From assembly GCA_041664365.1 (NCBI GenBank), contig JBAYKW010000002.1, positions 11,858 through 75,857 of the forward strand: a stretch of 64,000 nucleotides of DNA. The letters are read 5' to 3'. Position numbers and translations under genes: made by a program. The notes beneath the pieces are model-generated. The model was not told where the DNA came from. It made no database searches and was given only the letters and a program-made list of their open reading frames with translations. Positions 1 to 64,000 of the stretch are shown here, piece after piece. Numbering within the stretch: the first letter of the stretch is position 1; every line of letters starts with the position of its first letter. The stretch comes from Patescibacteria group bacterium (GTDB lineage: Bacteria > Patescibacteriota > Patescibacteriia > UM-FILTER-42-10).

Positions 1-391
1 CAGCTCTCGCCATTCCGGCCTGAGCACGGACTCACCTTCGTCGGAGGCAAAGCAAATGCCGACTTCGCAGTGGCTCGAACAAGTGATCGACAGCGTCGCG
101 CATACTGTCGCGGCGCGAGTGTTCGATCCGCACGACGTCCCGCTTCTGGGACCGATTGCCGTACAGATCCACCATGTGGACGGCAATATCGTCACCGGGA
201 CGATCTGCTCCGCCGAGGAGCACGCGCCGGACATCGAGACGACCGGATCGCGTTTCACGACCGATGCGGAGCTCAAAGAGATCCGCATGGCTGTGTACTT
301 CCTGGTGGTCCAGGGTGAATCCTTCGTCACCAAGACTCGCGATGGGTCCATCCTATGGACCATCGGTCTCCCCGTTCCTTCGGAAGACTAG
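1..391 (+). CDS. C-terminal part of a GC-rich hypothetical protein; the gene begins upstream of the window
   Basis: The frame is open from position 2 with no upstream stop and runs in-frame into the listed 56..391 ORF. The segment is about 60% GC, unlike the backbone, and is followed by a hairpin plus T-run. No recognisable motif. Confidence 0.35.
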   Translation, partial: SSRHSGLSTDSPSSEAKQMPTSQWLEQVIDSVAHTVAARVFDPHDVPLLGPIAVQIHHVDGNIVTGTICSAEEHAPDIETTGSRFTTDAELKEIRMAVYFLVVQGESFVTKTRDGSILWTIGLPVPSED

Positions 392-394
392 TCC

Positions 395-440
395 CCGCCA
401 ATACATCTTTTATGGATTGAGGCGGTTTTTTTATTCCATT
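395..440 (+). terminator. rho-independent terminator
   Basis: CCGCC...GGCGG hairpin followed by TTTTTTTATT. The same GGCGGTTTTTTTATTC tail recurs after the next GC-rich gene at about 1760-1777. Confidence 0.5.
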
Positions 441-470
441 GACATTTATAAATATTCTGGTACAATCGTT
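439..470 (+). promoter_or_regulatory. sigma70-like promoter (TTGACA, 16-17 nt spacer, TACAAT) upstream of the glgC-like gene
   Basis: ccaTTGACAtttataaatattctggTACAATcg read directly. AT-rich, backbone-like signal driving a GC-rich gene. Confidence 0.4.
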
Positions 471-516
471 GCTCGCCCGTTCACACTCACTTTGTCCAAG
501 ACACGGAGGTAATTGT

Positions 517-1755
517 ATGTACCATATGGTCGACACCAGCAAAGTAATCGGCGTTATTCTTGCCGGTGGCGAAGGGGAGCGTGCCTATCCACTCACCCGT
601 TTCCGGGCGAAGCCAGCCATTCCGATCGGAGGTGTGTTCCGTCTCGCAGATGTGATGATCTCGAACTTCCTGAACAGCGACATCCGCAAGCTATACCTGA
701 TTGTGCAGAAGCGTCCGCACTCTCTGATGGTACACCTGGAGGGGTTCGTGGATGCCGTCGCTTCGATGCGTGGGCAGTTCATCCGGTGCCTGCCACCGCC
801 CAAGGAGCAGGATCGCTTCTACGCTTCGGACCTCGATTCCCTGCGTCATCATTCGCTGATCTGGCAGAATGATGATTCTGAGCTCGTGGTTCTGGCGATG
901 GGTGATCAGGTGGCGAAGATTGATCTGCGTCAAGCGATTATCCGTTTCAAAGAGACGGATGCTGATGTGGTGATGGTCTACAACCGGGTGACAACCCAGC
1001 AAGCAGCCGGGCGACTGGGCGTGATCACCTGTGATGGTGATCTGGTGACCGGTATGGAAGAGAAGCCGGAAGTTCCGGAAGAGATTCCGGGTGATCCGGG
1101 TTACTGCCGGGGCAACGTCGCGCTGTACGTCTTCAAGAAAGACCTTTTCACTGCAATGCTGACCAAGGCCAGTCGCCGGTGGGATCCCGCTCTGACGCTG
1201 AGCAAGATCGGTGTTCCCTGGTTGGTCCGGCATGCGCGAGTTGTGACCTACGATCTGGGTGACAACACCATCGCCGGGATGCATCCCTGCGAGCGCGCGA
1301 CGTTCTTCGAAGTCGGAACGCCGGACGACTACTTCGACACGCAGATGGCGTTTTGCATGCGCGAACCGCCGTTCAACTTTTACAACCCCGCGTGGCCGGT
1401 CTGGACCGCCCTGCGCTATCCGCTCATTCCGGCCAAAGTGGACCGGGTGAAGATGGAGGAAGTACTCCTCGCTCCGAACGTCGTCGTTCAGGATAACACG
1501 GAGATCACCCGCTCGGTTGTGAGCTACGGCGCGGTCGTCGGCAGTGGTAGTGTTCTGCAGAATGTCGTCATTCTGGACGGTGCGGTCGTCGGCAAGGGTT
1601 GTCAGATTACCAATACGGTAATCGAGAAGGGGATCGTCGTGCCGGATGGTACAATAATCGGTCCTGATCGGATCCCCGACGACAAGTCCATCGTTCTTTC
1701 ACAGAAGGGGAGGCTGTTCCTTCCCAAGTTCTTCGAGTTCAAGCGGCCGTCATAA
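517..1755 (+). CDS. glgC: glucose-1-phosphate adenylyltransferase-like sugar nucleotidyltransferase (GlgC family) with a C-terminal left-handed beta-helix
   Basis: N-terminus VIGVILAGGEGERAYPLTRFRAKPAIPIGGVFRLADVMISNFLNSDIRKLYLIVQKRPHSL matches the GlgC signature (ILAGGxGxRLxPLTxxRAKPAVPFGGxYRIIDFxLSNCxNSGI...VLTQYxSxSL). The C-terminal hexapeptide-repeat region (VVGSGSVLQNVVILDGAVVGKGCQI) fits the LbH domain. GGAGGT RBS 6 nt before the ATG at 517; the TTG at 439 is less likely as start. About 60% GC. Confidence 0.65.
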   Translation: MYHMVDTSKVIGVILAGGEGERAYPLTRFRAKPAIPIGGVFRLADVMISNFLNSDIRKLYLIVQKRPHSLMVHLEGFVDAVASMRGQFIRCLPPPKEQDRFYASDLDSLRHHSLIWQNDDSELVVLAMGDQVAKIDLRQAIIRFKETDADVVMVYNRVTTQQAAGRLGVITCDGDLVTGMEEKPEVPEEIPGDPGYCRGNVALYVFKKDLFTAMLTKASRRWDPALTLSKIGVPWLVRHARVVTYDLGDNTIAGMHPCERATFFEVGTPDDYFDTQMAFCMREPPFNFYNPAWPVWTALRYPLIPAKVDRVKMEEVLLAPNVVVQDNTEITRSVVSYGAVVGSGSVLQNVVILDGAVVGKGCQITNTVIEKGIVVPDGTIIGPDRIPDDKSIVLSQKGRLFLPKFFEFKRPS

Positions 1756-1851
1756 TCAAATGGCGGTTTTTTTATTCATAAAAAATTTTATTGTGGATAA
1801 CTGTAATATTTATTAATAATTGATGATAAAAAAACTGTAATCTTAGCAGGT

Positions 1852-1880
1852 TTGACCGGTTTTTTAAAATATGGTAATAT
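1852..1880 (+). promoter_or_regulatory. sigma70-like promoter (TTGACC, 17 nt spacer, TAATAT) reading into the C/T-rich tract
   Basis: tttgaccggttttttaaaatatggtaatat read directly, with consensus-like spacing. Confidence 0.4.
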
Positions 1881-2035
1881 TGAATCCAACAAGAGCTGAG
1901 TTAGTTATTTGAAAAGAGAATATCGGGAAAGGAAACCGTGGTCTTTGGGGAGCGATCTTTGCCTTCATTGATTTGAAGTCAAAGACTGCCCCCCAACCAC
2001 CCAACCTCCTTCATGAGTCGGAACATCACATGTTC

Positions 2036-2184
2036 CACACCCCCCGCCTTCCCCCCCCACCCCCCAACCCCGCCCTCCTCACCCCTCCTGCCTTCACTCT
2101 TCCTCTCTTCCTCCTACCCTCTCCTCGCTCCTTCTCTACTCATCCCACCATCCATTCTCTTTTCACCCATCTCATTTCAGATGA
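2036..2184 (+). repeat. C/T-rich, G-depleted low-complexity tract of about 150 nt (top strand is almost only C and T, with sparse A)
   Basis: ccccccccaccccccaaccccgccctcctcacccctcctgccttcactcttcctctcttcctcctaccctctcctcgctccttctctact... read directly. It contains many CCTCC/CCTCCT motifs. Confidence 0.85.
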
Positions 2185-2266
2185 AATAGCTATTTTTTTT
2201 CAGCTCTTTTGTCGTATATGGAGAAAACAATCATTTCAGTCAGTTTAAACCCTATTAGTGCAATGC

Positions 2267-2294
2267 TTGACATCTCCTATAAATATGATATATT
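2267..2294 (+). promoter_or_regulatory. sigma70-like promoter (TTGACA, 16 nt spacer, TATATT) for the trpR-like gene
   Basis: gcTTGACAtctcctataaatatgaTATATTgacc read directly. Confidence 0.4.
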
Positions 2295-2336
2295 GACCTG
2301 TGCGCTTTGCTTTAGCCTAATAAAGCATGAATTTAA

Positions 2337-2666
2337 ATGGAAATGAACAAAAAGAACAGCAAGAAAACTGAAGAATTATACCAGGCCATGCTTTCCTTAA
2401 AAAACACCAAGGAAGCCGTGGATTTTTTTCGTGATTTGCTGACGGAAAAAGAAATTATTGAATTAGGCAACCGCTGGCGTGCCGCTCGGATGCTCAATCA
2501 GAATATTCCATACAGCAAGATCATTGAAGATACCGGACTGAGCTCAACTACAATTGCCCGGACTTCAAAATGGTTGAAAAAAAGCAAAGGTGGTTTTAGA
2601 CTTATTCTCCAAAGAATTAATACCCATCGACACAACTCTTCCGTTCCTGAGAAAGGGTTGTTTTGA
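2337..2666 (+). CDS. TrpR-like / YerC-YecD family small DNA-binding protein
   Basis: 109 aa. ELGNRWRAARMLNQNIPYSKIIEDTGLSSTTIARTSKWLK matches the Trp-repressor-like HTH fold of the YerC/YecD family. Backbone GC. Confidence 0.6.
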   Translation: MEMNKKNSKKTEELYQAMLSLKNTKEAVDFFRDLLTEKEIIELGNRWRAARMLNQNIPYSKIIEDTGLSSTTIARTSKWLKKSKGGFRLILQRINTHRHNSSVPEKGLF

Positions 2667-2687
2667 TATAGCAGAAAATATATAAAG

Positions 2688-2724
2688 CCAGCCCCTTCTC
2701 ACGGAGAGAAGGGGCTTTTGATTT
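2688..2724 (+). terminator. rho-independent terminator
   Basis: AGCCCCTTCTC-acgg-AGAGAAGGGGCT followed by TTTTGATTT. Confidence 0.6.
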
Positions 2725-2811
2725 ATCGAAAGCCTTCAGCTTGAGAGACTTTTGATTTCCCAAAAGTTAAAGCTTAAGCTGAATTGTTCATTCACAGTTC
2801 GGAGGTTTGTC

Positions 2812-3888
2812 ATGAAGACGTACCGACCCTGCGCCGGCGCGATTCCCGAGTCGATTGATACCCGCTACCAGGAGGCGCTGCAGACCAAAGGACTTCGGTA
2901 TGGCATTATCGAAGTCACCACCCGTTGTCAGTGTGCCTGTCCGGGGTGCTATATGGTGCGCCGCAATTTCTTGAACAAAAAGGAGATGTCCCTGTCAGAT
3001 GCAATCCGGATTCTGGATTTGTGCCGTGATTACCGCGGCGCGGAACTGGAAACGATGGACCTCTTAGGCGGGGAGCCGCTGTTGTGGCCGCACCTGCAGG
3101 AGTTCATTGAGGAGCTGCTGCGCCGCGGGATTCTGCCTTGGGTTTTCACCAACATGCTGGCGATCACGCCCGAGCTCGCGCGGTGGTTGCATGAGCACAA
3201 GGTGCATGTTACCGGCAAGCTGAACATCGATCCTTCCGATCCCGCGCAGTATCCGCTGCAGGCGGAGATGCTGGGTCGGGGGATGAATGTGGTGCGGCAA
3301 CTGCTTTCCGCGATCCGGATTTTTCAGGCGGCCGGGTATGAGGACCCACTGTTCCGTTTGCAGAACCTGATCCGCAAACAGAACCTGGAATTTGTGCCGG
3401 GTTACTACAGTTGGTGCCTTGCACAGAAGATCGGCACGGATCTGGAACTGATGGGTTCCGGCGAGCCGATCGGTCCTGACTACTGGCGGATTGCCCCTAA
3501 CCCTAAACAGCTGGCGGGTATGATCCGCAAGATCCAGGCGGTCCGCAAGGAATTCGGCCTGGCGGAAGCCGAGGTACTGATGCCGCACGTGTTCGGCTCC
3601 TGTCCTTTCTACGACAAGGGTCTTTACTTCGCGGCGGACGGGCACATCCGCGCCTGCTCCAACTCTACGGTCCAGCTTTCACAAACCGCCGATCCGGATC
3701 CGATCCGGAAAGCCTATGAGTCACCGCTGATCTGTAGCCGTCTAATGCTTTCGCAGAGTGCGGTTGGGGAACCCTGTGGCAGCTGCAGTAAGTGGGACAA
3801 GTGCCGTGGCGGATGCCGGGCGACGGTGGAAGGTACCGGCGATCCTTTCGGCGGGTACCCGCTATGCCCGGTGCCTTTTCTGGACTGA
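2812..3888 (+). CDS. radical SAM enzyme with a C-terminal SPASM domain (peptide- or protein-modifying maturase family)
   Basis: CX3CX2C cluster motif TTRCQCACPGCY near the N-terminus. C-terminal CGSCSKWDKCRGGC is a Cx2Cx5Cx3C SPASM signature, and there are additional upstream Cys. GGAGG RBS 7 nt before the ATG at 2812. About 60% GC. Confidence 0.7.
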   Translation: MKTYRPCAGAIPESIDTRYQEALQTKGLRYGIIEVTTRCQCACPGCYMVRRNFLNKKEMSLSDAIRILDLCRDYRGAELETMDLLGGEPLLWPHLQEFIEELLRRGILPWVFTNMLAITPELARWLHEHKVHVTGKLNIDPSDPAQYPLQAEMLGRGMNVVRQLLSAIRIFQAAGYEDPLFRLQNLIRKQNLEFVPGYYSWCLAQKIGTDLELMGSGEPIGPDYWRIAPNPKQLAGMIRKIQAVRKEFGLAEAEVLMPHVFGSCPFYDKGLYFAADGHIRACSNSTVQLSQTADPDPIRKAYESPLICSRLMLSQSAVGEPCGSCSKWDKCRGGCRATVEGTGDPFGGYPLCPVPFLD

Positions 3889-3959
3889 CCTTGTGACAAA
3901 AGGTTGGGGCGGAGATTAATTTCTTCGCTCCAACCGCTTTATTTTTTAAATTTAAAGAT

Positions 3960-4415
3960 ATGAGAAAAGATATTCTAAAAATTGCCAATATTAAATTCAA
4001 AGAACTGTCAAAAAAGTACGACGGATTTATCAATGTGGTTATTGATGATTGGCGGGGTTTTCGTTTTGTTTTTGACACGGAAGATGTCCGCAAATGTAAA
4101 AACGACTGCCAGAATTGCCCGTTATTTAAATTACTAAAAGATGAAAAATCAGGATTATTCTCCACAGGATTATACCGGGCAACTAAAGAAGATAAATTAC
4201 TTTTCGGTCCGCAAAATTTTTTAAACTGTAAAACCATTATGCAATATCAAACATGCTATTTGAATTTTTTACAGCAATGCCGGTCGGAGGCTGAAATTAA
4301 GCAGGAATTAGCATTGGTTAAATCAATGAAATTAATTTATTCCAAAGGAAATATTAAAAAAACGGAAGATTTGTTTAAAAAAGAAATATTGTCCAAATAT
4401 CTTGATTTTTTATAG
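3960..4415 (+). CDS. hypothetical 151-aa protein carrying a CX3CX2C motif (CKNDCQNC); possible truncated radical-SAM-like remnant
   Basis: Backbone-type, Lys-rich composition. The motif VRKCKNDCQNCPLF is read directly. Too short for a full radical SAM core. Confidence 0.4.
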   Translation: MRKDILKIANIKFKELSKKYDGFINVVIDDWRGFRFVFDTEDVRKCKNDCQNCPLFKLLKDEKSGLFSTGLYRATKEDKLLFGPQNFLNCKTIMQYQTCYLNFLQQCRSEAEIKQELALVKSMKLIYSKGNIKKTEDLFKKEILSKYLDFL

Positions 4416-4477
4416 GGTATTTGTTAAGGTAAATGACCGTTTTAGCTGTTCACTTTAGGCACGAGGAGGTATACATC

Positions 4478-5836
4478 GTGATCATCAAGCGTTACGCACT
4501 GCTTCCGATGCGAGAACTTTGGCTCCGGGAAGAGAGCAAGTTCGAGCACTGGCTGGATGTTGAGCTAGCGGTTCTGCGCGCACGCGAACATTTGGGGATG
4601 GCACCTAAAGGTGCGTATATGAGCGTCCTCAAGCATGCTGCGTTCACTGTGGACAGGATCGCGGAGATCGAGGCGGAAGTGGATCACGACCTGATCGCTT
4701 TCGTCACCAACGTCCGCGAGTCGCTCGAAGCGGCCGGTATCGGCCATTTGTGTTCGGAAATCCATAAGGAGATTACGAGCTACGACGTGGAGGATCCGGC
4801 GCTGATTCTGATGCTCCGCAAGGCGGTCCATCTGGACATCAACGCGCTGAGATCGCTGGAACAGTCCTTACGGAGGAAGGCGCAGGAACACCAGTGGACC
4901 TGGATGATCATGCGCACGCACGGACAGTTCGCCGAACCTTCCACCTTCGGCCATCTTCTGCTGGTGTTTGCCGAAGAAATCCGGCGATGCATCGTCAAGC
5001 TCGAGACTCCGATGAACACTGATCTGTCCGAGGGGAAGATCTCCGGCGCGGTCGGCAGTTTCGCCGGCATTAGGCCAGCCGTGGAGCAGATTGCGCTGGA
5101 AGTGCTGGGTTTGATGCCTGCCAAGGCGGAAACCCAGATCCTACAGCGTGACCGTCACGCTGCGCTACTCTGCACGTTGGCAGTCTGCGGAGGAGTGATC
5201 GAGCAGATCGCAAAGACCTTCTGGGTGATGATGCGCAGCGAGGTGCGCGAACTCCGTGAACCGCGCAAGCCGAAGCAGAAGGGTTCCTCGGCGATGCCGG
5301 GCAAGCGCAATCCGATCCTGACGGAACGGCTCATGGGCATGTCCCGTCTGCTCCGTGCGGATGCAATGTGTGCGCTGGAGAACATCGCCACTTTCGAGGG
5401 ACGGGAAATCTCCCAGTCCAGTGTGGAACGCCACATCTTCGCGCGGTCAACGACGCTCGTTCACTACATGGCCATTAAGCTGGCCGGAATGGTGGACAGT
5501 CTCGAAGTTTTTCCGGAGCAGATGCTTCATAACCTGAAGGAGGAGTCACTCGGAGTGTGGGCCGGACAGCGGGTCCGTCATGCACTGGAGGAGGCGGGGA
5601 CTCACCACGAAGTGGCCTACCGCTACATTCAGGCGTGTTCGTTCCAGGCCGAGGCCGAACGGACGCATCTGCGAGACGTACTGCGCAGAACGTTGATTTG
5701 GGATGTTGTGGAAGACAGCGATGACGATCGTAGCGCCGAGGATCGGCTGGGTCGGAATGGTCTCAGGGCATGCTTCGACCACGAAGCCTATGCCACGGCC
5801 GGCATCGAACACATCTTCTCCCGCCAGACGGCGTAG
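4478..5836 (+). CDS. purB: adenylosuccinate lyase-like enzyme (fumarate-lyase superfamily, PurB-type)
   Basis: N-terminus VIIKRYALLPMRELWLREESKFEHWLDVELAVLRA parallels the PurB N-terminus (MIERYxxPEMxxIW..E.KFxxWL.VE). Fumarate-lyase signature GSSAMPGKRNP. GAGGAGG RBS before the GTG at 4478; the ATG at 4433 is an alternative start. About 60% GC. Confidence 0.65.
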   Translation: MIIKRYALLPMRELWLREESKFEHWLDVELAVLRAREHLGMAPKGAYMSVLKHAAFTVDRIAEIEAEVDHDLIAFVTNVRESLEAAGIGHLCSEIHKEITSYDVEDPALILMLRKAVHLDINALRSLEQSLRRKAQEHQWTWMIMRTHGQFAEPSTFGHLLLVFAEEIRRCIVKLETPMNTDLSEGKISGAVGSFAGIRPAVEQIALEVLGLMPAKAETQILQRDRHAALLCTLAVCGGVIEQIAKTFWVMMRSEVRELREPRKPKQKGSSAMPGKRNPILTERLMGMSRLLRADAMCALENIATFEGREISQSSVERHIFARSTTLVHYMAIKLAGMVDSLEVFPEQMLHNLKEESLGVWAGQRVRHALEEAGTHHEVAYRYIQACSFQAEAERTHLRDVLRRTLIWDVVEDSDDDRSAEDRLGRNGLRACFDHEAYATAGIEHIFSRQTA

Positions 5837-5904
5837 TTTGCACATTTCTTGGGTTCCGGGATCTGATCACAGATCTTAATGGGCCCTTTTTTATTTGGTT
5901 GAGT

Positions 5905-5990
5905 TGAGGGGATAGGGTTTTCCGCCTGAGGCGGATCAGCCTTGGGCTGAAGGGGATAGGGGTTAGGGGATAGGGTTTGGAAACTAGCAA
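5905..5990 (+). repeat. G-rich telomere-like repeat block (GGGGATAGGG / TTAGGGG units) with an internal CCGCC-tga-GGCGG hairpin
   Basis: tgaggggatagggttttccgcctgaggcggatcagccttgggctgaaggggataggggttaggggatagggtttgg read directly. A related block lies at 30273-30317. Confidence 0.8.
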
Positions 5991-6189
5991 TTGGTAATCT
6001 CTAATTCTAAACTCTTTATTCTTAAAATAGGCTAAAGCTTTTTTCTACAACCAAACGTGTAACGTCGCTTATTTTCAGCCGATAAATATAAACGAGTATT
6101 GTATCGTTCCGTGTTTTATTTTATTAGGATTTTTTGGCTAATTATAAGTAGACTTTTTAATCTTCAAGAAAGGTGTATAATATAAATCC

Positions 6190-7707
6190 ATGAAAAAAAT
6201 TGTTTTCATTATTCTAATTTTAAATTTTCTGATTACACCGCTCTTAGCCAGTGCGGCTGATCCCTGGGTGGCGACCAATGACCGGATCGGACTGAATGTC
6301 CACTGGGCATTGGGTGGTTTTGGCAAGGATGATTTATACCAACTGCGTTTGCATCAGAGCAGAACAACCTGGGTGCGAGAGCATTTTTATACTGAAGTGT
6401 TTATGGGGGAAAATCCTGAGGCTTGGTTTGAGCGTTACGACCTAATTCTGGAAAAATATCATCGGGAAGGGATAAAAGTTCTGGGCATGCTGGCATACAA
6501 TGTTAAACACGGGGATTTTTACCAGCCCGACCTTGCAGTGTGGGAAGAATTTGTCCGGACAGTTGTGAACCGCTACAAAGACAGGGTAGATGCGTGGGAA
6601 ATCTGGAATGAACCAGATTCGCCGACTTACCTTACCCCGCATAACCCGGAAACCTACGGACCAATTTTAGAAACTGCTTATCGAACCATCAAAAATATTG
6701 ACACCGAAGAGTTAGTCTTGACCGGCGGTTTGAGTTGGTTCAACTGGTATTTTGCCGAAAGACTTTTTAAAGATTATGGAGACTACTTTGATCGTTTAGC
6801 AGTTCATGGCTATTACTGCGAAAACCGGGATAATTCGAAAATGATGTCCGATCTGGCAGCGCTCAGAAGCGTGGTGGGTAAATACCGGCCGGGTGAGCAG
6901 ATTTGGATTACTGAGCTTGGCTGTTCCACCGGATCAATCGGAATCACTGAACAGGATCAGGTTGAATATTTGGATAATGCCACTAAAGAATTATTAGAAA
7001 CCACTTTTGTTGATAAAATTTTTCTTTATAATATCCGTAACCGGGAAATTGGTGATTTATATGAAGACAGCTTCGGACTTTTAGGTTTGGATATGCAGCC
7101 GAGGCTTGCCTGGTCGTGGTATCGCTCGCTTCCTTTCGGCCCGTATGATCAGAAAAGGATCTCTTTCAAACGGGAACAGAAGCGCGCTACCGAATTAAAA
7201 ACTGTTTTGGAAAAATTTTTTGGTAAAGATAAAATTCCGGTTACACAAGAAAACTGGAACAAGTTGGTTAATGCACATATTTATGGCGGTTATCCGGTGA
7301 TTGCCATAGTCCAGTCATTGCGTTTTGGTGGAAAAACGGTTCATCCGGAAATAAGTTATGACGATTGGAAAAAAAGTAAAACTTATAAAAAATATATCAA
7401 AAAGGATTTAGTGAACGGACGATTTGTCTTTGCATATGGTATGGCACGATTGCCAATCGAAACCGAACAGCAGAAGGCAACAGAATTGAAACAAAAACTT
7501 CAGACTCAATTTGGTTTGGAGAATTTAAGAATTAATGACGCGAACTGGGTAAAACTGTTTAACGCTTATGCTTACGGCGGGTATCCGGTGGAAGCAATCG
7601 CGCGTGCAGTGATTTATGGCGGTAAGACAGTGCACACAACTATTCCATGGAAATTCTGGAAAGAACGGTCTGAGTATTTGGAATATATGCAAAAACCGGT
7701 AAAATAA
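6190..7707 (+). CDS. secreted clan GH-A glycoside hydrolase-like protein with two tandem C-terminal repeats of about 100 aa
   Basis: Signal peptide MKKIVFIILILNFLITPLLASAA. WEIWNEPD (acid/base Glu) and WITELGCS (nucleophile Glu) motifs fit GH5/GH39-type enzymes. Repeated TELK..F.G..KIPVTQENWNKLVNAHIYGGYPV modules at the C-terminus. Confidence 0.55.
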   Translation: MKKIVFIILILNFLITPLLASAADPWVATNDRIGLNVHWALGGFGKDDLYQLRLHQSRTTWVREHFYTEVFMGENPEAWFERYDLILEKYHREGIKVLGMLAYNVKHGDFYQPDLAVWEEFVRTVVNRYKDRVDAWEIWNEPDSPTYLTPHNPETYGPILETAYRTIKNIDTEELVLTGGLSWFNWYFAERLFKDYGDYFDRLAVHGYYCENRDNSKMMSDLAALRSVVGKYRPGEQIWITELGCSTGSIGITEQDQVEYLDNATKELLETTFVDKIFLYNIRNREIGDLYEDSFGLLGLDMQPRLAWSWYRSLPFGPYDQKRISFKREQKRATELKTVLEKFFGKDKIPVTQENWNKLVNAHIYGGYPVIAIVQSLRFGGKTVHPEISYDDWKKSKTYKKYIKKDLVNGRFVFAYGMARLPIETEQQKATELKQKLQTQFGLENLRINDANWVKLFNAYAYGGYPVEAIARAVIYGGKTVHTTIPWKFWKERSEYLEYMQKPVK

Positions 7708-7720
7708 CGCAATAAAAAAA

Positions 7721-7741
7721 GGGGGTTTTTAAACTACCCCC
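7721..7741. terminator. hairpin terminator candidate (GGGGGT...ACCCCC), with a T-run on the minus-strand side
   Basis: aaaaaaagggggtttttaaactaccccc. On the minus strand the hairpin is followed by TTTTTTT, so it terminates the 7734..8060 minus gene and may act bidirectionally. Confidence 0.45.
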
Positions 7742-8060
7742 GTGTGCTTTTCCCGTTCCAGTCACGCTGCCATTCGTGGCGCTTGTCTTCCGGAATGTCA
7801 TCCGGCGGTGTGATGATTTCCAGCTGTTCCACCGGGTGGTGCAGGAAGGTGTCGTGGCCATCCGCAATGATGTGGCAGAGATGCTTGGTGGACCCGGCAC
7901 AGCCGAGGTCAAACAGCCTGCCGTCAAGCAGACGGACCATATGACGCGTCGAACCGCATCCTTCATGATCCCAAACACCGGGATTCCTCGGAACGATCGC
8001 ATTCAGCGGACTTCCGGGTTTGATCAGAATCCCGCAGACTTTGATTTTCAACTGAGACAT
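7734..8060 (-). CDS. GC-rich small hypothetical protein (about 108 aa) with an internal duplicated GCGSTRH / GCAGSTKH motif
   Basis: GGGAGGG RBS before the ATG (MSQLKIKV...). About 60% GC inside an AT-rich context. No family assigned. Confidence 0.45.
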   Translation of the reverse strand: MSQLKIKVCGILIKPGSPLNAIVPRNPGVWDHEGCGSTRHMVRLLDGRLFDLGCAGSTKHLCHIIADGHDTFLHHPVEQLEIITPPDDIPEDKRHEWQRDWNGKSTRG

Positions 8061-8127
8061 AATTTCCCTCCCCTCAGAGCCAAGGTACAAGGTTGCCAGT
8101 CTGTAGTATATTTATAATAGATATTTT

Positions 8128-8166
8128 GTCAACCCCGTTAGAGTCAATAACTCTAACGGGGTCAAT
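8128..8166. promoter_or_regulatory. palindromic intergenic element CCCCGTTAGAG-N7-CTCTAACGGGG (copy 1 of 3), upstream of the ispH promoter
   Basis: ttgtcaaccccgttagagtcaataactctaacggggtcaa. Near-identical copies at 36366-36403 and 49710-49745. A TTGTTT-17-TATAAT promoter follows at about 8178-8206. Confidence 0.6.
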
Positions 8167-8236
8167 ATGCGGAACCTTGTTTTTATAGGCATAATTGGTT
8201 ATAATACATAATGAAATAAAGGAATTTAGATACATT

Positions 8237-9172
8237 ATGAAAGTATTTATTGCCAGGCCAAGAGGATTTTGCGCGGGTGTAGCGCGGGCAGTGGAAGTAG
8301 TGGAATTAGCCCTAGAAACATTCGGCCCACCAATTTATGTCCGGCATGCTATTGTGCACAACCAGCATGTTGTGAATGACCTCGAAAAGAAAGGGGCCAT
8401 TTTTGTTGAAACGCTTTCAGAAATTCCAAGAGGCAGTAGGCTAGTATTCAGTGCGCATGGAGTATCCCCGCAGGTTCGGGCAGGGGCAAAAAAAAGAGAG
8501 CTTGATGTTATTGACGCAACCTGTCCCTTGGTAACGAAAGTTCATCTGGAGGCGATAAGGTTTGCCAAAGAAAACTACTCAATTGTTTTGATCGGTCATA
8601 AGGGGCATGTAGAATTAATCGGGACAGCCGGTGAAGCACCCGATAATATCTATATAGTTGAAACGGAAAAAGATATAAATGAATTAATAATTCCGGATGA
8701 ATCCAAAGTTGCTGTTTTAACCCAGACAACACTGAGTGTAAATGATACGAAAGGATTACTCGATATTTTAAAGAAAAAGTATCCAAGCTTGAAAGAACCG
8801 CCAAGGCAGGATATTTGTTATGCGACTACTAACCGACAAGCAGCAGTAAAAAATATTGCTAAGTATTGCGATGTAGTATACGTGATCGGCGATCCGGAAA
8901 GTTCAAATTCGAACCGACTGCGCGAGGCAGCAGAACAAACCAATATCCCGGCCTATTTAATCCAAAGCAGTTCTGATATAAAACCTGAACAGATAAGTGG
9001 TGTTAATGCGATTGGTGTTACTGCCGGTGCATCTGCTCCGGAACATCTGATTGAAGAAGTTATCGCATATCTGAAAAGTCACGGTGCTGATGATGTACAG
9101 GAAGTGGAAGCGGTCAAAGAAAATATGAAATTTCCGCTACCCCGCGAACTAAGTTCCAAGCTTAAAAATTAA
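8237..9172 (+). CDS. ispH: 4-hydroxy-3-methylbut-2-enyl diphosphate reductase
   Basis: MKVFIARPRGFCAGVARAVEVVELALE is the canonical IspH/LytB N-terminus with the conserved Cys. 311 aa. Confidence 0.8.
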   Translation: MKVFIARPRGFCAGVARAVEVVELALETFGPPIYVRHAIVHNQHVVNDLEKKGAIFVETLSEIPRGSRLVFSAHGVSPQVRAGAKKRELDVIDATCPLVTKVHLEAIRFAKENYSIVLIGHKGHVELIGTAGEAPDNIYIVETEKDINELIIPDESKVAVLTQTTLSVNDTKGLLDILKKKYPSLKEPPRQDICYATTNRQAAVKNIAKYCDVVYVIGDPESSNSNRLREAAEQTNIPAYLIQSSSDIKPEQISGVNAIGVTAGASAPEHLIEEVIAYLKSHGADDVQEVEAVKENMKFPLPRELSSKLKN

Positions 9173-9181
9173 TATACAACC

Positions 9182-10111
9182 ATGATTTATGATTTGATAA
9201 TAATTGGCGCATCAGCTGCTGGCATATCTGCCGGTATTTATTCCGCCAGAAGAAACCTGAATTTTTTGATAATTTCCAAGGATATTGGCGGAGAAGTGGC
9301 GAGGTCCGGTGAGGTTTGGAATTATCCAGGTTATCCGCAGACAGACGGAGTAGCTTTAAGCGAAAAATTTAAGGAGCATATCCTACTAAATAATATTACA
9401 CCGGAAACAGTGGTTACGGTTAAGGGTGTCAGAAAAGAGGATGGTAAATTTTATGTTGATGCGAGCAAGAACGGTTCAGATATTACATATGAAACAAAAA
9501 GCGTGATCGTGGCAACCGGCGTGGAACCACGGCATTTGGGAATCCCCGGTGAAGAAGATTTCAGAGGCAAGGGAGTAACCTATTGCACAACCTGTGACGG
9601 TCCGTTATTTCGCAATAAGGTTGTCGCGACAATTGGCGGTGGTAATTCCGCCCTGGAATCCGCGTTGATGCTTTCTGAAATCGCAACCAAAGTTTATCTG
9701 GTGAATCGTAATGAAGCAATGTCGGGTGAAGGCGTGTTGATTGATAAAGTAATGGCTGCCAAAAATATTGAACTGATTACCAACGCGGAAACAACAGAAA
9801 TAATCGGCGAGCAAATAGTTAAAACGTTGAAATATAAAGACAGAAAAACGGATGAGGAAAAAGAATTGGCTGTCCAGGGAATATTTGTTCACATTGGGAA
9901 CATCCCGAATTCCGGCATGATTGATATTGTAGAAAAAAATAAATTCGGGGAAATAATGGTTGACCGATTGGGCAAAACAAATGTTGCCGGAATATTTGCT
10001 GCGGGAGACGTCACAGATATACCATACAAACAAATTGCCATCGCGACCGGAATGGGCGTCGTTGCCTCCCTTTCGGTTGTTGATTATTTGAATAAATTAA
10101 AAAATGATTAA
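9182..10111 (+). CDS. trxB: thioredoxin reductase-like FAD/NAD(P)-dependent disulfide oxidoreductase
   Basis: GxGxxG FAD site (IIGASAAGISAGIY), redox-active CTTCDGPLF, and a second NAD(P) site (IGGGNSALESA). Confidence 0.75.
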   Translation: MIYDLIIIGASAAGISAGIYSARRNLNFLIISKDIGGEVARSGEVWNYPGYPQTDGVALSEKFKEHILLNNITPETVVTVKGVRKEDGKFYVDASKNGSDITYETKSVIVATGVEPRHLGIPGEEDFRGKGVTYCTTCDGPLFRNKVVATIGGGNSALESALMLSEIATKVYLVNRNEAMSGEGVLIDKVMAAKNIELITNAETTEIIGEQIVKTLKYKDRKTDEEKELAVQGIFVHIGNIPNSGMIDIVEKNKFGEIMVDRLGKTNVAGIFAAGDVTDIPYKQIAIATGMGVVASLSVVDYLNKLKND

Positions 10112-10128
10112 ACATTGATCACATATCT

Positions 10129-12354
10129 ATGATAAAAAAATACACAAATATAATAATAATCGCAGTTATTGCAGTAATTGCCGGCGTGGGAATATATTGG
10201 TATTCACAATACAGTACAGAGGAAATTTATGTTGATGCTTCATTGTCTAATGATAAGCAAACAGCGCTTGCAGCAACGCTTGCTTATCAGCAGGGTGATG
10301 TTATGGCGCAAATTGATGCTGCTGAATGGGGAATTGTGGAAACGGATACAGTCTTGCATGAAGGCGATGCCGTCAAGACCGGCCTTGATAGTAAAGCGAT
10401 TATTGAACTGGAGAACGGTGATGTATTACGGTTAGGCTATTCGACAGAAATATCGCTGACTAGCCTGAATGAATCCGGTGTGCTGATAAATCAGGTTTCC
10501 GGTGCCAGTTATAACCGGGTGACAAAGAATCTCGCCCGCACATATAAGGTCCAAACAGATGATGCAACAGTAGAGGCTTTGGGTACGGCATTTAATGTTG
10601 TTAAGACACCGGAACAAATGGATGTTACAGTAGTGGAAAGTAATGTAAACGTTATTACTGATGTTAATAAACAAGCATTGGCAGAAGGTAAACGGGGATC
10701 AATTAAGAATAAAGAAATTGAAATTTCGGACATCGATCCGGAAACCCTGAAAAATGATTGGTATACCTGGAACAAGGAAGAAGATTCCAAAAATGACGAT
10801 AGTCTTGGAGTACTGGAGCCGTTTGCCGGTCCGGATGTTATAATCACAAATCCTGTTGACGTTACGACAGTAACAAATCCCGGAGTAACCATTACCGGGA
10901 CAGTATCCGATGTCAGCGCCAAAATATCAGTTAACGGAACGGAAATAGCTAACAATGATGGAGCGTTCAGTCATGCAGTAATATTAGTTGCCGGTAAAAA
11001 CATGTTTACGGTAATTGCAGAAAACAGTAGCGGGTATAAGACAGTCAAAGAAATTAAGGTAATTTATCAGGCAGCATCATCGGCAACCCCGATTAAACTG
11101 GAAGCAGCAACCGAAGACGACGGTGTTCATCTTTCTTGGAGTAAGTCGACCGGATCCACATTCCAATATTACAAAGTAGTGCGTTCGGAGAATAATGCTA
11201 ACCTGAACTTTCCTGATGACGGATATATTGCAGCTTTAGTAATCGGCGAAGAATCTTATACGGATAAAGATGTGTCAGAAAATGGAACTTATTATTACCG
11301 TGTTTGTGAGGTAATGGCCGGCGATCAGGTTTTCTGTTCTAATGTCGCTCATATGAAGGGTAAAAAGGCACAAGAGCAAGAACAGGAACAGGAGCAGGAG
11401 CAAGAACAGGAACAGAACAATGAACGGGTTGGCATATTTCTTTCCGGTGAAGCTAAAACCGGCGGAATATTCTTGGAGTGGGAAGTTGAGAATATGACCA
11501 TCTCAAACGGTTTTAAGGTGGTTAAAGGTACTTCCGCCAATCCGGTCTACCCGGGTAGTGATTATAAACTGATTACTGATAATAATCTGACCAGCTACGC
11601 TTGGGATTTAACCGATGGAAAAACATACCATTTTCGAGTATGTGAGTATGATGGTTCCGGATCGTGTCTGGTTTACAGTAATGATATCAAAGTTACTGCC
11701 ACGGGCGGTTCCGATGACGAAGAAGATTCCGAAGGTTCAGCATCTGTAATATCTGTAACAGCAGAAGAAACCGGTGTGGGCATTTGGTGGACGGATACTT
11801 CCGCAAATCCCGGATTTAAGTATTATAAAATTGTGCGATCGGAGACCAATCCAAATTTGAGATATCCAGAGGATGGCTATATTGCAGTAAAACCGGAAGA
11901 TGATACAAGTTATCGGGATTTTTCCGCGGTAAATGGCACGAGTTATTACTACCGCATCTGTACGGTAGGTGACACTACTTTCTGCAGTAATGTTATCCAG
12001 GTTACAGCAATCAATAATAATGCCGTACCTTCAGCAGTTACCCTATCGGGCAGTATTGATGAAGGTAAATTGACTTTGAGTTGGACCAAATCGAACGAAG
12101 CGGACTTTAAGTATTACAAACTGGTATGGTCCAAAACCGATTCTACTCCGCAGTATCCAACTGACGGATATATAAAGGCAATTTCCAACATTGAATCATT
12201 AAGTTATGAGGATGAAGGTGATAAATCCGGATCGCGCACCGAAGACGAGAATTTAACAGAAGGTACTCATTATTATTCAATTTGTGTAGTTGATCAGGCA
12301 GATCAGGTAAAATGTAGTAACACGGTAACACTGACTGAAGGGGAAGTGCAGTAG
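10129..12354 (+). CDS. membrane-anchored surface protein with an N-terminal TM, a FecR-like domain, about 4 FN3/Ig-like repeats and a (QE)n linker
   Basis: N-terminal TM IIIIAVIAVIAGVGIY. FecR-like segment GDAVKTGLDSKAIIELENGDVLRLGYSTE...TAFNV. Repeated YYKxVRSExNxNLxxPxDGYI...YYYRxC modules. QEQEQEQEQEQEQEQN encoded by a hexanucleotide microsatellite at about 11360-11415. Confidence 0.55.
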   Translation: MIKKYTNIIIIAVIAVIAGVGIYWYSQYSTEEIYVDASLSNDKQTALAATLAYQQGDVMAQIDAAEWGIVETDTVLHEGDAVKTGLDSKAIIELENGDVLRLGYSTEISLTSLNESGVLINQVSGASYNRVTKNLARTYKVQTDDATVEALGTAFNVVKTPEQMDVTVVESNVNVITDVNKQALAEGKRGSIKNKEIEISDIDPETLKNDWYTWNKEEDSKNDDSLGVLEPFAGPDVIITNPVDVTTVTNPGVTITGTVSDVSAKISVNGTEIANNDGAFSHAVILVAGKNMFTVIAENSSGYKTVKEIKVIYQAASSATPIKLEAATEDDGVHLSWSKSTGSTFQYYKVVRSENNANLNFPDDGYIAALVIGEESYTDKDVSENGTYYYRVCEVMAGDQVFCSNVAHMKGKKAQEQEQEQEQEQEQEQNNERVGIFLSGEAKTGGIFLEWEVENMTISNGFKVVKGTSANPVYPGSDYKLITDNNLTSYAWDLTDGKTYHFRVCEYDGSGSCLVYSNDIKVTATGGSDDEEDSEGSASVISVTAEETGVGIWWTDTSANPGFKYYKIVRSETNPNLRYPEDGYIAVKPEDDTSYRDFSAVNGTSYYYRICTVGDTTFCSNVIQVTAINNNAVPSAVTLSGSIDEGKLTLSWTKSNEADFKYYKLVWSKTDSTPQYPTDGYIKAISNIESLSYEDEGDKSGSRTEDENLTEGTHYYSICVVDQADQVKCSNTVTLTEGEVQ

Positions 12355-12375
12355 AATTTGTATTTGGAATTAATA

Positions 12376-12405
12376 TAGGCGAGAATGCGCATTCTCGCCT
12401 ATTTA
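12376..12405 (+). terminator. rho-independent terminator
   Basis: TAGGCGAGAATGCGCATTCTCGCCTA followed by TTT. Confidence 0.55.
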
Positions 12406-12439
12406 GTATTGATTTGACATCGTCCTCTATCAGTAGTAT

Positions 12440-12472
12440 GTTAAATAGTAATCATTCCTAATAAGCATTATG
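12440..12472 (+). promoter_or_regulatory. Fur-box-like site overlapping the fur start codon (possible autoregulation)
   Basis: aatagtaatcattcctaataagcattatgg. TAATAAGCATTAT matches 11 of 13 positions of the Fur-box core TGATAATCATTAT. A TTGACA...TATGTT promoter lies just upstream at about 12411-12440. Confidence 0.35.
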
Positions 12473-12994
12473 GTAAACAGCAGCAAAATAACCAGATTAA
12501 CCGCCCAGAAAAAAGCGATTTTAGGTAGTATACGCGATTTTTGGCCGATTCATCCTTCTTCGCAAATGGTATATCAAAGGGTCAAAAAAACTGTACCCAG
12601 CATCTCATTAGGGACGGTCTATCGGAATCTCAATTCACTGCGCGAAGGCGGTTATATTGAAGAAATTGTCATCCACAACGAACCCAGTCGTTACGACAGC
12701 CACGTTGACGCGCATCTGCATTTCAAATGTGATGATTGCGGAGAGTTATATGATATTGATAACCCCAGCCTGTTAAAAAGCCATACTAAGCGATTAAAAG
12801 ACCAGGGGTTTATTGTACAGCGGTCCAGTATCATGTTCCAGGGATTATGCCAGAAATGTTATAAAAAGGCAGATCAAATCAGTCAGTCAGAATGCGTGGC
12901 GCACGGCAAAATAGAACCGCATGTGCATAAAAATAATTCATCCTGTAAAATTTGCGGTTTTCAGGAAGAGTGTTCTTACCATCCGAATAAATAA
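12470..12994 (+). CDS. fur: Fur-family metalloregulator with a Cys-rich C-terminal tail
   Basis: Winged-helix core ending in the HxH...CDDCG metal-site motifs (HVDAHLHFKCDDCGELYD). An extra C-terminal CQKCYKK...CKICGFQEEC segment of about 45 aa. Confidence 0.7.
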   Translation: MVNSSKITRLTAQKKAILGSIRDFWPIHPSSQMVYQRVKKTVPSISLGTVYRNLNSLREGGYIEEIVIHNEPSRYDSHVDAHLHFKCDDCGELYDIDNPSLLKSHTKRLKDQGFIVQRSSIMFQGLCQKCYKKADQISQSECVAHGKIEPHVHKNNSSCKICGFQEECSYHPNK

Positions 12995-13063
12995 AGCCTT
13001 TTGCGTTGACGGCAGTGGCAATTTGTTATAGAATTAAAGGGAAATAATCCTTAAATAAAGTAT

Positions 13064-13309
13064 ATGGCAGAAGAAAAAAAAGCCACGCCGAAAATTGCGA
13101 GAATTGAAGTCGACCGCGATGCGTGCATCAGCGTAGCCAGTTGCGTAGATATCGCACCGGAAGTATTCGAGCTTGATGACGAGGGAAAAGCAGTGGTCAA
13201 AAATGCAAAAGGCAATCCAGATGATGTTATCTTAGAATCAGCCCAGTCCTGCCCGGTAAACGCGATCATCCTTTATGATGAAGCAGGCAATAAAATCTGG
13301 CCCGTCTAG
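13064..13309 (+). CDS. small single-cluster ferredoxin
   Basis: 81 aa. ARIEVDRDACISVASCVDIAPEVFELDDEGKAVV...SCPVNAI matches Pyrococcus/Thermotoga-type [3Fe/4Fe-4S] ferredoxins. Confidence 0.65.
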   Translation: MAEEKKATPKIARIEVDRDACISVASCVDIAPEVFELDDEGKAVVKNAKGNPDDVILESAQSCPVNAIILYDEAGNKIWPV

Positions 13310-13403
13310 CCGACGAGGCTGGTCGGAATAATTAGGTATCATCCGATTAATCATCTGATTAGAGAAGGAATTTCCTTCTTTAATCTTTTTTATCAGAAAA
13401 AAC

Positions 13404-13973
13404 ATGAAAGAAATAGTATTAGACATTGAGACACAAACCGGATTCGGCGCCGGTGGCCGCAATAATAGAGATATGAAAATTTCTCTGGTCGGTATTTACC
13501 GCTATGAGACAGATACATATGAAGCGTTTCTGGAAAATGAATTGGTCAATCTCTGGCCGATCCTGGAACATTCCACGCGAATTATTGGTTACAATCTGGA
13601 TGGTTTCGACATGCCAATTTTAAACAACTATTATCCGGGTGATATTACCAAGATACCAACACTCGATATCATGGATGTGATTTACAAAGTACTGGGTTTC
13701 CGGGTGAAGCTTGATGACGTAGCTAAAGCTACACTCGATGTGGGAAAATCCGGAACCGGCTTGCAGGCAGTTACTTTGTTTAACGAAGGAAAGATTGAAG
13801 AGCTGAAAGATTATTGTCTGCAGGATGTGCGATTAACCCGTGATATTTATGAATATGGCAAACAAAACGGAAAAATATTTTATGAAAGCAAAATGAGTAA
13901 GGGAGAAGTGAAAATAAATTTTACTCCTCCGGAAAACCAGACTCATTCTATGAACTTAACCTTACCAATCTAA
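13404..13973 (+). CDS. RNase H-like 3'-5' exonuclease domain protein (DEDD/PolB-exo-like)
   Basis: LDIETQTGFG...YNLDGFDMPIL...DYCLQDVRLTRDIYEYG carry the Exo I/II/III-like acidic motifs. Stop overlaps the sufC start (TAATG). Confidence 0.5.
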   Translation: MKEIVLDIETQTGFGAGGRNNRDMKISLVGIYRYETDTYEAFLENELVNLWPILEHSTRIIGYNLDGFDMPILNNYYPGDITKIPTLDIMDVIYKVLGFRVKLDDVAKATLDVGKSGTGLQAVTLFNEGKIEELKDYCLQDVRLTRDIYEYGKQNGKIFYESKMSKGEVKINFTPPENQTHSMNLTLPI

Positions 13974-14725
13974 TGAAAAAAATGTTTTCAATCAAAAATC
14001 TAAAAATATCCGTTGATGATAAAAAGATTGTCAAAGGGATAACCTTGAATATTCCAAAGGGGGAGATCCACGCTTTGATGGGACCGAACGGTTCCGGCAA
14101 GAGCACACTCGCGCAGGCGGCAATGGGCCATCCGCGCTACCGGATTGATGCCGGTAATATTAAAATAAACGGCAAAGAGATTTCCAAATTATCACCGGAC
14201 AAAAGAGCGCGCGCGGGGTTGTTTTTATCCTTTCAGTATCCGAGTGAAATACCGGGCGTCAGTCTCCTGAATTTTTTACGCACAGCGTACAATCAGGTAA
14301 AGCGCACGCCAAAGAATCCGATCACCTTTGCGGATTTCAAAAAGCTGGCAAAGGAAAAACTGGAACTGCTGCAAATGGATCCGGATTTCCTGACCCGCTC
14401 CATTAATGAGGGATTTTCCGGTGGTGAAAAAAAACGCGCGGAAATACTGCAATTGGCCATATTAGAGCCGGAATACGCTATTTTAGATGAGACGGATTCC
14501 GGATTGGATGTGGATGCTTTAAGGATCGTGGCGGAAGGGATTAACGTCGTGCGTAAAAATTCCAAAACAGGGTTGCTGTTGATTACCCATTATCAACGAA
14601 TCTTAGAATATATTACACCGGATGTGGTGCATATCATGGTTGACGGAAAGATTGTAAAGACCGGCGATGCTAAATTGGCAAAACAGATTGAGAAAAACGG
14701 TTACCGGGGGATAATAAAAAAATAA
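13973..14725 (+). CDS. sufC: Fe-S cluster assembly ATPase SufC
   Basis: Walker A GPNGSGKSTL, ABC signature FSGGEKKR, Walker B/D-loop ILDETDSGLD, and suf operon context. Confidence 0.85.
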   Translation: MKKMFSIKNLKISVDDKKIVKGITLNIPKGEIHALMGPNGSGKSTLAQAAMGHPRYRIDAGNIKINGKEISKLSPDKRARAGLFLSFQYPSEIPGVSLLNFLRTAYNQVKRTPKNPITFADFKKLAKEKLELLQMDPDFLTRSINEGFSGGEKKRAEILQLAILEPEYAILDETDSGLDVDALRIVAEGINVVRKNSKTGLLLITHYQRILEYITPDVVHIMVDGKIVKTGDAKLAKQIEKNGYRGIIKK

Positions 14726-15244
14726 ATGTACTTACCGACTCAAAAGCAGTGTTTTGATCTTTGGGATAAATATCAAATGCCGGAACATATTAAACGGCAT
14801 TCAGCAACGGTAACTCAGGTTGCGGATACTGTTACTCTATATCTTGAAAGTCAGGGAGTTAAAATCGATAAAATTTTAGTTAATAGAGGTGCGCTGTTAC
14901 ATGATATTGCAAAAATAATAGCTGTGAATGAAAATCGTGAACGTGAACATGCAGAGATGGGTTCGGAAATTGCGGTCAGGGAAAATCTCGGTAAGGAGAT
15001 CTCGGAAATAATTCGCAAGCACTATATGAATACATTTAATGATCAATGCACTTTGGAAGAATTAATCGTCAATTATGCCGACAAAAGAGTTGCACAGAAT
15101 AAAATTGTTTCTTTGGCGGAAAGATTTGATTACATTTGTAAAAGATATCCTCGAGCTATTCCCGACATTATCAATAATCAGCAGAAATATTTTGAATTTG
15201 AAAAAGAATATCAGATTGACCAACTGGATTTGATGGAAAAATAA
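14726..15244 (+). CDS. HD-domain phosphohydrolase (YqeK-like) embedded in the suf operon
   Basis: HD motif ALLHDIAK and further His/Asp residues ([15 protein letters not shown]). Start abuts the sufC stop (TAAATG) and the stop overlaps the sufB start (TAATG). Confidence 0.55.
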
Positions 15245-16653
15245 TGAAGAAAAAAGTTCAAACAAAAAAAATCGTTTCAGATAAATACAAATTCGGGTTT
15301 GCCATGCCGGAAAATTTTGTGTTCAGGACACGCAAGGGTTTGGATGAGGAAGTGGTTAAAGAAATTTCCTGGCATAAAAAGGAGCCGGCTTGGATGACGG
15401 CACTTAGACTGAAAGGTTATGAATATTTTAAGGCGCGTCCCCTACCGAAATGGGGCGGTGATCTTTCGAAACTGAATTTTGACAATATTTATTATTACAT
15501 CAAGCCGACGGAAAAACAGGCTCGCACCTGGCAGGATCTGCCGAAAGATATTAAAACCACTTATGATCGGATTGGCGTTCCGGAAGCGGAAAAAAATTTC
15601 CTGGCCGGAGTCGGAGCACAGTATGATTCTGAAGTGGTCTATCATTCTTTGCAGAAAGAGCTGAGTAAACAGGGAATTATTTTTGTCAGCATGGATCATG
15701 CATTGCGTGATTATCCTGAATTGGTAAAGAAATATTTTGGTACTATTATTCCAGTCAATGATAATAAATTTGCCGCGCTCAATACGGCAACTTGGTCCGG
15801 TGGGTCATTTATTTACGTCCCTAAGGGTGTTAAGGTTAAACTGCCGCTTCAGGCATATTTCCGAATTAACGCGGCTAATATGGGCCAGTTTGAAAGAACT
15901 TTGATTATTGCTGATGAGGGAAGCTATGTGCATTATGTCGAGGGTTGTACGGCGCCGATTTACTCCACCGATTCACTGCATTCGGCTGTTGTCGAGATCG
16001 TGGTCAAAAAAGGAGCGCGGGTCCGGTATACCACCGTGCAGAACTGGAGTAATAATGTATATAACCTGGTGACCAAAAGAATGCGGGTGGAAGAAGAAGG
16101 AATCGGCGAATGGGTGGACTGCAATTTAGGCTCAAAACTGACTATGAAATACCCCAGCTGCATTTTGGTAGGTAAAAAAGCCCGGGGCGAAATTCTTTCC
16201 ATGGCGTATGCCGGAAAAGGACAGCATCAGGATGCGGGCGGGAAAATAATTCATGCGGCACCGGAAACCTCCGGCCGGGTAATCTCCAAATCAATCAGCC
16301 AACATGGTGGGCGGACGTCTTACCGCGGACTTTTGCAAATGACACCCAGAGCAGACCGGGCTAAAGCCAAGGTCGTTTGTGATGCCTTGATATTGGATCA
16401 TGATTCTCGTTCCGATACCTATCCCGATATGAAAATCAATAACCAGAACGTCCAGGTGGAACATGAAGCAACCGTTTCTAAAATCGGTGAAGACCAGCTT
16501 TTTTATCTGATGAGCCGTGGACTAGATCTGGCATCAGCTGAGGCATTAATTATCAACGGATTCATTGAACCGATTGTAAAAGAACTGCCTTTGGAATATG
16601 CGATTGAAATGAACCGCTTAATTCAAATGCAAATGGAAGGGAGTGTCGGATAA
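15244..16653 (+). CDS. sufB: Fe-S cluster assembly protein SufB
   Basis: 469 aa. Typical SufB blocks ([39 protein letters not shown]-terminal [16 protein letters not shown]). Confidence 0.85.
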
Positions 16654-16687
16654 TGGATAATGAAAAATGTATAAATTATAATTTATA

Positions 16688-17305
16688 ATGAAAAAAGAGC
16701 GAATTATAATTGATTATCTTGGGAAGAATAAGAACGTATCCGTTTTCGTAAAAAAGGGGGAATCTTTAATTTACATTTTACTGGGCTTTAAATCCGGAGA
16801 TAAAAATATTACGATCAATCTGGAAGGTGACGGTGCGGAAGCCAGAATCTTGGGAGCGATTTTGGGTTCTAAGGGAAAAACGAATATTAATACTTTCCAG
16901 CACCATCGCGCGCCGAACACAAAAAGTGATCTGCTGATTAAAGGTGTATTTCTGAATCAGACCAGTTATCAATATGAAGGCTTGATCAAGATTGATCCGA
17001 AAGCTCAAAAATCCAACGCGTATCAGAAGAATAATAATCTGCTACTGAGTGATCAGGCGCATGTTGACACCAGTCCTAAGCTCGAGATACTGGCGGATGA
17101 CGTCCGCTGTACGCACGGAGCGACTGTTGGTAGAATAGATGAAGAGGAACTGTTCTATCTGATGAGCCGCGGAATTTCGAGAAAAGAAGCGGAAAAATTG
17201 GTAATCAGCGGATTCCTAAAAAGCATCGCTAGGGATTTGAGTGATCAAAAGACCAGGCAGAAGATTGAGATTGTTTTAGATAAGGAAATAAGAAAACTGT
17301 TATAA
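16688..17305 (+). CDS. sufD: Fe-S cluster assembly protein SufD (short form)
   Basis: C-terminal [27 protein letters not shown] is the SufB/D signature. 205 aa, shorter than typical SufD. Confidence 0.7.
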   Translation: MKKERIIIDYLGKNKNVSVFVKKGESLIYILLGFKSGDKNITINLEGDGAEARILGAILGSKGKTNINTFQHHRAPNTKSDLLIKGVFLNQTSYQYEGLIKIDPKAQKSNAYQKNNNLLLSDQAHVDTSPKLEILADDVRCTHGATVGRIDEEELFYLMSRGISRKEAEKLVISGFLKSIARDLSDQKTRQKIEIVLDKEIRKLL

Positions 17306-17306
17306 A

Positions 17307-18530
17307 ATGCCGGATATCACAAAGGTAAAATTAGATTTTCCGATTTTAAGCCAAAAAATGAACGATCAGCGTTTGGTTTATCTTGATAATGCCGCAACAA
17401 CCCAAAAACCAAAAAAAGTTATTGATGCAATAACAGAATTTTATGAAAAGTATAATGCCAACACGCACCGGGGGATTTATCAGCTGAGCGAAAAGGCGAC
17501 TGCTATGTATGAAGATTCCCGGGAAAAGGTGAGAGCATTCATCGGCGCGGAAAAAACTGAAGAAATAATTTTTACGCGTGGAACAACCGAGTCAATCAAT
17601 CTGGTGGCTTATTCCTGGGGTAGGAAAAACATTGAAGCGGAAGACGAAATATTGCTGACGGAAACGGAACATCATTCCAATATTGTACCATGGCAATTGC
17701 TGGCAAAAGAAAAAGGGGCAGTAATAAAATATATTCCGGTAGATAAAAATGGCAAGCTGAATTTGGATAATATTGACCAATATTTCACGAAAAAAACCAA
17801 GCTTCTGGCGCTAATCCATGTTTCCAACGTGCTCGGTGTCGTTAATCCGATCAGGGAAATAATTACAAAGGCGCATACTAGTGGTGTGCCGGTTTTGCTA
17901 GATGGCGCGCAGTCAACTCCGCATATGCCGGTAAATGTCAGGGAGCTCGATTGTGATTTCTTTGCTTTTTCCGGGCACAAAATGCTAGGTCCGACGGGAG
18001 TTGGCGTATTGTATGTGAGAGAAGATATTCTGGAAGAAATGCCCCCGTTCTTATCCGGCGGCAATATGATCCGGGAAGTGACCATGGCGGAAACAAAATT
18101 TGAAGACCTGCCTTTAAGGTTTGAAGCGGGGACAATGCCGATCGCACAGGTGATCGGGCTCGGTGTGGCGATTGATTATCTGAAATCAATCGGTATGGAA
18201 AATATCTGGCAGCATGAACAGGAAATAGTAAACTATGCTTTAGCAAAGATCAGAGCGATCAGCGGAGTCACCGTATATGGGCCGGAAGAAACGGTTGAGC
18301 GTAGCGGTGTGGTATCTTTCGCGATTGACGGTATTCACCCGCATGATTTAGCATCTGTTTTAAACGAAGCCGGCGTAGCGATCCGGGCCGGGCATCATTG
18401 CGCCCAGCCACTACTCAGTGCTTTGGGAACGGAAGCAACAGCGCGCGCCAGTTTTTATATCTATAATGACCAGAAAGATGTGGATCAATTAGTGGATGCG
18501 ATTAATCAAGCGATTAAAATATTAAAATGA
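17307..18530 (+). CDS. sufS: cysteine desulfurase SufS (class V aminotransferase)
   Basis: PLP site FFAFSGHKMLGPTGVGVLY and the catalytic region RAGHHCAQPL. 407 aa. Confidence 0.85.
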   Translation: MPDITKVKLDFPILSQKMNDQRLVYLDNAATTQKPKKVIDAITEFYEKYNANTHRGIYQLSEKATAMYEDSREKVRAFIGAEKTEEIIFTRGTTESINLVAYSWGRKNIEAEDEILLTETEHHSNIVPWQLLAKEKGAVIKYIPVDKNGKLNLDNIDQYFTKKTKLLALIHVSNVLGVVNPIREIITKAHTSGVPVLLDGAQSTPHMPVNVRELDCDFFAFSGHKMLGPTGVGVLYVREDILEEMPPFLSGGNMIREVTMAETKFEDLPLRFEAGTMPIAQVIGLGVAIDYLKSIGMENIWQHEQEIVNYALAKIRAISGVTVYGPEETVERSGVVSFAIDGIHPHDLASVLNEAGVAIRAGHHCAQPLLSALGTEATARASFYIYNDQKDVDQLVDAINQAIKILK

Positions 18531-18901
18531 GCATCTCGGATATTTATCGCGAAGAAATTATCGATCACGCGAAAAATCCGCGTAATTACGGAAAACTTGC
18601 TGATTTTGATTTTGAACACAAGGAGAATAATCCGGTCTGCGGGGATACAATAACGTTTCAGCTGAAATTGGACGGACAAAAAAAGGTAAAAGATATTGCG
18701 TTTGAAGGCAATGGCTGTACAGTTAGTCAGGCCGCAACTTCCCTGCTTTTTGAATCGGTTAAGGGAAAGACGGTTAGAGAAATTAAAAAATTATCACAAG
18801 CTGATGTGCTGGATTTACTGGGCCTCGACAATATTACTCCTTCGCGGGTAAAATGTGCCCTGCTTTCCTTGGAAGCATTAAAGAATGGGATTAAACAATA
18901 A
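18527..18901 (+). CDS. sufU: SufU/IscU-like Fe-S scaffold or sulfur acceptor
   Basis: NPVCGD...GNGCTVSQAATSLL...KCALL give three conserved Cys in NifU-N-like spacing. Start overlaps the sufS stop. Confidence 0.7.
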   Translation: MSISDIYREEIIDHAKNPRNYGKLADFDFEHKENNPVCGDTITFQLKLDGQKKVKDIAFEGNGCTVSQAATSLLFESVKGKTVREIKKLSQADVLDLLGLDNITPSRVKCALLSLEALKNGIKQ

Positions 18902-18962
18902 ACCCTATCATAAGATTGATAGGTTAGAATATAGTAGCAACTCATAAATTAACCAAAAAAAT

Positions 18963-19544
18963 ATGAAATACGAATTACCAAAACTTAATTATTCATACGA
19001 TGCGCTAGAGCCTTACATCGACAAGGAAACGATGGAAATCCATCATTCTAAACATCACCAGGCTTATACGGACAACTTTAACAAAGTCCTGGAATTGCAT
19101 CCGGAATTATCGGAGATGTCGGTTGAAAAACTGCTGGCGGACGTTAATAATTTGGAAATTGAGGAGAAGGACAGAAATGTAATCCGCAACCACGGCGGTG
19201 GGTATTATAACCATAAATTGTTCTGGGAAATTATGGATCCGGCCAATACTAAAGATGCGGCATTAGTTGCAGATTTGGAAAGAGATTTCGGTTCTGTGGA
19301 TGCGTTCAAGGAAAAGTTTAATGAAGCGGCTAAATCCCAGTTCGGTAGCGGGTGGGCATGGCTCGCGCGAAATCCGGAAGGCAAACTGGAAGTTTATTCC
19401 ATGCCAAACCAGGACAGTCCGCTGCAGAAAGGGCATACGCCGATCCTGCTACTTGATGTCTGGGAGCATGCTTATTATCTCAAATACCAGAATAGAAGAC
19501 CGGAATACATTGAAAACTGGTGGAAAGTAATTAAATTAATCTAA
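18963..19544 (+). CDS. sodA: Fe/Mn superoxide dismutase
   Basis: LPKLNYSYDALEPYIDKETMEIHHSKHHQAYTDN and the C-terminal DVWEHAYYLKYQNRRPEYI are SodA/SodB hallmarks. Confidence 0.85.
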   Translation: MKYELPKLNYSYDALEPYIDKETMEIHHSKHHQAYTDNFNKVLELHPELSEMSVEKLLADVNNLEIEEKDRNVIRNHGGGYYNHKLFWEIMDPANTKDAALVADLERDFGSVDAFKEKFNEAAKSQFGSGWAWLARNPEGKLEVYSMPNQDSPLQKGHTPILLLDVWEHAYYLKYQNRRPEYIENWWKVIKLI

Positions 19545-19562
19545 ACTTGTAAAGGAAAAAAT

Positions 19563-20282
19563 ATGCATCATAATGAAAAAGAATGCGAATGCACGGGAGA
19601 CTGTGCAGAAAACGGCGAATGTAATTGCAAAGAAACTGGTGATGATTGCTGCAATGAAAACAATTCAGGCGTTTGTGATTGTGATTCAGACGATTGTTGC
19701 GAAGACAATGGCGCGTCAGGATGTGATTGCGATGAGGCAGATGACTGCTGTTGTGATGGGGGCAATATACAGGTCAACAAACCCGCTCCGGGATTTACGC
19801 TGGAGGGGATTGATAAAGAGGGTGTTAAGAAATATGGTCTAAGTGATTACAAGGGAAAATGGCTGGTGTTGTATTTCTATCCGCTCGATTTCACCTTCGT
19901 CTGCCCGACTGAAGTAACCGAGTTTTCCAAAAGGTTGAAAGAATTTGAGAAACTCGATACCAAGGTCCTGGGGTGCAGTACGGACAGCGTGCATTCACAC
20001 AAAGCATGGTTGAAGGAACTGGGTGACCTCGGCTACCCACTGCTTAGCGATATGACACACGAGGTAAGTAAAAGGTATCAGGTTCTACTTGAAGATGAAG
20101 GAGTCGCACAACGCGGATTATTCATCATTGACCCTGAAGGTGAACTGCGATACCAAGTAGTTCATGATTTCGATGTCGGACGCAATGTTGACGAAGTTTT
20201 GAGAGTATTAGAAGCTTTGCAAAACGGTGGTTTGTGCCAAGTCGGCTGGAAACCGGGCGATAAAACGTTGAAAGAGAAATAA
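19563..20282 (+). CDS. typical 2-Cys peroxiredoxin (AhpC/Prx1 type) fused to an N-terminal Cys/Asp/Glu-rich metallothionein-like extension of about 70 aa
   Basis: Peroxidatic FTFVCPTE and resolving C-terminal GGLCQVGWKPGDKTL. The N-terminus MHHNEKECECTGDCAENGECNCKETGDDCCNENNSGVCDCDSDDCCEDNGASGCDCDEADDCCCDGG contains 20 Cys. Confidence 0.75.
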   Translation: MHHNEKECECTGDCAENGECNCKETGDDCCNENNSGVCDCDSDDCCEDNGASGCDCDEADDCCCDGGNIQVNKPAPGFTLEGIDKEGVKKYGLSDYKGKWLVLYFYPLDFTFVCPTEVTEFSKRLKEFEKLDTKVLGCSTDSVHSHKAWLKELGDLGYPLLSDMTHEVSKRYQVLLEDEGVAQRGLFIIDPEGELRYQVVHDFDVGRNVDEVLRVLEALQNGGLCQVGWKPGDKTLKEK

Positions 20283-20295
20283 TTGCTGCAATTAA

Positions 20296-20326
20296 AAAAT
20301 CCCGCTCTGAAAGAGCGGGATTTTTG
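20296..20326. terminator. bidirectional rho-independent terminator
   Basis: AAAAAATCCCGCTCT-gaa-AGAGCGGGATTTTT lies between convergent genes. Confidence 0.65.
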
Positions 20327-20336
20327 ATATGTATGA

Positions 20337-20573
20337 TTATTCCTGGGCGGTATAACCGGCCTTTTTTATTTCAGCGGACATTTTCTCCGGAGTAACCTTT
20401 TGCGGATCGTAAATCACTTTGGTTATCTGTTTGGCGTAATTTGTGGTGCTTTCCAGTACTCCGTCAAGTTCTTCCAATGCGCCGTCAATATTCATAGCAC
20501 AACTGGGGCAATGCATGCCGGATATCTTGAATTCTATTTCGGTACCTTCTTTTTTTGGTTTCGAATTGAACAT
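20337..20573 (-). CDS. copZ: heavy-metal-associated (HMA) domain copper chaperone
   Basis: GMHCPSCAMNIDGALEEL is the MxCxxC ferredoxin-like metal-binding fold. 78 aa. Confidence 0.75.
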   Translation of the reverse strand: MFNSKPKKEGTEIEFKISGMHCPSCAMNIDGALEELDGVLESTTNYAKQITKVIYDPQKVTPEKMSAEIKKAGYTAQE

Positions 20574-20590
20574 ATATTTCGGTTACTTAA

Positions 20591-21655
20591 TTAAATAACT
20601 TCCATTACTCCGGTGTACATGCCCATCGAGCAGGCGAAGACGAATTTACCTTTTTTCTGCGGTGTGAATTTAAAGGTCTGGGAGTCGGTCGGGTCCAGCA
20701 GTTCATAAATTTCAAATTCTTTGAAAGTAAAAGCGCTGGCACAGGAATAAGTATCCTCAGTTTTTACCGTTAATTCTACCGGCACTCCCGCCTGCACCTT
20801 GAAACGATTGGGACTGTAGCCGTTATTTTCCACATCAATTGTAATTCTTTGCACATTTTCCGAATCCATCAGTGACGGATCTGATAACGTAGCAAAATCC
20901 ACCGGCTCTTTTGATTCATCAAATAATGCAAGTTTAATCCGCTGCCAGGAAATCGGCGCATCCATTGCCTGCAAAGCCCCATTAATTCCGTAAAGAGACA
21001 TGAATATCAGTAATACGGCGGCGAATTTCATAAATTTTATTTGCATAGAGCCGGAAAGTTTGGCGGTAACAATTCCGATTAAACCGAAGACCGGCGCGGT
21101 CCCCAGAACAAACATAAACATTATTAATGCACCCATAACTGGGCTACCACTGTTAATTGCTAATACTTCCATCGCTTGAGTAACACCGCAGGGGATAAAG
21201 ATCGTAAAGAATCCTAATGTAGCGGGTGCAAAAAAGTAATTAGCCCTGCTGGTTGAACGCACCCAGCGTTGCATAAATTTCGGCGGCTGGAACATGACAA
21301 ACCGGAACATCGGGTGGACATTTAATAGATTCAGCGCAGTTGCCAGCATAAACAGGGCGGCCAATATCTGGAAAGTAATTCGTACGCCAAAACTTAGTGT
21401 CAGTACGGAACCTAATGCGCCAAGTAAAAATCCTAAAATTGTATGGGAAATCAATTTAGCGGAAAGGAACATCACTACGGGCATGACATTGTCCCTATGT
21501 AAAATGTTTTGTGTTTTTTGCTTTAATTCTTGATTATCCTGATTTTCTTTTCTTTTTTGATTGGCGACCACTGAAGCAAGCAAGCCTCCTTGCATCGCGA
21601 CACAGGAGATTCCACCCGTTGTCAGTCCGGTCAAAAATACTAGCCAAAGGTCCAT
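20591..21655 (-). CDS. polytopic membrane protein (DsbD_2/TauE-like permease fold) with a C-terminal cupredoxin-like Cys/Met-rich domain; probable copper handling
   Basis: Multiple TM helices in the N-terminal two-thirds. The C-terminal beta-rich domain carries YSCASAF...FACSMGMYTGVMEV. Sits in the cop operon between copA and copZ. Confidence 0.5.
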   Translation of the reverse strand: MDLWLVFLTGLTTGGISCVAMQGGLLASVVANQKRKENQDNQELKQKTQNILHRDNVMPVVMFLSAKLISHTILGFLLGALGSVLTLSFGVRITFQILAALFMLATALNLLNVHPMFRFVMFQPPKFMQRWVRSTSRANYFFAPATLGFFTIFIPCGVTQAMEVLAINSGSPVMGALIMFMFVLGTAPVFGLIGIVTAKLSGSMQIKFMKFAAVLLIFMSLYGINGALQAMDAPISWQRIKLALFDESKEPVDFATLSDPSLMDSENVQRITIDVENNGYSPNRFKVQAGVPVELTVKTEDTYSCASAFTFKEFEIYELLDPTDSQTFKFTPQKKGKFVFACSMGMYTGVMEVI

Positions 21656-21659
21656 TTGT

Positions 21660-23897
21660 TTATTCCTTAGTTATCTGTTTAGTTAAAGATATTGTTTTTA
21701 AACGCAAGGCATTGGTCACAACCGAAATACTGGAAAAGGCCATTGCCATGCTGGCTAGCATTGGATTTAAACGAATGCCGAAGAATGGAAATAAAATTCC
21801 CATGGCAACCGGTATCAGCAAAATGTTATAGCCAAACGCCCAAAGCAGATTCTGACGGATATTATTCATGGTTACTCTGGCAAGTTTTAAAGCTTTTGGC
21901 ACTAATAGAAGATCCCCCCGCAATAGCGTAATGCCGGCGGATTCAATCGCTACACCTGTACCCTCATCCATTGCAATGCCGATGTCTGCTGTTGCCAGCG
22001 CCGGTGCATCATTTACGCCGTCACCAACCATAGCGACAACTGCGCCCTGACTTTTCCTCTTTTTCACTTCCTGCTCCTTATCTTCTGGAAGCACCTCCGC
22101 GCTGAATTCATCGATCTGGAGCGTTTTGGCAATTGTCTGTGCCGTATTATAATTATCACCTGTAATCATTACTGAATTGATTTTCATCGCTCTTAGTTGT
22201 CCGATTGCAGCTTTGGAGTTTTCTTTTGGAGCATCTGAAATATCAAATCTGATTTTTATTTCATTATCAATTGCTACAAAAACCAGCGTACCATAATCAA
22301 CCTGTGTCTCCATAATTTTTGACGGGTCAGATATATTTCTCTCCCGCATTAACTTGGCGGTTCCAATCAAGACTTGTGAACCGTCAACAGTAGCGGTTAC
22401 TCCGCGACCTGGCAGATCTTCAAAATTTTCCACTTGCTGTGCTTTTTTTATTCCCAATTCTGCCAGATAATCAACAATAGATTTGGCTAAAGGGTGCTGT
22501 GACAGTTCTTCTGCGGCCATTGCTTGCGACAAAGCGAAATTTTTTTGTTCGTGCTCTAATCCGGAGGCAGAAACCAGATTGTTTACCTCCGGCTTGCCGA
22601 CGGTTAGTGTCCCTGTTTTGTCAAAAATTACCACAGAAACTTTTTTAGCCGCTTCCAGTATTTCCGCGTTTTTAATTAAAATTCCGTCCCGAGCCCCTCG
22701 TCCGATGGCAACGGTCAGGGAGGTGGGGGTAGCTAAACCCAGTGCGCACGGACAGGCGATAATCAGAACAGAGATCATACTGACCAGTGCATTGGGTAGT
22801 TTGGGGTCCGGTCCGAAAATAATCCAGATAACAAAAGTAATTATGGAAAGCCCGATTACAATCGGTACAAAGTATGAGGAAATCTTATCCACCAATTTTT
22901 GAATCGGCGGTTTTGACCCCTGTGCCTGGCGCACCATGTTAATAATTTGCGACAACCTGGTTTTTTCACCGATCTGCTGAGCTTCCATCTCAAAAGCTCC
23001 GGAAGAGTTGATGGTGGCGGCAAACACCGAATCCCCGGATTTTTTTTCTACCGGCATGCTTTCCCCGGTCAACATGCTTTCATTAACTGCGCTGCTGCCG
23101 CTGATTATTGTGCCGTCAATGGGAATTTTTTCGCCCGGCTTAACCATTAATACATCTCCGATACTTATACTATTAACCGGCACGTCTTCCCATTTATTAT
23201 CTCTTTTTACGTGGGCAACCTGTGGTTGGAGCTGCAACAGTTTTTTTATCGCATCTGAAGCCCTGCCCTTAGCGCGTGATTCCAGATATTTTCCAAGTAG
23301 TACTAATGTCAGAATAGCAGCTGAGGTTTCAAAATAAACATGGTCATCAATACCTTTGTCCATTAAATAACTTGAAAATAGTAGAACAATCAGTGAATAG
23401 CCGTAAGCAACAGACGTTCCCAATGCAACCAAAGTATCCATATTGGTTGTTTTGTTCTTTAGCGCAGACCAGGCACTGCGATAAAACCCGGAGCCAAGCC
23501 AGATTTGAATCGGTGTGGCCAACGCAAGCATTACCCACCGGTTCATCAAAAATTCCGGCGCGCCGGGTAGCATCGCGCCAATAATTAATCCTAGTGAGAG
23601 AATACTGCCGAATATAATTTTCTGTTTCAGCGATTTTAATTTCTCTTCATGTTCGTGTTCTGTTATCTCTTCTTCTTTTTCTTTATCCAAAATGGCTTTA
23701 TAACCCAGTGAGCTGACGATTTCAGCGATCTTTGATTCATTAATCGTATTTGGATCATAATCTAGATAGGCCTGCTCGTTGGCATAATTAACTGATGCGT
23801 CTTGGACACCGTCAGCTTTTTTTAGTTTTCTCTGGATATTCATCGCACATGATGCGCAGTGCATTCCGGAGACATGAAAATCAATTGATTTAGACAT
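21660..23897 (-). CDS. copA: copper-translocating P1B-type ATPase
   Basis: N-terminal [17 protein letters not shown]6 CPC motif [13 protein letters not shown], phosphorylation site DKTGTLT, and hinge GDGVNDAP. Confidence 0.9.
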
Positions 23898-24366
23898 ATT
23901 TTTTGGGATTTTTTAAAAATTCTTTTTTACAACCCGAAGCGCAGAAATAATAAGCGGTTCTTTTATAATATCCGGAAAAAGCCGTGTGCCTTGGTAATAC
24001 TTTCATTTTGCAAACGGGGTCAATGAATTCCGGAACAGCCGGTAGGGCAGAGTGGTTAATTACCGTTTTTTCCTGTGTCCGGTCGGCAAGGATTCTTTGA
24101 ATGGAATCCAGCACCTTAATAAATTCGGGGTGGGAGATGCAATATTTTATTTCTTTGCCGTTCCGCTCAGTAACTACTACACCCTCGCGGCGCAGTACCT
24201 GCAGATGCTGACTGATGTTGGCCTGGCTGATTCCGGTCATTTTTTTCATTTCCGACACGGTCAGGCAGTGACTACGCAAAAGCTGCATTATTTCAATGCG
24301 TTTAGTGTTTTTTATCGCCTCGATTAATCGGGCGTATTGCGTGTAATTAATGTTAGACATATTCAT
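23890..24366 (-). CDS. ArsR-family HTH metalloregulator fused to a C-terminal YHS/TRASH copper-binding domain
   Basis: [33 protein letters not shown] followed by DPVCKMKV...YYFCASGC, which is YHS-like. First gene of the divergent cop operon. Confidence 0.65.
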
Positions 24367-24406
24367 AGTTTTGAATATATCATCACATTAAATCTCTGTC
24401 AAATGG

Positions 24407-24436
24407 GGTAGCTTGGGTGACGTCACCCAAGCTACC
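24407..24436. promoter_or_regulatory. perfect 30-bp palindrome (15-bp arms) in the divergent intergenic region between the cop regulator and the purA-like gene
   Basis: GGTAGCTTGGGTGAC|GTCACCCAAGCTACC read directly. A TTGACT-17-TAAGAT promoter for the purA-like gene follows at about 24445-24473. Confidence 0.6.
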
Positions 24437-24517
24437 CACTGCGTTTGACTCAATTCAGATGTTTTTGTAAGATGATAGACCGTTTTAGTGAGGATTTTCG
24501 GACCAGGGGAGGGTTAT

Positions 24518-25867
24518 ATGCCTATCGACACGATTTGTGGTCTCCAACGGGGAGACGAAGGCAAGGGCGCGATCGTTGATCGCAAACTGGCCTCAGGTAA
24601 GTACACCTGGAATGTCCGTTTCCAGGGAGGTGCCAACGCTGGCCACACTGTGAAGGCTGGTGGAAAGAAGTTGATTCTGCACCAAATCCCTTCTGGCGTC
24701 ATGCACGAGCGGGTCAGGCTGGGCCTCGGTCAGGGCATGATTATCGATCCGTTCGGTCTCCGCGATGAAGTCGAACAGCTTCGGGTTATGGACATCGATG
24801 CGACGGCGCGACTGTGTGTTTCTTCCGGTGCCAAGATCGTCTGTCCGTGGGACAAGCTCCTGGACGGCGCGATCGATCGCGTGCGAGCCAAGGCTATGGG
24901 CATGCAGGTCGCGGAGGGCGGCGGCGTCGGTACTACCAACCGCGGGATCGGTCCCGGCTATGCTAATGCGGTGTCACGGGACGGCATCACGGTGGCGCAG
25001 CTGGTCCGGCCGAACGTGCTCTTCAATCGGATCAAAGTCGTGGTCCCGGTGATCAACTGCATGATCCGCGGTGTGCGCCAGGAGCTGGATTTATCGGAAG
25101 AGCAGCTACCGGAGTACACTGTTTCCGGTGCGTTTGAACAGCTCGCTCCGATCGGCGAATGGATGTCGCTGATTGCGTATCCGCTGCATGAACTGCTGCG
25201 GGTTGCACTTATGGAAGGTGAATTCTTACTCGCAGAGGGCGGACAGGGTTATTTCCTGTCCAACGACTGCACTGTGAGCTATCCCAGCTGCACTTCCTCG
25301 ATCACGACGGCCAACGCCGTTTTCTCGGGGCTCGGACTCGAACTGCGAAGAAGCTGGATCGGTAGCACGATCGGCGTGGTCAAGGCGTACCAGACGGCAG
25401 TGGGTAATCATCCGATGCCCACCTACATCGGCAACGAGTACCAGGAGCGTATCCAGCGGATCGGTGGCGAAATCGGCGCGTCGACCGGCCGGATACGTGA
25501 CTGCTGCTGGCTGAACGGTTTGGAGCTTCGCGAGGCTGCTCAGTTTTGCGACGTGATCTACGTCACCAAGCTGGATGTGCTGTCCGGGATTCCGCTGATT
25601 CCGATCGCAACCGCCCTGCATCCTGACAACCATGCTCCGAATCATCCAGTGCTGACCGATCTCCCGCAAACCTGGGAGGAGTACATGCTCTGCCAGCCGA
25701 TCTACGGCATCAACGTGACCGGCTGGAACGAGGACATCTCCGGCATTCGCAGGATTGCCGACTTGCCGAGCAGTGCGCAGGAATACTTGGCTACGATTGC
25801 CAAGATTGCGTCCAGGATGGTCATCTGCGTCGGTGTCGGTCCTGAACGCGAGCAGTTCTGCGTTTAG
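24518..25867 (+). CDS. purA: adenylosuccinate synthetase family protein (PurA-like; substrate specificity not resolved)
   Basis: GLQRGDEGKGAIVD (P-loop, catalytic Asp), RFQGGANAGHTV (catalytic His retained, first His replaced by Ala), GTTNRGIGPGY, GASTGRIRDCCWLN, TKLDVL. GGGGAGGG RBS before the ATG at 24518. About 62% GC. Confidence 0.7.
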   Translation: MPIDTICGLQRGDEGKGAIVDRKLASGKYTWNVRFQGGANAGHTVKAGGKKLILHQIPSGVMHERVRLGLGQGMIIDPFGLRDEVEQLRVMDIDATARLCVSSGAKIVCPWDKLLDGAIDRVRAKAMGMQVAEGGGVGTTNRGIGPGYANAVSRDGITVAQLVRPNVLFNRIKVVVPVINCMIRGVRQELDLSEEQLPEYTVSGAFEQLAPIGEWMSLIAYPLHELLRVALMEGEFLLAEGGQGYFLSNDCTVSYPSCTSSITTANAVFSGLGLELRRSWIGSTIGVVKAYQTAVGNHPMPTYIGNEYQERIQRIGGEIGASTGRIRDCCWLNGLELREAAQFCDVIYVTKLDVLSGIPLIPIATALHPDNHAPNHPVLTDLPQTWEEYMLCQPIYGINVTGWNEDISGIRRIADLPSSAQEYLATIAKIASRMVICVGVGPEREQFCV

Positions 25868-26155
25868 CAGCTCTTTTGGGAGGTAGTGGGGAGTGTATGC
25901 ACAAGCATCCTTCCCATTTTTTTATTCAAAAGTATTCTTAACTGCCGAAAACTATAATTTATTTGGTTTCTGAAGATGCACTTTATGGGACTTTTTTAAA
26001 GCTATTTGACATTGAATTATGGATAGGAGTATTATAAATCCACGTAAACAAAAACCAAAAAAAATTAGAAACCTTCGCAGCTATGGGGTTATTTTTTTCC
26101 GCCCATTTTACAAAAATACGTTTAAAAATGTGAAAAGTGGGGAGTTTTGACAGAT

Positions 26156-26204
26156 ACTATATTTTGTGATACAATTACCATTAGAACCACAATATATAGT
26201 GTTG
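26156..26204 (+). promoter_or_regulatory. pair of NrdR boxes upstream of nrdR-nrdJ
   Basis: CACAATATATAGTGTT matches the NrdR-box palindrome acaCwAtATaTwGtgt. A weaker box ACTATATTTTGTGAT sits about 32 bp upstream. Confidence 0.5.
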
Positions 26205-26288
26205 TACATGTTTTGAAAGATACGGTGTGGGGTGAAAGACCCAAATTTACCGCTTATACATAAAAAAGCTATATTTTTTTGAAAAATT

Positions 26289-26765
26289 ATGCAGTGCCCT
26301 GTGTGCCACAATATGGATAGTAAAGTTATCGACTCCCGTTCAATAGAAGAAGGGATTGCTATTCGCCGGCGCAGAGAGTGTGAAAAATGTCAGTTCCGAT
26401 TTTCAACATATGAAGAGGTGGAAATTCTGGACCTCTCGGTGGTTAAACAGGACGGTCGCAGAGAGGTATACATTCGTGAGAAGATTGAAAACGGATTGAA
26501 GCGGGCGCTCGAAAAAAGGCCGGTTGACCGTGAAGCATTCCGAAGACTAATCAGTCATATTGAAAGGGATATTCAACTTCGTAGCAAACCGGCATCCGCA
26601 AAAAATAACGGAGCACGCCGGGAGATAGAAACTTCCAAAATCGGAGAGATTGCCATCAAGCATTTGAAGAAATTGGATCCCGTAGCCTATATCCGTTTCG
26701 CATCCGTTTATAAATCTTTTGAAGACATTGATTCATTTAAAAAAGAACTTAAAAAAATAAGCTAA
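26289..26765 (+). CDS. nrdR: transcriptional repressor NrdR
   Basis: MQCPVCHNMDSKVIDSR...RRRECEKCQFRFSTYE zinc ribbon followed by an ATP-cone. Confidence 0.85.
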   Translation: MQCPVCHNMDSKVIDSRSIEEGIAIRRRRECEKCQFRFSTYEEVEILDLSVVKQDGRREVYIREKIENGLKRALEKRPVDREAFRRLISHIERDIQLRSKPASAKNNGARREIETSKIGEIAIKHLKKLDPVAYIRFASVYKSFEDIDSFKKELKKIS

Positions 26766-26783
26766 TTAATTATAGGAGGCGCC

Positions 26784-29714
26784 ATGCCAGAAGAAACACA
26801 AACAATTACACAAACAAAGGTTCAGGGAAACGAAACAAGTATTAAAGATTCTTCTCTTGATGAGAGCGAAGAAATACAAATAGAAAAAAAGAAAGGTTTA
26901 ACTTTTGAACGTTTCTTCTCTCATTCAGGGAAGCATCCCTTTGACGATGTTAAATGGGAAAGGCGCGATGCTACAATTACTGATCCGAAAGGAAATATAA
27001 TCTTCGAACAGAAGAATGTAGAGTTTCCTGTTTTTTGGACTCAGAATGCAACCAATATTTGTGTTTCCAAATATTTCTATGGCGACGAAAAAAAAGGTGA
27101 AAGAGAAAACAGTGTAAAACAGCTTGTTGATCGTGTTTCACGAACCATGACCGATTGGGGAAAGAAAGACGGATATTTCGCCTCGGAAGAGGATGGAGAA
27201 AATTTTTATAACGAACTAACCTTCCTGTTAGTAAATCAGTATGCCGCCTTCAACAGCCCGGTGTGGTTTAACTGTGGTGTAAATCGTTATGATACAGGAT
27301 CCGGAGCCGGCAGATACTATTGGAATAAAGAACAGGGGAAAGTATTATTGGCCGAGGATGACTACACTTATCCGCAATGCTCCGCCTGTTTTATTAATTC
27401 CGTGGAAGATTCTATGGATTCTATTTTGAGTTTATCCAAAACAGAAGGAATGCTGTTCAAGTTCGGATCCGGCACCGGTACTAATCTTTCAACTATCAGA
27501 TCTTCAAGGGAAAGGTTGAGTGGCGGAGGGCAGTCGTCCGGTCCAGTATCATTTATGAAGGGTTTTGATGCGTTTGCGGGTGTTATTAAATCCGGTGGAA
27601 AAACCCGCCGGGCCGCTAAAATGGTGATTCTAAACGCTGATCATCCGGATATCGTTGATTTTATTGATTCCAAGGCCAATGAAGAAAAGAAAGCCTGGGC
27701 TTTGATTGACGCGGGATACAATGGTGCAATTGACGGCGAAGCATATACTTCTATTTTCTTCCAAAATGCCAATAACAGTGTCCGAGTAACCGATAAGTTT
27801 ATGGAAGCAGCGATGGAAAACAAGAAATGGAAAACGCACGCGGTGACAACCGGTGAAGAAATGGAAACGTATAATGCCCGGGATCTGATGCAAAAGATTG
27901 CCGATGCAACATATATTTGCGGTGATCCGGGTCTGCAGTTTGATACAACGATCAATGATTGGCACACTTGTCCGAATACCGACCGGATTAACGCATCCAA
28001 TCCTTGCAGTGAATACATGTTCCTGAACGATTCTGCCTGCAATCTGGCCTCCCTTAATTTAATGAAATTTACAAATGAACAGGGAGTATTTGACATTGAT
28101 TCTTATTTGCATGCCGTGGACGTAATGATTACTGCGCAAGAAATTGTAGTTGATCATGCCAGCTATCCAACGGCAGAGATTACAAAGAATAGTCATCTGT
28201 TCAGACCGCTAGGGCTTGGGTATGCTAATCTCGGAGCACTCTTAATGTCGCTAGGTCTTGCGTACGACAGCGACGAAGGAAGAGCCTGGGGCGGGTTAGT
28301 TACTTCAATCATGACCGGGCGCGCTTACCGGCAGTCAACTTTGATTGCTAATGTCGTGGGTACATTCGCGGAATATGAAACGAACCGCAGCCCGTTCCTG
28401 CGCGTTATGAGAAAACACAGAGACGCTGTTTATGATATCAGAGATTTTAATAAACAATCAGCGGAATTGAAAATAACGGCCGGGGAAATCTGGGATGAGG
28501 TAGTGGAAATGGGACAGCAATACGGATTCCGCAATGCTCAAACAACAGTACTTGCTCCGACCGGAACAATCGGGTTCCTAATGGACTGTGATACTACCGG
28601 AATTGAGCCCGACATTGCTTTGGTCAAATATAAGAAGTTGGTCGGTGGTGGCTATATGAAGATCGTAAATTCAACCGTGCCATTGGCGCTTAGACATTTG
28701 GGATACACTAATGAGCAGATCAATGCAATTATTGACTACATTGACAGTAACGACACGATTGAAGGCGCGCCTTCTTTGGATGAAGATCATCTGTCTGTAT
28801 TTGACTGCGCATTCAGACCAAGTAATGGCGTAAGATCGATTCATCATATGGGTCATATTAAAATGATGTCCGCGGCTCAACCTTTCCTGTCCGGTGCAAT
28901 TTCTAAAACAGTTAATATGCCGGAAGAATCCAAGGTGGAAGATATCATGGACGCATATATTCAAGCCTGGAAGCTGGGCCTGAAAGCAGTTGCGGTTTAT
29001 CGTGACGGTTCCAAGCGCACGCAGCCGCTAAATACTGGTAAGGAAGACGGCAATAAAAAGGAAAAGACAAACGGTGATCAGGTGATCCGTCTGAAACTGC
29101 CTGATGAAAGACAGTCAATTACCCATAAATTTGAAATAGCCGGACATGAAGGATATATCACCGCGGGACTCTACGAAACAGGTGAAGTTGGGGAAATCTT
29201 TATCACCATGTCCAAAGAGGGTAGTACACTCTCCGGAATTATGGACGCATTTGCTACTTCCATATCTCTTAACCTGCAATACGGCGTGCCTTTGAAAGTT
29301 CTGGTCAGTAAGTTCACCCATTCCCGTTTTGAACCGGCAGGATTTACCTCCAACAAACAGATCCCGATGGTTAAATCAATTATGGATTATATTTTCCGCT
29401 GGCTTGCGATCAAATTCCTGAGACCGGAAGAAGCGGCACTGGTTCATAATGCTTTGTTGATTGGCAATGACCAGAAGGAGATGGAAGTAAAAAATACTGA
29501 AGTTAGAAAAGAGAAGGAAAAAGAAACCGTTGCAAAACCCGGTGCAGGACAGGAACCACTACCTTCATTCAAAGAAAAGTCCGAACAACAGGAACTGTTA
29601 ACATTCCAGAATTCTGAGGATGCCCCATTCTGCGGGGAGTGTGGATCAATCATGGTGCGCAGCGGATCCTGCTATAAATGCATAGAATGCGGATCTACCA
29701 GCGGGTGCTCTTAA
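26784..29714 (+). CDS. nrdJ: class II (adenosylcobalamin-dependent) ribonucleotide reductase with a C-terminal zinc ribbon
   Basis: 976-aa RNR fold with an N-terminal ATP-cone-like region and the active-site Cys/Asn/Glu region (NPCSEYMFLNDSACNLASLNL). C-terminal CGECGS...CYKCIECGS. Context: nrdR upstream, cobalamin adenosyltransferase downstream. Confidence 0.75.
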   Translation: MPEETQTITQTKVQGNETSIKDSSLDESEEIQIEKKKGLTFERFFSHSGKHPFDDVKWERRDATITDPKGNIIFEQKNVEFPVFWTQNATNICVSKYFYGDEKKGERENSVKQLVDRVSRTMTDWGKKDGYFASEEDGENFYNELTFLLVNQYAAFNSPVWFNCGVNRYDTGSGAGRYYWNKEQGKVLLAEDDYTYPQCSACFINSVEDSMDSILSLSKTEGMLFKFGSGTGTNLSTIRSSRERLSGGGQSSGPVSFMKGFDAFAGVIKSGGKTRRAAKMVILNADHPDIVDFIDSKANEEKKAWALIDAGYNGAIDGEAYTSIFFQNANNSVRVTDKFMEAAMENKKWKTHAVTTGEEMETYNARDLMQKIADATYICGDPGLQFDTTINDWHTCPNTDRINASNPCSEYMFLNDSACNLASLNLMKFTNEQGVFDIDSYLHAVDVMITAQEIVVDHASYPTAEITKNSHLFRPLGLGYANLGALLMSLGLAYDSDEGRAWGGLVTSIMTGRAYRQSTLIANVVGTFAEYETNRSPFLRVMRKHRDAVYDIRDFNKQSAELKITAGEIWDEVVEMGQQYGFRNAQTTVLAPTGTIGFLMDCDTTGIEPDIALVKYKKLVGGGYMKIVNSTVPLALRHLGYTNEQINAIIDYIDSNDTIEGAPSLDEDHLSVFDCAFRPSNGVRSIHHMGHIKMMSAAQPFLSGAISKTVNMPEESKVEDIMDAYIQAWKLGLKAVAVYRDGSKRTQPLNTGKEDGNKKEKTNGDQVIRLKLPDERQSITHKFEIAGHEGYITAGLYETGEVGEIFITMSKEGSTLSGIMDAFATSISLNLQYGVPLKVLVSKFTHSRFEPAGFTSNKQIPMVKSIMDYIFRWLAIKFLRPEEAALVHNALLIGNDQKEMEVKNTEVRKEKEKETVAKPGAGQEPLPSFKEKSEQQELLTFQNSEDAPFCGECGSIMVRSGSCYKCIECGSTSGCS

Positions 29715-29720
29715 GAATCC

Positions 29721-30269
29721 ATGCCAAAAAAACCTCAGGGAACTAAGGGATTAGTCATCGTTTACACTGGTAGCGGTAAAGGTAAGACAACTGCTGCGCT
29801 GGGGATTGCCCTGAGAGCAGCTGGGTATAAGAAAAAGGTGTTGATTGTTCAGTTTATCAAAGGTTCCTGGGACACTGGGGAAATCAATAGCATTAGGCGA
29901 CTTTCGCCGGAGATTGAGTTGGTCAGGATGGGTGAGGGGTTTGTCGGCATTATTGATGATCAGAAGGAATTCAAAGAGCATGTGCTGGCGGCAAAGCGCG
30001 CGCTTGCCATTGCCCGGAAGGCAGTTATTTCAAAAAAATATAGTGTTGTCATTCTGGATGAGATCAATTACGCAGTCAAAGGCAAATTGATTAAACAACA
30101 GGATGTACTGGATTTAATAAAAATGAAGAATGAGAAACTGCATTTGGTGCTGACCGGGAATTTTGCCGGGCCGAAAGTTATCGCGAAAGCGGATTTGGTG
30201 ACGGAAATGAAAGCGGTCAAGCATCCTTATCAAAAAGGAATCAAAGCGCAGAGAGGAATTGATTATTGA
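29721..30269 (+). CDS. ATP:cob(I)alamin adenosyltransferase (CobA/CobO/BtuR family)
   Basis: GLVIVYTGSGKGKTTAALGIALRAAGYKKKVLIVQFIKG P-loop block and HLVLTGNFA. 182 aa. Confidence 0.7.
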   Translation: MPKKPQGTKGLVIVYTGSGKGKTTAALGIALRAAGYKKKVLIVQFIKGSWDTGEINSIRRLSPEIELVRMGEGFVGIIDDQKEFKEHVLAAKRALAIARKAVISKKYSVVILDEINYAVKGKLIKQQDVLDLIKMKNEKLHLVLTGNFAGPKVIAKADLVTEMKAVKHPYQKGIKAQRGIDY

Positions 30270-30272
30270 TGT

Positions 30273-30317
30273 GGTTAGGGATTAGGGGATAGGGATAAGG
30301 GTGTTAGGATTAGGGCA
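30273..30317 (+). repeat. G-rich telomere-like repeat block (TTAGGGATTAGGGGATAGGGATAAGGG...), related to 5905-5990
   Basis: ggttagggattaggggatagggataagggtgttaggattaggg read directly. Confidence 0.8.
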
Positions 30318-30329
30318 TTGAAAACATAA

Positions 30330-30527
30330 TATTAAACTGGAATAGTACCAGGGAACACCGGTGTAAATCCGGGGCAGTCCCGCTACTGTAATCTCAGGGC
30401 ATTTTTTTAGAAAATGTACTGGGAAAGTCAGAATACTGGTATATTCAAAATTAATTCTTTCTCCGCGGATAGGGAAAGAGGTAAAACTGCCGATTTTGCC
30501 TTCCTGTCCTAGGAAGGTTTTTTAATA
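30330..30527 (+). ncRNA. cobalamin (AdoCbl) riboswitch with a terminator-type expression platform
   Basis: cAGGGAAcaccGGTGtAAATCCggggcagtcccGCTACTGTAA matches the conserved core and B12-box of the cobalamin riboswitch consensus. Downstream hairpin GCCTTCCTGTCCTAGGAAGG plus TTTTTT lies 30 nt before the 30557 gene. Confidence 0.7.
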
Positions 30528-30556
30528 AAAGATTAACTAATTGTCATAATAAAATC

Positions 30557-31021
30557 ATGATCAAGAAGAGAATCGCATTTCTTTTTTCATTACTCCTGCT
30601 GACAACAATAATAGGAGCGGGGTGTACAAATAATCAAGATGCTAACAATCAAGATGTCAACAATCAAAATGTCGGCACAACAAATACTGCTACTGAAAAC
30701 AGCAATGAATCAAATGTTTCAGATGTTGATAGCGATCTGAGTCTTGTAATTACTATGGATGACCAAAGTACCACTTACCCGGTCACAATCCAGAAATATT
30801 CCACTGCGCTGGATGTCTTAAGAAAGGTTGCCGGTGATAATAATCTCGAACTGGATACGCAGGAATCTACCTATGGTGTATATGTTAATGGTCTGGCCGG
30901 GAAAACGGGTGGTGACAACAACAAGTATTGGCTGTATTATATTAACGGAGAGTCTGCCACAATGAGTGTGGTGGATTATATTATTAACGAAGGGGATTCA
31001 ATTGAATTTAAATTTGAATAA
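30557..31021 (+). CDS. secreted lipoprotein, putative cobalamin-binding (DUF4430 / transcobalamin-like) protein
   Basis: Lipobox LTTIIGAGC, a low-complexity NNQD linker, and a C-terminal YWLYYINGE...GDSI.F domain. Directly controlled by the B12 riboswitch. Confidence 0.45.
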   Translation: MIKKRIAFLFSLLLLTTIIGAGCTNNQDANNQDVNNQNVGTTNTATENSNESNVSDVDSDLSLVITMDDQSTTYPVTIQKYSTALDVLRKVAGDNNLELDTQESTYGVYVNGLAGKTGGDNNKYWLYYINGESATMSVVDYIINEGDSIEFKFE

Positions 31022-31022
31022 T

Positions 31023-31598
31023 ATGAAAAATATTTCTTGGAGAAAATTAGTATTCGCTTTACTGCTTATCGCGTTTGGCACACTTGGCAGATATTTGTTA
31101 CTGGATATGCCGAATATTGAAACTATGACGGCGATTTCGCTGTTGGCCGGAGCGCTCTTAGGCGGAGGGTATGCGCTGGCGGTTCCTTTGTTATCAGTTG
31201 CTCTATTTGATATTTTCTACGGTAACAGTTCGATTCTTTTCTTTACCTGGTCGGCCTGGGCAATGATCGGACTGATCGGGTTAGTTTTGAAAAAGAAAAA
31301 GATGTCTGCATGGAAGTTTACAGCCGGTATGACCGGACTGGGAGTTTTATCATCAGTATTATTTTATATATGGACAAATTTCGGTGTCTGGCTGATCGGC
31401 GATTGGTATCCGGAAACAGTAGGTGGTCTAATGACCTGCATGATTGCCGGATTGCCATTTCTTAAAGCGCAAATACTGGGAAACCTGATAGTCGTCCCGA
31501 TAATTTCCATTTCTCTAAGTTTCGTCTGGCAAAAATTTGAGGTTTTACAGCTAAGATTAACGAAAAATAAGCCAAAAAACTCCGATATTGTAATTTAA
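31023..31598 (+). CDS. ECF-transporter S-component-like membrane protein (putative cobalamin-specific, CbrT-like)
   Basis: About 190 aa with 5-6 TM helices. Immediately downstream of the riboswitch-controlled B12-binding protein. The ATG at 31023 is preferred over the overlapping TTG/ATG at 30966. Confidence 0.45.
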   Translation: MKNISWRKLVFALLLIAFGTLGRYLLLDMPNIETMTAISLLAGALLGGGYALAVPLLSVALFDIFYGNSSILFFTWSAWAMIGLIGLVLKKKKMSAWKFTAGMTGLGVLSSVLFYIWTNFGVWLIGDWYPETVGGLMTCMIAGLPFLKAQILGNLIVVPIISISLSFVWQKFEVLQLRLTKNKPKNSDIVI

Positions 31599-31621
31599 TA
31601 ACATTTACAAATCAGAAGATG

Positions 31622-31652
31622 AAGGGCGCTTCGACAAAAAGCGCTCTTTTAT
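31622..31652 (+). terminator. rho-independent terminator
   Basis: GGGCGCTT-cgacaaa-AAGCGCTC followed by TTTT. Confidence 0.55.
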
Positions 31653-31698
31653 CATGCTCACACCTTGACAAATCAAAAAAAGTATGACAAAGTAGTCT

Positions 31699-31716
31699 GT
31701 TACGAATATTCGTAAC
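31699..31716. promoter_or_regulatory. perfect 18-bp palindrome GTTACGAATATTCGTAAC upstream of the SPFH-like gene; candidate operator
   Basis: Read directly. About 140 bp upstream of the ATG at 31854. Confidence 0.55.
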
Positions 31717-31853
31717 TCAGTATAGAATGACCTTTGAAAAACAGGTTTTGTTACCTGTGTCATAACACAACTAGAAAACACTTGGCAGATAGACGAAGAA
31801 ACGGGGAAATCAATTCTGGTTTTCCCAACGGGACACGAGTGAAGGAGACAGTC

Positions 31854-33647
31854 ATGAATTCGTTCAACAAGTTCGGCCAAGCTCGGTGGTATGCGATGGT
31901 CTTCATCGGCGTGATTACCGCTGCGCAGGTGGTTAGGGGCAACTGGTTCGGTTTCGTGGAAGGTCTGTTGTCGATGGGAATCATGGCCGTCATGATGTGG
32001 GTGTGGCTGCCGATCTTCATCCGACAGCTGGCCGACCAGTACCTTTTCTTCTTGCGGGCGAAGGAAATGCGCGCCTACATGATTGAGAAGGACGGAAAGT
32101 TGGTCCGGCTCATCATCGCGGTACTGGCAAAGGACCGTCCGCGGTTCGAGGTGCTCAAGATGGAACAAGAAGCAAGGGGAATCCGGGTTGACCTGGTTGA
32201 CCCTTCGAGCTCCTTGTATTACATCGGAGTGCCTTGGAAGTTCAAGGCCAAGTTTTGGTTTGAGTATCCGGCGGACGAAACGTCTCCCGAATTGCATCCC
32301 CAGTACTCGATGATTCTTTCTGAAAGGACCATCGATTACCAAGCGCCCGAAGTGCCCACGGCGGACTTCATTGAGATCACTGCCAAGCTGGTGATCTCAT
32401 TGATTGTGGTGAATCCGCTCAAAGCAGTTTATGGCGTTAACCATTACATGGAGGCAGTGATCTTCCTGATCAACTCCAGGTGGCGTAGGGTTGCCACTAC
32501 TCTGCACTTCTTCTACTACGGAGAGGATGCAGAGGCGCCAAAGGATCTCAATACGGTGCTCTCCAGACTGGAGACACTAAAGAGAGATCCGGAAATCTAT
32601 CAGAAGGCTCACGGAGCACTGCTGGTGGATCTCTGGCTGGCCGGGCGCTGTCAGAAGTACAAGGTCGCTGTCGGGGAAGATGGCAATCCCAAAGCAATTG
32701 CTGACGGGAGGCCGGAACCTCGATACTGGAACGTCCAGGACTCCAAGGTAATGGATGGCACGGAGACTTTCGGAGGAAATGTCTACAACGTCTATGGAGA
32801 CTTTGAAGGCAGATTCTTCTATGTTCGCGAAGAAGCGGATGAAAGCCTCGTGCTGATGTGTGGTAAGGAAGGAGAATCCCCGATTTCATTCGTCGAAAGC
32901 GACCGTAGCAAGGTCGTGGTCAGACCGGAACAGCGCGTGCTGTTTCTGTTTACCAAGTCGGGAGATTCTTGGGATGGGGTCCGTGCCTACTTCAAGTACG
33001 GGATTCCCGCCGACAAGCCGGCTCGTCGGCTAGTCATACACTTCGGTGTCTTCCCGAAAGACGTCGAAATACAAGACATCGGCACCCAGCGCAATATCAA
33101 GGAGGCCCTGGAAAAGCCCGCTATTGCCATTGCCAATGCTCTTGCTGCCAGGCAAGAAGCAGAAGGAATGAAAGCGGTCAAGGTTCTTGAAGCAGAAGGG
33201 GAAAAGCAGGCCAAGATCCTTCAGGGTGAAGGTGAAGAGAAGCGTTTGTCCTCTGTGGGCGCAGGCGAGGGCACAGCGAAGCGCCTGGTTGGTGAAGGAG
33301 AAGGCGCGGCAGTGCTTGCGGTCCACAAGGGACACGCCGATGGTTTCGCCGCTCAAATGGCGGCGCTTGGAATCAAACCGGGCGAGGCGGCTGCCTTGTC
33401 TATGTTGAGTGCCGAAGCAGTGCGTCAAATGGCAATTTCTGCTAAGCAGCTCACTGTTATAGGGGCTGAAGGCATTAACAACCTATTTGGCGTTGTGCCG
33501 GCTCTTGCGCAGCTCTGGAACAGAGAAGGGAACACTCCCTCTGAAGCTGATGTGATCAAAGTATTGTCCGGCCTTAGCGTGGCTGAACGACAGTCCGTGT
33601 TCGATGCGTTGCCCAGAACCAATAGTGGTGAGGACAGCGTTTCCTAA
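31854..33647 (+). CDS. SPFH/band-7 domain protein with a flotillin-type C-terminal coiled/EA-repeat region and a central insertion of about 200 aa
   Basis: N-terminal TM helices. Band-7 block DFIEITAKLVISLIVVNPLKAVYGVNHYMEAVIFLINSRWRRVATT fits the SPFH pattern D..ka.y.v.ny..av..l..t.lR. The C-terminus (KEALEKPAIAIANALAARQEAEGMKAVKVLEAEGEKQAKIL...AAALSMLSAEAVRQMAISAKQLTVIGAEG) resembles flotillin/YqiK tails. AAGGAG RBS. About 60% GC. Confidence 0.6.
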   Translation: MNSFNKFGQARWYAMVFIGVITAAQVVRGNWFGFVEGLLSMGIMAVMMWVWLPIFIRQLADQYLFFLRAKEMRAYMIEKDGKLVRLIIAVLAKDRPRFEVLKMEQEARGIRVDLVDPSSSLYYIGVPWKFKAKFWFEYPADETSPELHPQYSMILSERTIDYQAPEVPTADFIEITAKLVISLIVVNPLKAVYGVNHYMEAVIFLINSRWRRVATTLHFFYYGEDAEAPKDLNTVLSRLETLKRDPEIYQKAHGALLVDLWLAGRCQKYKVAVGEDGNPKAIADGRPEPRYWNVQDSKVMDGTETFGGNVYNVYGDFEGRFFYVREEADESLVLMCGKEGESPISFVESDRSKVVVRPEQRVLFLFTKSGDSWDGVRAYFKYGIPADKPARRLVIHFGVFPKDVEIQDIGTQRNIKEALEKPAIAIANALAARQEAEGMKAVKVLEAEGEKQAKILQGEGEEKRLSSVGAGEGTAKRLVGEGEGAAVLAVHKGHADGFAAQMAALGIKPGEAAALSMLSAEAVRQMAISAKQLTVIGAEGINNLFGVVPALAQLWNREGNTPSEADVIKVLSGLSVAERQSVFDALPRTNSGEDSVS

Positions 33648-33664
33648 ATTCGTGGAGGTGTGTC

Positions 33665-34768
33665 GTGGACATTCTGCTTCTCATAGTTCTTCTGCTGGCA
33701 TTTGGTGCGTATTCCCTGAATTCCTGGTTCAGGAAACGCAACGGCACCAGCACTCAACGCAGAGTAACGAGTAGTTCGAGACTGCTCTTCCCAACCATCG
33801 CGCTCATCGTGATCGCGGTGATCGGACACTACGTCTTTCACTGGAAGGTGGGTAGCGCCATCTTCCTCATCATCCTGACTGCTGCGGTGGTCGGTGGTAT
33901 CTGGTGGTTCCGGCGCAAACCGGCCTACTCCCGTTTCGGTGGTAAGCCGTTCGGTACGTTCGTCGGTAACAATATCAAACTCATCGGATGGCTCGTGTTC
34001 CACGTGGCCTTCTGGTGCGTGGTCGCAAACATGGACGGCAACTGGGACTACGTCAAGGAGTGGTGGTGGGGTAAGTACAGCTTGTTTCTGTACCCCATGC
34101 ACTTGATCTACATCACGCGCGGCAGCTTTCCGGACGTGGTCACAGGGAAGTACACTTTCCCGAACAGGATCACGAAGTGGGCATTCACATTCCTGTTCAT
34201 TCTGATGCTGTATGCACCGTTCTGCCACGTTACTCAGCGCGAGTCGATCCTGAGCCGATACGCGGGCTTCAACGAGTCCGGTTCGGCGCACTACAACATT
34301 CCGGGTCGGCAGTCGCCTGACTCGGACGAACTTCAGCGCGGGCAGTTCAATATCAACGTCACGCCGGAAGGACGTGACGCGAACGGTCTCGTGAAGAAGA
34401 TGAGGGTTGGCACTTTGCCGGCCGGTACCACGTGGATCCAGACCTGGAATATCAGTGGTCGGGTCTACACCAAATATCTGATCTATCAGTGGATCGGCGA
34501 CCGGCTGAAAGTCTACGACAAGATCCTCGTTGACAACAATCAGTTGGCTTCGCCGGACACCGATGGCGATGGCTTCTTGACCGTCAGCCAGAGTCCGTTG
34601 ATGCTCATGCTGGGTGCCGACGGGAAGACGGGGTGGAAGATCGTCAATTCCGAGCGGTACGAATTCGCACCCCTGGCTCAGGATACCGAGGTATTTGTCC
34701 TGATCTACTCCGATCAGGAGAGACCCGGTACTGGAGGCGTCAGCTTCCATCTGCGGTCAGGAATCTGA
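33665..34768 (+). CDS. GC-rich polytopic membrane protein (about 6 TM) with a C-terminal soluble beta-rich domain; operon partner of the SPFH protein
   Basis: Hydrophobic helices (LLLIVLLLAFGAY, LLFPTIALIVIAVIGHYVF, AIFLIILTAAVVGGIWWF, IGWLVFHVAFWCVV...). Begins 17 bp after the upstream stop. A strong terminator follows. Confidence 0.5.
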   Translation: MDILLLIVLLLAFGAYSLNSWFRKRNGTSTQRRVTSSSRLLFPTIALIVIAVIGHYVFHWKVGSAIFLIILTAAVVGGIWWFRRKPAYSRFGGKPFGTFVGNNIKLIGWLVFHVAFWCVVANMDGNWDYVKEWWWGKYSLFLYPMHLIYITRGSFPDVVTGKYTFPNRITKWAFTFLFILMLYAPFCHVTQRESILSRYAGFNESGSAHYNIPGRQSPDSDELQRGQFNINVTPEGRDANGLVKKMRVGTLPAGTTWIQTWNISGRVYTKYLIYQWIGDRLKVYDKILVDNNQLASPDTDGDGFLTVSQSPLMLMLGADGKTGWKIVNSERYEFAPLAQDTEVFVLIYSDQERPGTGGVSFHLRSGI

Positions 34769-34805
34769 TATGTACATTTCCTGGGTGGCCCCATGCACAG
34801 TGTCT

Positions 34806-34862
34806 TACAAACGCTCGTGCATGGACCACCCTTTTTTCTTACAAAAAAAACTGTTTTCAGTG
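34806..34862 (+). terminator. rho-independent terminator
   Basis: GGTGGCCCCATGCAC...GTGCATGGACCACC long hairpin followed by CTTTTTTCTT. Confidence 0.6.
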
Positions 34863-34997
34863 CATTAATTGAATTTTGTTTGAATTAAATATTGGGGCCC
34901 CCGACGAGCGTAGCTCGGTGGGGAAAGGGGTATAGACTCGAAACTAAAATAATCGAGTTTATAACTCGATTATGACAGTGGAGAGTCTAATGACCCG

Positions 34998-35074
34998 TGG
35001 TAGCAGGGGAGAGGTTCGAACTCTCGACCTCGGGCTTATGAGTCCCGCGCTCTAACCAGCTGAGCTACCCTGCC
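34998..35074 (-). tRNA. tRNA-Met (CAT), elongator-type
   Basis: Minus-strand cloverleaf GGCAGGG-TA-GCTC.AGCTGGTTA.GAGC...CTCATAA...GAGAG.TTCGAAC.CTCTC-CCCTGCT-A-CCA. G1-U72 pairs, CCA encoded. Confidence 0.75.
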
Positions 35075-35377
35075 GCGTCCTTTTTATGCTTCAGGTTTCG
35101 TACTTCCCGCTTTGCGGGAACTACTTCACCTTTCGCATAAAAACTCCTTTCCTCGCAAAGGCGTGCTCGTCGAGCTTACGCTCTCCTGCGCTACTCCTTT
35201 GCTCGGGTTTTTATTCTTTATATTTTATGACTTGTGTGCTTCTATAACACTCGGTTGGTTTTGAGTTTAATTGGGGCCCCCGACGAGCAAAGCTCGGTGG
35301 GGAAAGGGGCATAATGCGTAGGGTGAAGTGAATGCAATAATTTGCAGACACGGAACCCGAAGCATTTAAATGACCCT

Positions 35378-35453
35378 TGGTTGCGGGGGGCGGACTCGAA
35401 CCGCCGACCTCCAGGTTATGAGCCTGACGAGCTGACCACTGCTCTACCCCGCG
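35378..35453 (-). tRNA. tRNA-Met (CAT), initiator-like (C1xA72 mismatch)
   Basis: CGCGGGG-TA-GAGC.AGTGGTCA.GCTC...CAGG.CTCATAA.CCTG...GGCGG.TTCGAGT.CCGCC-CCCCGCA-A-CCA. An unpaired C1/A72 and GG/CC pairs next to the anticodon loop suggest tRNA-fMet. Confidence 0.65.
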
Positions 35454-35818
35454 TCGAGTGATCGCGAACTGCGACCTACATTTGTCCGGAACTGATGTTC
35501 CGAACAAATTCCGATCTCCGTTCGCGTCCCTCTCTCCTCGCAAAGGCGTGCTCGTCGAGCTCACGCTCTCCTGCGCTACTCCTTTGCTCGGGTTTTATAT
35601 TCTATGCCTTATGCGCTTCCAATTTACTCGTTAGAATTTTTATTGTTAATATGCTACCGCAGTTTAGCCTAAATATATTATTTTGGCAAGTTTCATAGTG
35701 TATATCGTAAAATGGGGTCCCCGACGAGCAAAGCTCGGTGTGGAGAGGGACACAAATGTGAAAGGTGAAGTGAATGCAATAATTTGCAGACACGGAACCT
35801 AAAACATTTGATGACCCG

Positions 35819-35905
35819 TGGTACCGGGAGAGAGACTTGAACTCTCATGATGTTGCCATCACTGGATTTTGAGTCCAGCGCGTCTGCCAGTTCCGCCATC
35901 CCGGC
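35819..35905 (-). tRNA. tRNA-Leu (CAA) with a long variable arm
   Basis: GCCGGGA-TG-GCGG.AACTGGCAGA.CGC...CTGGA.CTCAAAA.TCCAG-TGATGGCAACATCATG-AGAG.TTCAAGT.CTCT-CTCCCGGT-A-CCA read from the minus strand. Confidence 0.75.
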
Positions 35906-35912
35906 TTGATTT
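35888..35912. repeat. 25-bp direct repeat DR1 (the tRNA-Leu 5' end plus 7 nt of upstream flank)
   Basis: cagttccgccatcccggcttgattt. Identical to 36280-36304 except that the preceding base differs. Confidence 0.8.
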
Positions 35913-35913
35913 A

Positions 35914-36168
35914 CTATATGTTCGATAATGTGTTTCTGAGCAATGCTCTTAATGATTTCTTTCCTTTACTGGTTTTAAAGTAGCGTTCTCTTTTTTCAGC
36001 ATCTTCTTTATTATTGAACATTTCATAGAAAATAATCTTAACAGGTAATCTATGTTTAGTAAAAGTGCTTTTACCCTGCCTATGTTCTTTTAAACGTCTT
36101 TCAAGGTTATTAGTAATACCTGCATAAAGTTGCTTATTGGATAAAAGCAAAATATAAACAGAAAACAT
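35914..36168 (-). CDS. small GIY-YIG nuclease-domain protein (UPF0213/YhbQ-like, 84 aa)
   Basis: MFSVYILLLSNKQLYAGITNNLERRLKEHRQGKSTFTKHRLPVKIIFYEMFNNKEDAEKRERYFK carries the GIY-YIG core (VYIL...YAGIT.NLERRL.EH...E). AT-rich. Lies between the two 25-bp direct repeats. Confidence 0.65.
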   Translation of the reverse strand: MFSVYILLLSNKQLYAGITNNLERRLKEHRQGKSTFTKHRLPVKIIFYEMFNNKEDAEKRERYFKTSKGKKSLRALLRNTLSNI

Positions 36169-36279
36169 GTTGATATTGTATTACGGATTATTAAATAACA
36201 ATGATTAGTAAATAGTAATTTCCGCCATCTCGTACCACACAGGGTACGTGATAGCCATGAACCCTTTAGTGGTTCATGG

Positions 36280-36304
36280 CAGTTCCGCCATCCCGGCTTG
36301 ATTT
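36280..36304. repeat. 25-bp direct repeat DR2 (an orphan copy of the tRNA-Leu 5' end), preceded by a perfect hairpin GCCATGAACC-ctttagt-GGTTCATGGC
   Basis: ggttcatggCAGTTCCGCCATCCCGGCTTGATTTgaaaca read directly. Confidence 0.8.
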
Positions 36305-36365
36305 GAAACAGATATTACAAATATCTTTATCTCATACACTAGTCTAAATGGAATACAGCTTTCCT

Positions 36366-36403
36366 GTCAACCTCGTTAGAGAAAAACTCTCTAACGGGGT
36401 CAA
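36366..36403. promoter_or_regulatory. palindromic intergenic element (copy 2) upstream of the parA promoter
   Basis: gtcaacctcgttagagaaaaactctctaacggggtcaa. A TATAAT sits at about 36451 before parA. Confidence 0.55.
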
Positions 36404-36481
36404 CTGGTTTAATTGGTAGTGGCAATATCTGTAAAAATTGGTATAATATAAAAGTTATATAACAATAAAGAGTATCTTTTA

Positions 36482-37246
36482 ATGGCTCGAATTATTTCGT
36501 TAGTAAATCAGAAAGGTGGTGTTGGTAAAACAACCACTGCGGTCAATCTCGGAGCATATCTGGCGCAAATGGGCCGTTTTGTTTTGTTGGTGGATATTGA
36601 TCCGCAGGGTAATGCATCTTCAGGTGTGGGAGTCGAAATGAGAAAGGTCCAAAAAGGTGTTTATGAAGCAATTATCAACCAAGCTTCTTTTCGGGATATC
36701 ACGCAACATACTCAAATTGATGGATACAAAGTAGCTCCGGCAACCATGTCACTAGCCGGTGCCAATATTGAACTGGTGCCTTTTGAGCAGAGAGAGTACC
36801 GGTTGCATAATAGTTTGATGGAGATAAAGCACGATTTTGATTACATAATAATTGATTGTCCACCAAGTCTGGGTCTTTTGACTATTAACGGGTTGGTGGC
36901 AGCCGATGAAATATTAATCCCGGTCCAAAGTGAATACTATGCGCTGGAAGGATTGGGCCATCTGCTTAATACCGTGAATTTGATTAAGGAGAATCTGAAA
37001 CCGGATTTAAAAATATTGGGTGCGGTCTTAACAATGTATGACCGGAGATATCAGTTGTCTCAGGAGGTAATGAACGAATTATACAAATTCTTCCCGGATA
37101 AAATATTCCGCTCGGTTATACCGCGTAATGTAAGACTGGCGGAAGCCCCGTCTTTTGGTGAGTCAATTCTAACCTACGATCCAAAATCAAAAGGCGCGAA
37201 AGCTTATGAGCGTTTGGCGCGTGAAATTATTGATACAGAAAATTAA
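36482..37246 (+). CDS. parA: chromosome partitioning ATPase ParA/Soj
   Basis: Deviant Walker A NQKGGVGKTTTAVNLGAYLA and ParA-family blocks (LLVDIDPQGNAS, IIIDCPPSLGLLT). Confidence 0.85.
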   Translation: MARIISLVNQKGGVGKTTTAVNLGAYLAQMGRFVLLVDIDPQGNASSGVGVEMRKVQKGVYEAIINQASFRDITQHTQIDGYKVAPATMSLAGANIELVPFEQREYRLHNSLMEIKHDFDYIIIDCPPSLGLLTINGLVAADEILIPVQSEYYALEGLGHLLNTVNLIKENLKPDLKILGAVLTMYDRRYQLSQEVMNELYKFFPDKIFRSVIPRNVRLAEAPSFGESILTYDPKSKGAKAYERLAREIIDTEN

Positions 37247-37258
37247 TAAATTTAAATA

Positions 37259-38116
37259 ATGAAACACAACCATAGTCTGGGCAAAGGGTTAGCCGCACTG
37301 ATTCCGATCAAGCAGGTGGCGGGTGTCACCACCGCGCAGTTGGCCGGTGCGAAAGAAGAATCAATCCATGAGTTGTCGATTGATGAGATTCAGGTTAATC
37401 CGATGCAACCGCGCACATACTTTGACGCACACGCGGAACAAGAGCTAGTTGAGTCAATTAGGGAACACGGAATAATCCAACCGTTAGTCGTCACTAAAGA
37501 TGGTGAGCAATATCAGCTGATTGCCGGTGAAAGAAGACTGCGGGCTGCTAAGGTCGTTGGCTTGAAAACAGTACCGACTGTTTTACGTAACGTTTCTCAG
37601 CAACAAAAGCTGGAGGTCTCTTTGATTGAGAATATTCAAAGGCAGGATTTGAATCCGATAGAGGAAGCGCTTGCCTATTTGAGATTAATGCATGAGTTCA
37701 GCTTGACCCAGGAGCAAATGGCAAAGCGGGTTGGCAAAAATCGTGCCACTGTGGCTAATCTTTTGAGAATTCTTGAACTGCCTGCGGAAGTGCAACAGGC
37801 ATTGATTGATCGGAAGATAACTTTAGGCCACGCAAAGGTGATATTATCTTTAGATTCCGAAAAAGACCAGATAAACACTTTTAAAAAAATATTAAGAGGG
37901 GGATTGAACGTGCAGGAAGCGACACGGGTTGTTCATGCTATCAAGCCTTCCAAGAAAAGCAAAACAATTGATTTTGATCTCCAGGAAAAAGAGGAAAAGC
38001 TCAGGTCGGCACTTTCGACGAAAGTAAGAATCGAACAGCATGGCAGGGGTGGGAAGATAGTTATAGAATACTATTCTTCCGACGAGCTAGATTCACTAAT
38101 TAATAAAATTGTATAA
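37259..38116 (+). CDS. parB: chromosome partitioning protein ParB/Spo0J
   Basis: ParB-box IQPLVVTKDGEQYQLIAGERRLRAAKVVGLKTVP and HTH LTQEQMAKRVGKNRATVANLLRIL. Confidence 0.85.
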   Translation: MKHNHSLGKGLAALIPIKQVAGVTTAQLAGAKEESIHELSIDEIQVNPMQPRTYFDAHAEQELVESIREHGIIQPLVVTKDGEQYQLIAGERRLRAAKVVGLKTVPTVLRNVSQQQKLEVSLIENIQRQDLNPIEEALAYLRLMHEFSLTQEQMAKRVGKNRATVANLLRILELPAEVQQALIDRKITLGHAKVILSLDSEKDQINTFKKILRGGLNVQEATRVVHAIKPSKKSKTIDFDLQEKEEKLRSALSTKVRIEQHGRGGKIVIEYYSSDELDSLINKIV

Positions 38117-38127
38117 AATAAAAATTT

Positions 38128-40404
38128 ATGTGGTTAAAAATCGTAAAAAATCCGATAACTAAGAAAAAGAATCTGGCAGAAAAAGTGATTCATAACTGCC
38201 TTTATGCGATTGTCTTTTTATTCCCATTAATATTTTTCCCAAATACTGATACCGTGCTGGAATTTCCGAAGCTATTTTTATTTGGAATTCTGGTTATTGT
38301 CGCGACTTCGGCATGGTTAGTTAGAATAATGTTAGAAAAAAAAGTTGTTTTACAACAAAGCCCACTTAATTTATTTGTGCTGATTTTTGGTCTGCTGTAT
38401 CTGCTTGCCACCCTGTTTTCCGTGGATCGATTTATTAGTTTCACCGGCGACGGCTTGTCCCACGGCAGTTTTATCAGTGTTTTATTCGGCATAATTTTCT
38501 ATTTTTTGATTGTAAATTCTGTTCGTGACGTAAAAGATGCTTGGGAGTTAATCCGCGCATTTTTATTCTCCGGACTTTTTGTATTAATTTTCAATTTGTC
38601 TCAGCTTTTTGGTGTGAATATATTCACCTATGATTTTGCCCAAAACAACGCATTTAACTTAGTTGCTAATTCCGTTTCAATATTTGTGATTTACCTGGTT
38701 GTATTATTCATGATTGCCTTCGGATTTTTGGTTAAAAGCGCAAAAAAAATCGACCGGATATTAAGTGAAGTAGTTTTGGTCCTGGCATTTGCGACATTAT
38801 TCTTTCTGGATAAACAACTGGGTTGGTATTTACTGATTGTCGGCATGTTCAGTTGGCTGGTCCTGTTATCCATGCAATCCAGGAAACTAAAGACAGCTAT
38901 AATTATCATTCCAACCGTTCTTTTAGTCATTGCAATCGGCTTTCTGTTTTTCAATACTTCGGCGATTACGGCAGTTGTCGCACCTCAGGACGTTAAGCTG
39001 GATTTCCAGACCGCCTGGCAAATTACGAAAACCGGCGGTATGCAAATGTTCCTGTTCGGTTCTGGTCCGGAGACTTTTTTGCATGATTTTACGAAATTCC
39101 GGCCGGATGATTTCAATAATTCATTGTTATGGCAACTTCGGTTTGATCGCTCTTATAATGAACTATTCCAGATTTTTGCTACCACGGGATTTTTTGTGAC
39201 AATTCTATTTATCGGATTGTTTATTTGGTCGTTGATTCAAATAGGTAAAAAGGTGTTTCAGGCAAAACAGCCGGATGAATCCTGGTTTTACATGGTGACA
39301 ATTATGACTGCGTTATTAGTGCTGTTTATTTCCACTTTTTTCCATCATTTCAGCAGTGCGACATATCTGTTATTTTGGATATTATTAGCTTTAAGTGCAA
39401 GCATTGTTTCTACAAAATCGAAAAAGATTGATTTCCAAAAATCTTCTTTGGGAAATTTCGCGCTTTCCTTCATCTTGGCGCTGCTATTGGTCGGTTCTGT
39501 CTCATTTCTTTATTTTGGCGTGAGGATCCTGGCTAGTGAAAACAATTTTGCTCGGGCAGAAATTGAAGCAAAAAATTCAAAAGATATCAGTACGGTTAAC
39601 AAGTATTTGGAAAATTCCGTGAAACAGACGCCATGGAATTCCCAGTATCATCTTACCCTGGCTGAACAATATGTCTTAACAAGCAGTTTGGATTCGAGTA
39701 GTGTCAGCGCGATGCAATATCTGGCTGATGCAAAATCCGAGGTTGATCTTGCAATAAAGCGGGCACCGAAGAATGTTTCGGTTATTGAGCAAAGCGCGGA
39801 GATCTACCGGATAATTAACAATCTGAACGGTCCGGTGTCAGTCACAGATGTTTTTGATACTTACAAAAAAGCAATTTTACTTGACCCGAACAATGCAAGT
39901 TTGATTTATAACGTTGCCAAGGTTTATCTCGCCAGCGCGGAAACTTTGGGTCAATCGGACAGCATTACTCCTGAAATTGAGGAGGAAATAAACACTTTAC
40001 TGTTAGCATCCGAGCAATATGCCCGTGAGTCAATTGGTTTGAGAAATGATTTTTGGGAAGCGGAATTGATACTGGCGAAAACATTAAAACTCCAGGATAA
40101 AACTCAGGATGCTGTTGATATTCTTACCGAGTCGGTCAATCGTAATCCTTACAATCTCTCATTACGCGAAGAATTTGCTGTTGATTTGATTGCTTTGAAT
40201 GAGTTAGATAAAGCTAAAGAGCAATTACAGATAATAATTTCCCTGCAACCAGACCATGCCAACGCCCATTTCTGGCTAGCGGTAGTATATGAACAACTAG
40301 GGGATAAAGAAAACGCCATTACTGAGTTAGAAATGGTGCTTAGTACAAATCCGGATAATGAAATTATAAAAGAAAAATTGTCTAAATTAAAGGAAGGGGA
40401 ATAG
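38128..40404 (+). CDS. large polytopic membrane protein (O-antigen ligase/Wzy_C-like) with C-terminal TPR repeats
   Basis: At least 10 predicted TM helices in the N-terminal roughly 450 aa. The C-terminal roughly 280 aa contain TPR-like repeats (e.g. NAHFWLAVVYEQLGDKENAITELEMVL). Confidence 0.45.
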   Translation: MWLKIVKNPITKKKNLAEKVIHNCLYAIVFLFPLIFFPNTDTVLEFPKLFLFGILVIVATSAWLVRIMLEKKVVLQQSPLNLFVLIFGLLYLLATLFSVDRFISFTGDGLSHGSFISVLFGIIFYFLIVNSVRDVKDAWELIRAFLFSGLFVLIFNLSQLFGVNIFTYDFAQNNAFNLVANSVSIFVIYLVVLFMIAFGFLVKSAKKIDRILSEVVLVLAFATLFFLDKQLGWYLLIVGMFSWLVLLSMQSRKLKTAIIIIPTVLLVIAIGFLFFNTSAITAVVAPQDVKLDFQTAWQITKTGGMQMFLFGSGPETFLHDFTKFRPDDFNNSLLWQLRFDRSYNELFQIFATTGFFVTILFIGLFIWSLIQIGKKVFQAKQPDESWFYMVTIMTALLVLFISTFFHHFSSATYLLFWILLALSASIVSTKSKKIDFQKSSLGNFALSFILALLLVGSVSFLYFGVRILASENNFARAEIEAKNSKDISTVNKYLENSVKQTPWNSQYHLTLAEQYVLTSSLDSSSVSAMQYLADAKSEVDLAIKRAPKNVSVIEQSAEIYRIINNLNGPVSVTDVFDTYKKAILLDPNNASLIYNVAKVYLASAETLGQSDSITPEIEEEINTLLLASEQYARESIGLRNDFWEAELILAKTLKLQDKTQDAVDILTESVNRNPYNLSLREEFAVDLIALNELDKAKEQLQIIISLQPDHANAHFWLAVVYEQLGDKENAITELEMVLSTNPDNEIIKEKLSKLKEGE

Positions 40405-40411
40405 CAGGCTG

Positions 40412-41851
40412 CTAATTTTGCCTGCTGTAGTACCTGATCTTTTCCCGCGCGATATTTGTTTTAACGAAGCTGAGCCAGTCGGTGCTCGGCTTTTTACGAT
40501 TTTTATCAATAATTATTTCTACCATATCGCCGCTTTTCAATGTCGTATCCAGACTCGCTATTTTTTCGTTTATTCTTGTGCCAATACATTTAATCCCGAC
40601 ATCTGTGTGGATAGTAAATGCAAAATCAACTGGCGTCGAATCTTCCGGTAAATCAATTACATCTCCTTTGGGTGTAAAAACAAAAATTCTGTTTTGAAAA
40701 ATATCTACTTTTATCGCTTCCAAGAAATGAGTTTTGTCTTTTGACTCTTTTTGTATAGTAACGAGATCTTTTATCCAGTTGGGGGAATCAATCGTAATTC
40801 CCCGGCCATTTTTTGTTTTTCCTGATTCAGAATAATGCCAATGGGCGGCAATTCCGTATTCAGCAAATTCATGCATTTCGGGAGTCCGAATCTGAAACTC
40901 CACCAGTTTGCCGTTTAAACAAAAAACTGTGGTGTGCAGTGATTGATAACCGTTCGGTTTTGGCGTGGCAATATAGTCTTTAATTCTGCCTGTTAGAGGC
41001 TTCCAGTATTTATGGATGATTCCAAGGGTGGCATAGCAGTCGCTGATTGTCGGTACGATTATACGCAACGCTACAAGATCGTATATTTTACTGAAATCCT
41101 TATCCTTCATCAGCAGTTTTTTATACAAGCTATACAGATATTTAGTACGGCCATGGATCGATAAGGATTCGATTCCCTCTTTTCTTAATATTACTTTAAT
41201 TTCTTTTATGACCTCTTCTAAATATTTCTCTTGTTTTACAATTCTTCCTTTTGTTTCTTTCATCAGCCAGGCATATTCCTCCGGTAGGACATGGGGAAAT
41301 GATAGATCCTCAAGCATACCTTTTATTTCGCCCATACCGAGTCTGTTGGCGATCGGGGAATAAATCTCCAGGGTTTCCATGGCAATTCTCCTCCGCTTTT
41401 CTTCCGGTAGGGCATCCAGTGTTTCTAAATTATGCATGCGGTCGGCAAATTTGATCAGAATTATTCTGACATCTTTGGCCATGGCCAGGAACATTTTTCT
41501 GAGATTCTCCACATATCTTTGCATACCGCGGTATTTTATTTTACCGAGTTTGGTGATCCCCGCAACCAAAGTTGCGATGTCTTTGCCGAATTCTTTTCTG
41601 ATATCTTCAATTGTTAAATCGGTATCTTCCGGAACGTCGTGCAATAATCCGGCAATAATAATTTTTTCGTCCAACCCCATATCTACTAAATTGCTGGCTG
41701 TATGGAGCGGATGTTGTATATAATCCTCTCCAGAGCGTCTTTTCTGCCCCTTGTGGGCCTCTTTGGCATAATCATAAGCCAAACGAATCATGTCCAGATC
41801 CATTTTGGGGTTTTTCTTCGCTATTTTATTCAGTAATTGTTGTATAGTCAT
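40412..41851 (-). CDS. rel: bifunctional (p)ppGpp synthetase/hydrolase, RelA/SpoT homologue (short form)
   Basis: HD hydrolase domain (HPLHTASNLVDMGLDEKIIIAGLLHDVPEDT), synthetase domain (DLVALRIIV...RIKDYIATPKPNGYQSLHTTV), and a C-terminal TGS domain. Confidence 0.8.
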   Translation of the reverse strand: MTIQQLLNKIAKKNPKMDLDMIRLAYDYAKEAHKGQKRRSGEDYIQHPLHTASNLVDMGLDEKIIIAGLLHDVPEDTDLTIEDIRKEFGKDIATLVAGITKLGKIKYRGMQRYVENLRKMFLAMAKDVRIILIKFADRMHNLETLDALPEEKRRRIAMETLEIYSPIANRLGMGEIKGMLEDLSFPHVLPEEYAWLMKETKGRIVKQEKYLEEVIKEIKVILRKEGIESLSIHGRTKYLYSLYKKLLMKDKDFSKIYDLVALRIIVPTISDCYATLGIIHKYWKPLTGRIKDYIATPKPNGYQSLHTTVFCLNGKLVEFQIRTPEMHEFAEYGIAAHWHYSESGKTKNGRGITIDSPNWIKDLVTIQKESKDKTHFLEAIKVDIFQNRIFVFTPKGDVIDLPEDSTPVDFAFTIHTDVGIKCIGTRINEKIASLDTTLKSGDMVEIIIDKNRKKPSTDWLSFVKTNIAREKIRYYSRQN

Positions 41852-41950
41852 TGGGGGGGGTCGAAATATATTTCCAGTTTAGAATACAATCACCCAACAA
41901 TCAAGCGTAAATCAAAAGAAGAGCATTTCGCTCTTCTTTAATAAGAATAT

Positions 41951-42667
41951 TTATTTGATTTTTTTAGCCTTTTTTTCAAGCATAGCAATCGCATCTTCCA
42001 GCGTGACGGAATCGCTGGTAATTGTTTTAGGAACGGATACATTTATTTTACCGTTCGTAATATATGGTCCGAATTTTCCTTCTTTGATAATAATGTCATT
42101 TCGCTCCTCATCCTGTCCCAGATTGATCACCGCAGATTTACCGCCCGGCCTGAGCTTGTCACCCTTCAGTAGGTCTCTTGCCTCATCCAGCGTGATTTTT
42201 AATGGTGACAGGTTTGACGGGAGACTGCGGGTTTCTTTTCCCGCTTTGATGTAAGGTCCGAATTTTCCGTTGGATACTGTAATAATTTCACCATCATCAG
42301 CTGTGCCCAGAGTTTTCGGTAAAGTCAAAAGTTCCAGGGCCGTATCAAGATTTAATTTTTTAGCATCCATTCCCCTAAGTAGTGATGCTGTTTTTGGTTT
42401 TCTGCCCTTTTCTGAATCTCCCAGCTGAATATATGTGCCATAACGTCCTTCTTTCAGGTAAACCGGTTTTTTTGTTTCCGGATCATCACCGATTAACCGG
42501 TCCTCATGCATTTCTTGCTTAACTCCTTCTCGGACAATATTAATCGTATTTTTGCAGTCAGGATAACCGGTACATGCCAGAAACTCACCGTATCTGCCGG
42601 ATCTTAAAACCATCGTTTTCCCGCATCGGTCGCAAATTTCTTCAATTTTAGGCTCTGTATTATCCAT
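41951..42667 (-). CDS. topA: DNA topoisomerase I C-terminal segment (zinc ribbon plus Topo_C repeats), encoded as a separate ORF
   Basis: CDRCGKTMVLRSGRYGEFLACTGYPDC zinc ribbon followed by repeated KFGPYIKAGK / KFGPYITNGK TopA C-terminal repeats. Its ATG lies 1 nt after the stop of the upstream topA ORF and in a different frame. Confidence 0.6.
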   Translation of the reverse strand: MDNTEPKIEEICDRCGKTMVLRSGRYGEFLACTGYPDCKNTINIVREGVKQEMHEDRLIGDDPETKKPVYLKEGRYGTYIQLGDSEKGRKPKTASLLRGMDAKKLNLDTALELLTLPKTLGTADDGEIITVSNGKFGPYIKAGKETRSLPSNLSPLKITLDEARDLLKGDKLRPGGKSAVINLGQDEERNDIIIKEGKFGPYITNGKINVSVPKTITSDSVTLEDAIAMLEKKAKKIK

Positions 42668-42668
42668 G

Positions 42669-44870
42669 TTATTTTGTCAGTTTATGTGGGTTATGGTTCG
42701 GGCAGGTTTTATCACTGCACCTTTCCGGGATCGTTTTTGTTCCCTCCATCATTAGAGCACCGCATACTCCCGTTTCTCTGGTATATTCACAAAATCTTCC
42801 GGTCGGTTTGGCCTTGATGGCGTGTTTGCATTTCGGATAATTAGAACAGCTGTAAAATTTTCCGAACCGCCCTCTTTTTTCCACCATTTCACCGTCTTTG
42901 CATACAGTACATTTAACTCCAGTGGAATTCTGGCCGTTTTCACTGTTCTTGATGTATTTGCATTTCGGATAATTAGAACAGGAGATAAATAATCCGTACT
43001 TTCCTTCGCGTTCCACCTGTTTACCGTCCTTACATTCCGGACACGGATCACCGGTTTCTTTCGGACCCTGCATTTCCTTGCCGTCGATTGTCCTGCTACC
43101 ACTGCAATCGGGAAACTTGGCACAGCTTAAAAATTTTCCGGAGCGTCCGAGTTTGATTATCATTTCAGACTGGCATTTCGGGCACTTGATATCTTTATCC
43201 GCTTTACCGAGGTTGGTTATTTTTGCTATTTTATCTTTTGCTTTCACGTCTTTGGAAAAAGGTCCATAAAAATCTTTGAGGGTTTTTACATAATCTCTTT
43301 TACCCTGGGCGATTTCATCCAATTCATCTTCCATTTCAGCGGTAAATGAATCGCTAATATAATTTGCAAAATTGTCCTCCAGGAATTTGCTGACCACTTC
43401 GCCGGTATCGGTCGGTTTTAAAGCACGGCCTTCTTTTTCAACATATCCTCGGGAAATTATCGTATTAATAATTGACGCGTAAGTGCTCGGTCGTCCGATT
43501 CCTCGTTTTTCCAGTTCTTTAACCAGGCCGGCTTCAGTGTATCTGGGTAGCGGTTGTGTTTGCTTTTCGAGCGAATTTATTTGATCTAAAGTCAGGGGAT
43601 CTGCAACTTTCAATTTCGGCAGATCCACCTCTTCATTACGCGCTGTCGGATCAGCCAGAAGCCATCCGGGATTAATAATATGTGTTCCGTTGACAGCAAA
43701 ATCAGGTATACTGCCATTTGTGATATTTGCAGTGATCTTTGTTTTCAATAGCAATGCGTCAATCATTTGGCTCGCCATGGTTCTTTGCCAAATCAGCTGG
43801 TAAAGTTTTTTCTGATCATCAGTGGCGCCGGCAGTTTTTTTGGAAAAATCTGACGGTCTGATCGCTTCGTGCGCTTCCTGCGCATTTTTACTTTTGGTTT
43901 TGAATACTCTGACCTGGACTAATTTATCACCATACTCTTTAGTTATGGTCCTCGTGATGTTGCCGAGTGATTCTTTACTCAGATTGGTACTGTCGGTACG
44001 CATGTAGGTGATGTATCCAGCTTCATAAAGCCTCTGAGCAGTACTCATCGTACGCGATGGAGTAAAACCAAAACGTGAACTGGCGGTTTGTTGCAGGGTA
44101 GAAGTTGTAAAAGGTGCGCGCGGACTCCGCTTTGCTTCATTTTCTTTCATTTCAATAACCTGCCAGGCGCCTTTTTTGCCTTGTTCAATAATACTGTCAA
44201 CTTCTTTGATGTCTTTTGGTTCGACAGAACAATTGAATTGTATTTTAATATTTTCTTTAGTTACCAAATCAGCAGTTATCTGCCAATAGGTCTCCGGCAC
44301 AAATTTCTGGATCAGTCTCTCTCGCTCAACCAAAATCCGCAAGGCGGGGGATTGAACTCTCCCTGCTGACAAACCATATCTAACCTTTTTCCAGATTAAT
44401 CCGCTCAGATCATAACCAACCAGCCTGTCTAGTACCCTGCGTGCTTCCTGTGCAATACGCAGATTCTGATCGATCTCCCTCGGATTAGCGATCGCTTCGT
44501 CTATTGCTGACTGGGTAATTTCGTGAAATACAATTCGTTTGATTTTTTTACTATTTCCGTCACTATTCAGTACCTCGGCTATATGCCAGGCAATAGCCTC
44601 TCCTTCACGGTCAGGGTCAGTTGCCAGCAAAATCTCATCCGACACTTTCGCAATCTTTCGCAATTCCGCCACAATTACTCTTTTATCTGCCGAAATCTCA
44701 TACCTTGGCACAAATCCCGCCTCAATATCGATTGCCTGCTTATTACTTTTCGGAATATCGCGAATATGACCGACACTGGCCTTAACGGTGTATTCTGAAT
44801 GATCACCTAAAAGTTTAGTAACTGTTTTTGATTTCGTAGGTGACTCAACGATGACTAGTTTTTTTGTCAT
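42669..44870 (-). CDS. topA: DNA topoisomerase I (Toprim plus catalytic core plus four zinc ribbons)
   Basis: Toprim block KLVIVESPTKSKT...ASVGHIRDIP, type IA core, and four CxxC...CxxC ribbons (CPKCQSE...CAKFPDC, CPECKDG...CSNYPKC, CTVCKDG...CSNYPKC, ...). Confidence 0.85.
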   Translation of the reverse strand: MTKKLVIVESPTKSKTVTKLLGDHSEYTVKASVGHIRDIPKSNKQAIDIEAGFVPRYEISADKRVIVAELRKIAKVSDEILLATDPDREGEAIAWHIAEVLNSDGNSKKIKRIVFHEITQSAIDEAIANPREIDQNLRIAQEARRVLDRLVGYDLSGLIWKKVRYGLSAGRVQSPALRILVERERLIQKFVPETYWQITADLVTKENIKIQFNCSVEPKDIKEVDSIIEQGKKGAWQVIEMKENEAKRSPRAPFTTSTLQQTASSRFGFTPSRTMSTAQRLYEAGYITYMRTDSTNLSKESLGNITRTITKEYGDKLVQVRVFKTKSKNAQEAHEAIRPSDFSKKTAGATDDQKKLYQLIWQRTMASQMIDALLLKTKITANITNGSIPDFAVNGTHIINPGWLLADPTARNEEVDLPKLKVADPLTLDQINSLEKQTQPLPRYTEAGLVKELEKRGIGRPSTYASIINTIISRGYVEKEGRALKPTDTGEVVSKFLEDNFANYISDSFTAEMEDELDEIAQGKRDYVKTLKDFYGPFSKDVKAKDKIAKITNLGKADKDIKCPKCQSEMIIKLGRSGKFLSCAKFPDCSGSRTIDGKEMQGPKETGDPCPECKDGKQVEREGKYGLFISCSNYPKCKYIKNSENGQNSTGVKCTVCKDGEMVEKRGRFGKFYSCSNYPKCKHAIKAKPTGRFCEYTRETGVCGALMMEGTKTIPERCSDKTCPNHNPHKLTK

Positions 44871-44965
44871 AAAAAATAAAGAATTTTTACAATACTTCTA
44901 TATATAACCGCAAATGAGATTACTGTCAAATATTCCCGCCATAATTCTGTTTTCGGTGGGAAGAT

Positions 44966-46048
44966 CTATTTAGCAATAACGTAATTCATTCCGCCGATAT
45001 TTCTTACCTTTCCCTTCATTTCCATTAATGTCAGGGTGGAGCTTGTTACTGTCGCGCTAAGTCCGCTTTGCGTAACGATATCGTCAATGTGAGTCGGTTC
45101 AGATGAAATAGCAGAGAATATTTTAGCCTCTTCCGGATTATCGGCTATTACATCGCTTTTCACCTGCCTGGTAATTTTTGCTGAAATATTTAATGTTTCC
45201 AAAATGTCGTCTGAACTGGTTACCACTCTTGCACCCATTTTAATCAGGTTATTCGGACCAACAGAACTTTTTTGATAGATACTGCCGGGTACGGCAAAAA
45301 CCTCCCGATTCTGTTCAAGGGCGAATCGTGCTGTAATTAATGCCCCGCTTTTTTGACCCGCCTCTATCACTACACAGCCCTTACTTAATCCGGAAATTAT
45401 TCTGTTTCTGATCGGGAAATGATATTTTAGCGGGGCAGTGCCAAGCGGAAATTCGGAAATGATCATGCCATTTTTTTCAATAATCTCATGCGCAAGGATT
45501 GTATGAGTCTGGGGGTGCAATATATCCAGTCCCGAGCCTAAAACAGCCACGGTTGTCCCGTCATTATCTAATACCGCCTGATGTACAATCCCATCAATGC
45601 CCAAAGCCATCCCGGAGGCAATACAAATTTTTTCCTGGGCAAGATTACCCGCAATGTCTTTTGCAACTTCCCGACCGTAAGCGGTAGGGTTGCGGGTACC
45701 GACAATGGCGATTGTTAATTTATTTAACGCGTCCCGGTTACCTTTCCAATACAACACAGCTGGTGGACTGGATATTTCTTTCAAAAGATTGGGATATGCT
45801 TGGCTTTCTAAGGTAATCATTTTCACGCCGTGCTTTTCCAGTTTTTCCCACTCCTTGGTCGGGTTAATCAGACATCTTTTTTCCACAATTATCTGCGCAA
45901 TTTTTGGCAGTACGCCACATGCACATAATTCAAGATATGTAGCTTTCCATGCATTTTCCATATTGCCAAAACCGGCAATCAGCTTTTTAAAAGTCCGTGG
46001 TCCGACCTGCGGGATGCAGTTAAAGCTATTCCAGAATATTTGATCCAT
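44966..46048 (-). CDS. dprA: DNA processing protein DprA/Smf
   Basis: Rossmann-like DprA core (IAIVGTRNPTAYGREVAKDIAGNLA, GMALGIDGIVHQAVL, ISEFPLGT) and a C-terminal winged-helix region. Confidence 0.8.
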   Translation of the reverse strand: MDQIFWNSFNCIPQVGPRTFKKLIAGFGNMENAWKATYLELCACGVLPKIAQIIVEKRCLINPTKEWEKLEKHGVKMITLESQAYPNLLKEISSPPAVLYWKGNRDALNKLTIAIVGTRNPTAYGREVAKDIAGNLAQEKICIASGMALGIDGIVHQAVLDNDGTTVAVLGSGLDILHPQTHTILAHEIIEKNGMIISEFPLGTAPLKYHFPIRNRIISGLSKGCVVIEAGQKSGALITARFALEQNREVFAVPGSIYQKSSVGPNNLIKMGARVVTSSDDILETLNISAKITRQVKSDVIADNPEEAKIFSAISSEPTHIDDIVTQSGLSATVTSSTLTLMEMKGKVRNIGGMNYVIAK

Positions 46049-46190
46049 TATGTTTGACAGGTTAATGCGTAGATGTTAAGTTTTTTCTGTTATCGGGTAC
46101 CCCGATAGCAGTGAAAGGTTGGTGAATGGTTTTGCTCATTGATTTTCCACCTTGACCGGGAGCTTTACTCCCACGTCGAAAGAGGGGAAC

Positions 46191-46460
46191 ATGCCTCATA
46201 CCAGTCATCCTGCGGACCAGCCGGAACTGTTTCCTGCCGTGTCCGAACCTCAGGAAAAGGAGATCTTCCGGTGGGAGATCAGGGTTCTTGGCGGAGAGAC
46301 GTTTACGGTAGACGGCACTACTCTGCGCGAAGCAATCACCGAAGTTGGTCGCGCAAAAGGGCTGACCGGTCAGCCCGAAACCGTTTACCGCAATGCTCAT
46401 CGGCTGTATCAGCCGGAATTTGTCTCCAAGACCGCAGTGCGGTTTCTGGAACAAAAATAA
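46191..46460 (+). CDS. GC-rich small hypothetical protein (about 89 aa)
   Basis: AGAGGGGAA RBS before the ATG (MPHTSHPADQ...). About 57% GC in an island between dprA and mfd. The opposite-strand ORF 46062..46514 is treated as a shadow. Confidence 0.35.
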   Translation: MPHTSHPADQPELFPAVSEPQEKEIFRWEIRVLGGETFTVDGTTLREAITEVGRAKGLTGQPETVYRNAHRLYQPEFVSKTAVRFLEQK

Positions 46461-46497
46461 CAGGGCCAATAGTGTTTGGACGCCCTGTTTTTCTTTC

Positions 46498-49400
46498 TTA
46501 GAGAATACTAACACACTTCTTAATATCTTTCAACCAGTCTTTTGCAAGTGCATCGAGATCAATCTTAACCGTAAACTCACCAAGTGACCATTGGTCACTG
46601 ACGGTAAATAACTGTTCAATTTGGGTCGGTACTAAACTTTTATTAAATTTAAAGACAATTCTTTTTCTGGCTACTTCTTCCGAGTCAGTTACAAAAGTGG
46701 TATCTATGCTTGTTACACTGCTTTTCTGGGCTAGTACTTTTATTTCTAATAGAGAGATGAGGTTCCTGTATTCTTCCGGTGCTTTTGTCATCAAGGAAAA
46801 CTGATTGGCCAATTTGTGTAATTCTTTTATATCGCGCGTGGCAGATAATTTTTGATACCAATGCAGCCTCTTTTCTTCGCGTGGTTCCATTGATGTGGGG
46901 ATTAATGCGGAAATCGGGAGATCAATACTGACATCTCTGACCGGTTCCGCGATCTTTCCTGTTTTGATTTCTTCTGCTGATTGCTGGATCAGATTCAAAT
47001 ATAAATTCAGGCCGATTGCATTTATTTTTCCGTGTTGTTGTTTTCCTAAAAGATTGCCGGTACCGCGGATTTCCAGGTCACGCAGAGCAAGTTGGAATCC
47101 ACTGCCGAGTTCTTTTGCCTCCATCAGTGCAATCAGTCTTTTTTTTGCGTCCGGGGTAAGTTGTTTACTTTTGTACAAGAAATAGGCAAAGGCCTGCCGG
47201 TCGGCACGGCCGATCCTTCCTCTTAATTGATATAGCTGTGACAAGCCGAAGTTAGTTGCATCCTCCACAATTAATGTATTGGCATTCGGCAGGTCTAACC
47301 CGTTTTCAATTATTGTAGTTGAAACTAAAACATCGATTTCTCCGTTATCAAAACTTTCCATGACATTCATCATCGCATGTTCTTCCATTTGCCCGTGTAC
47401 AATTCCGATTCTGGCTCCGGGCGCCAGTTTTTTAATTTGTTTTGCTTTGGCTTCGATTGTTTCTACTTGATTATGGAGAAAATAAACCTGGCCATTGCGC
47501 TTTAATTCCGATTGGATTGCGTCAATTATCAATTCATCCTGAGCCGGACGGATAATCGTTTCGATCGGCAGTCGCCCAGGGGGTGCGGTTTCAATGGTAC
47601 TAATATCTTTTAATCCCGACAGGGCAAAGTTTAGTGTGCGGGGTATGGGTGTGGCAGTCAGGGTTAAAATGTGAACATTACTTTTCAGTCTTTTTAATTT
47701 TTCTTTATGTTCAACACCGAAACGCTGTTCTTCATCCACAATAATCAACCCAAGATTTTTGAATCGAATATCTTTGGAAAGCAGCCGATGGGTTCCAATA
47801 ACAATATCAATTTGATTATTATTCAGCTGTTCTACGATTTCTTTCTGTTCTTTCGATGTTTTTAGCCGGCTGAGCAAAGCGATGTTGATGCCAAAATGCT
47901 CCAGCCGTTCTTTAAATGTATCATAATGCTGTTGAGTCAGAATGGTAGTGGGGGAAAGTAGCGCGACCTGCATGCCGTTCATCACTGTTTTAAATGCCGC
48001 TCTGATTGCGACTTCCGTTTTGCCAAATCCTACATCTCCGCAAACCAGACGGTCCATGGGAACATTTTTTGCCAGATCACTATTTATTTCATCAATTGAG
48101 CGTTTTTGATCAGCTGTCATTTCAAACTCAAAAGTATTAGCCAGTTTTCTTTCATCCGCAGTTTCTTTTTTTAACGGGATTGTTTCCGATTGTGTTCTTA
48201 GTGTTGATGTTTCTAAAAGTTGTCTTGCTAGTTTTAATGAATCACGTTTTATTCTTAAACACACTTCTTTCCAATTCCCGCTACCAAGCCGGTGTAAGGG
48301 GGGATTCTGCTTGCCGATATATTTATTCAGTTTTTCTGCCTGGTAGATGGGGACGAACAGCTTGTCACCGTGATCATATTCCAGATAGAAAAATTCCCGG
48401 AGCATCCCTTCTATTTCTTTTTTTACCATACCGCGAAACCGAGCGATGCCATGGTCCAGATGAACAACGATATCCCCGGCTTTCAATTCCGCCAAAAATT
48501 TATGATCAATGCTTGATGCCTTGATTTTTTGTTCCCCATTTGAATAACCGAAGATTTCCTGATCAGTAAAAAAAGCGATTCTGTGTAACGGCAGGGTAAA
48601 ACCTTCCAATAATGGAGGCGCGGCATTGATAAAATTAATACTTTTTCTTAACGGACCTAATTTCTTAATTACATTTTCCAGTTCCGGCTTTTTTGAAGTT
48701 GCAATAAATATTGAATATTTATTCCTTGCTAATTCAGTGACTTCTATAACAAATTTTTCCAGATTATGATGGAAGAGAGGGGCGCTTTTAAAATCAATAA
48801 TTATTTCCTTAGCATCTTTCGGAAAGGATTCAAAAACAATTCTGGGGTGGGGGTATAATTTTTTATCGATTCTTTTCCAATCGTATGAAAATTCCTCAAG
48901 CTCAACGGGATCCATATATACGATACTTAGAGAATTATGCATGGAAACGTATTCCAATATTGAATGTTCAAATCGGGAAACAGGAAAATTACCAAGGATT
49001 GATACAGAGTCAACACCCCCTTTACTTTTTTTATCAGCCGGGTCGTAGAAAGAAATATTTTCCACTATTTCTCCTTCAAAATCTATTTTTACCGGCAATG
49101 GATATTGAGGTGAAAAAATATTTAACGTGCCACCTTTTTGACTGAACATCAAAGGTGCAGACGCGAAATTTTCTTTTACATATCCTAATTCAACTAATTT
49201 TTTTGCCAGGTCGGTTGTCGGGATAGTGCTGTCTTTTAAGATATTAATCTGATGATTTTCAAAATCTTTCGGGTCAGCTACAATCTCTTCCAATCCGGAT
49301 ATCGAGCATAAAACAATCACCGGTTTTTGAGTAAGTAGTGACCAAAGTATTTTGGTCTTTTCTGTTTCATTTTGATTGTCCCAAACATAAACCTCGCGCG

Positions 49401-49647
49401 TATCAAATGCAAATGATTTCAACCAAAAATTCAGCATTACCCTAATTGTCTCCGATTGTCCTGAATCCTTGGTTAACCAAAAAAGCGCCCTGTGATCAAA
49501 TGAGGGGGAGGTGAGGATATTACTGATGATTAATGATTGCAGAGTTCCGTTACTCAGGGCTGAAAACGTGTTTTCAGTCAGCTCATTTCCGTGTTTTGGT
49601 AATGCTTCTGAGATGAGGTTGCGGAATCCGAGATTGATTTTTTCCAC
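46498..49647 (-). CDS. mfd: transcription-repair coupling factor
   Basis: 1049 aa. Superfamily-2 helicase core ([36 protein letters not shown]), UvrB-homology N-terminus and TRCF C-terminal domain. Confidence 0.85.
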
Positions 49648-49709
49648 TTTTGTTAAATTTCGAGGCTAAAATTAGCCAAATATTATACTGTTTGAGTTTA
49701 TAAATCTTG

Positions 49710-49745
49710 ATCCCGTTAGAGGATTTTCTCTAATGGGGTTGACAA
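49710..49745. promoter_or_regulatory. palindromic intergenic element (copy 3), followed by TTGACA
   Basis: tcccgttagaggattttctctaatggggTTGACAaaaaaacaaattatgcTAACAT. The palindrome abuts a possible promoter facing the ncRNA/tRNA region. Confidence 0.5.
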
Positions 49746-49939
49746 AAAAACAAATTATGCTAACATTATACTTCACATTTCAAGAAACAGCCAGCATATT
49801 TTACAAATAAATATCAAAGTTACTGTTTACCAAGCTGCTTGCAAGTGGCGAAAATTTAAACAACCCCTCCTTAGTTTTTATTAGTAGCTATAAAGATAGG
49901 AACTATTTCTACATGGAATATTTCTATCGCTTGTAAGTG

Positions 49940-50200
49940 GCCTAGTGAACAGTAGATGTAGTGCCCAGCGTGCTATTTATAAGTCGGTTAAGAGTATTGT
50001 ATCCTCCTTAACAATACCCTTTGCCATCAGACTTATAGATAGCACCCTGGGTATTATGACATATTGGGTCCGTTGGCATCTCCGATGCCAAACTGAAGAA
50101 GCGATGGGGCTCTCCGCAAGGAAGCCCGTTTCCGAAAGGAATCCCTTGGCGAGCATCGACCAATCAGTTTCTCGCTCACGCGAGACGGGCCCACCTAAGT
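49940..50200 (+). ncRNA. candidate structured RNA (GC-rich, [11 protein letters not shown] leader or ncRNA) upstream of the tRNA cluster; identity unresolved
   Basis: Perfect hairpin TTGGCATC-tccg-GATGCCAA, and an imperfect long hairpin with an apical GNRA loop (CGCAAGGAAGCCCG-TTCC-GAAA-GGAA-TCCCTTGGCG). The overlapping ORF 49945..50247 runs into a tRNA and is not credible as coding. Confidence 0.3.
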
Positions 50201-50206
50201 CTTGTT

Positions 50207-50282
50207 GGGGATGTAGCTCAGTTGATAGAGCATCCTGCTTTCAGTAGGAAGGTCGTAGGTTCAAGTCCTACCATCCCTGCCA
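50207..50282 (+). tRNA. tRNA-Glu (TTC)
   Basis: GGGGATG-TA-GCTC.AGTTGATA.GAGC-A-TCCTG.CTTTCAG.TAGGA-AGGTC-GTAGG.TTCAAGT.CCTAC-CATCCCT-G-CCA. Confidence 0.7.
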
Positions 50283-50292
50283 TTTATTTGGT

Positions 50293-50367
50293 GTCCCGTT
50301 AGCTTAATGGCAGAGCAGCTGACATCTCAATCAGCCGATCGGGGTTCGAGTCCTCGACGGGGCACCA
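50293..50367 (+). tRNA. tRNA-like gene with an 8-nt anticodon loop (CATCTCAA); anticodon unresolved (CTC or TCT possible)
   Basis: GTCCCGT-TA-GCTT.AATGGCA.GAGC-A-GCTGA.CATCTCAA.TCAGC-CGAT-CGGGG.TTCGAGT.CCTCG-ACGGGGC-A-CCA. The cloverleaf is otherwise good. Confidence 0.5.
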
Positions 50368-50385
50368 TTCTGCACATTGTAAGGT

Positions 50386-50460
50386 TGGCGCGTAGCTCAG
50401 CTGGATAGAGCGTCCCACTCTGTGGGAAGGTCTCGGGTTCGATTCCCGACGCGCCGACCA
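50386..50460 (+). tRNA. tRNA-like gene with a shortened anticodon arm (5-bp stem plus 5-nt loop TCCCA.CTCTG.TGGGA); possible pseudo-tRNA or unusual tRNA
   Basis: TGGCGCG-TA-GCTC.AGCTGGATA.GAGC-G-TCCCACTCTGTGGGA-AGGTC-TCGGG.TTCGATT.CCCGA-CGCGCCG-A-CCA. It is 75 nt, 2 nt short in the anticodon arm. Confidence 0.45.
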
Positions 50461-50476
50461 TTTGGTCTCACTGGTT

Positions 50477-50547
50477 GCCAGCGTAGTTCAGCTTGAAGAA
50501 CACTTGATCTGTTTTCAAGAGTTCGTCAAACTCCTCCGCTGGCACCA
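50477..50547 (+). other. tRNA-like fragment or pseudogene (71 nt, ends in CCA; no regular T-arm)
   Basis: GCCAGCG-TA-GTTC.AGCTTGAA.GAAC-A-CTTGA.TCTGTTT.TCAAG-...-CGCTGGC-A-CCA. The acceptor, D-arm and anticodon arm are tRNA-like, but the region between anticodon arm and acceptor is too short. Confidence 0.35.
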
Positions 50548-50554
50548 GAAAATC

Positions 50555-50627
50555 GCCCACGTGGCTCAAATGGTAGAGCATCACACCAGGAGTGTGAAGA
50601 TTACTAGTTCGAATCTAGTCGTGGGCT
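50555..50627 (+). tRNA. tRNA gene of standard length (no CCA encoded) with a non-canonical anticodon loop CCAGGAG (no U33); anticodon unresolved
   Basis: GCCCACG-TG-GCTC.AAATGGTA.GAGC-A-TCACA.CCAGGAG.TGTGA-AGATT-ACTAG.TTCGAAT.CTAGT-CGTGGGC-T, followed by a T-run. Confidence 0.5.
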
Positions 50628-50632
50628 CTTTT

Positions 50633-51166
50633 TTATTGCAAAAAATTTTTGATTCTTGCTACAAACTCCGGCAGTTGTGATTTTAACTGCTTCTTTTCCT
50701 GCAGGGTAAATTTCTGCAAAACAAAACTCGCCGGATCTATTTTGGCAAGCAGGTCATTTTTAATACCCACTTTAATTTGAATAAAACCTTTACTGCCGAT
50801 ATTTTCAATAATTGAATTAATGCCGTTGTGCCCGCCGGAACCGCTGTCTTGCTTTTCCCGGTACTTCCCGAATTCCAGATCCAAATCATCCCGCACAATT
50901 ACAATATCTTCCAGATCCACCTTGTAAAAGTTTTTTAAGAGTGATACTGCCTTTCCGGAATTATTCATGAAAGTCAGTGGTTTAGCCAAAATCAACTTTT
51001 GATCATTGATCTGCCCCTGAGTGAGGTCGGATTGAAACTTCTTCACAGTTTTAAAGGAAGAAATAGACAAAGCCTTGATCAGCTCATCCAACATTAACCA
51101 GCCGACATTATGCCTTGTGTTTTTGTATTTTATCCCCGGGTTTCCTAACCCTATGATTAGTTTCAT
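50633..51166 (-). CDS. pth: peptidyl-tRNA hydrolase
   Basis: MKLIIGLGNPGIKYKNTRHNVGWLMLDEL is the canonical Pth N-terminus with the catalytic His. Confidence 0.85.
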   Translation of the reverse strand: MKLIIGLGNPGIKYKNTRHNVGWLMLDELIKALSISSFKTVKKFQSDLTQGQINDQKLILAKPLTFMNNSGKAVSLLKNFYKVDLEDIVIVRDDLDLEFGKYREKQDSGSGGHNGINSIIENIGSKGFIQIKVGIKNDLLAKIDPASFVLQKFTLQEKKQLKSQLPEFVARIKNFLQ

Positions 51167-52505
51167 GTCTTTTAAGTTTAACCTTCAAAATAATTGGCGT
51201 ACCCCAAATATCAAACTTTTCCCGAATAGCCTTTTTTAAAGTATCAGTAACAGCATGGGGAGGCGGAATTTTTGCATTTACTCTCAAAAGAAAGGTGGGG
51301 GGGTTAATATCCTCCTGTTCAAGTGATGTCATTTTAAACGGCTTAGTGTCTTTTCTTTGCTTGCTGTTAATATCTATTGTAAATTCTTTGATAAATTCCA
51401 GAAGCTGTTCAGAATCAATCACTTTCTCCCTGTTTTCTTTCATTTTCAATGCGAAATCTATCGGATTCTTCAGACGGATTTTGTCTTTGGCAGAAATAAA
51501 CACATATGGTGCCCATAAAAGGAACGGAAAAAAGCTATGGACATACTTCAGGTAGTCTTTAATGGTTTTCACATTTTTATCCCGGATCAAATCCCATTTG
51601 TTTAAAACCACTACAATGCCTGTTTTGGCATCCACCACTTCACTGGCAATATGCTTGTCCTGGAACGAGATTTCTTCAGTAATATCCAGCATCAGTAATA
51701 CGACGTCCGCATGTTTTATCGCGAGCAGAGATTTTCTGGCGCTTTCTGCTTCGATCGCTCTTATCCCTGACTCTCCTTTTTTAATCTTATTTCTTCTTAA
51801 TCCGGCCGTATCCACAAGCAGCACTCTTTTTTTGTTATACTGGATTTCAATATCCTGAGGATCACGCGTGGTGTGGGGTTGCGAACTAACAATCACTCTG
51901 TTTTCTCCGAGCAGGGCGTTTACGTAGGAAGATTTTCCGACATTTGTTTTGCCTACAATTGCCAGTTTCAAATCCGGCTCTTTCAGCTCCGTCGATTTCT
52001 CCGGAACTTTTTTGATGATGGCGTCTAGCAGATCCCCGGTTCCACTCCCATTGATGGAAGAAACATAGATTGTATCTTTTATCCCCAGTTGATAAAACTC
52101 ACTGCCTGCTTCCGCTTTTCTTTTTGGGTTATCTATTTTATTGACGGCTAAAATTACCGGCACTTTGGATTTTTTTAACCAGCGAACGATGTCCTTATCC
52201 TGTCGCATCATACCTTGTGCGCCGTCAACAACAAAAACGATACAGTCTGCTTCCCCGGCGGCAATTTCAGCCTGCTTTTTGATACTTTCTTCAATCTCTT
52301 CACCTTTAATAATATTCACACCACCACTGTCGACTAAAGTAATTTTTTTCCCTTGCCAATTACATATGCCAAAATTGCGATCACGGGTGGTCGCAGGGAC
52401 AGAGGATGTTATGGCCTTTCGTCTTTCCAGTAAAGTATTAAAAAGCGTTGATTTACCAACATTCGTTCGGCCAATCAATGCAACTTGCGGTAACTTTTTT
52501 GACAT
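51108..52505 (-). CDS. der: ribosome-associated GTPase Der/EngA (tandem GTPase domains plus KH-like C-terminus)
   Basis: Two P-loops (GRTNVGKSTLFN and GKTNVGKSSYVN), each with DTAG/DSGG and NKxD motifs. The 3' end overlaps the pth start by 59 nt. Confidence 0.85.
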   Translation of the reverse strand: MSKKLPQVALIGRTNVGKSTLFNTLLERRKAITSSVPATTRDRNFGICNWQGKKITLVDSGGVNIIKGEEIEESIKKQAEIAAGEADCIVFVVDGAQGMMRQDKDIVRWLKKSKVPVILAVNKIDNPKRKAEAGSEFYQLGIKDTIYVSSINGSGTGDLLDAIIKKVPEKSTELKEPDLKLAIVGKTNVGKSSYVNALLGENRVIVSSQPHTTRDPQDIEIQYNKKRVLLVDTAGLRRNKIKKGESGIRAIEAESARKSLLAIKHADVVLLMLDITEEISFQDKHIASEVVDAKTGIVVVLNKWDLIRDKNVKTIKDYLKYVHSFFPFLLWAPYVFISAKDKIRLKNPIDFALKMKENREKVIDSEQLLEFIKEFTIDINSKQRKDTKPFKMTSLEQEDINPPTFLLRVNAKIPPPHAVTDTLKKAIREKFDIWGTPIILKVKLKRHETNHRVRKPGDKIQKHKA

Positions 52506-52509
52506 AATA

Positions 52510-54030
52510 TTATTGTGTATCGGAATTGGTTATAGAACTGTTTGTCTGATTGATTCCATCAGCACCTAGAAGAATCAGAAAATCAACTTCGCCACTTTGC
52601 GAAACAATATCTGAATTTAAAGGCGCGCTTAATCCCTGATAGGTAACTTCATTTTTATCAGGAGTATATAAATATGCAGGAACGGTCGATGCAATCTCTG
52701 ATCCGATTTCCTCTTTTAACGCGTTTAAAGTCTGCGGCTTTGTCCCGCCGGTTAAATCATAAATCGTCGTAATCTGGTTGTTTTGTTCCGCTGCGTTACC
52801 GACTGCGACAACATTGTAACCGGCGTTGCGCAGAGTTTCCGCTGTTTTAGCAGCGAGGCCGTTAATTTTTGTACCATTATGGATTTCGATGGTGGCATTT
52901 TCCCGGGTTACAGTTTTCGTCTCTTCAACTTGGAAAATGTTTTGAGCAATTTCCTGAATTTCGGAGAAATCATCCAGCCCGGCATTTGGACGTAATATGT
53001 ATGCTCCGTCAATTGTTGTTTCCGAATGCAGAGGACCGTCTGGGCTGTTATCAATCACCTCGTCAATAATCTGATCGGCGGAAACATCTTTAATCATGTT
53101 ATAAAGTTTGATCATTTCCCATGGTTCCATATTCATACGGACATGATCGGCAAGATCATCCACAATGTTTAAAATCAAACTGGGGTTGAGTAGCGTAGAT
53201 GTTGATAACAGTTTTTCTTTTGCCGCCAGTAGTATTTTCTGCTGTCTCTGTGACCGGGCAAAATCCGAACCTTCATTGTTATTGCCGTGTCTGGAACGGG
53301 CGAATTGTAGCGCTTTTTCCCCGTTGAAATGATTGTTTCCCTGTTGGAATGAAACCGGCTGATAGCCGTAGTTATAATCGGGGTATAGTGGATCATAAAA
53401 TGTCCGCTCTACTGTAACGTCGACTCCGCCGATATCGTCGATGACTTTTCGGAAACCCTCAAAATCAACTCTCCCGTAATAATGAATCTTTAAACCAGTG
53501 ATGTCTTCAATTACTTCGATCATCAACTCTTCACCGCCGCTTTCCGGATCTTCATTATAGCCGAATGCATAAGCGTTATTTATTTTTCTCCAGCCATTGT
53601 CCGGTATGGGCACGTAAAGGTCCCGCGGTATGGATATAAAAGCGACCTCCTTTGTCGATGGTTTAACACTGGCAATCATGATCGTATCGGCCAGATATCC
53701 ACCGCTGTGTCCCTGTCCGCCCATACCCAGCATCAGAACATTGATCCGATCCTCTTTTTCTCCGTCAATCATATCTTCCGGTGCTACAACAAAATATTTT
53801 AACTGGCTGATCAGTGAAGGTATGTCAGATGATGCAATTACACTATTGGCAGAAAGCAGTACCTTGTAAGAAAAAGTGAGACCGACCAGGACAACAACAA
53901 CGCAAAGATAAACAAAAAATTTACCGACAAAAAAACCGAAACCATGACGTTTTTTCTTTTTTTCGAGTGCCTGTCCTTTTTCTACTTTATCCAGGAGGTT
54001 AAATTCCTTTTCTGAATTAATTCTTTTCAT
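52510..54030 (-). CDS. LytR-CpsA-Psr (LCP) family cell-envelope phosphotransferase with an N-terminal TM and a C-terminal extra domain
   Basis: TM FFVGKFFVYLCVVVVLVGLTF. LCP core NVLMLGMGGQGHSGGYLADTIMIASVKPSTKEVAFISIPRDLYVPIP...NNAYAFG. Confidence 0.65.
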   Translation of the reverse strand: MKRINSEKEFNLLDKVEKGQALEKKKKRHGFGFFVGKFFVYLCVVVVLVGLTFSYKVLLSANSVIASSDIPSLISQLKYFVVAPEDMIDGEKEDRINVLMLGMGGQGHSGGYLADTIMIASVKPSTKEVAFISIPRDLYVPIPDNGWRKINNAYAFGYNEDPESGGEELMIEVIEDITGLKIHYYGRVDFEGFRKVIDDIGGVDVTVERTFYDPLYPDYNYGYQPVSFQQGNNHFNGEKALQFARSRHGNNNEGSDFARSQRQQKILLAAKEKLLSTSTLLNPSLILNIVDDLADHVRMNMEPWEMIKLYNMIKDVSADQIIDEVIDNSPDGPLHSETTIDGAYILRPNAGLDDFSEIQEIAQNIFQVEETKTVTRENATIEIHNGTKINGLAAKTAETLRNAGYNVVAVGNAAEQNNQITTIYDLTGGTKPQTLNALKEEIGSEIASTVPAYLYTPDKNEVTYQGLSAPLNSDIVSQSGEVDFLILLGADGINQTNSSITNSDTQ

Positions 54031-54325
54031 TTGACGGGTTAGAAATACAAAATTATTGATTCATATCGCTAATATTATATAATATTTTCAACAAAAAATC
54101 TACTACAATAATTAATACGTAATCGGCCTGATTAAGATTTCATCCGAGGGGCTTGAAATATTACTTTCTTTGTGTTACAATAAGGCTACTTCGTGTGCTA
54201 TCTCCTTTATTTACAGGGGTTCGTAGCTCTCGCCCGCTTACGTCTGTGCGCAAGCGATGGCGACGGGCGGCTGGTTATATGCCTTTCGGCAGGCAGTGAG
54301 CACTATCCACACATCTGTCCACCGC

Positions 54326-54402
54326 GCTCGTGTAGCTCAGTTGGTTAGAGCGTTCGATTCACATTCGAAAGGTCTCTGGTTCAAATCCAGACACGAGCAC
54401 CA
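54326..54402 (+). tRNA. tRNA-Val (CAC)
   Basis: GCTCGTG-TA-GCTC.AGTTGGTTA.GAGC-G-TTCGA.TTCACAT.TCGAA-AGGTC-TCTGG.TTCAAAT.CCAGA-CACGAGC-A-CCA. Canonical U33 and A37. Confidence 0.8.
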
Positions 54403-54469
54403 CTCGACTTATCCTGGTGAACACCGGATAAGACCTAATATAATTTGAGATTCAATATTAAAAAATCAA

Positions 54470-55117
54470 ATGGCAAAAAAAACAGAGCAGAAAGATGAAA
54501 AGGAAATTAATGATGCGCTGGATGAGTTAAATGAAAAAAGCATCACACCGGATCCGTTTTGGAAAGCAACGGGACTTTTTGTTTTAGAAGTTGCAAAGAT
54601 TATTATCATTTCGCTGGCGATAATAATTCCGATCAGATATTATCTGGTCCAACCTTTTTATGTTAAAGGCGCTTCCATGGAACCGACCTTTCATGATTAT
54701 GAATATCTAATTATCAATGAAATCAGTTATCGTTTTAATGCACCGGACCGGGGAGATATTATCGTATTGAAGGATCCAAGGAACACATCGCAGTTTTTTA
54801 TCAAAAGAATTATCGGTCTGCCGGGTGAAACAGTACAGGTAAAAAATGGCACAGTGATAATTCAGAATACCGCAAACCCGGAAGGAATCATTTTGGACGA
54901 AAGTGTTTATCTGGATGATACAGTTTATACCAGTGGAAATATTGATATTGTGCTAGATGCGGATAAATATTATGTAATGGGCGACAACAGGGGATCCAGT
55001 CTTGATTCCAGAATTATCGGACCCATAGGAAAAGAATTCATTGTAGGAAAAGCATGGGTCAGAGCGTGGCCTTTTAATAAATTAACTCATTTTAATTTAC
55101 CCGATTACAACATTTAA
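54470..55117 (+). CDS. lepB: signal peptidase I
   Basis: N-terminal TM. Catalytic Ser box GASMEPTF, Lys box (DRGDIIVLKDPR), and GDNRGSSLDSR. Confidence 0.85.
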   Translation: MAKKTEQKDEKEINDALDELNEKSITPDPFWKATGLFVLEVAKIIIISLAIIIPIRYYLVQPFYVKGASMEPTFHDYEYLIINEISYRFNAPDRGDIIVLKDPRNTSQFFIKRIIGLPGETVQVKNGTVIIQNTANPEGIILDESVYLDDTVYTSGNIDIVLDADKYYVMGDNRGSSLDSRIIGPIGKEFIVGKAWVRAWPFNKLTHFNLPDYNI

Positions 55118-55129
55118 CCGAAATTTATA

Positions 55130-56509
55130 ATGCCAAAAAGTAAAGTCACAAAAGCCCCTGTCAAAGATGAGAAAAATGCAGAACCGAAGAAAAGAAGTTC
55201 GAAGCATCCCCAACTTTTAAGAGGAATGAAAGATATCTTGCCGGAATCCCAGAAATACTGGAATTATGTCCGGAAATTGGTGGAAGAAGTAGCGGAGGAT
55301 TATACCTACGAAATGATCGATACACCAATTCTGGAAGAAACTAGCTTGTTTACCCACTCTGTCGGCGAGAATACTGACATAGTGGAAAAAGAAATGTTTT
55401 CTTTTGATGACCGAAGCGGTTTGAATGTTTCCATGCGACCGGAAAACACCGCCGGCATCGTCAGGGCATACATCGAACACGGGATGTTGGACAGACCACA
55501 GCCGGTAAGACTTTTCTATTGGGGACCATTTTTCCGTTACGACCGCCCGCAAGCGGGCAGATACCGACAGTTTCACCAGTTCGGATTTGAAGCGATCGGG
55601 GATAACAATCCGATTATTGACGCGCAAATAATTGTGATGTGCCAAAGTATTTATAAGACAATCGGAATACCGGTCGTAACTCAAATAAACAGCGTCGGCT
55701 GTAAAAAGTGCAGAAAAGATTATGAGCAGCTGTTCGCAGATTATTTAACTTCCAGAAAAAAGTTTCTCTGCGAAGACTGCAAAAGGCGTTTGACGAAAAA
55801 TCCTCTGCGTGTGCTCGATTGCAAAGTGAAAGAATGCAAGGAAATATTAGTTGATGCTCCGCACATTGTTGATCATTTGGATGAAGAGTGTAAAGAGCAT
55901 TTTGTAAAAGTTCTGGAATATCTGGATGAAGCGGATATTGCTTATCAGCTGAACCCGTTCCTGGTCCGGGGATTGGACTATTATACCAGGACGACTTTTG
56001 AAATCTGGCCGGAAAATGATGACGGTTCACAGTCGGCGCTGGGTGGCGGTGGTCGCTACGACGATCTGACAGAAATTCTGGGTGGCAGACCGACACCGGG
56101 CTGTGGCTATGCCGGTGGAGTTGAACGTTTGGTACTGGCTATGCGGGAAAAGGAAATTGTGATCCCTCTGCCGGAACCGCCAGATGTTTTTGTCGCTCAA
56201 CTCGGTGAAAGTGCGAAAAAGCAGGCACTGAAGCTGGTTGAGGACCTGCGGGCAAAAGGAATCCGGGCAGCAAGCAATTTTTCCAAAGAGGGTTTGAAAT
56301 ATCAGTTGTCGGTCGCGGCAAGGCTCCGAGTAAAGTTTTCACTGATTCTGGGACAAAAAGAAATGCTGGATAAAACGATACTCTTAAGAGATATGGAGGG
56401 CGGATCACAAGAGGTGGTCGATTATAACAAAGTGTATAACGAACTGAAAAAGCGTTTGGAAAAAGCCAAGGCGATTATCCAAAACACCAATAACCATTTT
56501 GAGGAATAA
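55130..56509 (+). CDS. hisS: histidyl-tRNA synthetase with a Cys-rich insertion
   Basis: Class II motifs (RYDRPQAGRYRQFHQFGFEAIG, GGGGRYDDL), HisRS N-terminal block LRGMKDILPESQKYWNYV, and an anticodon-binding C-terminus. Insertion CKKCRKDY...CEDCKRRL...CKVKEC. Confidence 0.8.
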   Translation: MPKSKVTKAPVKDEKNAEPKKRSSKHPQLLRGMKDILPESQKYWNYVRKLVEEVAEDYTYEMIDTPILEETSLFTHSVGENTDIVEKEMFSFDDRSGLNVSMRPENTAGIVRAYIEHGMLDRPQPVRLFYWGPFFRYDRPQAGRYRQFHQFGFEAIGDNNPIIDAQIIVMCQSIYKTIGIPVVTQINSVGCKKCRKDYEQLFADYLTSRKKFLCEDCKRRLTKNPLRVLDCKVKECKEILVDAPHIVDHLDEECKEHFVKVLEYLDEADIAYQLNPFLVRGLDYYTRTTFEIWPENDDGSQSALGGGGRYDDLTEILGGRPTPGCGYAGGVERLVLAMREKEIVIPLPEPPDVFVAQLGESAKKQALKLVEDLRAKGIRAASNFSKEGLKYQLSVAARLRVKFSLILGQKEMLDKTILLRDMEGGSQEVVDYNKVYNELKKRLEKAKAIIQNTNNHFEE

Positions 56510-56511
56510 AT

Positions 56512-56850
56512 ATGGACTGTGTATTCTGTTCAATTATCAAAAAAGAAGGCTACGCGGACATAGTATTTGAAGATGATGAAATGATCGCATTCAAAGACAT
56601 CGCCCCTCAGGCCCCGGTGCATATTTTAGTCGTCCCAAAAAAACATGTGGAAAAAATTTCTGACTTGTCAGAAAATGACGCAATAATGCTGGGAAGTCTG
56701 ATTGACCGGGCGAGGATTTTGGCAAAAAAATATGATATTTCCCAATCCGGCTACCGGCTGGTCTTTAACTGTGGTGACGAGGGTGGCCAGATTATTGATC
56801 ATATCCACCTGCATTTGATTGGCGGGAAAAAACTGGGGGCAATCGGATAG
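56512..56850 (+). CDS. HIT-family (histidine triad) nucleotide hydrolase
   Basis: HIHLHLIGG histidine triad. 112 aa. Confidence 0.8.
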   Translation: MDCVFCSIIKKEGYADIVFEDDEMIAFKDIAPQAPVHILVVPKKHVEKISDLSENDAIMLGSLIDRARILAKKYDISQSGYRLVFNCGDEGGQIIDHIHLHLIGGKKLGAIG

Positions 56851-56975
56851 AAAAATTAAATATCAGATAAAACAACCCTTCTACCTCTAGAAGGGTTGTT
56901 TATTATATTTGACGTTATTAAACAAGAGTGTTATATTAAAAAAGAACTAACTATTAAATATACACCTTAAGGGAG

Positions 56976-57236
56976 GTGAATAATTTGGTTGAAGTAAAAA
57001 AGAAAGACAGTGAAACATCCGAAAGCCTGATCAGACGATTTTCTAAGAAAGTCCAGCAGAGTGGCGTTTTAATTAGGGCTAAAAAAAGCCGTTTTCATGA
57101 GCCGGAAAAGAACAAAAGGAAAACAAAAGATGACGCTTTAAGGCGCAAAGATATTAAGTCTAAAAAGGAATATCTGAGGAAAATCGGCAAACTGGAAGAG
57201 GTTGATCGATCGAAAAAAAGAGGCGGCAGAAGATAA
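56976..57236 (+). CDS. rpsU: 30S ribosomal protein S21-like
   Basis: MNNLVEVKKKDSETSESLIRRFSKKVQQSGVLIRAKKSRFHEPEKNKRK parallels bS21 ([26 protein letters not shown]...RRREFYEKPT). Confidence 0.6.
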   Translation: MNNLVEVKKKDSETSESLIRRFSKKVQQSGVLIRAKKSRFHEPEKNKRKTKDDALRRKDIKSKKEYLRKIGKLEEVDRSKKRGGRR

Positions 57237-57290
57237 ATACACTAAAATTGGTGTTTTAACGTTTGTTATTAGATTAATTTTCGAATATTT

Positions 57291-57734
57291 ATGGGTCTGA
57301 AGGAAAAGTTAGAACAAGATGTTGTCACAGCCTTGAAAGCGAAAGAACCGGAAAAAGTCAGTACGCTTAGGATGGTGCTTTCGGCTGTAAAAAATGAATC
57401 AATCGCCAAAAGAAAAGAGCTGTCGGAAGAAGAGACGATGATTGTTGTGCAGAGAGAGATAAAAAAAAGAAAAGAGTCCGCAGAAGCGTTTGAAAAGGGG
57501 GGTAGAACAGAATTATCTGAAGCAGAATCCGCAGAAGCTAATCTTTTACAGCAATATCTGCCCGAACCACTTTCTGAAACAGAATTGGAGCAGATAATCA
57601 AAGAGGCGATCGAATCAACCGGAGCAGAGTCTATGAAGGACATGGGTAAAGTGATCAGTCAGGTAATGGCGAAAGCACAGGGAAAAGCGGAAGGCAAGGT
57701 AGTCAGTGAGAAAGTGCGCCAGATTCTTTCGTAA
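57291..57734 (+). CDS. GatB/YqeY-domain protein
   Basis: LKEKLEQDVVTALKAKEPEKVSTLRMVLSAVKNESIAKRKELSEEETMIVVQREIKKRKESAEAFEKGGR and the C-terminal GKVISQVMAKAQGKAEGKVVSEKVRQIL are YqeY hallmarks. Confidence 0.7.
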   Translation: MGLKEKLEQDVVTALKAKEPEKVSTLRMVLSAVKNESIAKRKELSEEETMIVVQREIKKRKESAEAFEKGGRTELSEAESAEANLLQQYLPEPLSETELEQIIKEAIESTGAESMKDMGKVISQVMAKAQGKAEGKVVSEKVRQILS

Positions 57735-57772
57735 AAAAATAGTAATCAAAAATAAATAACCACCTTTCAACT

Positions 57773-60700
57773 ATGTTGACCAAAGGGAGGAAAAACTCAA
57801 AACAAAAAAGTTTTTTTGGACTAGGTATGCTGACTAGCGCTTTACTGGGGGTTTTTGTGACCGGCGCGGTCAGTTTTTTTGTTACACCGATTGCAAATGC
57901 AATATCATTTGATTCTACTTTGGGTGCCACTTTTGGTCTGGGTACCAGAGACCTTCTGGAGACGGTAATCAACATTGTCCAATGGGCATTGGGCCTTTTG
58001 GGTCTGGTGGCGGTAATTATCATAATGTACGGCGGGTTTGTTTGGATGACTGCCAAAGGCAATCAGGATAAAATTGCCAAGGCAAAAAAGATTATATTTA
58101 ACGGTTTGATCGGTCTCGCGATTGTCCTATTATCGTGGGCGATTGTATTTTTTGTCATGCGGACGATTGATGACGCGACGAGCGGTGGGTCGGTAATGTG
58201 TGGTGCAGCTGTTTGCAGTGAGACTTGTTGTCCCGGCAATATTTGTGCAACCAGTTGCGGTAGCGGATCATTCCCAACAGCTGATCTTGAGATTACAGGA
58301 TTTGAAGCTTCGCGTGAAACGCAACCATCTGGCCCCGTTACTCAGTGTTCATCAATAAAAGCGGTGTTTAACGTTCCAATTAATCCTGCAACTGTAGAAG
58401 CGGCAGAACTGCCGGACAATCTGAGAACTGAAGATATTGCAGTCGGTGGACCATTTGCAAGTACAACGGATGACTTTTTAACTTCGGCAAGAACCGTAAC
58501 ATATTATCATGATAGTCTTTTTAACGCCGGAGATTATGAAGAATGGTACCCGACAACAGGTACTCCAATCCAGGATCTGGATTTTAGAAATATTTCAGTT
58601 TGCGACGACTGTACGGACGGACCTGATCCTTGGAAATGGGATTTTACTGTGGGTAATGAAACCGACATCACTCCGCCGGAGATTGATTCTACTTACCCGA
58701 TCTTTTCCGGGGCGGGGTATCCGGACCGGAATGTGTCTCGGGCACCTATTTTCACACTACATTTCGATGAACCGATTGATGATAATTCCATAATGGATGC
58801 AAGTGGGCACCCAAAAAATAATTTTGAACTTTGGGAATGTACGGACGACTCTTGTGGTTCGTTTGTGAGTCAATATAGCAATAACAATCTATTAGTGCAG
58901 TCAATTTCCCAAGGAGTAAATATCTACATTGAGAATCCGGCCGTAAATCCATTAAACTCATTTACTTGGTATCAGATCAGGGTCCAGGGTGTTGAAGATT
59001 TGTGTACTAACCCGATGGTAGGACAGATAGTTTGGGAGTTTGAAACGAACGATGCCGTTCCGGGAGTAGTGAGCTGGTATCCGACCGGACTGAATGAATG
59101 TCCGAGTACGGATATTTACATCACCTTCGGCACTTCCATGTATAACCAAACTTTGCAGATTACGATTGATAATGGCACTGACTTTAGACAATCCCCACCG
59201 CTTTCTCCATCAACAATACCATCTCCAGGACCTTACTATGTCCAATTTGGTAATAATTTTTTTGAAGCAGTGGATACTGCTACCCCTAATGATTTCAAAG
59301 TATTCAGGCTTAGGCCGGACCCGGATCTTGTTGCGAATTCTGCATACATCGTTAATGTCGCAACAAATATGGTGATAGATATTAATGGTAACTATTTAAG
59401 CAAGCAGTGGGGATTTTCCGTTACAGATCCTGCCAGTTGTACCTGTTCACCGTATGTTGCCTATTTCAGTCCCACACAAGGTCCACGTGAGTCGTGTGTA
59501 ACAATTCAGGGCGCTTGTTTCAAAGGAACGCCCGCAAACCCTGCTGTCCCAACTCATATAATTTTTGATGATAATGTGCGTCCTCAGCAATCCGTTGTAC
59601 CTGCACTTGGGACATATGATGATAATTATATTACGACAAAAATCCCGGCAGTATATGATAATAATGACCGTCCACAGGTTCAGGTAGAACTTGATTATGA
59701 TAATCCCAGTTATGGTGTTCTATATTCCGCCGCCTATTATCTTGGCGGGCCGAACTTCTTTGTAAACAGTACGGAAGTATCTGATGGGCCGTGTTTGTGG
59801 TCGATTAGTCCGACTTCGGGCTATGTAGGAACGGGAATGAATGCAACCGGCGAAAGATTTGGTGCAACTCAAGGGTCGGGTCATATCGACTATGGCGGGG
59901 GAGTATCCGGAGTTGTCGGTGGCTGGTCTGATACCGCGATTTCAACATCAGTGCCGGCGGGTGCCGTGAGTGGGGATGTAACTGTAACTAGTGACGTAGC
60001 AGGACCGAGTAACGGGATTAATTTTACAGTTCTGACCGTTCCACCAGGAACACCATATGTTGTGATAAACAATTTTTGTGATCAATATACACTATCATCA
60101 CCTTCCCCATGGCCTGATTATCAGGAAGTATGCCGTAATGTTAAATTTTCTGCTCGGTTTAGCGAAAACATGAATCCTTCAACGATCAATGGTGCAAATG
60201 TTTTTTTTCAACCATGTAATGATGCATCTTGTTTAGTCGTTGGCGCAGCATTAACAGGGGCATTAACCATGCCAACTGGTGATACATTCGAATTTGATCC
60301 CTCAGCATTTTTAAATCCTAACACATGGTATCGCGGTACAATTACCACCGGTGTTCGAAGTCTTTCATCAAACACATCTATGGCAACAGATTATGTTTGG
60401 AAATTTAGGACCAAATTAGATACTACGGAATGCGGTATTGAAGCTTATAATTTAATCGCAGATACGTATTTTCTTTATACTGTTAATTCCGCTCCAAATG
60501 CAATGTTTACTTCTTCTGCGATTGGACCCGCATGTCAGATTTTATCTGGTACTTATGATTGGAATTGGAATGCTAATGTCGGAACTGTACCACCCTATGT
60601 AGCCGAAAGAGTCTTATCATCCGGACCTACGGTATCTCATTATCAAGGTCGTAATGAAGGCTCTGGCATGGTAAGAGCGTGGATATCTGGATCATCAATT

Positions 60701-63613
60701 CCTCCGGTAGAACGTTTACTTACAGTTGATCCTACATTTTGTGAAGATTCAATTCATTGTAATTCATTATGCTCCGGCAGTACTTGCGTGAATAATCACT
60801 GCACGCCGATTATCCAAAGTATTGTGCCAAACCCTTCACCAATTGGCACTGGGGTTACTATCAATGGTTGTATGTTTGGCAGTTATACTGGACTTGCAGG
60901 AGTTGATTTTTCTGGAAGCCCTGGTCCGTGGGTTCCGACATCATGGCCGGCATGTGGTCCGGCGGGAACAACCTGGACGGACACATCTATCGTCGTGGAA
61001 GTGCCGAATGAAGATACTCCGGCAACTTTTGATGATGCGGTAGATGGTCCGATAAGAATAAGAAATAGTTATGGTGAAAGAGATTACACCAATACTCCAC
61101 CAGGTCCAATTATATCTTTTGATGTCGATGGGCCTTTCCATCCAACCCTTTGCTATTTTAATCCGAGCAGCGGAACTCAGGGGCAATTGAATGCTACTGA
61201 AGCGGTGGGAGAAGATTTTGGCACGGATGGCACGATTGATTTTACCAGTAGTGCCGGCAGATCAGATTCTCCGGGATTTACCTCATGGGATGAAACTTCA
61301 ATACAGGAAATAGATCTTCCGGCCGATGCACTGACCGGAACTGGGATTGTACATTCTACGGTTCCTACAGTAGGCGACAGTAATCCTGTTCCATTTGGTA
61401 TTACATGCAATGTTAATTCGGACTGTACCAGCGGATGCTGTTTTACCGGAATGTGTTCCGACCTGGCAATGTGCAGTACCGGCGAACCGGGAGCGCTTTG
61501 TCAAATCCCTGACAATACTTCTTGTCTTTCGGGCCCGCTGTCTTTTCCGGCCGGATATCGCTGTATCAGTGATACCGGTGATATTTATCCTGAAACTCCA
61601 CCACCACCAGGACCACAGGGAGCTGACTGCAGATCGTGTTGTATGCCTGGCACTGAATATAATGGTCTGACTTGTTTATCAAACCAGGATGGCTGTACCG
61701 GACCTGCAAGAGGGCTTTATTGCGGGTGTGCTACTGATGATCAATGCGGAGCCCCGAATACCATCGGTTGCGGTGATATGGGCGGAACTATGTGCTGTAC
61801 CGGCAGGCCGGCTGTATTAAACGTGGATCCGTTTGATGGAGAGCCGAATGTATGTACAAACCGGTCAATCGTGGTTGAATTTAACCAGATTATGGATGCA
61901 TCAACATTTAATTCTTCCACATTTATTGTGGAGGACGCATCCGGTACACCATATACTGGGACGATAGATAGCTACAACGATGGAATCCATACTTTTCTGG
62001 TGTTTTATTCGGATACTGAATGGAATCCGAGTGAATCGCATACCATAACCATTAACGGTGAATCAGATATTAATGACGGTGTTCATGATGGTGTTTTAAA
62101 TCAGTATCAAGTGGGTATGGATGGCATTTTTACATCAACTTTTGATACCGATGCAGACAGGTGTTTATTGGATCACGTCGAAATAAGTATTCAATACGGT
62201 GCTCCATATCCAGCTCAACCAGTTGCTTTTCATGACATGTATACATGTATTCAAAGCAATTGTACCGGTGATGTAGATCCTGTTGCTGGCAACCAGCATA
62301 GATATTTGGCTTGGGCAAAAAATGAATTTAACGCTAATATTTCTGGCGGTACTTGGAACTGGAATAATTCGGTAACCAACGGTGTACTAAATATTTCTTT
62401 ACCAAATTCTCCTTCAACATTAATAGGCACGGATCAAGGTCTGGATGGAACCGCGATGATTCGTGCGGATGTTACTATGCCGTCTGGGGGAGGGTCAGGA
62501 TTTGCGGTGGTACAGGCCACGGTACAGGCGTGCCAGGATCCATGGCCGACTATACCACCATTCTTCTTCAGTGATCCTGCACCGTCCACAAATTTCACGG
62601 ATTTCTATTGTCGTGAGGGCGGTTTACCTGGTACTGCTGATCCTATGATTATTTCCCGTTCACCTGTCGATCCTCTGAAGGATGAACTGCTTAAAGAAAT
62701 GTTTTTCTCAATATGTAAAGACGACGATGCTACATGTATTAGTAGTAATACTTCCGGAGATGTGATTGGAATTCGTGTTATGGAAAACGGCAGTTTTCTT
62801 TCGCCAACCGCCTGGTTCAACCAAATTTTCCCGGAGGATACCGGATCGTGCGTACCAATCGGCACGGTTGATGGATATCAGGCTTGTCGGGCGGGCAGAA
62901 CTATTTATGTCGCGGCATCCAATCATGACGGCACGACACTGTGGCCGAATATCTACCTTATTTCCTATAACGAAGGGGCAAGCGGTCAGACAATCAATAT
63001 CTATAATCAATTAGTTCAGAATTGGTATTTCAACTCCGGACCGAGTTTAATGAATTCTCCTTGCGCCGGAGGAACAAATAAAGATTGTATTGTTCGTGAT
63101 ACGAAGCGTGTTACCGATATCGGTGAAATTGGCTATCTCCTCTTAAACTATGGGTATCATAACAGTGGTTTTCCGGAGCTTTCCGCCGGGACATTCTTGT
63201 CGGGATTTACTTCCAGTAAATGGCCGTCTTGGATGGCTGAATTCGGTAATGCTATTGGCATGAATCCGCCTCTGGATCCGATCAATGAATTTTCCGGAAC
63301 ACCGGCCTGTAGCGTTCCGCCCTACGATCCATCCGGCACCTGCTGGAATGATGCTGAGCATACATTCAATTGTCCCAACACTTCCAAAACCTACGCATAC
63401 CAGTATGATAGTTCAAACCCAAAATTGTTTACCAGACTGGAGTATTCAGGCTTGGGAGCGTATAACAGCGGTATAAGGTCGGATAGACTTTATAGCGGGA
63501 ATCCTTGTGCCGGCTACGCTGGATCTAATTGTTCTGCTTGTTTCAACTATTCTGCTGAAGCTGCGGACGGTACTAACGGATTTTGGATTAACAATTGGCA
63601 ACAACCAAATTAG
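57773..63613 (+). CDS. giant (1946 aa) Cys-rich cell-surface protein with an N-terminal membrane anchor (about 3 TM, pilin/VirB2-like appearance) and many Ig-like/IPT-like beta domains
   Basis: N-terminal hydrophobic helices (LGMLTSALLGVFVTGAVSFFV, ALGLLGLVAVIIIMYGGFVWMTAKG, LIGLAIVLLSWAIVFFV). The remainder is Thr/Ser/Gly/Pro/Cys-rich with repeated beta-domain-like modules and several CxxC/CC clusters. No enzymatic motif recognised. Confidence 0.5.
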   Translation: MLTKGRKNSKQKSFFGLGMLTSALLGVFVTGAVSFFVTPIANAISFDSTLGATFGLGTRDLLETVINIVQWALGLLGLVAVIIIMYGGFVWMTAKGNQDKIAKAKKIIFNGLIGLAIVLLSWAIVFFVMRTIDDATSGGSVMCGAAVCSETCCPGNICATSCGSGSFPTADLEITGFEASRETQPSGPVTQCSSIKAVFNVPINPATVEAAELPDNLRTEDIAVGGPFASTTDDFLTSARTVTYYHDSLFNAGDYEEWYPTTGTPIQDLDFRNISVCDDCTDGPDPWKWDFTVGNETDITPPEIDSTYPIFSGAGYPDRNVSRAPIFTLHFDEPIDDNSIMDASGHPKNNFELWECTDDSCGSFVSQYSNNNLLVQSISQGVNIYIENPAVNPLNSFTWYQIRVQGVEDLCTNPMVGQIVWEFETNDAVPGVVSWYPTGLNECPSTDIYITFGTSMYNQTLQITIDNGTDFRQSPPLSPSTIPSPGPYYVQFGNNFFEAVDTATPNDFKVFRLRPDPDLVANSAYIVNVATNMVIDINGNYLSKQWGFSVTDPASCTCSPYVAYFSPTQGPRESCVTIQGACFKGTPANPAVPTHIIFDDNVRPQQSVVPALGTYDDNYITTKIPAVYDNNDRPQVQVELDYDNPSYGVLYSAAYYLGGPNFFVNSTEVSDGPCLWSISPTSGYVGTGMNATGERFGATQGSGHIDYGGGVSGVVGGWSDTAISTSVPAGAVSGDVTVTSDVAGPSNGINFTVLTVPPGTPYVVINNFCDQYTLSSPSPWPDYQEVCRNVKFSARFSENMNPSTINGANVFFQPCNDASCLVVGAALTGALTMPTGDTFEFDPSAFLNPNTWYRGTITTGVRSLSSNTSMATDYVWKFRTKLDTTECGIEAYNLIADTYFLYTVNSAPNAMFTSSAIGPACQILSGTYDWNWNANVGTVPPYVAERVLSSGPTVSHYQGRNEGSGMVRAWISGSSIPPVERLLTVDPTFCEDSIHCNSLCSGSTCVNNHCTPIIQSIVPNPSPIGTGVTINGCMFGSYTGLAGVDFSGSPGPWVPTSWPACGPAGTTWTDTSIVVEVPNEDTPATFDDAVDGPIRIRNSYGERDYTNTPPGPIISFDVDGPFHPTLCYFNPSSGTQGQLNATEAVGEDFGTDGTIDFTSSAGRSDSPGFTSWDETSIQEIDLPADALTGTGIVHSTVPTVGDSNPVPFGITCNVNSDCTSGCCFTGMCSDLAMCSTGEPGALCQIPDNTSCLSGPLSFPAGYRCISDTGDIYPETPPPPGPQGADCRSCCMPGTEYNGLTCLSNQDGCTGPARGLYCGCATDDQCGAPNTIGCGDMGGTMCCTGRPAVLNVDPFDGEPNVCTNRSIVVEFNQIMDASTFNSSTFIVEDASGTPYTGTIDSYNDGIHTFLVFYSDTEWNPSESHTITINGESDINDGVHDGVLNQYQVGMDGIFTSTFDTDADRCLLDHVEISIQYGAPYPAQPVAFHDMYTCIQSNCTGDVDPVAGNQHRYLAWAKNEFNANISGGTWNWNNSVTNGVLNISLPNSPSTLIGTDQGLDGTAMIRADVTMPSGGGSGFAVVQATVQACQDPWPTIPPFFFSDPAPSTNFTDFYCREGGLPGTADPMIISRSPVDPLKDELLKEMFFSICKDDDATCISSNTSGDVIGIRVMENGSFLSPTAWFNQIFPEDTGSCVPIGTVDGYQACRAGRTIYVAASNHDGTTLWPNIYLISYNEGASGQTINIYNQLVQNWYFNSGPSLMNSPCAGGTNKDCIVRDTKRVTDIGEIGYLLLNYGYHNSGFPELSAGTFLSGFTSSKWPSWMAEFGNAIGMNPPLDPINEFSGTPACSVPPYDPSGTCWNDAEHTFNCPNTSKTYAYQYDSSNPKLFTRLEYSGLGAYNSGIRSDRLYSGNPCAGYAGSNCSACFNYSAEAADGTNGFWINNWQQPN

Positions 63614-63636
63614 TAATTTATCATTAGGAATATAAT

Positions 63637-64000
63637 ATGCCAGAACCAACAACACCCCTATCAAACTTTCCAATGGGCGATCCAGCCGAAGATATTTTTG
63701 AAGAAACGGATGTCACGACGGAAACTCCTTCTACATTTCCGTCGTCAGCGCCTGTGGGTGATGGAGCAATGCCTCCTGCTGCCCCGCGTCCGACTGCTAA
63801 TCCGACGATGGTTCCTCCGCCAAATCCGCTGGCAGAAGTGCCGGGAGCGGAAGTACCTAAGCCAAAAGGAGGGAAGAAAATGCTGTTTCTTTTTGTACTG
63901 CTGCTTCTGGTTGTTTTTGGCGCTGGCGCTGCATATTATTTTTTGGTGCTCAATAAAGATAACGCAAATACCAACGTCAACAACAATACAAATGTTCCGG
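63637..64000 (+). CDS. start of a further secreted or membrane protein (Pro-rich N-terminus, then a TM); continues beyond the window
   Basis: ATG at 63637. MPEPTTPLSNFPMGDPAEDIFEETDV...KKMLFLFVLLLLVVFGAGAAYYFLVL. No stop within the window. Confidence 0.4.
   Translation, partial: MPEPTTPLSNFPMGDPAEDIFEETDVTTETPSTFPSSAPVGDGAMPPAAPRPTANPTMVPPPNPLAEVPGAEVPKPKGGKKMLFLFVLLLLVVFGAGAAYYFLVLNKDNANTNVNNNTNVP

Follow-up and report, generated by a model that had tools for sequence, protein, structure and literature searches.

Three tRNA genes lie in tandem on the minus strand of a contig from an uncultured Patescibacteria (CPR) bacterium, between positions 34890 and 35910 of the 64,000-nucleotide stretch of DNA analyzed here (the window), and each is bordered by blocks that recur beside the others. 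What are these flanks: portions of tRNA genes that were duplicated as whole units, structured leader and trailer RNA of a tRNA precursor, or DNA repeats that have come to rest beside tRNA genes? The host is a bacterium, with ParAB, DprA, TopA, Mfd, and RelA present. CPR bacteria combine very small genomes with a reduced set of RNA-processing enzymes and factors.

Architecture of the tRNA cluster

All three tRNAs were called by both ARAGORN and Rfam. One of the two Met tRNAs (35378–35453) appears initiator-like because of its C1xA72 mismatch; its anticodon stem, however, lacks one of the three G-C pairs that are usual there. GGGTCAT stands immediately 3′ of the CCA in all three genes.

The flanks consist of two module types, here termed H and D, rather than of a tRNA-centered tandem duplication. 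The H module is a long hairpin (stem, 3x3 loop, 4-bp helix, 3x3 loop, stem) with outer stems ATGC/GCAT, GCGAAC/GTTCGC, or TAGACTC/GAGTCTA. The D module comprises GGGGNCCCC, a stem, an optional insert with a GNRA hairpin, the returning strand stem′, and GGGGARAGG. The 3′ hairpin described in the first-pass annotation is a minimal D (D1) and its 5′ palindrome a full D (D2); the palindrome does precede tRNA-Met and the initiator-like tRNA-Met, and its length is 65 nt rather than the 57 nt first given. Leaders have the order D-H-tRNA, and by alignment the trailers hold the same modules reverse-complemented; every module therefore reads 5′ to 3′ toward the tRNA. The leader H ends approximately 6 nt before the tRNA 5′ end, and the trailer H starts 1–2 nt after the CCA and is followed by a minimal D. 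That leaders are inverted copies of trailers had gone unseen in the first reading. The tRNA genes and modules are as follows.

34891–34934, minus strand: D1 copy 1, minimal D in trailer (antisense) orientation (repeat search, fold)
34930–34997, minus strand: T1, H-type trailer hairpin of tRNA-Met (fold at 34933–34989; terminator scan)
34998–35074, minus strand: tRNA-Met(CAT), elongator type, last of the cluster (ARAGORN; Rfam RF00005, 65.2 bits)
35081–35143, minus strand: L1, H-type leader hairpin of tRNA-Met (repeats, fold, alignment)
35147–35211, minus strand: D2 copy 1, full D in leader orientation (repeats, fold, covariation)
35270–35313, minus strand: D1 copy 2, trailer of the initiator-like tRNA (repeats, fold)
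35313–35367, minus strand: T2, H-type trailer hairpin, the GTGAAGTGAATGCAATAATTTGCAGACACGGAACC block of the first-pass annotation (D4 repeat, fold)
35378–35453, minus strand: initiator-like tRNA-Met(CAT) (ARAGORN, Rfam)
35464–35525, minus strand: L2, H-type leader hairpin of the initiator-like tRNA (fold, covariance-model alignment)
35532–35596, minus strand: D2 copy 2, inner loop GUGA (repeats, fold, covariation)
35711–35754, minus strand: D1 copy 3, trailer of tRNA-Leu (repeats; 25-nt core absent at the orthologous site of a close relative)
35755–35809, minus strand: T3, H-type trailer hairpin of tRNA-Leu (repeats, fold)
35819–35905, minus strand: tRNA-Leu(CAA) (ARAGORN, Rfam)

The repeats are real, as shuffled sequence never produced them (0 matches to D1 or D2 expected from dinucleotide shuffles). 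Copies 2 and 3 of the 44-nt D1 are 93% and 80% identical to copy 1, the two copies of the 65-nt D2 are 97% identical, and the 55-nt D4 repeat (35313–35367 and 35755–35809) is 89% identical between its two copies; the units are spaced 379–441 nt apart. A search of the 64-kb window at up to three mismatches gave no D1 or D2 copies beyond those listed.

The conserved trailer hairpin first reported holds as sequence for T2 and T3, with two compensatory pair changes between them, while the copy after tRNA-Met (34933–34989) shares their shape and not their sequence. This hairpin, T1, has an apical 11-bp stem followed by UUUUAGUUU. L1 carries GAA/GAA 3x3 internal loops around the 4-bp helix and is the inverted homolog of T2 and T3, and T2 takes the purine-loop form on the plus strand. 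L2 belongs to a second sequence family of the same shape, with two G.U pairs on the sense strand. D2 copy 1 has the outer stem GCAAAGG/CCUUUGC and the inner hairpin GAGC-GUAA-GCUC with a GNRA loop, and D1 copy 1 reads CCCCACCGAGC-TAC-GCTCGTCGGGGGCCCC on the tRNA strand. A leader mini-ORF (ATG CGA AAG GTG AAG TAG after GGAG, in L1 and antisense of T2) was judged a by-product of the conserved stem because L2 and the leaders La and Lb lack it.

A terminator scan of the minus strand found a single terminator-like site, the T1 apex (34973–34949), and its position where the cluster ends counts for precursor RNA. D1 was rejected as an intrinsic (Rho-independent) terminator, its hairpins being followed by GCCCCAAU.. 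without a U-tract; only the T1 apex (34949–34973) fits. D1 copy 1 lies downstream of this putative terminator, which counts against a role as precursor RNA. Two promoter-like sites are listed below with the features upstream of tRNA-Leu; the number of such consensus matches is not above shuffle expectation.

35661–35689, minus strand: promoter-like TTGCCA-17-TAAACT in the AT-rich core of the Leu-to-initiator spacer (consensus match only; sequence kept in the relative L210)
35914–36168, minus strand: 84-aa GIY-YIG nuclease ORF, ending 8 nt upstream of tRNA-Leu (Pfam PF01541, E = 2.4e-16)
36225–36304, minus strand: copy of the tRNA-Leu 5′ end (first ~18 nt plus 7 nt upstream; D5 repeat 36277–36304) and two hairpins
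36341–36370: promoter-like site, putative start of a three-gene precursor

Folding, covariation, and strand preference

All modules fold far better than shuffled sequence (z −4.3 to −9.4), as do whole units and spacers (z −6.5 to −8.7). Two other tRNA flanks are likewise GC-rich and fold better than shuffles, namely the leader of the tRNA-Glu operon in the window (z = −4.3) and, in the relative L200, the trailer of a tRNA (z = −5.7); the tRNA-Val leader does not (z = −0.04).

Pairing in the H family (seven copies, two genomes) reaches 95%, with both sides changing in 14 of 18 pairs; its covariation score was reached by 0 of 500 shuffles, and slid controls drop to 26–43% paired. The D family (seven copies, three genomes) is 83% paired, both sides change in 7 of 15 pairs, and again none of 500 shuffles attained its score. 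The D inner loop is a GNRA tetraloop in four copies (GUAA, GUGA, GCAA, and GAAA). Covariation in palindromic DNA repeats can persist without RNA function, and the independent copies here are few.

The two strands are not equivalent. In the five wobble-containing H hairpins (four leaders and T1; RNAfold), the tRNA-sense strand accounts for all nine G.U pairs and the antisense strand has none, and leader H hairpins are 7–13 kcal/mol more stable on the sense strand. Against a function in precursor RNA, trailer modules are 2–6 kcal/mol more stable on the antisense strand, and the D1 internal loop pairs better (through G.U) on the plus strand. The mirror symmetry is not obviously needed by an RNA acting only on the sense strand.

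A long leader:trailer duplex around each tRNA was judged unlikely, the leader and trailer of one unit not being complementary. Only short leader:trailer pairings (GGAAAGG:CCUUUCC and CGACGAGC:GCUCGUCG) can form within a unit, and they are present in the minimum free energy fold of unit 1 and not of unit 2. Pairing across the spacers is better supported than pairing within units and shows long-range covariation: the helix CCCUCUCC:GGAGAGAGGG of one spacer has as its counterpart CCCCUUUCC:GGAAAGG of the second.

Distribution of the modules and the neighboring nuclease gene

The H and D families are found again in a close relative (L210, 91%), where they occupy the orthologous locus, and beside other tRNAs in two further Patescibacteria genomes. 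In the orthologous spacer of L210, L2/La shows a compensatory G-C to A-U change. The T3 of L210 follows only a relic tRNA end and is decayed (26.9 bits, against 60–68 bits in others), and decay of a trailer without a live tRNA counts for the modules acting as precursor RNA. Between the window and L210 the D1 core differs as a clean indel of 25 nt with CC(CC)A on either side; such a discrete gain or loss would better suit an element that is mobile or acts at the DNA level. In L216 an H leader stands 10 nt upstream of tRNA-Gly, GGACGC precedes the tRNA as it does in the window, and an rve integrase lies 1.3 kb from the module copy. In L219 an H trailer and two D modules follow tRNA-Leu(TAG), and a D-D-D-H array has no detectable tRNA after it, which counts against precursor RNA. 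The modules are patchy, being absent from the other tRNA loci of the window and from L200, L211, L214, L215, and L220. Covariance-model searches of the window and relatives, which cover approximately 6% of a genome, found no extra copies beyond tRNA flanks and the one array, and the second model (R2) found no diverged ones.

Scans of genomes and metagenomes with the D1 core mainly hit coding DNA of high-GC genomes by chance; they also recovered three groups of real hairpins, in Acidobacteriota, Myxococcota, and one Clostridia MAG (L019). These are near-identical over 30–45 nt only, in unrelated phyla and away from tRNAs. They occur as dispersed intergenic repeats in all three groups; in the Clostridia MAG the hairpin lies inside an inverted, degenerate tRNA-Met pseudogene adjoining tRNA-Met fragments. 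The CC(CC)A flanks may be part of the element, because the same flanks are found in other phyla. Viral contigs scanned with the D1 core gave no match, plasmid and phage BLAST with D1 gave one chance coding match and then none, and a metagenome scan for tRNA-linked trailers (GGGTCAT plus D1) gave none. Full-text literature searches on the D1 string and on CPR tRNA leaders, RNase III, and RNase P returned nothing relevant.

Rfam 15 at gathering cut-offs identified only tRNAs and an AdoCbl riboswitch in the window, and at E ≤ 10 nothing above noise except tRNAs between 34700 and 36500; nor did it match anything other than tRNAs in L200, L210, L211, the L219 D array, or the Acidobacteriota, Myxococcota, and Clostridia loci. 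Several known identities were set aside. An archaeal bulge-helix-bulge does not fit symmetric 3x3 loops on both strands in a bacterial host. The outer stems lack the R″/R′ boxes (RYYYAAC/GTTRRRY) of an integron attC site, and no integrase lies in the neighborhood in the window. The many copies of a dispersed MITE or REP repeat are not seen in the 64 kb or in the relatives (about 6% of a genome covered). A parS site, a tmRNA-like 5′ end, and a CRISPR repeat were also considered and rejected.

The GIY-YIG ORF upstream of tRNA-Leu scores 60.2 bits with PF01541 (cut-off 22.6), which places it in the family. It is a neighboring element and not part of the repeat. The gene is directly upstream of tRNA-Leu in six of six lineages, fixed before tRNA-Leu genes of all five anticodons, and its ORF is preceded by two conserved hairpins (~36255–36279 and ~36225–36254). 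A group I intron was rejected for this region, with no RF00028 match and a complete tRNA-Leu downstream. The tRNA genes appear to be active targets of mobile elements, because nested tRNA replacement, duplicated tRNA ends, and the GIY-YIG gene occur at the same loci.

The suggestion that the block arrived together with a contiguous foreign SPFH island finds no support. The gene order tRNA-Met, initiator tRNA-Met, tRNA-Leu, parAB is kept in a relative with 84% ParA identity; that relative has, in the same position, a 35%-identical, GC-elevated homolog of the 637-aa island gene, and spacers without modules; and L210 has the modules and no adjoining island. The 637-aa ORF itself matches Pfam Band_7 at 23.1 bits (cut-off 23.6) over residues 196–256 only, and the match of its L200 homolog is faint.

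Candidate explanations and known systems

That the flanks are a structured leader and trailer or a tRNA-linked repeat, as first proposed, is borne out by hairpins with z of −4 to −9, compensatory changes, and retention in L210, L216, and L219. The reading that we tentatively prefer is that they may be structured RNA elements that act in cis within the tRNA precursor(s) and are assembled from two kinds of reusable module. Structured leader and trailer RNA is favored because the G.U pairs of leader H hairpins are confined to the sense strand and the D2 inner loops are GNRA; the exact abutment of modules on mature tRNA ends also counts for it. The three genes would probably be transcribed as one precursor from the promoter-like site at 36341–36370, possibly with an internal promoter in the Leu-to-initiator spacer, and transcription would stop where the apex of T1 resembles a terminator. 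The spacers between tRNAs are each predicted to fold into a compact multi-hairpin domain whose base places one tRNA 3′ end beside the next 5′ end. Such domains may direct or protect endonucleolytic separation, or stabilize the precursor. Separation could involve RNase P at the 5′ ends, cleavage within the hairpins by an RNase III-like or another enzyme, and then 3′ trimming to the encoded CCA. Copies within the cluster probably stem from local duplication and inverted duplication, with homogenization in each lineage. H and D hairpins, absent from Rfam, would then be candidate processing or stability signals for CPR tRNAs, and the two covariance models can be applied to all CPR genomes.

A signal that acts purely as RNA would not usually be arranged in so strict a mirror, and the arrangement may point to movement or exchange of tRNA genes at the DNA level. 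H and D would in that case be palindromic DNA modules, either MITE/REP-like or sites for a recombinase or structure-specific nuclease, with RNA structure as a by-product; they would insert or be copied beside tRNA genes in fixed polarity, maybe guided by the dyad symmetry of acceptor-stem DNA, to leave tRNA cassettes bounded by inverted repeats of ~100 nt. Approximately 10 H and 13 D copies read toward the tRNA from both sides without exception, and each module folds more stably on the strand that reads toward the tRNA. The clean D1 indel with its CC(CC)A repeats and the dispersed D1-like hairpins of other phyla also speak for DNA modules, as do the strongly differing module content of close relatives (D2 in one, “type B” in the other), two independent assemblies that break inside the block, and the standing of the locus as a hot spot for tRNA-targeting GIY-YIG elements. 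However, apart from tRNA flanks and the one array, neither the 64-kb window nor ~180 kb of sequence from relatives contains any copies, and neighboring gene lists hold no transposase, integrase, or RAYT. Sense-only leader G.U pairs, GNRA loops, and exact abutment on mature tRNA ends are further points against it, and a shape kept across sequence families is not something a sequence-specific DNA-binding protein requires. On balance we consider DNA modules somewhat less likely than structured precursor RNA, yet a serious rival to it.

It is tempting to speculate, although we think it quite improbable, that H and D are cis-elements of an undescribed Patescibacteria system whose tRNA genes form cassettes between mirror-image structured repeats. 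A structure-specific enzyme would recognize these repeats in RNA or in single-stranded DNA, and the small GIY-YIG nucleases tightly linked to tRNA genes in the same genomes are possible candidates for it. Minimal D (CCCCACCGAGC-NNN-GCTCGTCGGGG-N-CCCC) would then belong to a cross-phylum hairpin family shared with Acidobacteriota, Myxococcota, and Clostridia, which would derive from or mimic the D-arm and anticodon stem of initiator tRNA. If true, this would provide a mechanism for replacing and shuffling tRNA genes in reduced genomes, and a new class of nucleic-acid motif recognized across phyla.

Very unlikely, in our view, is that the flanks are scars of tRNA-targeting elements, with break repair or integration of GIY-YIG or other elements leaving partial, inverted tRNA fragments that decayed to hairpins. 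On this view D1 would be what is left of an initiator tRNA, namely its D-arm and the 5′ side of the anticodon stem (GAGC..GCTCGTCGGG). The D1 core does share GAGC-loop-GCTCGTCGGG with bacterial initiator tRNA (E. coli tRNA-fMet and the tRNA of the window); the L019 hairpin plainly belongs to an inverted, degenerate tRNA-Met pseudogene next to tRNA-Met fragments, and partial tRNA duplications abound at these loci. Against this, the D1 resemblance extends over only ~14 nt, and RF00005 finds no tRNA pseudogene or fragment in D1, D2, leaders, or trailers even at E ≤ 10. H modules have no tRNA resemblance, the L219 D stems (ATTTC/GAAAT and GTAAATC/GATTTAC) are unrelated to tRNA, and compensatory changes, GNRA loops, and a shape kept across genomes are not expected of scars.

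A recent simple tandem duplication of one tRNA-plus-flank unit, whose copies have no function of their own, would suit the 97% identity of D2, the 93% identity of D1 copies 1 and 2, and the similar spacings, yet it deserves next to no credence and is already refuted: the tRNAs are of three identities (class I Met, initiator, and class II Leu), leaders are the reverse complement of the trailer type, L1 and L2, like T1 and T2, differ in sequence and agree in shape, modules stand beside unrelated tRNAs (Gly, Leu-TAG) in other genomes, and the D1 core comes and goes as a 25-nt indel. Duplication of whole units, each a tRNA together with its flanks, is likewise unsupported. The first-pass annotation had named flanks without conservation beyond the locus and without covariation as the mark of such a duplication; the checks it proposed gave compensatory changes, no Rfam family, and copies in other genomes, so this outcome does not hold, because the flanks are kept beyond the locus and covary.

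Read as structured precursor RNA, the modules have a close counterpart in the processing stems and structured spacers of bacterial rRNA and tRNA operons, which are RNase III and RNase P substrates and take part in separating polycistronic pre-tRNAs (e.g., PMC7049720). Both place structured GC-rich sequence against mature RNA ends in a multi-gene precursor, bring neighboring 3′ and 5′ ends together by folding, and keep structure more than sequence. In contrast to these operons, the cluster has no conserved long-range leader:trailer helix for each tRNA and mostly local predicted hairpins, and H and D are modular, mirrored, of 3x3/4-bp/3x3 shape, and without an Rfam family. With integron attC sites the modules share imperfect palindromes of 55–70 nt, a folded shape kept over sequence, and defined internal unpaired positions; they differ in lacking R″/R′ boxes, the extrahelical-base pattern, and a nearby integrase, and in a cargo that is a tRNA gene rather than a promoterless ORF. 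REP, BIME, and MITE elements are likewise imperfect intergenic palindromes found in either orientation, a likeness extended by the presence/absence polymorphism of the D1 core and by the related short hairpins dispersed in Acidobacteriota and Myxococcota. However, H and D are confined to tRNA flanks in this genome fragment with fixed polarity to the tRNA, no RAYT or transposase is seen, and their wobble pairs are strand-biased and their loops GNRA.

The repeats of the E. coli tyrT operon are 178-bp units that each carry a tRNA 3′ end. They too are tied to tRNA genes and place partial tRNA copies in trailers, and so resemble the GIY-YIG-associated repeats of L215; unlike H and D, which are mirrored hairpins common to different tRNAs and genomes, they are plain direct repeats from unequal crossing-over. 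The neighboring ORF finds its parallel in phage T4 SegB, a GIY-YIG homing endonuclease in a tRNA gene cluster (PMC2330249). Both are free-standing nuclease genes among tRNA genes and linked to their inheritance; the putative protein described here differs in consisting of an 84-residue catalytic domain only, in standing directly upstream of tRNA-Leu in many Patescibacteria genomes, and in having beside it a second copy of a tRNA 5′ end and a motif of two hairpins.

Repeat blocks and hairpin modules around the tRNA genes

Three minus-strand tRNA genes in the window carry repeated flanks.

tRNA genes of the cluster
34998-35074, minus strand, tRNA-Met(CAT)
35378-35453, minus strand, second tRNA-Met(CAT), initiator-like
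35819-35905, minus strand, tRNA-Leu(CAA)

The second tRNA-Met has a C at its 5' start with A opposite at position 72, in the style of bacterial initiators, and two of the usual three G-C pairs in its anticodon stem. GGGTCAT lies directly 3' of the CCA in all three tRNAs. A repeat search recovered the conserved flanking blocks described in the first-pass annotation: D1, a 44-nt GC hairpin block 3' of all three tRNAs (copies 93% and 80% identical to copy 1); D2, a 65-nt block 5' of both Met tRNAs (97% identity); and D4, a 55-nt block 3' of the initiator-like tRNA and of tRNA-Leu (89% identity). These repeats are real and beyond chance, as shuffled sequence gave zero matches to the D1 or D2 core; no further copy of either core was found in the whole 64-kb window at up to three mismatches. 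Contigs from two independently made public assemblies of this organism (ENA ERZ27249449, Logan SRR6484324) break inside the tRNA block (window ~35016, 35420-35545, and 36271), which fits repeats or strain variation there.

Folded on the tRNA strand, the flanks form a two-hairpin leader and a two-hairpin trailer for each tRNA. The tRNA-proximal hairpin (H) has one shape in five copies despite three unrelated sequences (tRNA-Met leader L1 with initiator-like and Leu trailers T2 and T3; initiator-like leader L2; tRNA-Met trailer T1): outer stem, 3x3 internal loop, 4-bp helix, 3x3 (or 2x2) loop, inner stem, and small loop. Internal loops of leader H hairpins are purine-rich (GAA/GAA, GGA/GCA, GGA/GUA), and those of trailers are the complementary pyrimidines. 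Alignment of sense leaders with antisense trailers reveals the same elements in opposite orientation; L1 and T2/T3 are close homologues, inverted relative to each other, and D2 aligns over its 3' half with the D1 reverse complement (CGACGAGC...GGAAAGG). Leaders are thus inverted trailers, so that inverted repeats of ~100 nt bracket each tRNA, and each spacer between two tRNAs forms a long, imperfect palindrome with an AT-rich core. The best fold of the iMet-to-Met spacer is a single large branched hairpin, in which the T2 5' arm pairs with the L1 3' arm over 12 bp and the UUC loops are then paired to GAA. In predicted folds of both spacers the pyrimidine run after the trailer hairpin pairs with the purine run before the leader hairpin, with compensatory differences between spacers (CCCUCUCC:GGAGAGAGGG vs CCCCUUUCC:GGAAAGG). 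Among all copies seen (~10 H and 13 D), modules point 5' to 3' toward the tRNA on either side, without exception. The flanks are not those of a tandemly duplicated tRNA unit, as first proposed, but belong to two families of structured modules, spread across lineages and arranged as mirror images around tRNA genes, both uncatalogued in Rfam.

Conservation and covariation in related Patescibacteria

The Leu-to-iMet spacer of the related locus L210 is the ortholog of the window spacer (80% identity). D2 and L2 are retained, a G-C pair of the inner stem having become A-U in a compensatory change, and L210 cleanly lacks the 25-nt D1 core. Its T3 hairpin, which follows no more than 18 nt of relic sequence from the 3' end of tRNA-Leu, has accumulated non-compensatory changes and scores 26.9 bits with the H covariance model, against 60-68 for other H copies. 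L210 also has two copies of a second leader type ("type B"), each with an H hairpin (Lb, Lc) 3' of it.

Scored on alignment structures derived from the very same sequences, the H family (seven hairpins, window plus L210) has 95% of cells paired and 14 of 18 pairs changed on both sides; its covariation score was reached by none of 500 shuffles, and slid controls gave 26-43% pairing. All sequences are from metagenome assemblies, and few H or D copies are independent. The covariance model built from the seven hairpins, with rough E-values, found no additional copy in the window or L200-L213, and three in other Patescibacteria contigs located via GIY-YIG homologues. In L216, an H leader hairpin stands 10 nt upstream of tRNA-Gly, with a short CCGAGC...GAGCAAGGA hairpin before it and GGACGCG, then the tRNA, after it, like window unit 1. 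In L219, an antisense-strand H trailer hairpin lies 7 nt 3' of tRNA-Leu(TAG), and a sense H copy lies 3' of three tandem D modules.

The L219 copies reveal the features that D1 and D2 share and that unite them in one family, with the consensus GGGGNCCCC, stem, optional insert (AGKRGCG ... small hairpin ... GAGYACG), stem', GGGGARAGGGRCAC. The full form is represented by D2 and type B, and the minimal form, closed by a triloop, by D1 as read on the plus strand. Seven full-length copies, drawn from three genomes and likewise scored on a structure derived from themselves, gave 83% pairing, with 7 of 15 pairs changed on both sides and a score that 0 of 500 shuffles reached. The loops of the small inner hairpin (GUAA, GUGA, GCAA, GAAA) are all GNRA. 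The L219 array (11863-12215, plus strand) comprises three tandem full D modules, the H hairpin, GACGCG, a short GC hairpin, and a U-run; it contains no tRNA and has no Rfam match, and may be a stand-alone structured RNA of the same modules or a leader that has lost its tRNA.

RNA or DNA element, and the neighboring island

The reading ranked first, tentatively, is that the flanks are structured pre-tRNA leader and trailer modules; the two families most likely form part of the pre-tRNA. In H-hairpin folds, all nine G.U pairs are on the sense strand (none antisense) and leaders favor the sense strand by 7-13 kcal/mol; together with the GNRA inner loops, these modeled features argue for RNA on the tRNA strand. 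So do the exact abutment of the modules on the mature tRNA ends, the decay of the trailer where the tRNA is only a relic (L210), and the position of the sole terminator-like site in T1, at the cluster end. An RNase III-like enzyme might process such pre-tRNAs. Against a purely RNA reading, the mirror-image trailers are predicted to be slightly more stable antisense and D1 to pair better on the plus strand; the putative terminator would leave D1 copy 1 outside the transcript, the core of D1 behaves as a discrete indel, and no tRNA lies 3' of the L219 array. A DNA-level inverted-repeat element ranks second, as a less likely but serious rival.

Arrival of the modules with a foreign SPFH island, also suggested by the first-pass annotation, is not supported: the cluster is syntenic in the module-free groundwater relative L200-L209, and L210, a 91% relative, has modules with tRNA-Val, signal peptidase, and HisRS in place of the island on that side. 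The tRNA cluster is thus native and the modules unlinked to the island. ParA adjoining the cluster is identical to a protein that NCBI assigns to a "Patescibacteria group bacterium" MAG; among named lineages its closest matches are from Magasanikbacteria, Buchananbacteria, and Falkowbacteria (~70% identity), and the L200-L209 protein is 84% identical. Gene order in L200-L209 is conserved (DUF6580, 610-aa protein, 323-aa protein, tRNA-Met, tRNA-iMet, tRNA-Leu, parA, parB). Its 610-aa protein is 35% identical to the window 637-aa ORF, whose Band_7/SPFH assignment is borderline (23.1 bits, cut-off 23.6), and is encoded in a region of GC 0.49 vs 0.41 across the whole locus. The L200-L209 tRNA spacers are GC-rich and structured too, with zero H/D modules found.

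Other features of the window and L200
33644-34768, GC-rich, ORFs of 367-368 aa on both strands (plus 33665-34768; minus 33644-34750)
~34790-34860, plus strand, canonical terminator
1-6000 and 24000-26000, further patches of 52-58% GC (genome ~42%)
30324-30487, plus strand, AdoCbl riboswitch (57.3 bits) upstream of DUF4430 and DUF6580 genes, preceded by genes for class II ribonucleotide reductase, NrdR, and CobA/CobO
8133-8161 and 36363-36407, two copies of the palindrome TGTCAACC(C/T)CGTTAGAG ... CTCTAACGGGGTCAA
50293-50367, plus strand, ARAGORN tRNA with four-base anticodon (tctc), unknown identity, in a Glu / ? / Arg / Pro cluster (Rfam tRNA score 52.6 bits)
50461-50554, 95-nt gap before tRNA-Pro, holding a tRNA-like remnant
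50060-50206 and 54205-54325, plus strand, and L200 9141-9290, minus strand, other GC-rich tRNA flanks

Public gene calls choose the minus-strand ORF at 33644-34768; neither ORF matches a Pfam family or resembles the syntenic 323-aa L200 gene, so either may be the true gene. The palindrome copy at 36363-36407 overlaps the promoter-like TTGACA site in the interval from the tRNA-Leu/GIY-YIG unit to parA, and may be an operator. The other GC-rich flanks (~120-170 nt), from further tRNA operons of this genome and the relative, are unrelated in sequence to H/D; the tRNA-Glu leader (z = -4.3) and L200 trailer (z = -5.7) fold better than shuffles, and the tRNA-Val leader does not (z = -0.04).

A GIY-YIG element and a cross-phylum hairpin

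Separate from the H/D modules, an 84-aa GIY-YIG ORF lies directly upstream of the window tRNA-Leu; ahead of it are a duplicate of the initial ~18 nt of that tRNA (D5 repeat) and two hairpins. Such a gene is upstream of tRNA-Leu in all six Patescibacteria lineages examined.

GIY-YIG/tRNA-Leu loci
Window 35914-36304, minus strand
L214 3880-4348
L215 3300-3981
L216 2765-3209
L219 4690-5128
L220 2115-2548

The homologues are 70-77% identical and share the orientation of tRNA-Leu, which begins 0-8 nt downstream (235 nt in L215), and the anticodons (CAA, TAA twice, CAG, TAG, GAG) represent all five. All loci read upstream (L214, L215, L216, L219, L220) have a ~18-nt copy of their own tRNA-Leu 5' end, accompanied by the same pair of hairpins. 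The first, CCATGAACC-ACTAAAG-GGTTCATGG, has compensatory stem variants around a constant ACUAAAG loop; the second is variable, and the motif has no Rfam match. The unit has the look of a mobile or homing element that targets tRNA genes. In L215 (3300-3900) the unit of tRNA 5' fragment and two hairpins occurs three times around the GIY-YIG gene, and in L214 (3010-3340) the two hairpins are followed by repeated tRNA-Gly 3'-end fragments and a second GIY-YIG ORF (96 aa). A GIY-YIG ORF in L200 (9367-9690, minus strand; no gene is given there in the gene table) lies upstream of, and runs into, tRNA-iMet, its stop being the anticodon-loop TAA, with a scrambled copy of the tRNA-iMet 5' half upstream. 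In L210 (2950-3130, minus strand) a different tRNA-Leu(CAA) is nested between relics of the window-type tRNA-Leu (5' GCCGGGATGG, 18-nt 3' GTCTCTCTCCCGGTACCA), an apparent tRNA gene replacement by insertion; elongator tRNA-Met on that contig is truncated after 15 nt. This shows these tRNA loci to be recombination hot spots, which may explain module copying.

An exact-pattern D1 scan of one genome per species returned predominantly chance hits, within coding sequence of high-GC genomes, together with intergenic hairpins identical over 30 nt, loop included, in three groups: ~9 Acidobacteriota MAGs, where the hairpin caps a palindromic repeat of ~150 nt; Chondromyces apiculatus, as four copies just 3' of stop codons; and a Clostridia MAG (L019). 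Metagenome contigs added Acidobacteriota-type and Chondromyces-type hairpins.

Loci with D1-like hairpins
Acidobacteriota type: L021, L069, L075, L078, L082, L096, L105, L108, L132, L148, L151, L153
Myxococcota type: L043, L046, L051, L110, L138, L139, L147, L170, L171
Clostridia MAG L019: 9-54, 573-618, 3766-3811

The hairpin is identical or near-identical to D1 over 30-45 nt (CCCCACCGAGC-NNN-GCTCGTCGGGG-N-CCCC, with a conserved 2x2 internal loop). Two L019 copies lie within an inverted, degenerate tRNA-Met pseudogene adjoining tRNA-Met fragments; the third has ~42 nt in common with window D1, including the CCUCUCC and CCAAU flanks, and a compensatory GAGC/GCUC to AAGC/GCUU change. Candidate origins of the hairpin are derivation from tRNA-fMet, horizontal transfer, and convergence. 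A tRNA origin leaves the shared non-tRNA half and the 2x2 internal loop unaccounted for. The 3' strand (GCTCGTCGGG) has the sequence that bacterial initiator tRNA carries across its D-stem and anticodon stem, and the D1-like hairpin may thus be tRNA-derived.

Follow-up and report, generated by a model that had tools for sequence, protein, structure and literature searches.

A nuclease gene between two copies of a tRNA 5' segment

The window analyzed here, a 64-kb stretch of a Patescibacteria genome, carries on its minus strand a functional tRNA-Leu(CAA) gene (35819–35905), which was located by both ARAGORN and Rfam (RF00005, 54.9 bits) and whose 3' end and downstream flank are syntenic with loci L001 and L081. 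Upstream of it, on the same strand, lies a gene for a GIY-YIG nuclease of 84 amino acids (35914–36168). The sequence CAGTTCCGCCATCCCGGCTTGATTT occurs exactly twice, at 35888–35912 (DR1) and 36280–36304 (DR2), and forms a 25-bp direct repeat around the nuclease gene; no match with three or fewer mismatches was found in 100 dinucleotide shuffles. The repeat can be extended to 28 bp with one mismatch, the extra 3 bp of which look like a chance likeness between tRNA nucleotides 19–21 and the first bases of the first hairpin described below.

Because ARAGORN and Rfam place the tRNA at 35819–35905, DR1 (minus strand) consists of nucleotides 1–18 of the functional tRNA preceded by a 7-nt leader, as a preliminary description of this locus had proposed; it begins 1 nt past the stop codon of the nuclease gene. 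The same description had placed the nuclease gene and two hairpins between the repeats, which we confirmed, the nuclease gene being the only open reading frame (ORF) in that interval. It had also called the two repeat copies near-identical; the pair stands, with copies that are in fact identical.

DR2 (minus strand) is an orphan, composed of the leader AAATCAA (36298–36304) and tRNA-Leu nucleotides 1–18 (36280–36297), and it abuts the start of a hairpin module exactly. Orphans that end at the module in this way are also found in L001–L007, L011, L012, and L168. A consensus scan identified a promoter-like motif, TTGACA-18 nt-TAGACT, upstream of DR2 (36341–36370, minus strand), which is also kept in L001 and L081; the scan found no promoter-like site between the nuclease gene and the tRNA. 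Judging from its sequence and position, the motif is presumably the resident tRNA-Leu promoter, which would now read into the orphan, the module, the nuclease gene, and the tRNA, so that the nuclease gene may be driven by the promoter of the resident tRNA. An AT-rich 5' untranslated spacer (36169–36219, minus strand) extends from the module to the start codon and differs between the window and L001, whereas the module does not. Rfam searches of the cassette at gathering and E-value thresholds detected no family besides tRNA, and the E-value search of 34800–36500 returned three tRNAs only and no group I intron ribozyme.

A two-hairpin module marks the insertion point

The module consists of hairpin H1 (G CCATGAACC ACTAAAG GGTTCATGG C; 36254–36280, minus strand) and hairpin H2 (core CGTACC CTGTGT GGTACG; 36227–36252, minus strand), the stem of which can reach 10 pairs if one mismatch is allowed. 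H2 repeats the H1 core in inverted orientation; its loop is mutated in the window relative to L001, where the loop CTTTAGT is the reverse complement of the H1 loop. A covariance model of the module has a single hit in the window (36224–36282, 72.8 bits), which contains H1, and none in empty loci. Across genomes, it detects the module in 50 sources, nearly always within approximately 150 nt upstream of the gene or just past a tRNA. Compensatory changes occur at 12 of the 20 module base pairs, a substitution pattern by which the two hairpins are judged to form one conserved, covarying module.

In 12 of approximately 15 loci, the tRNA sequence resumes exactly 2 nt before the point at which it is interrupted, duplicating TG, CG, or TA, and the spacer between the two hairpins is the reverse complement of the duplicated dinucleotide. 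The window has a second TG followed by GCGGAA (36220–36227, minus strand; the partial third repeat copy spans 36220–36232), which resembles tRNA nucleotides 19–24 (GCAGAC) with two substitutions. By analogy with the other loci and from a match at 6 of 8 positions, we assign this stretch as the probable target duplication and tRNA remnant. What marks the actual insertion point is the hairpin module with its own 2-nt duplication, not the 25-bp repeat. The leader portion of the repeat ranges in length among loci from 0 to at least 19 nt, so a target duplication of fixed stagger does not explain the 25-bp repeat; the 5' copy that adjoins the nuclease gene may be either element-borne or made by repair. 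The idea that the remnant after the module always keeps the 3' strand of the targeted tRNA arm was discarded, as often just 1–4 of the 5 stem bases are covered.

The protein is a bare GIY-YIG domain related to UPF0213 and Slx1

The 84-residue ORF matches Pfam PF01541 (E = 2.4e-16, 60.2 bits, cut-off 22.6), and its residues Y5, Y15, R24/R25, H29, and E61 are invariant or almost so among 18 aligned sequences, which places it in the GIY-YIG superfamily. Its best sequence and fold matches are the UPF0213/YhbQ/YazA proteins and the nuclease domain of eukaryotic Slx1. Specifically, profile searches against the PDB gave E-values of 1.7e-12 for 1zg2, 3.3e-12 for 1ywl, 3e-3 for SLX1, and 0.35 for I-TevI. 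Foldseek ranked the relatives of the AF2 model (pLDDT 93.8) in the same order, and Slx1 aligned to that model with a TM score of 0.64 and an rmsd of 2.0 Å. The I-TevI-type model TIGR01453 scored 19.5 bits, below its cut-off of 56.05, and the C-terminal DNA-binding region of I-TevI-type enzymes is absent from the protein, which is a catalytic domain only. Of the two clades that the preliminary description had considered, the protein therefore belongs to that of YhbQ, UPF0213, and Slx1, with which it shares its closest sequence and fold relatives and the lack of any extra domain, and not to the I-TevI homing-endonuclease clade.

In the records that we checked, bacterial UPF0213/YhbQ/YazA proteins are neither linked to tRNAs nor credited with a role in mobile elements. 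Slx1 cuts branched and stem-loop DNA, and it needs Slx4 and a RING domain. The association of the window protein with a hairpin module is only suggestive of structure-specific cleavage of branched or hairpin DNA. No relatives of the protein were found among the 2.9 million viral contigs of IMG/VR, and we rejected a phage-borne origin. Phage and plasmid collections yielded only distant homologs (36–44 per cent identity), and those inspected had no tRNA next to them. Matches in PADLOC and PHROGs were weak and confined to the GIY-YIG domain.

The cassette recurs at many tRNA genes

Relatives of the protein are encoded at 81 loci in several phyla, and at 66 of these a tRNA lies on the same strand within 450 nt. 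The order is constant: a tRNA or tRNA fragment, the hairpin module, and the GIY-YIG gene. The module breaks the tRNA at fixed points, namely after G18, in the anticodon loop, after T-loop nucleotide 57, and after the discriminator base; when the insertion is in a loop, an intact tRNA copy then stands downstream of the nuclease gene. At 25 loci, an exact repeat of at least 12 nt of the tRNA 5' part is present, ending in the D loop (12 loci), the anticodon loop (7), or the T loop (6), and its sequence fits the local tRNA isoacceptor in every case. The module lies directly at the tRNA 3' end in 16 loci. The preliminary description had suggested a search for further copies beside tRNA 5' ends, and these exist: in dozens of genomes, GIY-YIG relatives are situated 0–20 nt upstream of a tRNA 5' end, flanked by exact repeats of the 5' part of their own tRNA, with the same hairpin pair adjoining the orphan copy. 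Tandem amplification has occurred as well: L004 has multiplied its orphan-plus-module units in this way, and L038 the module.

These observations bear on the alternative offered in the preliminary description, according to which a housekeeping UPF0213 gene was trapped passively when the 5' end of the tRNA happened to be duplicated locally. The UPF0213 clade does include genes without a tRNA link, such as yazA of B. subtilis and the phage homologs. Yet dozens of unrelated loci share the architecture of tRNA fragment, module, and gene, the repeat runs exactly up to a conserved, covarying module, and syntenic sites are empty in some genomes and occupied in others (see below). Capture by local duplication cannot account for this recurrence because the architecture is the same at at least 12 tRNA species, at four tRNA positions, and in several phyla; the recurrence contradicts the proposal, and we regard its probability as close to negligible. 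The window repeat marks one copy of a widespread family of tiny, probably selfish cassettes, each made of two hairpins and a gene for an 84-residue nuclease. Our literature searches retrieved no published description of this family, which is apparently undescribed so far.

Composite loci, and empty and occupied sites

At four loci (L062, L014/L172, L010, and L048), the cassette has a composite form in which the resident tRNA is split in two. The order is 5' half, module, GIY-YIG gene, a different tRNA with the same anticodon, a second module, and 3' half. When joined in silico, the halves form a tRNA-Leu(CAA) in L062 and L014. The elements running from module to module are bounded by a CA duplication, 6–12 nt of the local target sequence recur on the inner flank of each module, and the 5' halves appear decayed. 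The annotation and phylogeny of tRNAs can be misled by orphan fragments, split genes, and foreign alleles, all of which the cassette family explains in genomes of Patescibacteria, Planctomycetota, Omnitrophota, and other groups.

The composite loci and the gene-less copies of the module (in L002, L004, L010, L038, and L048) raise the alternative that the module is a miniature transposon or a transposon end. By itself, it has the terminal inverted repeats, short target-site duplication, and gene-less copies of MITE-like elements. The nuclease would cut the module borders and YR dinucleotides in tRNA loops, and a host ligase would join the 2-nt ends in a cut-and-paste process of 'restriction-ligation' transposition; two modules would mobilize the nuclease gene and tRNA between them, and the right-hand cut would find its recognition context in the window repeat. 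The 2-nt 3' overhangs left by homing and restriction enzymes of the GIY-YIG type would suit such a process. So would the 2-nt duplication, which borders the module rather than the whole cassette, the inversion of the first hairpin by the second in the manner of terminal inverted repeats, the module-only insertions (two of them in one dead tRNA fragment in L048, besides the gene-less copies in L002 and L010), and the CA duplication around the composite elements. In most cases, however, the nuclease gene is situated outside the module and the cassette has a single module. The repetition of the local target by the inner module flanks resembles homology-directed copying instead of ligation, modules are few per genome sample (one in 64 kb here), and a hydrolytic nuclease is unable to rejoin DNA by itself. 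We consider this transposon unlikely.

Empty sites are present in relatives of both the composite and the window loci. L172 is an occupied Uhrbacteria locus, and L175 and L179 (with ParA proteins 79 and 77 per cent identical to that of L172, respectively) have the same gene order, no cassette, and an intact tRNA orthologous to the L172 tRNA halves. For the window locus, L082–L084 are the empty counterparts: they share the parA/tRNA-Leu(CAA) order, and their tRNA is intact and free of the cassette. As expected of a homing element, sites that one genome has occupied are thus found empty in its relatives (L172/L014 versus L175/L179; window versus L082–L084). The empty site sought for the preliminary description is found in the window lineage and beside L172, but a close relative of the window genome with a clean empty site is not. 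In a ParA-based scan of metagenomes, L081 was the sole close relative (ParA 92 per cent identical), and it is rearranged, not empty: the same resident tRNA is broken in another way, and a foreign tRNA-Leu(CAA) stands in its place. The window and L081 are independent hits on the same tRNA gene. An exact-sequence look-up of the window ParA gave no record.

Among contigs with an identical Uhrbacteria-locus ParA, no cassette-free allele was found (24 of 24 were occupied). L174 was rejected as such an allele, as it reflects a gene-calling difference only and its DNA is identical. Identical GIY-YIG proteins were found in a single genomic context only. With all 24 contigs occupied and identical proteins in one context, there is no sign of recent movement or of presence/absence polymorphism.

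Gene, module, and orphan are conserved

The ORF is intact at 79 of the 81 loci, with dN/dS values of 0.02–0.2; between the window and L001, dN/dS is 0.02 and dS is 0.28. These ratios indicate that the GIY-YIG protein is under strong purifying selection. In the same comparison, the orphan, module, and remnant together differ in 2 of 78 alignment columns, against 9 of 23 in the adjacent leader, and the orphan and functional copies change in concert in three syntenic pairs. The cassette is retained at the parA/tRNA-Leu(CAA) locus at a ParA identity of only 66 per cent (window versus L012).

Such conservation could be read as that of a domesticated or host-beneficial nuclease, the product of an old insertion that is now an immobile and vertically inherited part of a tRNA operon. 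The host could gain break-induced repair or amplification of its tRNA genes, as SegB provides for phage, or an attack on foreign DNA with tRNA-like attachment sites. Persistence at one locus through deep divergence (window, L001, and L012; L002/L003; L004/L011), dN/dS of 0.02–0.04, fixation in the 24 contigs, absence from the viral contigs, the tandem amplification in L004 and L038, and the SegB precedent all fit this account. On the other hand, the cassette inserts at four positions and in many kinds of tRNA. The window and L081, although close relatives, took separate hits in one and the same tRNA gene; some resident tRNAs were destroyed, with others now in their place; the cassette is missing from many relatives that share the gene order; and PADLOC defense models match weakly, in the GIY-YIG domain only. 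On balance, we find a host-beneficial role improbable.

The constraint on the orphan and module would also be expected if the nuclease were RNA-guided. A transcript from the tRNA promoter would then comprise the orphan fragment as guide and the two hairpins as scaffold, and it would steer the 84-residue domain to matching tRNA genes, to be cut where guide homology ends. In line with this idea, the orphan stops exactly at the module, downstream of a conserved promoter-like motif, and varies together with the tRNA; no DNA-binding domain is present in the protein; and at composite loci the fragment beside the module is unlike the tRNA that the element carries, so that the element would be immune to its own nuclease. 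But in at least 16 loci the module follows a complete, folded tRNA that leaves no free guide, a comparison of stem mismatches, which could have told an RNA from a DNA role of the hairpins, showed no significant excess of G-U pairing (G-T 12 versus A-C 7; P-value = 0.36), a guide of the window type would match the cell's own tRNA gene, and the 5' halves of composite loci look decayed. To our knowledge, no GIY-YIG enzyme is RNA-guided. We deem this reading very unlikely; if true, the RNA-guided DNA nucleases would gain a new member, by far their smallest, with no relation to Cas9, Cas12, TnpB, or IscB.

A proposed homing-type selfish cassette

The best explanation of the window locus is a selfish cassette of approximately 390 bp that resides in the transcription unit of tRNA-Leu(CAA) in a Patescibacteria genome. 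The proposal in the preliminary description that a small element inserted into the tRNA gene is supported by the further copies, the empty sites, and the recurrence. We infer that the cassette is of a homing type that targets tRNA genes, and we assign this reading, in which the nuclease activity, its target, and current mobility are predicted, a probability of roughly 0.6. The cassette comprises three parts: the two-hairpin module, which follows G18 in a tRNA 5' fragment and is accompanied by a 2-bp duplication of TG; the gene for the Slx1/UPF0213-type nuclease; and a second copy of the leader and tRNA nucleotides 1–18, which completes the working tRNA. The host is apparently kept alive because the cassette leaves or brings an intact copy of the tRNA that it targets.

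In the proposed mechanism, the nuclease would cut the loop DNA of a tRNA gene in a cassette-free allele with a 2-nt stagger, and the break would be repaired by copying from an occupied allele. The homology arms would themselves be tRNA sequence, the left arm being the orphan 5' fragment and the right arm the intact tRNA body; with such arms, the cassette could enter the same tRNA gene in any genome and would always regenerate a complete tRNA. A fuller element would carry a whole replacement tRNA between two modules and split the resident gene. The window form may be what remained after recombination between the element tRNA and the resident 3' half, or homing through arms derived from the tRNA may have produced it. 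A precise deletion of the cassette would follow from recombination of one repeat with the other, and cycles of loss and re-entry, or gene conversion, could keep the repeats identical.

Several observations count against homing, among them the failure to find a clean empty site in a close relative of the window genome and the lack of any sign of recent movement. Long retention and strong purifying selection are not what is usually seen in a homing gene that is purely selfish, and a benefit to the host would fit them as well. Site specificity is unaccounted for because the protein is a bare catalytic domain without a DNA-binding domain, and immunity of the occupied allele is not evident because the intact tRNA copy retains the presumed target site. 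Furthermore, a simple homing model does not predict the 4–12-nt tRNA remnant between module and gene. If homing is nevertheless correct, the large set of UPF0213-like proteins of unknown function that are annotated as 'GIY-YIG nuclease family' would have a concrete role, as enzymes of a minimal selfish element parasitic on tRNA genes. An 84-residue protein that cuts tRNA-gene loops with a 2-nt stagger would, if this holds true, be of interest for enzymology and as a tool.

Comparison with known systems

The closest functional precedent for the cassette is SegB, a free-standing GIY-YIG homing endonuclease of phages T4 and T6, whose gene lies among tRNA genes and which cuts inside tRNA genes (PMC13096335). 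Its motif RAWTSGAAC is the reverse complement of the T-loop consensus, and SegB is statistically associated with tRNAs and drives recombination-dependent duplication of tRNA genes (PMC13096335). The GIY-YIG gene of the cassette likewise adjoins tRNA genes. Unlike the window protein, SegB is much larger, belongs to phages and to the I-TevI-type clade, and has DNA-binding parts; it is not reported to have a hairpin module or a tRNA fragment broken at a defined point, or to reside in a bacterial chromosome.

Integrase-borne islands and prophages insert in tRNA genes, at sublocations in the anticodon loop or T loop, where a copy on the element restores the gene and direct repeats are left behind. 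These elements use a tyrosine or serine recombinase, restore the 3' part of the tRNA, and are kilobases long. In contrast, the cassette has no recombinase (a GIY-YIG gene is the sole ORF between its repeats), duplicates the 5' part or supplies the whole tRNA, also uses the D loop and the discriminator position, and measures 0.4–0.6 kb; it is therefore not a recombinase-mediated integrative element. Group I introns with GIY-YIG genes (e.g. that of cyanobacterial tRNA-Leu) are similar in being selfish insertions in the anticodon loop of tRNA-Leu. Such introns have a ribozyme core and interrupt the tRNA, whereas the cassette has no ribozyme (Rfam detected tRNAs only) and duplicates part of the tRNA, whose function is kept by a second DNA copy and not by RNA splicing. 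An insertion into an essential gene is thus survived through 5' duplication or a whole replacement tRNA, which differs from the splicing of introns and the 3' restoration of islands, and the replacement-tRNA route can make the host depend on the element.

The cassette is also similar to REPIN/RAYT systems and other MITEs in its paired, inverted, hairpin-forming repeats, single enzyme gene, non-autonomous copies, and short target duplications. However, RAYTs are HUH (Y1) tyrosine transposases and REPINs are numerous and intergenic, whereas the protein associated with the cassette is a GIY-YIG enzyme and the copies are few, all of those seen lying in tRNA sequence.

Structure of the cassette

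The 25-mer CAGTTCCGCCATCCCGGCTTGATTT occurs twice in the window, at 35888-35912 (DR1) and 36280-36304 (DR2, hereafter the orphan). The preliminary description had called the second copy near-identical; it is present, but the two copies are exact. No match to the 25-mer with three or fewer mismatches was found in 100 shuffles. Because tRNA-Leu(CAA) spans 35819-35905 on the minus strand (ARAGORN and Rfam), DR1 consists of a 7-nt leader and tRNA nt 1-18, as had been described, and the two hairpins and 84-aa GIY-YIG gene reported between the repeats are likewise there.

Read along the minus strand, a promoter-like motif (TTGACA-18-TAGACT, 36370-36341) is followed by the orphan (36304-36280; leader AAATCAA, then tRNA nt 1-18), hairpins H1 (36280-36254) and H2 (36252-36227), the sequence TG + GCGGAA (36227-36220), an AT-rich spacer of 51 nt, and the nuclease gene (35914-36168; Pfam GIY-YIG, E = 2.4e-16), after which, 1 nt further on, come the leader and the whole tRNA-Leu(CAA). 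The TG may represent the target dinucleotide repeated, with GCGGAA a probable remnant of tRNA nt 19-24 carrying two substitutions. No promoter-like site was found between the GIY-YIG gene and tRNA-Leu(CAA) in the window. Rfam excluded a group I intron for the cassette region. An inverted repeat with 20-nt arms (36363-36407), which is conserved in the related locus L001, lies between parA and the orphan, overlapping the -35 hexamer of the promoter-like motif described above; a role as operator for divergent parA/tRNA promoters is possible.

Recurrence at tRNA genes

One genome per species was scanned, which yielded 385 confirmed relatives; the best 80 of these were fetched. Among these 80 and the window, a same-strand tRNA lies within 450 nt in 66 of 81 loci, against a chance expectation that we estimate at a few per cent. 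The GIY-YIG gene either ends 0-20 nt ahead of the tRNA 5' end (layout 1) or lies 20-250 nt beyond the tRNA 3' end (layout 2). In 25 layout-1 loci among the 81, 12 nt or more of the 5' part of the tRNA are repeated exactly upstream of the gene, so that the copies beside tRNA 5' ends for which a search had been suggested do exist. The end of the repeat falls within the D loop in 12 loci (typically past G18 of tRNA-Leu), within the anticodon loop in 7, and within the T loop, after GGTTCG, in 6; its sequence is in every case that of the local tRNA, be it one of four tRNA-Leu isoacceptors or a tRNA for Gln, Asn, Ser, Tyr, Ala, or Cys. In 16 layout-2 loci, the hairpins begin right at the tRNA 3' end, past the discriminator base, and a repeat is unnecessary because the tRNA remains whole.

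The window copy is one member of a phylum-spanning family. The family appears to be undescribed so far: no description was found in a full-text literature search, whose coverage excluded most subscription journals. This recurrence contradicts passive capture of a GIY-YIG gene by a local duplication, the alternative in the preliminary description, to which we attach almost no weight. That the nuclease is RNA-guided, with the orphan as its guide, is very improbable, given that in at least 16 loci it is an unbroken tRNA that precedes the two-hairpin module.

The hairpin module

In every locus where an orphan copy was observed, that copy runs up to a hairpin pair of the type CCNTGNACC-loop-GGTNCANGG; the second hairpin has a core reverse-complementary to that of the first. 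Compensatory changes occur at 12 of 20 pairs (14 sequences), and stem mismatches (12 versus 7) show no preference for G-U, a result compatible with hairpins that act as RNA or as DNA. A covariance model built on the tRNA-Leu clade (threshold E < 0.01) matches the module in 50 sources, once in the window, almost always about 150 nt or less upstream of the gene or just past a tRNA; it gave no module matches on the empty loci. Past the module, tRNA sequence restarts for 4-12 nt, in 12 of about 15 loci from exactly 2 nt before the interruption (TG, CG, or TA), and the inter-hairpin spacer is the reverse complement of this duplicated dinucleotide (TG, CG, or TA). The module thus acts like a small insertion into a tRNA loop, with 2 nt of the target duplicated. 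We consider it unlikely that the element is a cut-and-paste "restriction-ligation" hairpin transposon.

Gene-less copies of the module also exist, two of them within one dead tRNA fragment of L048 and more in L002, L004, L010, and L038. At L002 2008-2340, two such copies follow tRNA-Gly(TCC), each abutting a fragment that runs from the T loop to the 3' end; the inner fragments are a variant whose CCCCC T stem cannot pair with the local tRNA, and hence derive from a foreign tRNA-Gly.

Composite forms and empty sites

The exact repeat is absent from L062, L014/L172, L010, and L048. Here, a tRNA 5' half (nt 1-36), module, short remnant, and nuclease gene are followed by a different, complete tRNA with the same anticodon, a short remnant, a module, and the 3' half. 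In L062, the acceptor strands of the two halves are perfectly complementary, and joining the halves in silico gives tRNA-Leu(CAA) for both L062 and L014.

Like the window cassette, the Uhrbacteria locus L172 adjoins parA. Its relatives L175 and L179 (ParA 79 and 77 per cent identical) keep the gene order; their tRNA-Leu(CAA), at 92 nt (L175) and 158 nt (L179) from parA, is intact, and neither has the cassette. The L175 tRNA shares its variable arm with the L172 halves, to which it is clearly orthologous, and the working tRNA within the L172 element is foreign. L172 and L175/L179 thus provide a direct occupied/empty comparison inside the family. In an "empty" relative, an ORF with faint LAGLIDADG similarity begins 7 nt past the same tRNA-Leu(CAA) (L179/L180, 522-1358), which suggests that the parA-linked locus draws different nuclease genes.

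In the window lineage, L082-L084 (ParA 55-60 per cent) are empty, and L001 (93 per cent) and L012 (66 per cent) are occupied at the D loop. In L081 (92 per cent), all that remains of the same resident tRNA is a 5' piece of 10 nt and a 3' piece, on either side of a foreign tRNA-Leu(CAA) and a T-loop-type hairpin that has decayed; the nuclease gene is absent. The same tRNA gene was thus hit independently at the D, anticodon, and T loops. Recurrence, defined insertion points, and empty and occupied sites bear out the original proposal that a small element inserted into the tRNA gene; empty sites were found in the family, but not a close one for the window genome.

Two further arrangements were seen near these tRNA genes. 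In L084, a 150-nt nuclease-less insertion sits some 150 nt downstream of the tRNA-Leu(CAA) at 2196-2280; with the duplicate of a tRNA 3' fragment (AACTCCCACCTCGGGCAC) that comes after it, it looks like another small tRNA-restoring element. In L168, a gene for a 150-aa SpoU/TrmL-like methyltransferase (1946-2398) lies directly upstream of the cassette, and downstream, at 2852-2948, an orphan tRNA-Lys(CTT) 5' half precedes a complete tRNA-Lys, with no nuclease gene.

The nuclease

A profile from 18 relatives matches UPF0213 proteins BH0048 (1zg2, E = 1.7e-12) and EF2693 (1ywl, 3.3e-12), next Slx1 (about 3e-3), and I-TevI at just 0.35; the I-TevI-type model TIGR01453 scores the window protein at 19.5 (cut-off 56). 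Its AlphaFold model (pLDDT 93.8) gives the same ranking (Slx1, TM 0.64, rmsd 2.0 Å; I-TevI weaker), and the GIY-YIG catalytic residues are kept in it and its relatives. The protein is thus a lone catalytic domain belonging to the YhbQ/Slx1 clade; of the two affiliations initially considered, this one holds and the homing-endonuclease (I-TevI) type does not. A 2006 superfamily survey reported an Slx1-like domain fused to a TrmH-like tRNA G18 methyltransferase and proposed a link to RNA metabolism (PMC1564403). G18 is both the target of that methyltransferase and the typical D-loop insertion point here, a correspondence that may be fortuitous.

An identical protein is annotated in a Patescibacteria MAG, and the family was not found in 2.9 million viral contigs. 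ORFs are intact in 79 of the 81 loci (the window and the best 80 of 385 relatives), and dN/dS is 0.02 between the window and L001 and 0.04 and 0.21 in other close pairs. A domesticated nuclease for tRNA-gene maintenance or defence is an account that we doubt.

Evolution and proposed mechanism

In a comparison of the window with L001 (dS 0.28), 2 of the 78 columns that cover the orphan, module, and remnant are variable, as against 9 of the 23 covering the leader just upstream of the orphan, which shows constraint on the non-coding part. The orphan and the 5' part of the functional tRNA change in concert in three syntenic pairs (window/L012, L002/L003, and L004/L011), with L009 and L021, whose orphans are unlike the neighbouring tRNA, as exceptions, and the 7-nt leader portion of the window repeat is missing in L001. 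Concerted change and the missing leader imply repeated conversion, re-insertion, or selection. Recent movement left no trace in the comparisons made: identical proteins always shared one genomic context, and a search for cassette-free alleles among contigs with identical Uhrbacteria ParA found 24 of 24 occupied.

In the cassette, three parts (tRNA sequence, module, and nuclease gene) are conserved as a unit with a single orientation; insertion is at defined points and duplicates 2 nt, the tRNA is always kept or supplied intact, and homologous sites are both empty and occupied. We favor, with a probability of roughly 0.6, a homing-type selfish cassette that targets tRNA genes. The nuclease would cut the DNA of tRNA genes within a loop, leaving the 2-nt stagger typical of GIY-YIG enzymes, and repair would copy the occupied allele, with tRNA sequence as the homology arms. 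The nuclease gene would be expressed from the tRNA promoter. The window type could arise from the composite type by recombination of the element's tRNA with the resident 3' half, or spread as such. Recombination between the repeats could delete the cassette precisely; in silico, the product is a normal tRNA. Several points weigh against homing: the lack of an empty site in a near relative of the window genome, long vertical retention with strong purifying selection, a protein without a DNA-binding domain, an occupied allele with no evident immunity, and the short tRNA remnant after the module.

Functionally, the closest precedent is the phage GIY-YIG homing endonuclease SegB, which cleaves tRNA genes internally, at a T-loop motif, is enriched beside tRNAs, and drives recombination-dependent tRNA duplication (PMC13096335). 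Unlike the window protein, SegB is a large I-TevI-type phage protein, and it lacks the hairpin module. Islands that carry an integrase likewise target the anticodon and T loops, but it is the 3' part that they restore; REPIN/RAYT elements share paired inverted hairpins, but have a different enzyme.

Other features of the window

Three repeat units of about 380-440 bp (34891-35809) carry one minus-strand tRNA apiece (Met 34998-35074, Met 35378-35453, and Leu 35819-35905). Conserved GC-rich trailer blocks with hairpin potential, for which no Rfam match was found, follow each of the three and also the L081 tRNA-Leu. In a Glu-?-Arg-Pro cluster, ARAGORN reports a "tRNA-???" (50293-50367) with an 8-nt anticodon loop and anticodon tctc, which Rfam calls a tRNA and which may be frameshift-suppressor-like or unusual. 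Between tRNA-Arg and tRNA-Pro lies a tRNA-like sequence of 71 nt (50477-50547; GCCAGCG...CGCTGGCACCA) that is called neither by ARAGORN nor by Rfam at gathering score. Islands of 52-58 per cent GC (1-1000, 3001-4000, 5001-6000, 24001-26000, and 32001-35000; genome about 41 per cent) may be foreign DNA; in one, at 33644-34768, both strands carry long ORFs. An AdoCbl (B12) riboswitch is located at 30324-30487 (57.3 bits).

Follow-up and report, generated by a model that had tools for sequence, protein, structure and literature searches.

The two adjacent open reading frames at the topA locus of this Patescibacteria genome are likely two genuine, separately translated genes: a complete DNA topoisomerase I (TopA, here ORF1) and an accessory protein consisting of TopA tail modules (ORF2), for which we propose a history and a mechanism of action in trans. 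Both lie on the minus strand of the window, the whole 64,000-nucleotide stretch of DNA that was analysed, within an operon-like run of dprA, topA, ORF2 and a relA/spoT-like gene (Table 1). An earlier note on this DNA had described two adjacent frames of 733 and 238 aa, differing in phase and separated by TAA-C-ATG, and had offered a split gene, a frameshift or a sequencing error as explanations. The ORF list and the junction sequence bear out the description. Among the explanations, the split gene holds in so far as two separate polypeptides are genuine; it does not hold as one topA cut in two, because ORF1 is complete and no fused relative was found among the retrieved proteins.

Table 1. Features of the topA locus, with positions in the window
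Feature	Position	Strand	Basis
ORF1: predicted complete type IA DNA topoisomerase I (TopA), 733 aa	42669..44870	-	ORF list; TIGR01051, Pfam, motifs, homologue lengths
Toprim domain of ORF1, aa 4-118	44517..44861	-	Pfam PF01751, E 3.9e-20
Topoisom_bac catalytic core of ORF1, aa 133-531, with GYITYMRTDS active-site tyrosine motif	43278..44474	-	Pfam PF01131, E 4.5e-122
C-terminal domain of ORF1, aa 563-733	42672..43184	-	Pfam PF01396 (three stretches); Cys4 pattern scan; terminal motif
Junction TAA-C-ATG: ORF1 stop, one spacer base, ORF2 start	42665..42671	-	sequence; ORF2 in the +1 frame
ORF2: free-standing TopA C-terminal-domain-like protein, 238 aa	41951..42667	-	Pfam PF01396 + PF13368; conservation; dN/dS; AlphaFold2; 6PCM match
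ORF2 zinc ribbon, aa 10-45 (CDRC...CTGYPDC)	42533..42640	-	Pfam PF01396, E 7.1e-18
Topo_C_Rpt repeat 1 of ORF2, aa 57-113, motif GRYGTY	42329..42499	-	Pfam PF13368; AlphaFold2
Topo_C_Rpt repeat 2 of ORF2, aa 118-168, motif GKFGPY	42164..42316	-	Pfam PF13368; AlphaFold2
Topo_C_Rpt repeat 3 of ORF2, aa 181-237, motif GKFGPY, with C-terminal helix and basic tail	41957..42127	-	Pfam PF13368 (best stretch aa 187-236); AlphaFold2
dprA, directly upstream of topA, same strand	44966..46048	-	ORF list
RelA/SpoT-family gene, directly downstream, same strand, 99 nt past ORF2	40412..41851	-	ORF list; Pfam in L001 gene table

The junction between ORF1 and ORF2

Both frames begin with ATG, and ORF1 ends in TAA at 42669-42671, so that the minus strand reads ...CAT AAA CTG ACA AAA TAA C ATG GAT AAT... 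across the junction. The order mfd, a small ORF, dprA, topA, ORF2 and the relA/spoT-like gene is conserved in the gene tables of L001, L003, L004 and L010. A gap of one nucleotide is not unusual in this genome, since further gene pairs in the window lie 0-1 nt apart or overlap (17305/17307, 14725/14726 and 18530/18527). The absence of a Shine-Dalgarno motif ahead of ORF2 is uninformative, as the motif precedes just 5 of the 45 genes in the window. A promoter and terminator scan of 41700-45100 detected no minus-strand terminator between the two frames, and promoter-like matches were close to chance (12 found, 7.4 ± 2.9 expected); this agrees, weakly, with co-transcription of ORF1 and ORF2.

The comparison with close relatives that the earlier note had called for shows that the two-frame state recurs. 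We inspected relatives within ±3-4 kb of topA, and all 16 loci with a TopA at least 83.6% identical to ORF1 carry two ORFs. These loci represent seven distinct Patescibacteria lineages and many independent assemblies. At each of them ORF2 encodes 238-244 aa and begins 1-4 nt past the topA stop. The junctions themselves differ: relatives show TAA-AAAT-ATG, TAG-T-ATG, TAG-ACC-ATG, TAA-ACC-GTG and TAA-TAC-ATG, and the spacer of L014 is 3 nt long. Across lineages, the stop is thus TAA or TAG, and the spacer measures 1, 3 or 4 nt and varies in sequence. Relative to topA, ORF2 is shifted to +1 in the window, L013 and L004, and is in frame in L007, L010, L014 and L096.

These observations exclude a sequencing or assembly error, that is, a one-base consensus indel that artificially breaks a single gene. 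The identical ORF2 protein and the identical junction recur in two independent assemblies of the organism, one from ENA (L001) and one from Logan, based on a different run (L002), and the exact protein is also present in NCBI and JGI. The two frames persist in seven diverged lineages with differing junction sequences; in the four in-frame lineages, an intact stop codon rather than an indel separates them. Errors of this kind do seem to occur elsewhere, as three loci from other phyla (L093, L094 and L095) show short Toprim_C_rpt proteins on long contigs, in assemblies that break topA into two to five pieces. We had considered two such proteins, P0037 and P0067, as a recurrent split in other phyla and rejected them: they look like indel artefacts and provide a contrast to the present locus, not support. 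At L095 the neighbouring GIDA gene is broken too. The arrangement at L094 (596 aa plus 248 aa) is ambiguous.

Programmed recoding, in which a +1 frameshift or stop readthrough yields a fusion of about 971 aa besides or instead of the two chains, is very unlikely, and with it the frameshift proposed in the earlier note. The stop and the ATG are just one base apart in the window, and readthrough of a single stop would fuse the ORFs in L007, L010, L014 and L096. However, orthologues share neither a constant frame nor a recoding sequence: the stop codon and spacer vary as described, and no conserved slippery motif or heptamer and no shared downstream structure is evident at the junctions of the lineages compared. 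Moreover, in the +1 lineages a TGA or TAA interrupts the ORF2 frame 12-15 nt 5' of the ATG (in the window, a TGA 12 nt upstream), and an ATG or GTG start for ORF2 is retained in every lineage.

Domain content of the two proteins

Judged by its sequence, ORF1 is a complete, full-length TopA for its group and is not truncated. It matches the TIGR01051 topA_bact equivalog with 702.1 bits (cutoff 456.4), the match covering positions 1-630 of the 632 in the model. The motifs VESPTK, DPDREGE and GYITYMRTDS, which we take to correspond to E9, D111/D113/E115 and Y319 of E. coli TopA, are visible in the sequence, and the Pfam matches to Toprim and Topoisom_bac are supportive. The tail contains three canonical Cys4 zinc ribbons, starting at C563, C610 and C654 and recovered by both Pfam (Zn_ribbon_Top1) and a Cys4 scan, together with a fourth, atypical Cys4 unit (C694/C703/C718/C723). 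The earlier note's account of an upstream ORF with Toprim, core and four zinc ribbons is therefore a fair count. With these parts, ORF1 would be self-sufficient, and relaxation of negatively supercoiled DNA is predicted for it.

The end of ORF1 is also the usual end of such proteins. It terminates in NHNPHKLTK, a conserved motif, and all 105 proteins that carry HNPHK stop 1-11 residues past it. The C-terminus ...PERCSDKTCPNHNPHKLxK recurs in over 100 TopAs from Patescibacteria, which measure about 720-790 aa and lack Toprim_C_rpt. The 120 best ORF1 homologues are 701-789 aa long, none of them with a Toprim_C_rpt domain, and among 384 retrieved proteins we found no fusion in which the HNPHK terminus runs into ORF2-like sequence.

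ORF2 is composed of TopA C-terminal modules and has no catalytic core, Pfam detecting PF01396 and PF13368 alone. As the earlier note had stated for the downstream frame, it combines a zinc ribbon with KFGPY-type repeats: one Zn_ribbon_Top1 match (64.6 bits against a gathering threshold of 32; Cys4 pattern CDRC...C...C, residues 12-39) and three stretches of Toprim_C_rpt (E 2.3e-47; 159.2 bits against a threshold of 22.3), ending in the short basic tail KKAKKIK. The signature G(R/K)(Y/F)GPY, which forms the β2-β3 turn and stacks on the bases of single-stranded DNA (PMC10969213, PMC7192597), is present in three copies, with Pro replaced by Thr in repeat 1. In an alignment of 40 sequences, invariant residues include G74, G77 and Y79 in repeat 1, G134, G137 and P138 in repeat 2, and G197, G200 and Y202 in repeat 3. 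The AlphaFold2 model (pLDDT 85.5) consists of the ribbon and then three units of four strands plus a helix, and thus presents the fold of a four-stranded antiparallel sheet with a C-terminal helix. By sequence as well as by structure, the best PDB match is the C-terminal domain of Mycobacterium smegmatis TopA (6PCM; Foldseek E 8.5e-11), followed by E. coli TopA, and ORF2 repeat 2 aligns with M. smegmatis TopA residues 745-837.

Strong purifying selection on ORF2 is indicated by dN/dS values of 0.04-0.10 (dS 0.74 to saturation). ORF2 could be pictured as a decaying pseudogene, the remnant of a second, horizontally acquired topA that lost its catalytic part, and its repeat region does resemble a different TopA type. 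We rejected this candidate on the selection analysis, in which the low dN/dS coincides with saturated synonymous sites. ORF2 is also intact and of constant length at 16 of 16 loci, its signature residues do not vary among 40 homologues, and the predicted fold is confident.

The slot downstream of topA and the origin of ORF2

Sister lineages fill the position of ORF2 differently. Where TopA is 70-77% identical to ORF1, a four-zinc-ribbon protein of 163-169 aa lies 0-10 nt past topA (L017, L018, L099 and L100). It consists of zinc ribbons only and is colinear with residues 561-721 of TopA's own tail (34% identity, E 6e-28). L016 falls within the same identity range and has no accessory gene within ±3-4 kb of topA, so the gene is dispensable at least there. 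Below 70% identity, none of about 70 loci carries a tail-like gene directly downstream of topA. ORF2 and the four-ribbon protein share their position, their N-terminus and their first ribbon. The ORF2 ribbon is identical to that first ribbon at 21 of 35 positions, whereas its alignments with the ribbons of ORF1 span 24-33 positions and contain 12-15 identities.

ORF2 also resembles the tails of single-chain TopAs with one ribbon and three repeats, which match it over most or all of its extent. Identity to the tail of an Uhrbacteria TopA (OGL83328.1, P0262) is 46% over residues 4-171, and the tails of P0271, P0322 and P0362 are colinear with ORF2 over residues 4-236 or 9-236. In these proteins, unlike in ORF2, the module is fused to the catalytic core and forms the only tail. 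Their cores are distant from ORF1, with 37% identity between the ORF1 core and that of OGL83328.1.

These comparisons indicate that ORF2 is an additional, paralogous tail-domain gene and not the missing end of ORF1. We propose that, in an ancestor of the wider clade, tandem duplication of the tail-coding 3' part of topA would have produced a free-standing four-zinc-ribbon protein directly downstream of topA. In the subclade of the window, ribbons 2-4 may then have been swapped for three Topo_C_Rpt repeats resembling the tails of one-ribbon, three-repeat TopAs such as those of Candidatus Uhrbacteria. The support for this mosaic origin consists of short alignments (35-74 aa) and one core-versus-tail identity comparison, which rate differences between domains could confound.

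The main competing history is a true gene fission, in which a long TopA with core, four ribbons, one further ribbon and three repeats was cut by a stop and a restart, leaving two obligate subunits. The naturally split reverse gyrases of Nanoarchaeum equitans and Methanopyrus kandleri consist of two subunits, neither of them complete, that jointly rebuild the single chain of relatives. They set a precedent for type IA topoisomerase function divided over two polypeptides. The present locus differs from them: the two ORFs do not jointly rebuild a single chain of close relatives, ORF1 being complete and ORF2 an addition. A fission would fit the adjacency of the frames on one strand and the stable inheritance of the split. 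Single-chain TopAs with both zinc ribbons and Topo_C_Rpt also exist, including several matches of 900-1030 aa with repeats from about residues 710-870, and Table 1 of PMC10969213 marks sequences carrying both motifs. Nevertheless, we consider a fission improbable. The end of ORF1 is exactly that of more than 100 relatives without ORF2, and the fusion it predicts is missing among the retrieved proteins. The nearest outgroups hold a different free-standing protein in the slot and more distant ones hold nothing, so that this distribution (ORF2, four-ribbon protein or none) would need many independent losses. Finally, ORF2 is more similar to the Uhrbacteria tail than ORF1 is to the core of the same protein.

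Proposed role of ORF2 and significance

In our preferred reading, ORF2 is co-transcribed with topA and serves as an accessory protein, probably cooperating with TopA in trans, a function we infer from its modules and position. Its translation would use the TopA mRNA, probably through ribosomes that re-initiate at the neighbouring start codon. Motif conservation and the stacking described for related repeats in PMC7192597 suggest that ORF2 uses aromatic residues in its G(R/K)(Y/F)G(P/T)Y turns to bind single-stranded DNA. Together with TopA, it could hold the passing strand as an additional or a substitute grip, or it could act as a tether. Such action would make TopA more processive or direct it to the underwound DNA that trails RNA polymerase.

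Known systems offer partial parallels. The C-terminal domains of M. smegmatis and M. tuberculosis TopA (D5-D8; 6PCM, 5D5H) resemble ORF2 in their repeat fold and G(R/K)(Y/F)GPY turn, and in M. smegmatis the N-terminal domain regains relaxation activity in vitro once the C-terminal domain is added separately (PMC3753633). In mycobacteria, however, the repeats are covalently part of TopA and form its sole tail, whereas ORF2 is a separate product beside a zinc-ribbon-tailed TopA; ORF2 also has three repeats rather than four, and a Cys4 zinc ribbon precedes them. A second parallel is E. coli YrdD. This protein is not known to contain modules other than zinc ribbons, and its gene is not known to lie next to topA. 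By description, it is like ORF2 in being small and made of TopA tail modules without a catalytic core, and the four-ribbon proteins of the sister lineages are YrdD-like. ORF2 differs from it in being mostly Topo_C_Rpt (one ribbon plus three repeats) and in abutting the topA stop codon.

ORF2 may be a second subunit of TopA. With four ribbons of its own, ORF1 may not need it, and ORF2 could equally act independently. It might then be a general single-stranded DNA-binding protein, a nucleoid protein, or a competitor that binds RNA polymerase and thereby modulates the recruitment of TopA, its adjacency to topA being a relic of duplication. YrdD lends this some weight as a free-standing homologue of the topoisomerase I zinc-ribbon region, going by what PMC4678816 cites as its reference 56. 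The ORF1 tail, too, carries no lineage-specific change where ORF2 is present: it is nearly alike whether a lineage has ORF2, the four-ribbon protein or no such gene, and so gives no sign of a co-evolved docking site. On the other side, linkage within 0-10 nt of the topA stop was kept through long divergence and an exchange of module type, which argues for selection on co-expression without proving physical cooperation. Overall, we regard an independent role as rather unlikely.

The accessory reading can be carried further. Possibly, if doubtfully, the TopA of this clade is a two-component enzyme whose separate subunit binds the passing strand or tethers TopA to RNA polymerase, and in which that subunit was exchanged, a four-ribbon copy of TopA's own tail giving way to a Topo_C_Rpt tail from another TopA lineage. 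If so, the clade would be a natural domain-swap experiment, in which the tail types are interchangeable and act in trans in vivo.

For annotation, since topA is complete and ORF2 a distinct gene, the two frames here and in related loci should be left as they are, neither merged nor "corrected" nor flagged as a frameshifted pseudogene. The finding adds no new enzyme class and concerns a narrow group of uncultured bacteria, and our literature search found no paper joining Patescibacteria with topA or topoisomerase I. Why some TopAs have zinc-ribbon and others Topo_C_Rpt tails, and whether tails act in trans in cells, is poorly understood (discussion of PMC7192597). The clade offers a conserved natural case that bears on these questions, with a full zinc-ribbon TopA beside a free-standing tail protein and an alternative module in the same slot of sister lineages. 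The presence of alternative modules in one slot makes interchangeability and action in trans testable with few recombinant proteins.

Two adjacent ORFs and a complete TopA

The sequence and the ORF list agree with the earlier note that two adjacent ORFs of 733 and 238 aa lie in different frames, with TAA-C-ATG between them. On the minus strand the junction reads ...ACA AAA TAA C ATG GAT...; a single base follows the stop codon of ORF1, ORF2 lies in the +1 frame relative to ORF1, and a TGA stops the ORF2 frame 12 nt ahead of its ATG. Such close spacing is nothing unusual for this genome; elsewhere in the window, several pairs of genes overlap or are 0-1 nt apart. Stop codon usage across the whole window is TAA 33, TAG 9 and TGA 3.

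ORF1 passes the NCBIfam topA_bact equivalog model (702 bits, cutoff 456). Pfam assigns to it Toprim, Topoisom_bac and three Zn_ribbon_Top1 domains, and an atypical Cys4 unit close to the C-terminus (C694/C703/C718/C723) makes up the fourth of the ribbons previously read from the sequence. The ribbon and C-terminal repeats described for ORF2 likewise correspond to Pfam domains, one Zn_ribbon_Top1 and three Toprim_C_rpt (Topo_C_Rpt).

The best 120 homologues of ORF1 are 701-789 aa long and consist of Toprim, core and zinc ribbons, with Toprim_C_rpt in none of the 120. The C-terminal end of ORF1 is ...EGTKTIPERCSDKTCPNHNPHKLTK. An HNPHK motif is present in 105 retrieved proteins, and in every one of them (105/105) the chain ends 1-11 residues past the motif; by these measures ORF1 has the full length of the TopA that is standard in its part of the Patescibacteria. 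The split gene considered in the earlier note thus stands as far as two genuine, separate ORFs are concerned. It does not stand as one topA cut in two, since ORF1 is complete and no ORF1-type terminus running on into ORF2-like sequence was found among the retrieved proteins. The locus is better described as a complete topA with an accessory tail-domain gene beside it.

Elsewhere in the window, an AdoCbl riboswitch sits upstream of a 154-aa ORF, tRNA genes occupy stretches without a long ORF, and a very long ORF lies close to the window end.

Coordinates of features in the window and at the compared loci
Feature	Sequence	Position	Strand	Remarks
ORF1, topA	window	42669..44870	-	733 aa
ORF2, tail-domain gene	window	41951..42667	-	238 aa
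AdoCbl (cobalamin) riboswitch	window	30324-30487	+	Rfam 57.3 bits, gathering score 50
154-aa ORF	window	30557-31021		
tRNA cluster, three genes	window	35001-35905	-	
tRNA cluster, four genes	window	50207-50627	+	
Single tRNA	window	54326-54399	+	
Very long ORF	window	57773-63613	+	1946 aa
Four-ribbon protein	L099	5202-5711		
Four-ribbon protein	L100	5205-5696		
Four-ribbon protein	L017	6198-6704		
Four-ribbon protein	L018	6203-6703		
Four-ribbon protein	P0096			
ORF2, start miscalled	L096	2929-3666		P0007
ORF2, start miscalled	L098	2945-3666		P0004
Fragmented topA, other phyla	L093	2145-4726		ENA ERZ250394xx, contigs named contig_N
Fragmented topA, other phyla	L095	2604-5107		ENA ERZ250394xx, contigs named contig_N
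Fragmented topA, other phyla	L094	1423-4013		ENA ERZ250394xx, contigs named contig_N

Conservation of the two-ORF state

An identical ORF2 protein with an identical junction is present in an ENA assembly (L001) and in a Logan assembly from a different run (L002), and the protein is also found in NCBI and JGI. Data sets that contain these organisms include ERZ27249449, SRR6484324 and JGI 3300037810/3300037046. Every MAG of the relatives (Patescibacteria, ORF2 73-89% identical) has two ORFs, all within the gene order mfd, small ORF, dprA, topA, ORF2, relA/spoT-like, TPR protein, parB and parA. The comparison with topA of close relatives proposed in the earlier note thus yields two ORFs throughout, over differing junctions. 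These are +1 in the window, in L003/L013 (TAA-AAAT-ATG) and in L004/L098 (TAG-T-ATG), and in frame in L007 (TAG-ACC-ATG), L010 (TAA-ACC-GTG), L096 (TAA-TAC-ATG) and L014 (3-nt spacer). The ORF2 start codon is retained in every lineage compared.

A single-base sequencing error fails to account for stops that are in frame in four lineages, and the same junction recurs in independent assemblies. A programmed frameshift fails because the frame relation differs from lineage to lineage; an accidental one fares no better, given that frame, stop codon and spacer vary and the start codon is always kept. The two-ORF observation is confirmed, with error and frameshift excluded. Pairwise dN/dS is 0.04-0.10 for ORF2 (dS 0.74 to saturation) and 0.02-0.04 for ORF1; ORF2 is under strong purifying selection.

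In public data the ORF2 start of L096 and L098 is wrongly called at an internal Met. The resulting 221-aa proteins lack the zinc ribbon's first CxxC, and an upstream ATG, 1-3 nt past the topA stop, restores the full ORF2 of 239-244 aa. Short Toprim_C_rpt proteins also occur in other phyla, on long contigs whose topA is broken into two to five pieces. The multi-piece genes of L093 and L095 probably stem from indels introduced in assembly, without a real split; in L095 the GIDA gene beside topA is also broken. L094, with pieces of 596 aa and 248 aa, could be either a real split or an indel error.

The slot downstream of topA and the source of the repeats

The first ORF after topA was scored at 80 species-representative loci fetched with the ORF1 protein and at loci from protein look-ups. 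Its distribution is cleanly nested by TopA identity to the window. Where TopA is at least 83.6% identical (16 loci, 7 lineages), the slot holds an ORF2-type protein of 238-244 aa with one ribbon, after a gap of 1-4 nt; the turn pattern G(R/K)(Y/F)G.Y occurs three times per protein, and twice in L096. At 70-77% identity, L099, L100, L017 and L018 have a 163-169-aa protein with four Cys4 units after a gap of 0-10 nt, in which Pfam recognizes three Zn_ribbon_Top1 stretches for L017 and L018. Within the same range, a ribbon begins right after topA in L015, where the contig ends, and L016 has no accessory gene directly after topA. None of about 70 loci with TopA below 70% identity has a tail-like gene directly after topA.

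The four-ribbon protein and the tail of the TopA encoded next to it are colinear, each ribbon pairing with its counterpart (TopA residues 561-721, 34% identity, E 6e-28). Judged by this alignment, the protein seems to have arisen by tandem duplication of the 3' portion of topA. It also appears to resemble proteins such as E. coli YrdD, a known free-standing zinc-ribbon homologue of the TopA tail. It shares with ORF2 the position directly after topA, and the short N-termini are alike (MNDTN / MTDTN versus MDNTE and VTDTNNN). The ORF2 ribbon matches the first ribbon of L099 at 21 of 35 residues, whereas the ribbons of ORF1 itself reach only 12-15 identities in alignments of 24-33 positions.

When 1.84 billion representatives were searched exhaustively with ORF2, without a profile, nothing beyond its own cluster exceeded 51% identity. 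The next matches (at most 51%) include the single-chain TopAs P0271, P0322 and P0362, with one ribbon and three repeats directly behind the catalytic core, and a partial TopA of Candidatus Uhrbacteria (OGL83328.1). The tail of the latter is 46% identical to ORF2, whereas its core is only 37% identical to that of ORF1, although the core is normally the more conserved part. The most economical history, drawn from short alignments and parsimony, would have two steps: a free-standing tail paralogue arose long ago downstream of topA, and the window's subclade then swapped the paralogue's ribbons 2-4 for Topo_C_Rpt repeats of another TopA type. The best ORF2 match beyond its own cluster (P0232, JGI, 423 aa, 46% identity), only a gene fragment on a 1.5-kb contig, inverts the usual arrangement by placing two zinc ribbons behind four Topo_C_Rpt-like repeats.

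Predicted ssDNA binding and a proposed accessory role

The AlphaFold2 model of ORF2, built with 40 homologues as input (mean pLDDT 85.5), predicts a ribbon followed by three four-strand-plus-helix units, joined by low-confidence linkers. Foldseek against the PDB places M. smegmatis TopA with ssDNA first (6PCM, E 8.5e-11), followed by E. coli TopA and RNAP-TopoI complexes, and a PDB sequence search agrees with this ranking. In the G(R/K)(Y/F)GPY signature, the aromatic residues engage two successive ssDNA bases by stacking (PMC7192597, PMC10969213). ORF2 carries three copies (GRYGTY, GKFGPY and GKFGPY), whose Gly and Tyr positions are invariant in the homologue alignment. The locus is a conserved, selected and tightly linked gene pair, one gene encoding a complete TopA, the other a protein of tail modules whose ssDNA-binding signatures are intact.

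No terminator-like site was found between ORF1 and ORF2 on the coding strand, from which we infer that the two genes are co-transcribed. ORF2 would be translated from its own ATG, possibly coupled to ORF1 termination. Shine-Dalgarno-like motifs precede only 5 of 45 long ORFs in the whole window, where the sequence before starts is A/T-rich, so that the absence of a motif before ORF2 is uninformative. Judging from its signature-bearing tail modules, ORF2 would bind ssDNA and may work together with TopA in trans, either as a tether or by providing an additional hold on the passing strand. As a precedent, PMC3753633, citing Jain and Nagaraja 2006, describes M. smegmatis TopA, whose N-terminal domain relaxed DNA again once its Topo_C_Rpt-type C-terminal domain was added as a second protein. 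In E. coli, the tails of TopA bind both ssDNA and RNA polymerase (PMC4678816). Alternatively, ORF2 may be independent of TopA, as YrdD presumably is, and the ORF1 tail is indeed the same in lineages with and without ORF2. The accessory role beside TopA is our proposal, based on the sequence features described here.

Topo_C_Rpt and zinc-ribbon modules are both well known already, as are single-chain TopAs with both module types, and existing databases label ORF2 a "topoisomerase C-terminal repeat-containing protein". Naturally split reverse gyrases are also known, but in those a single enzyme is truly divided and neither part is complete without the other, unlike at the window locus. We found no literature linking Patescibacteria with topA. 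Seemingly undescribed is the coupling of a complete zinc-ribbon TopA with a free-standing, conserved protein of Topo_C_Rpt type, whose zinc-ribbon-only counterpart takes up the identical slot in sister lineages.
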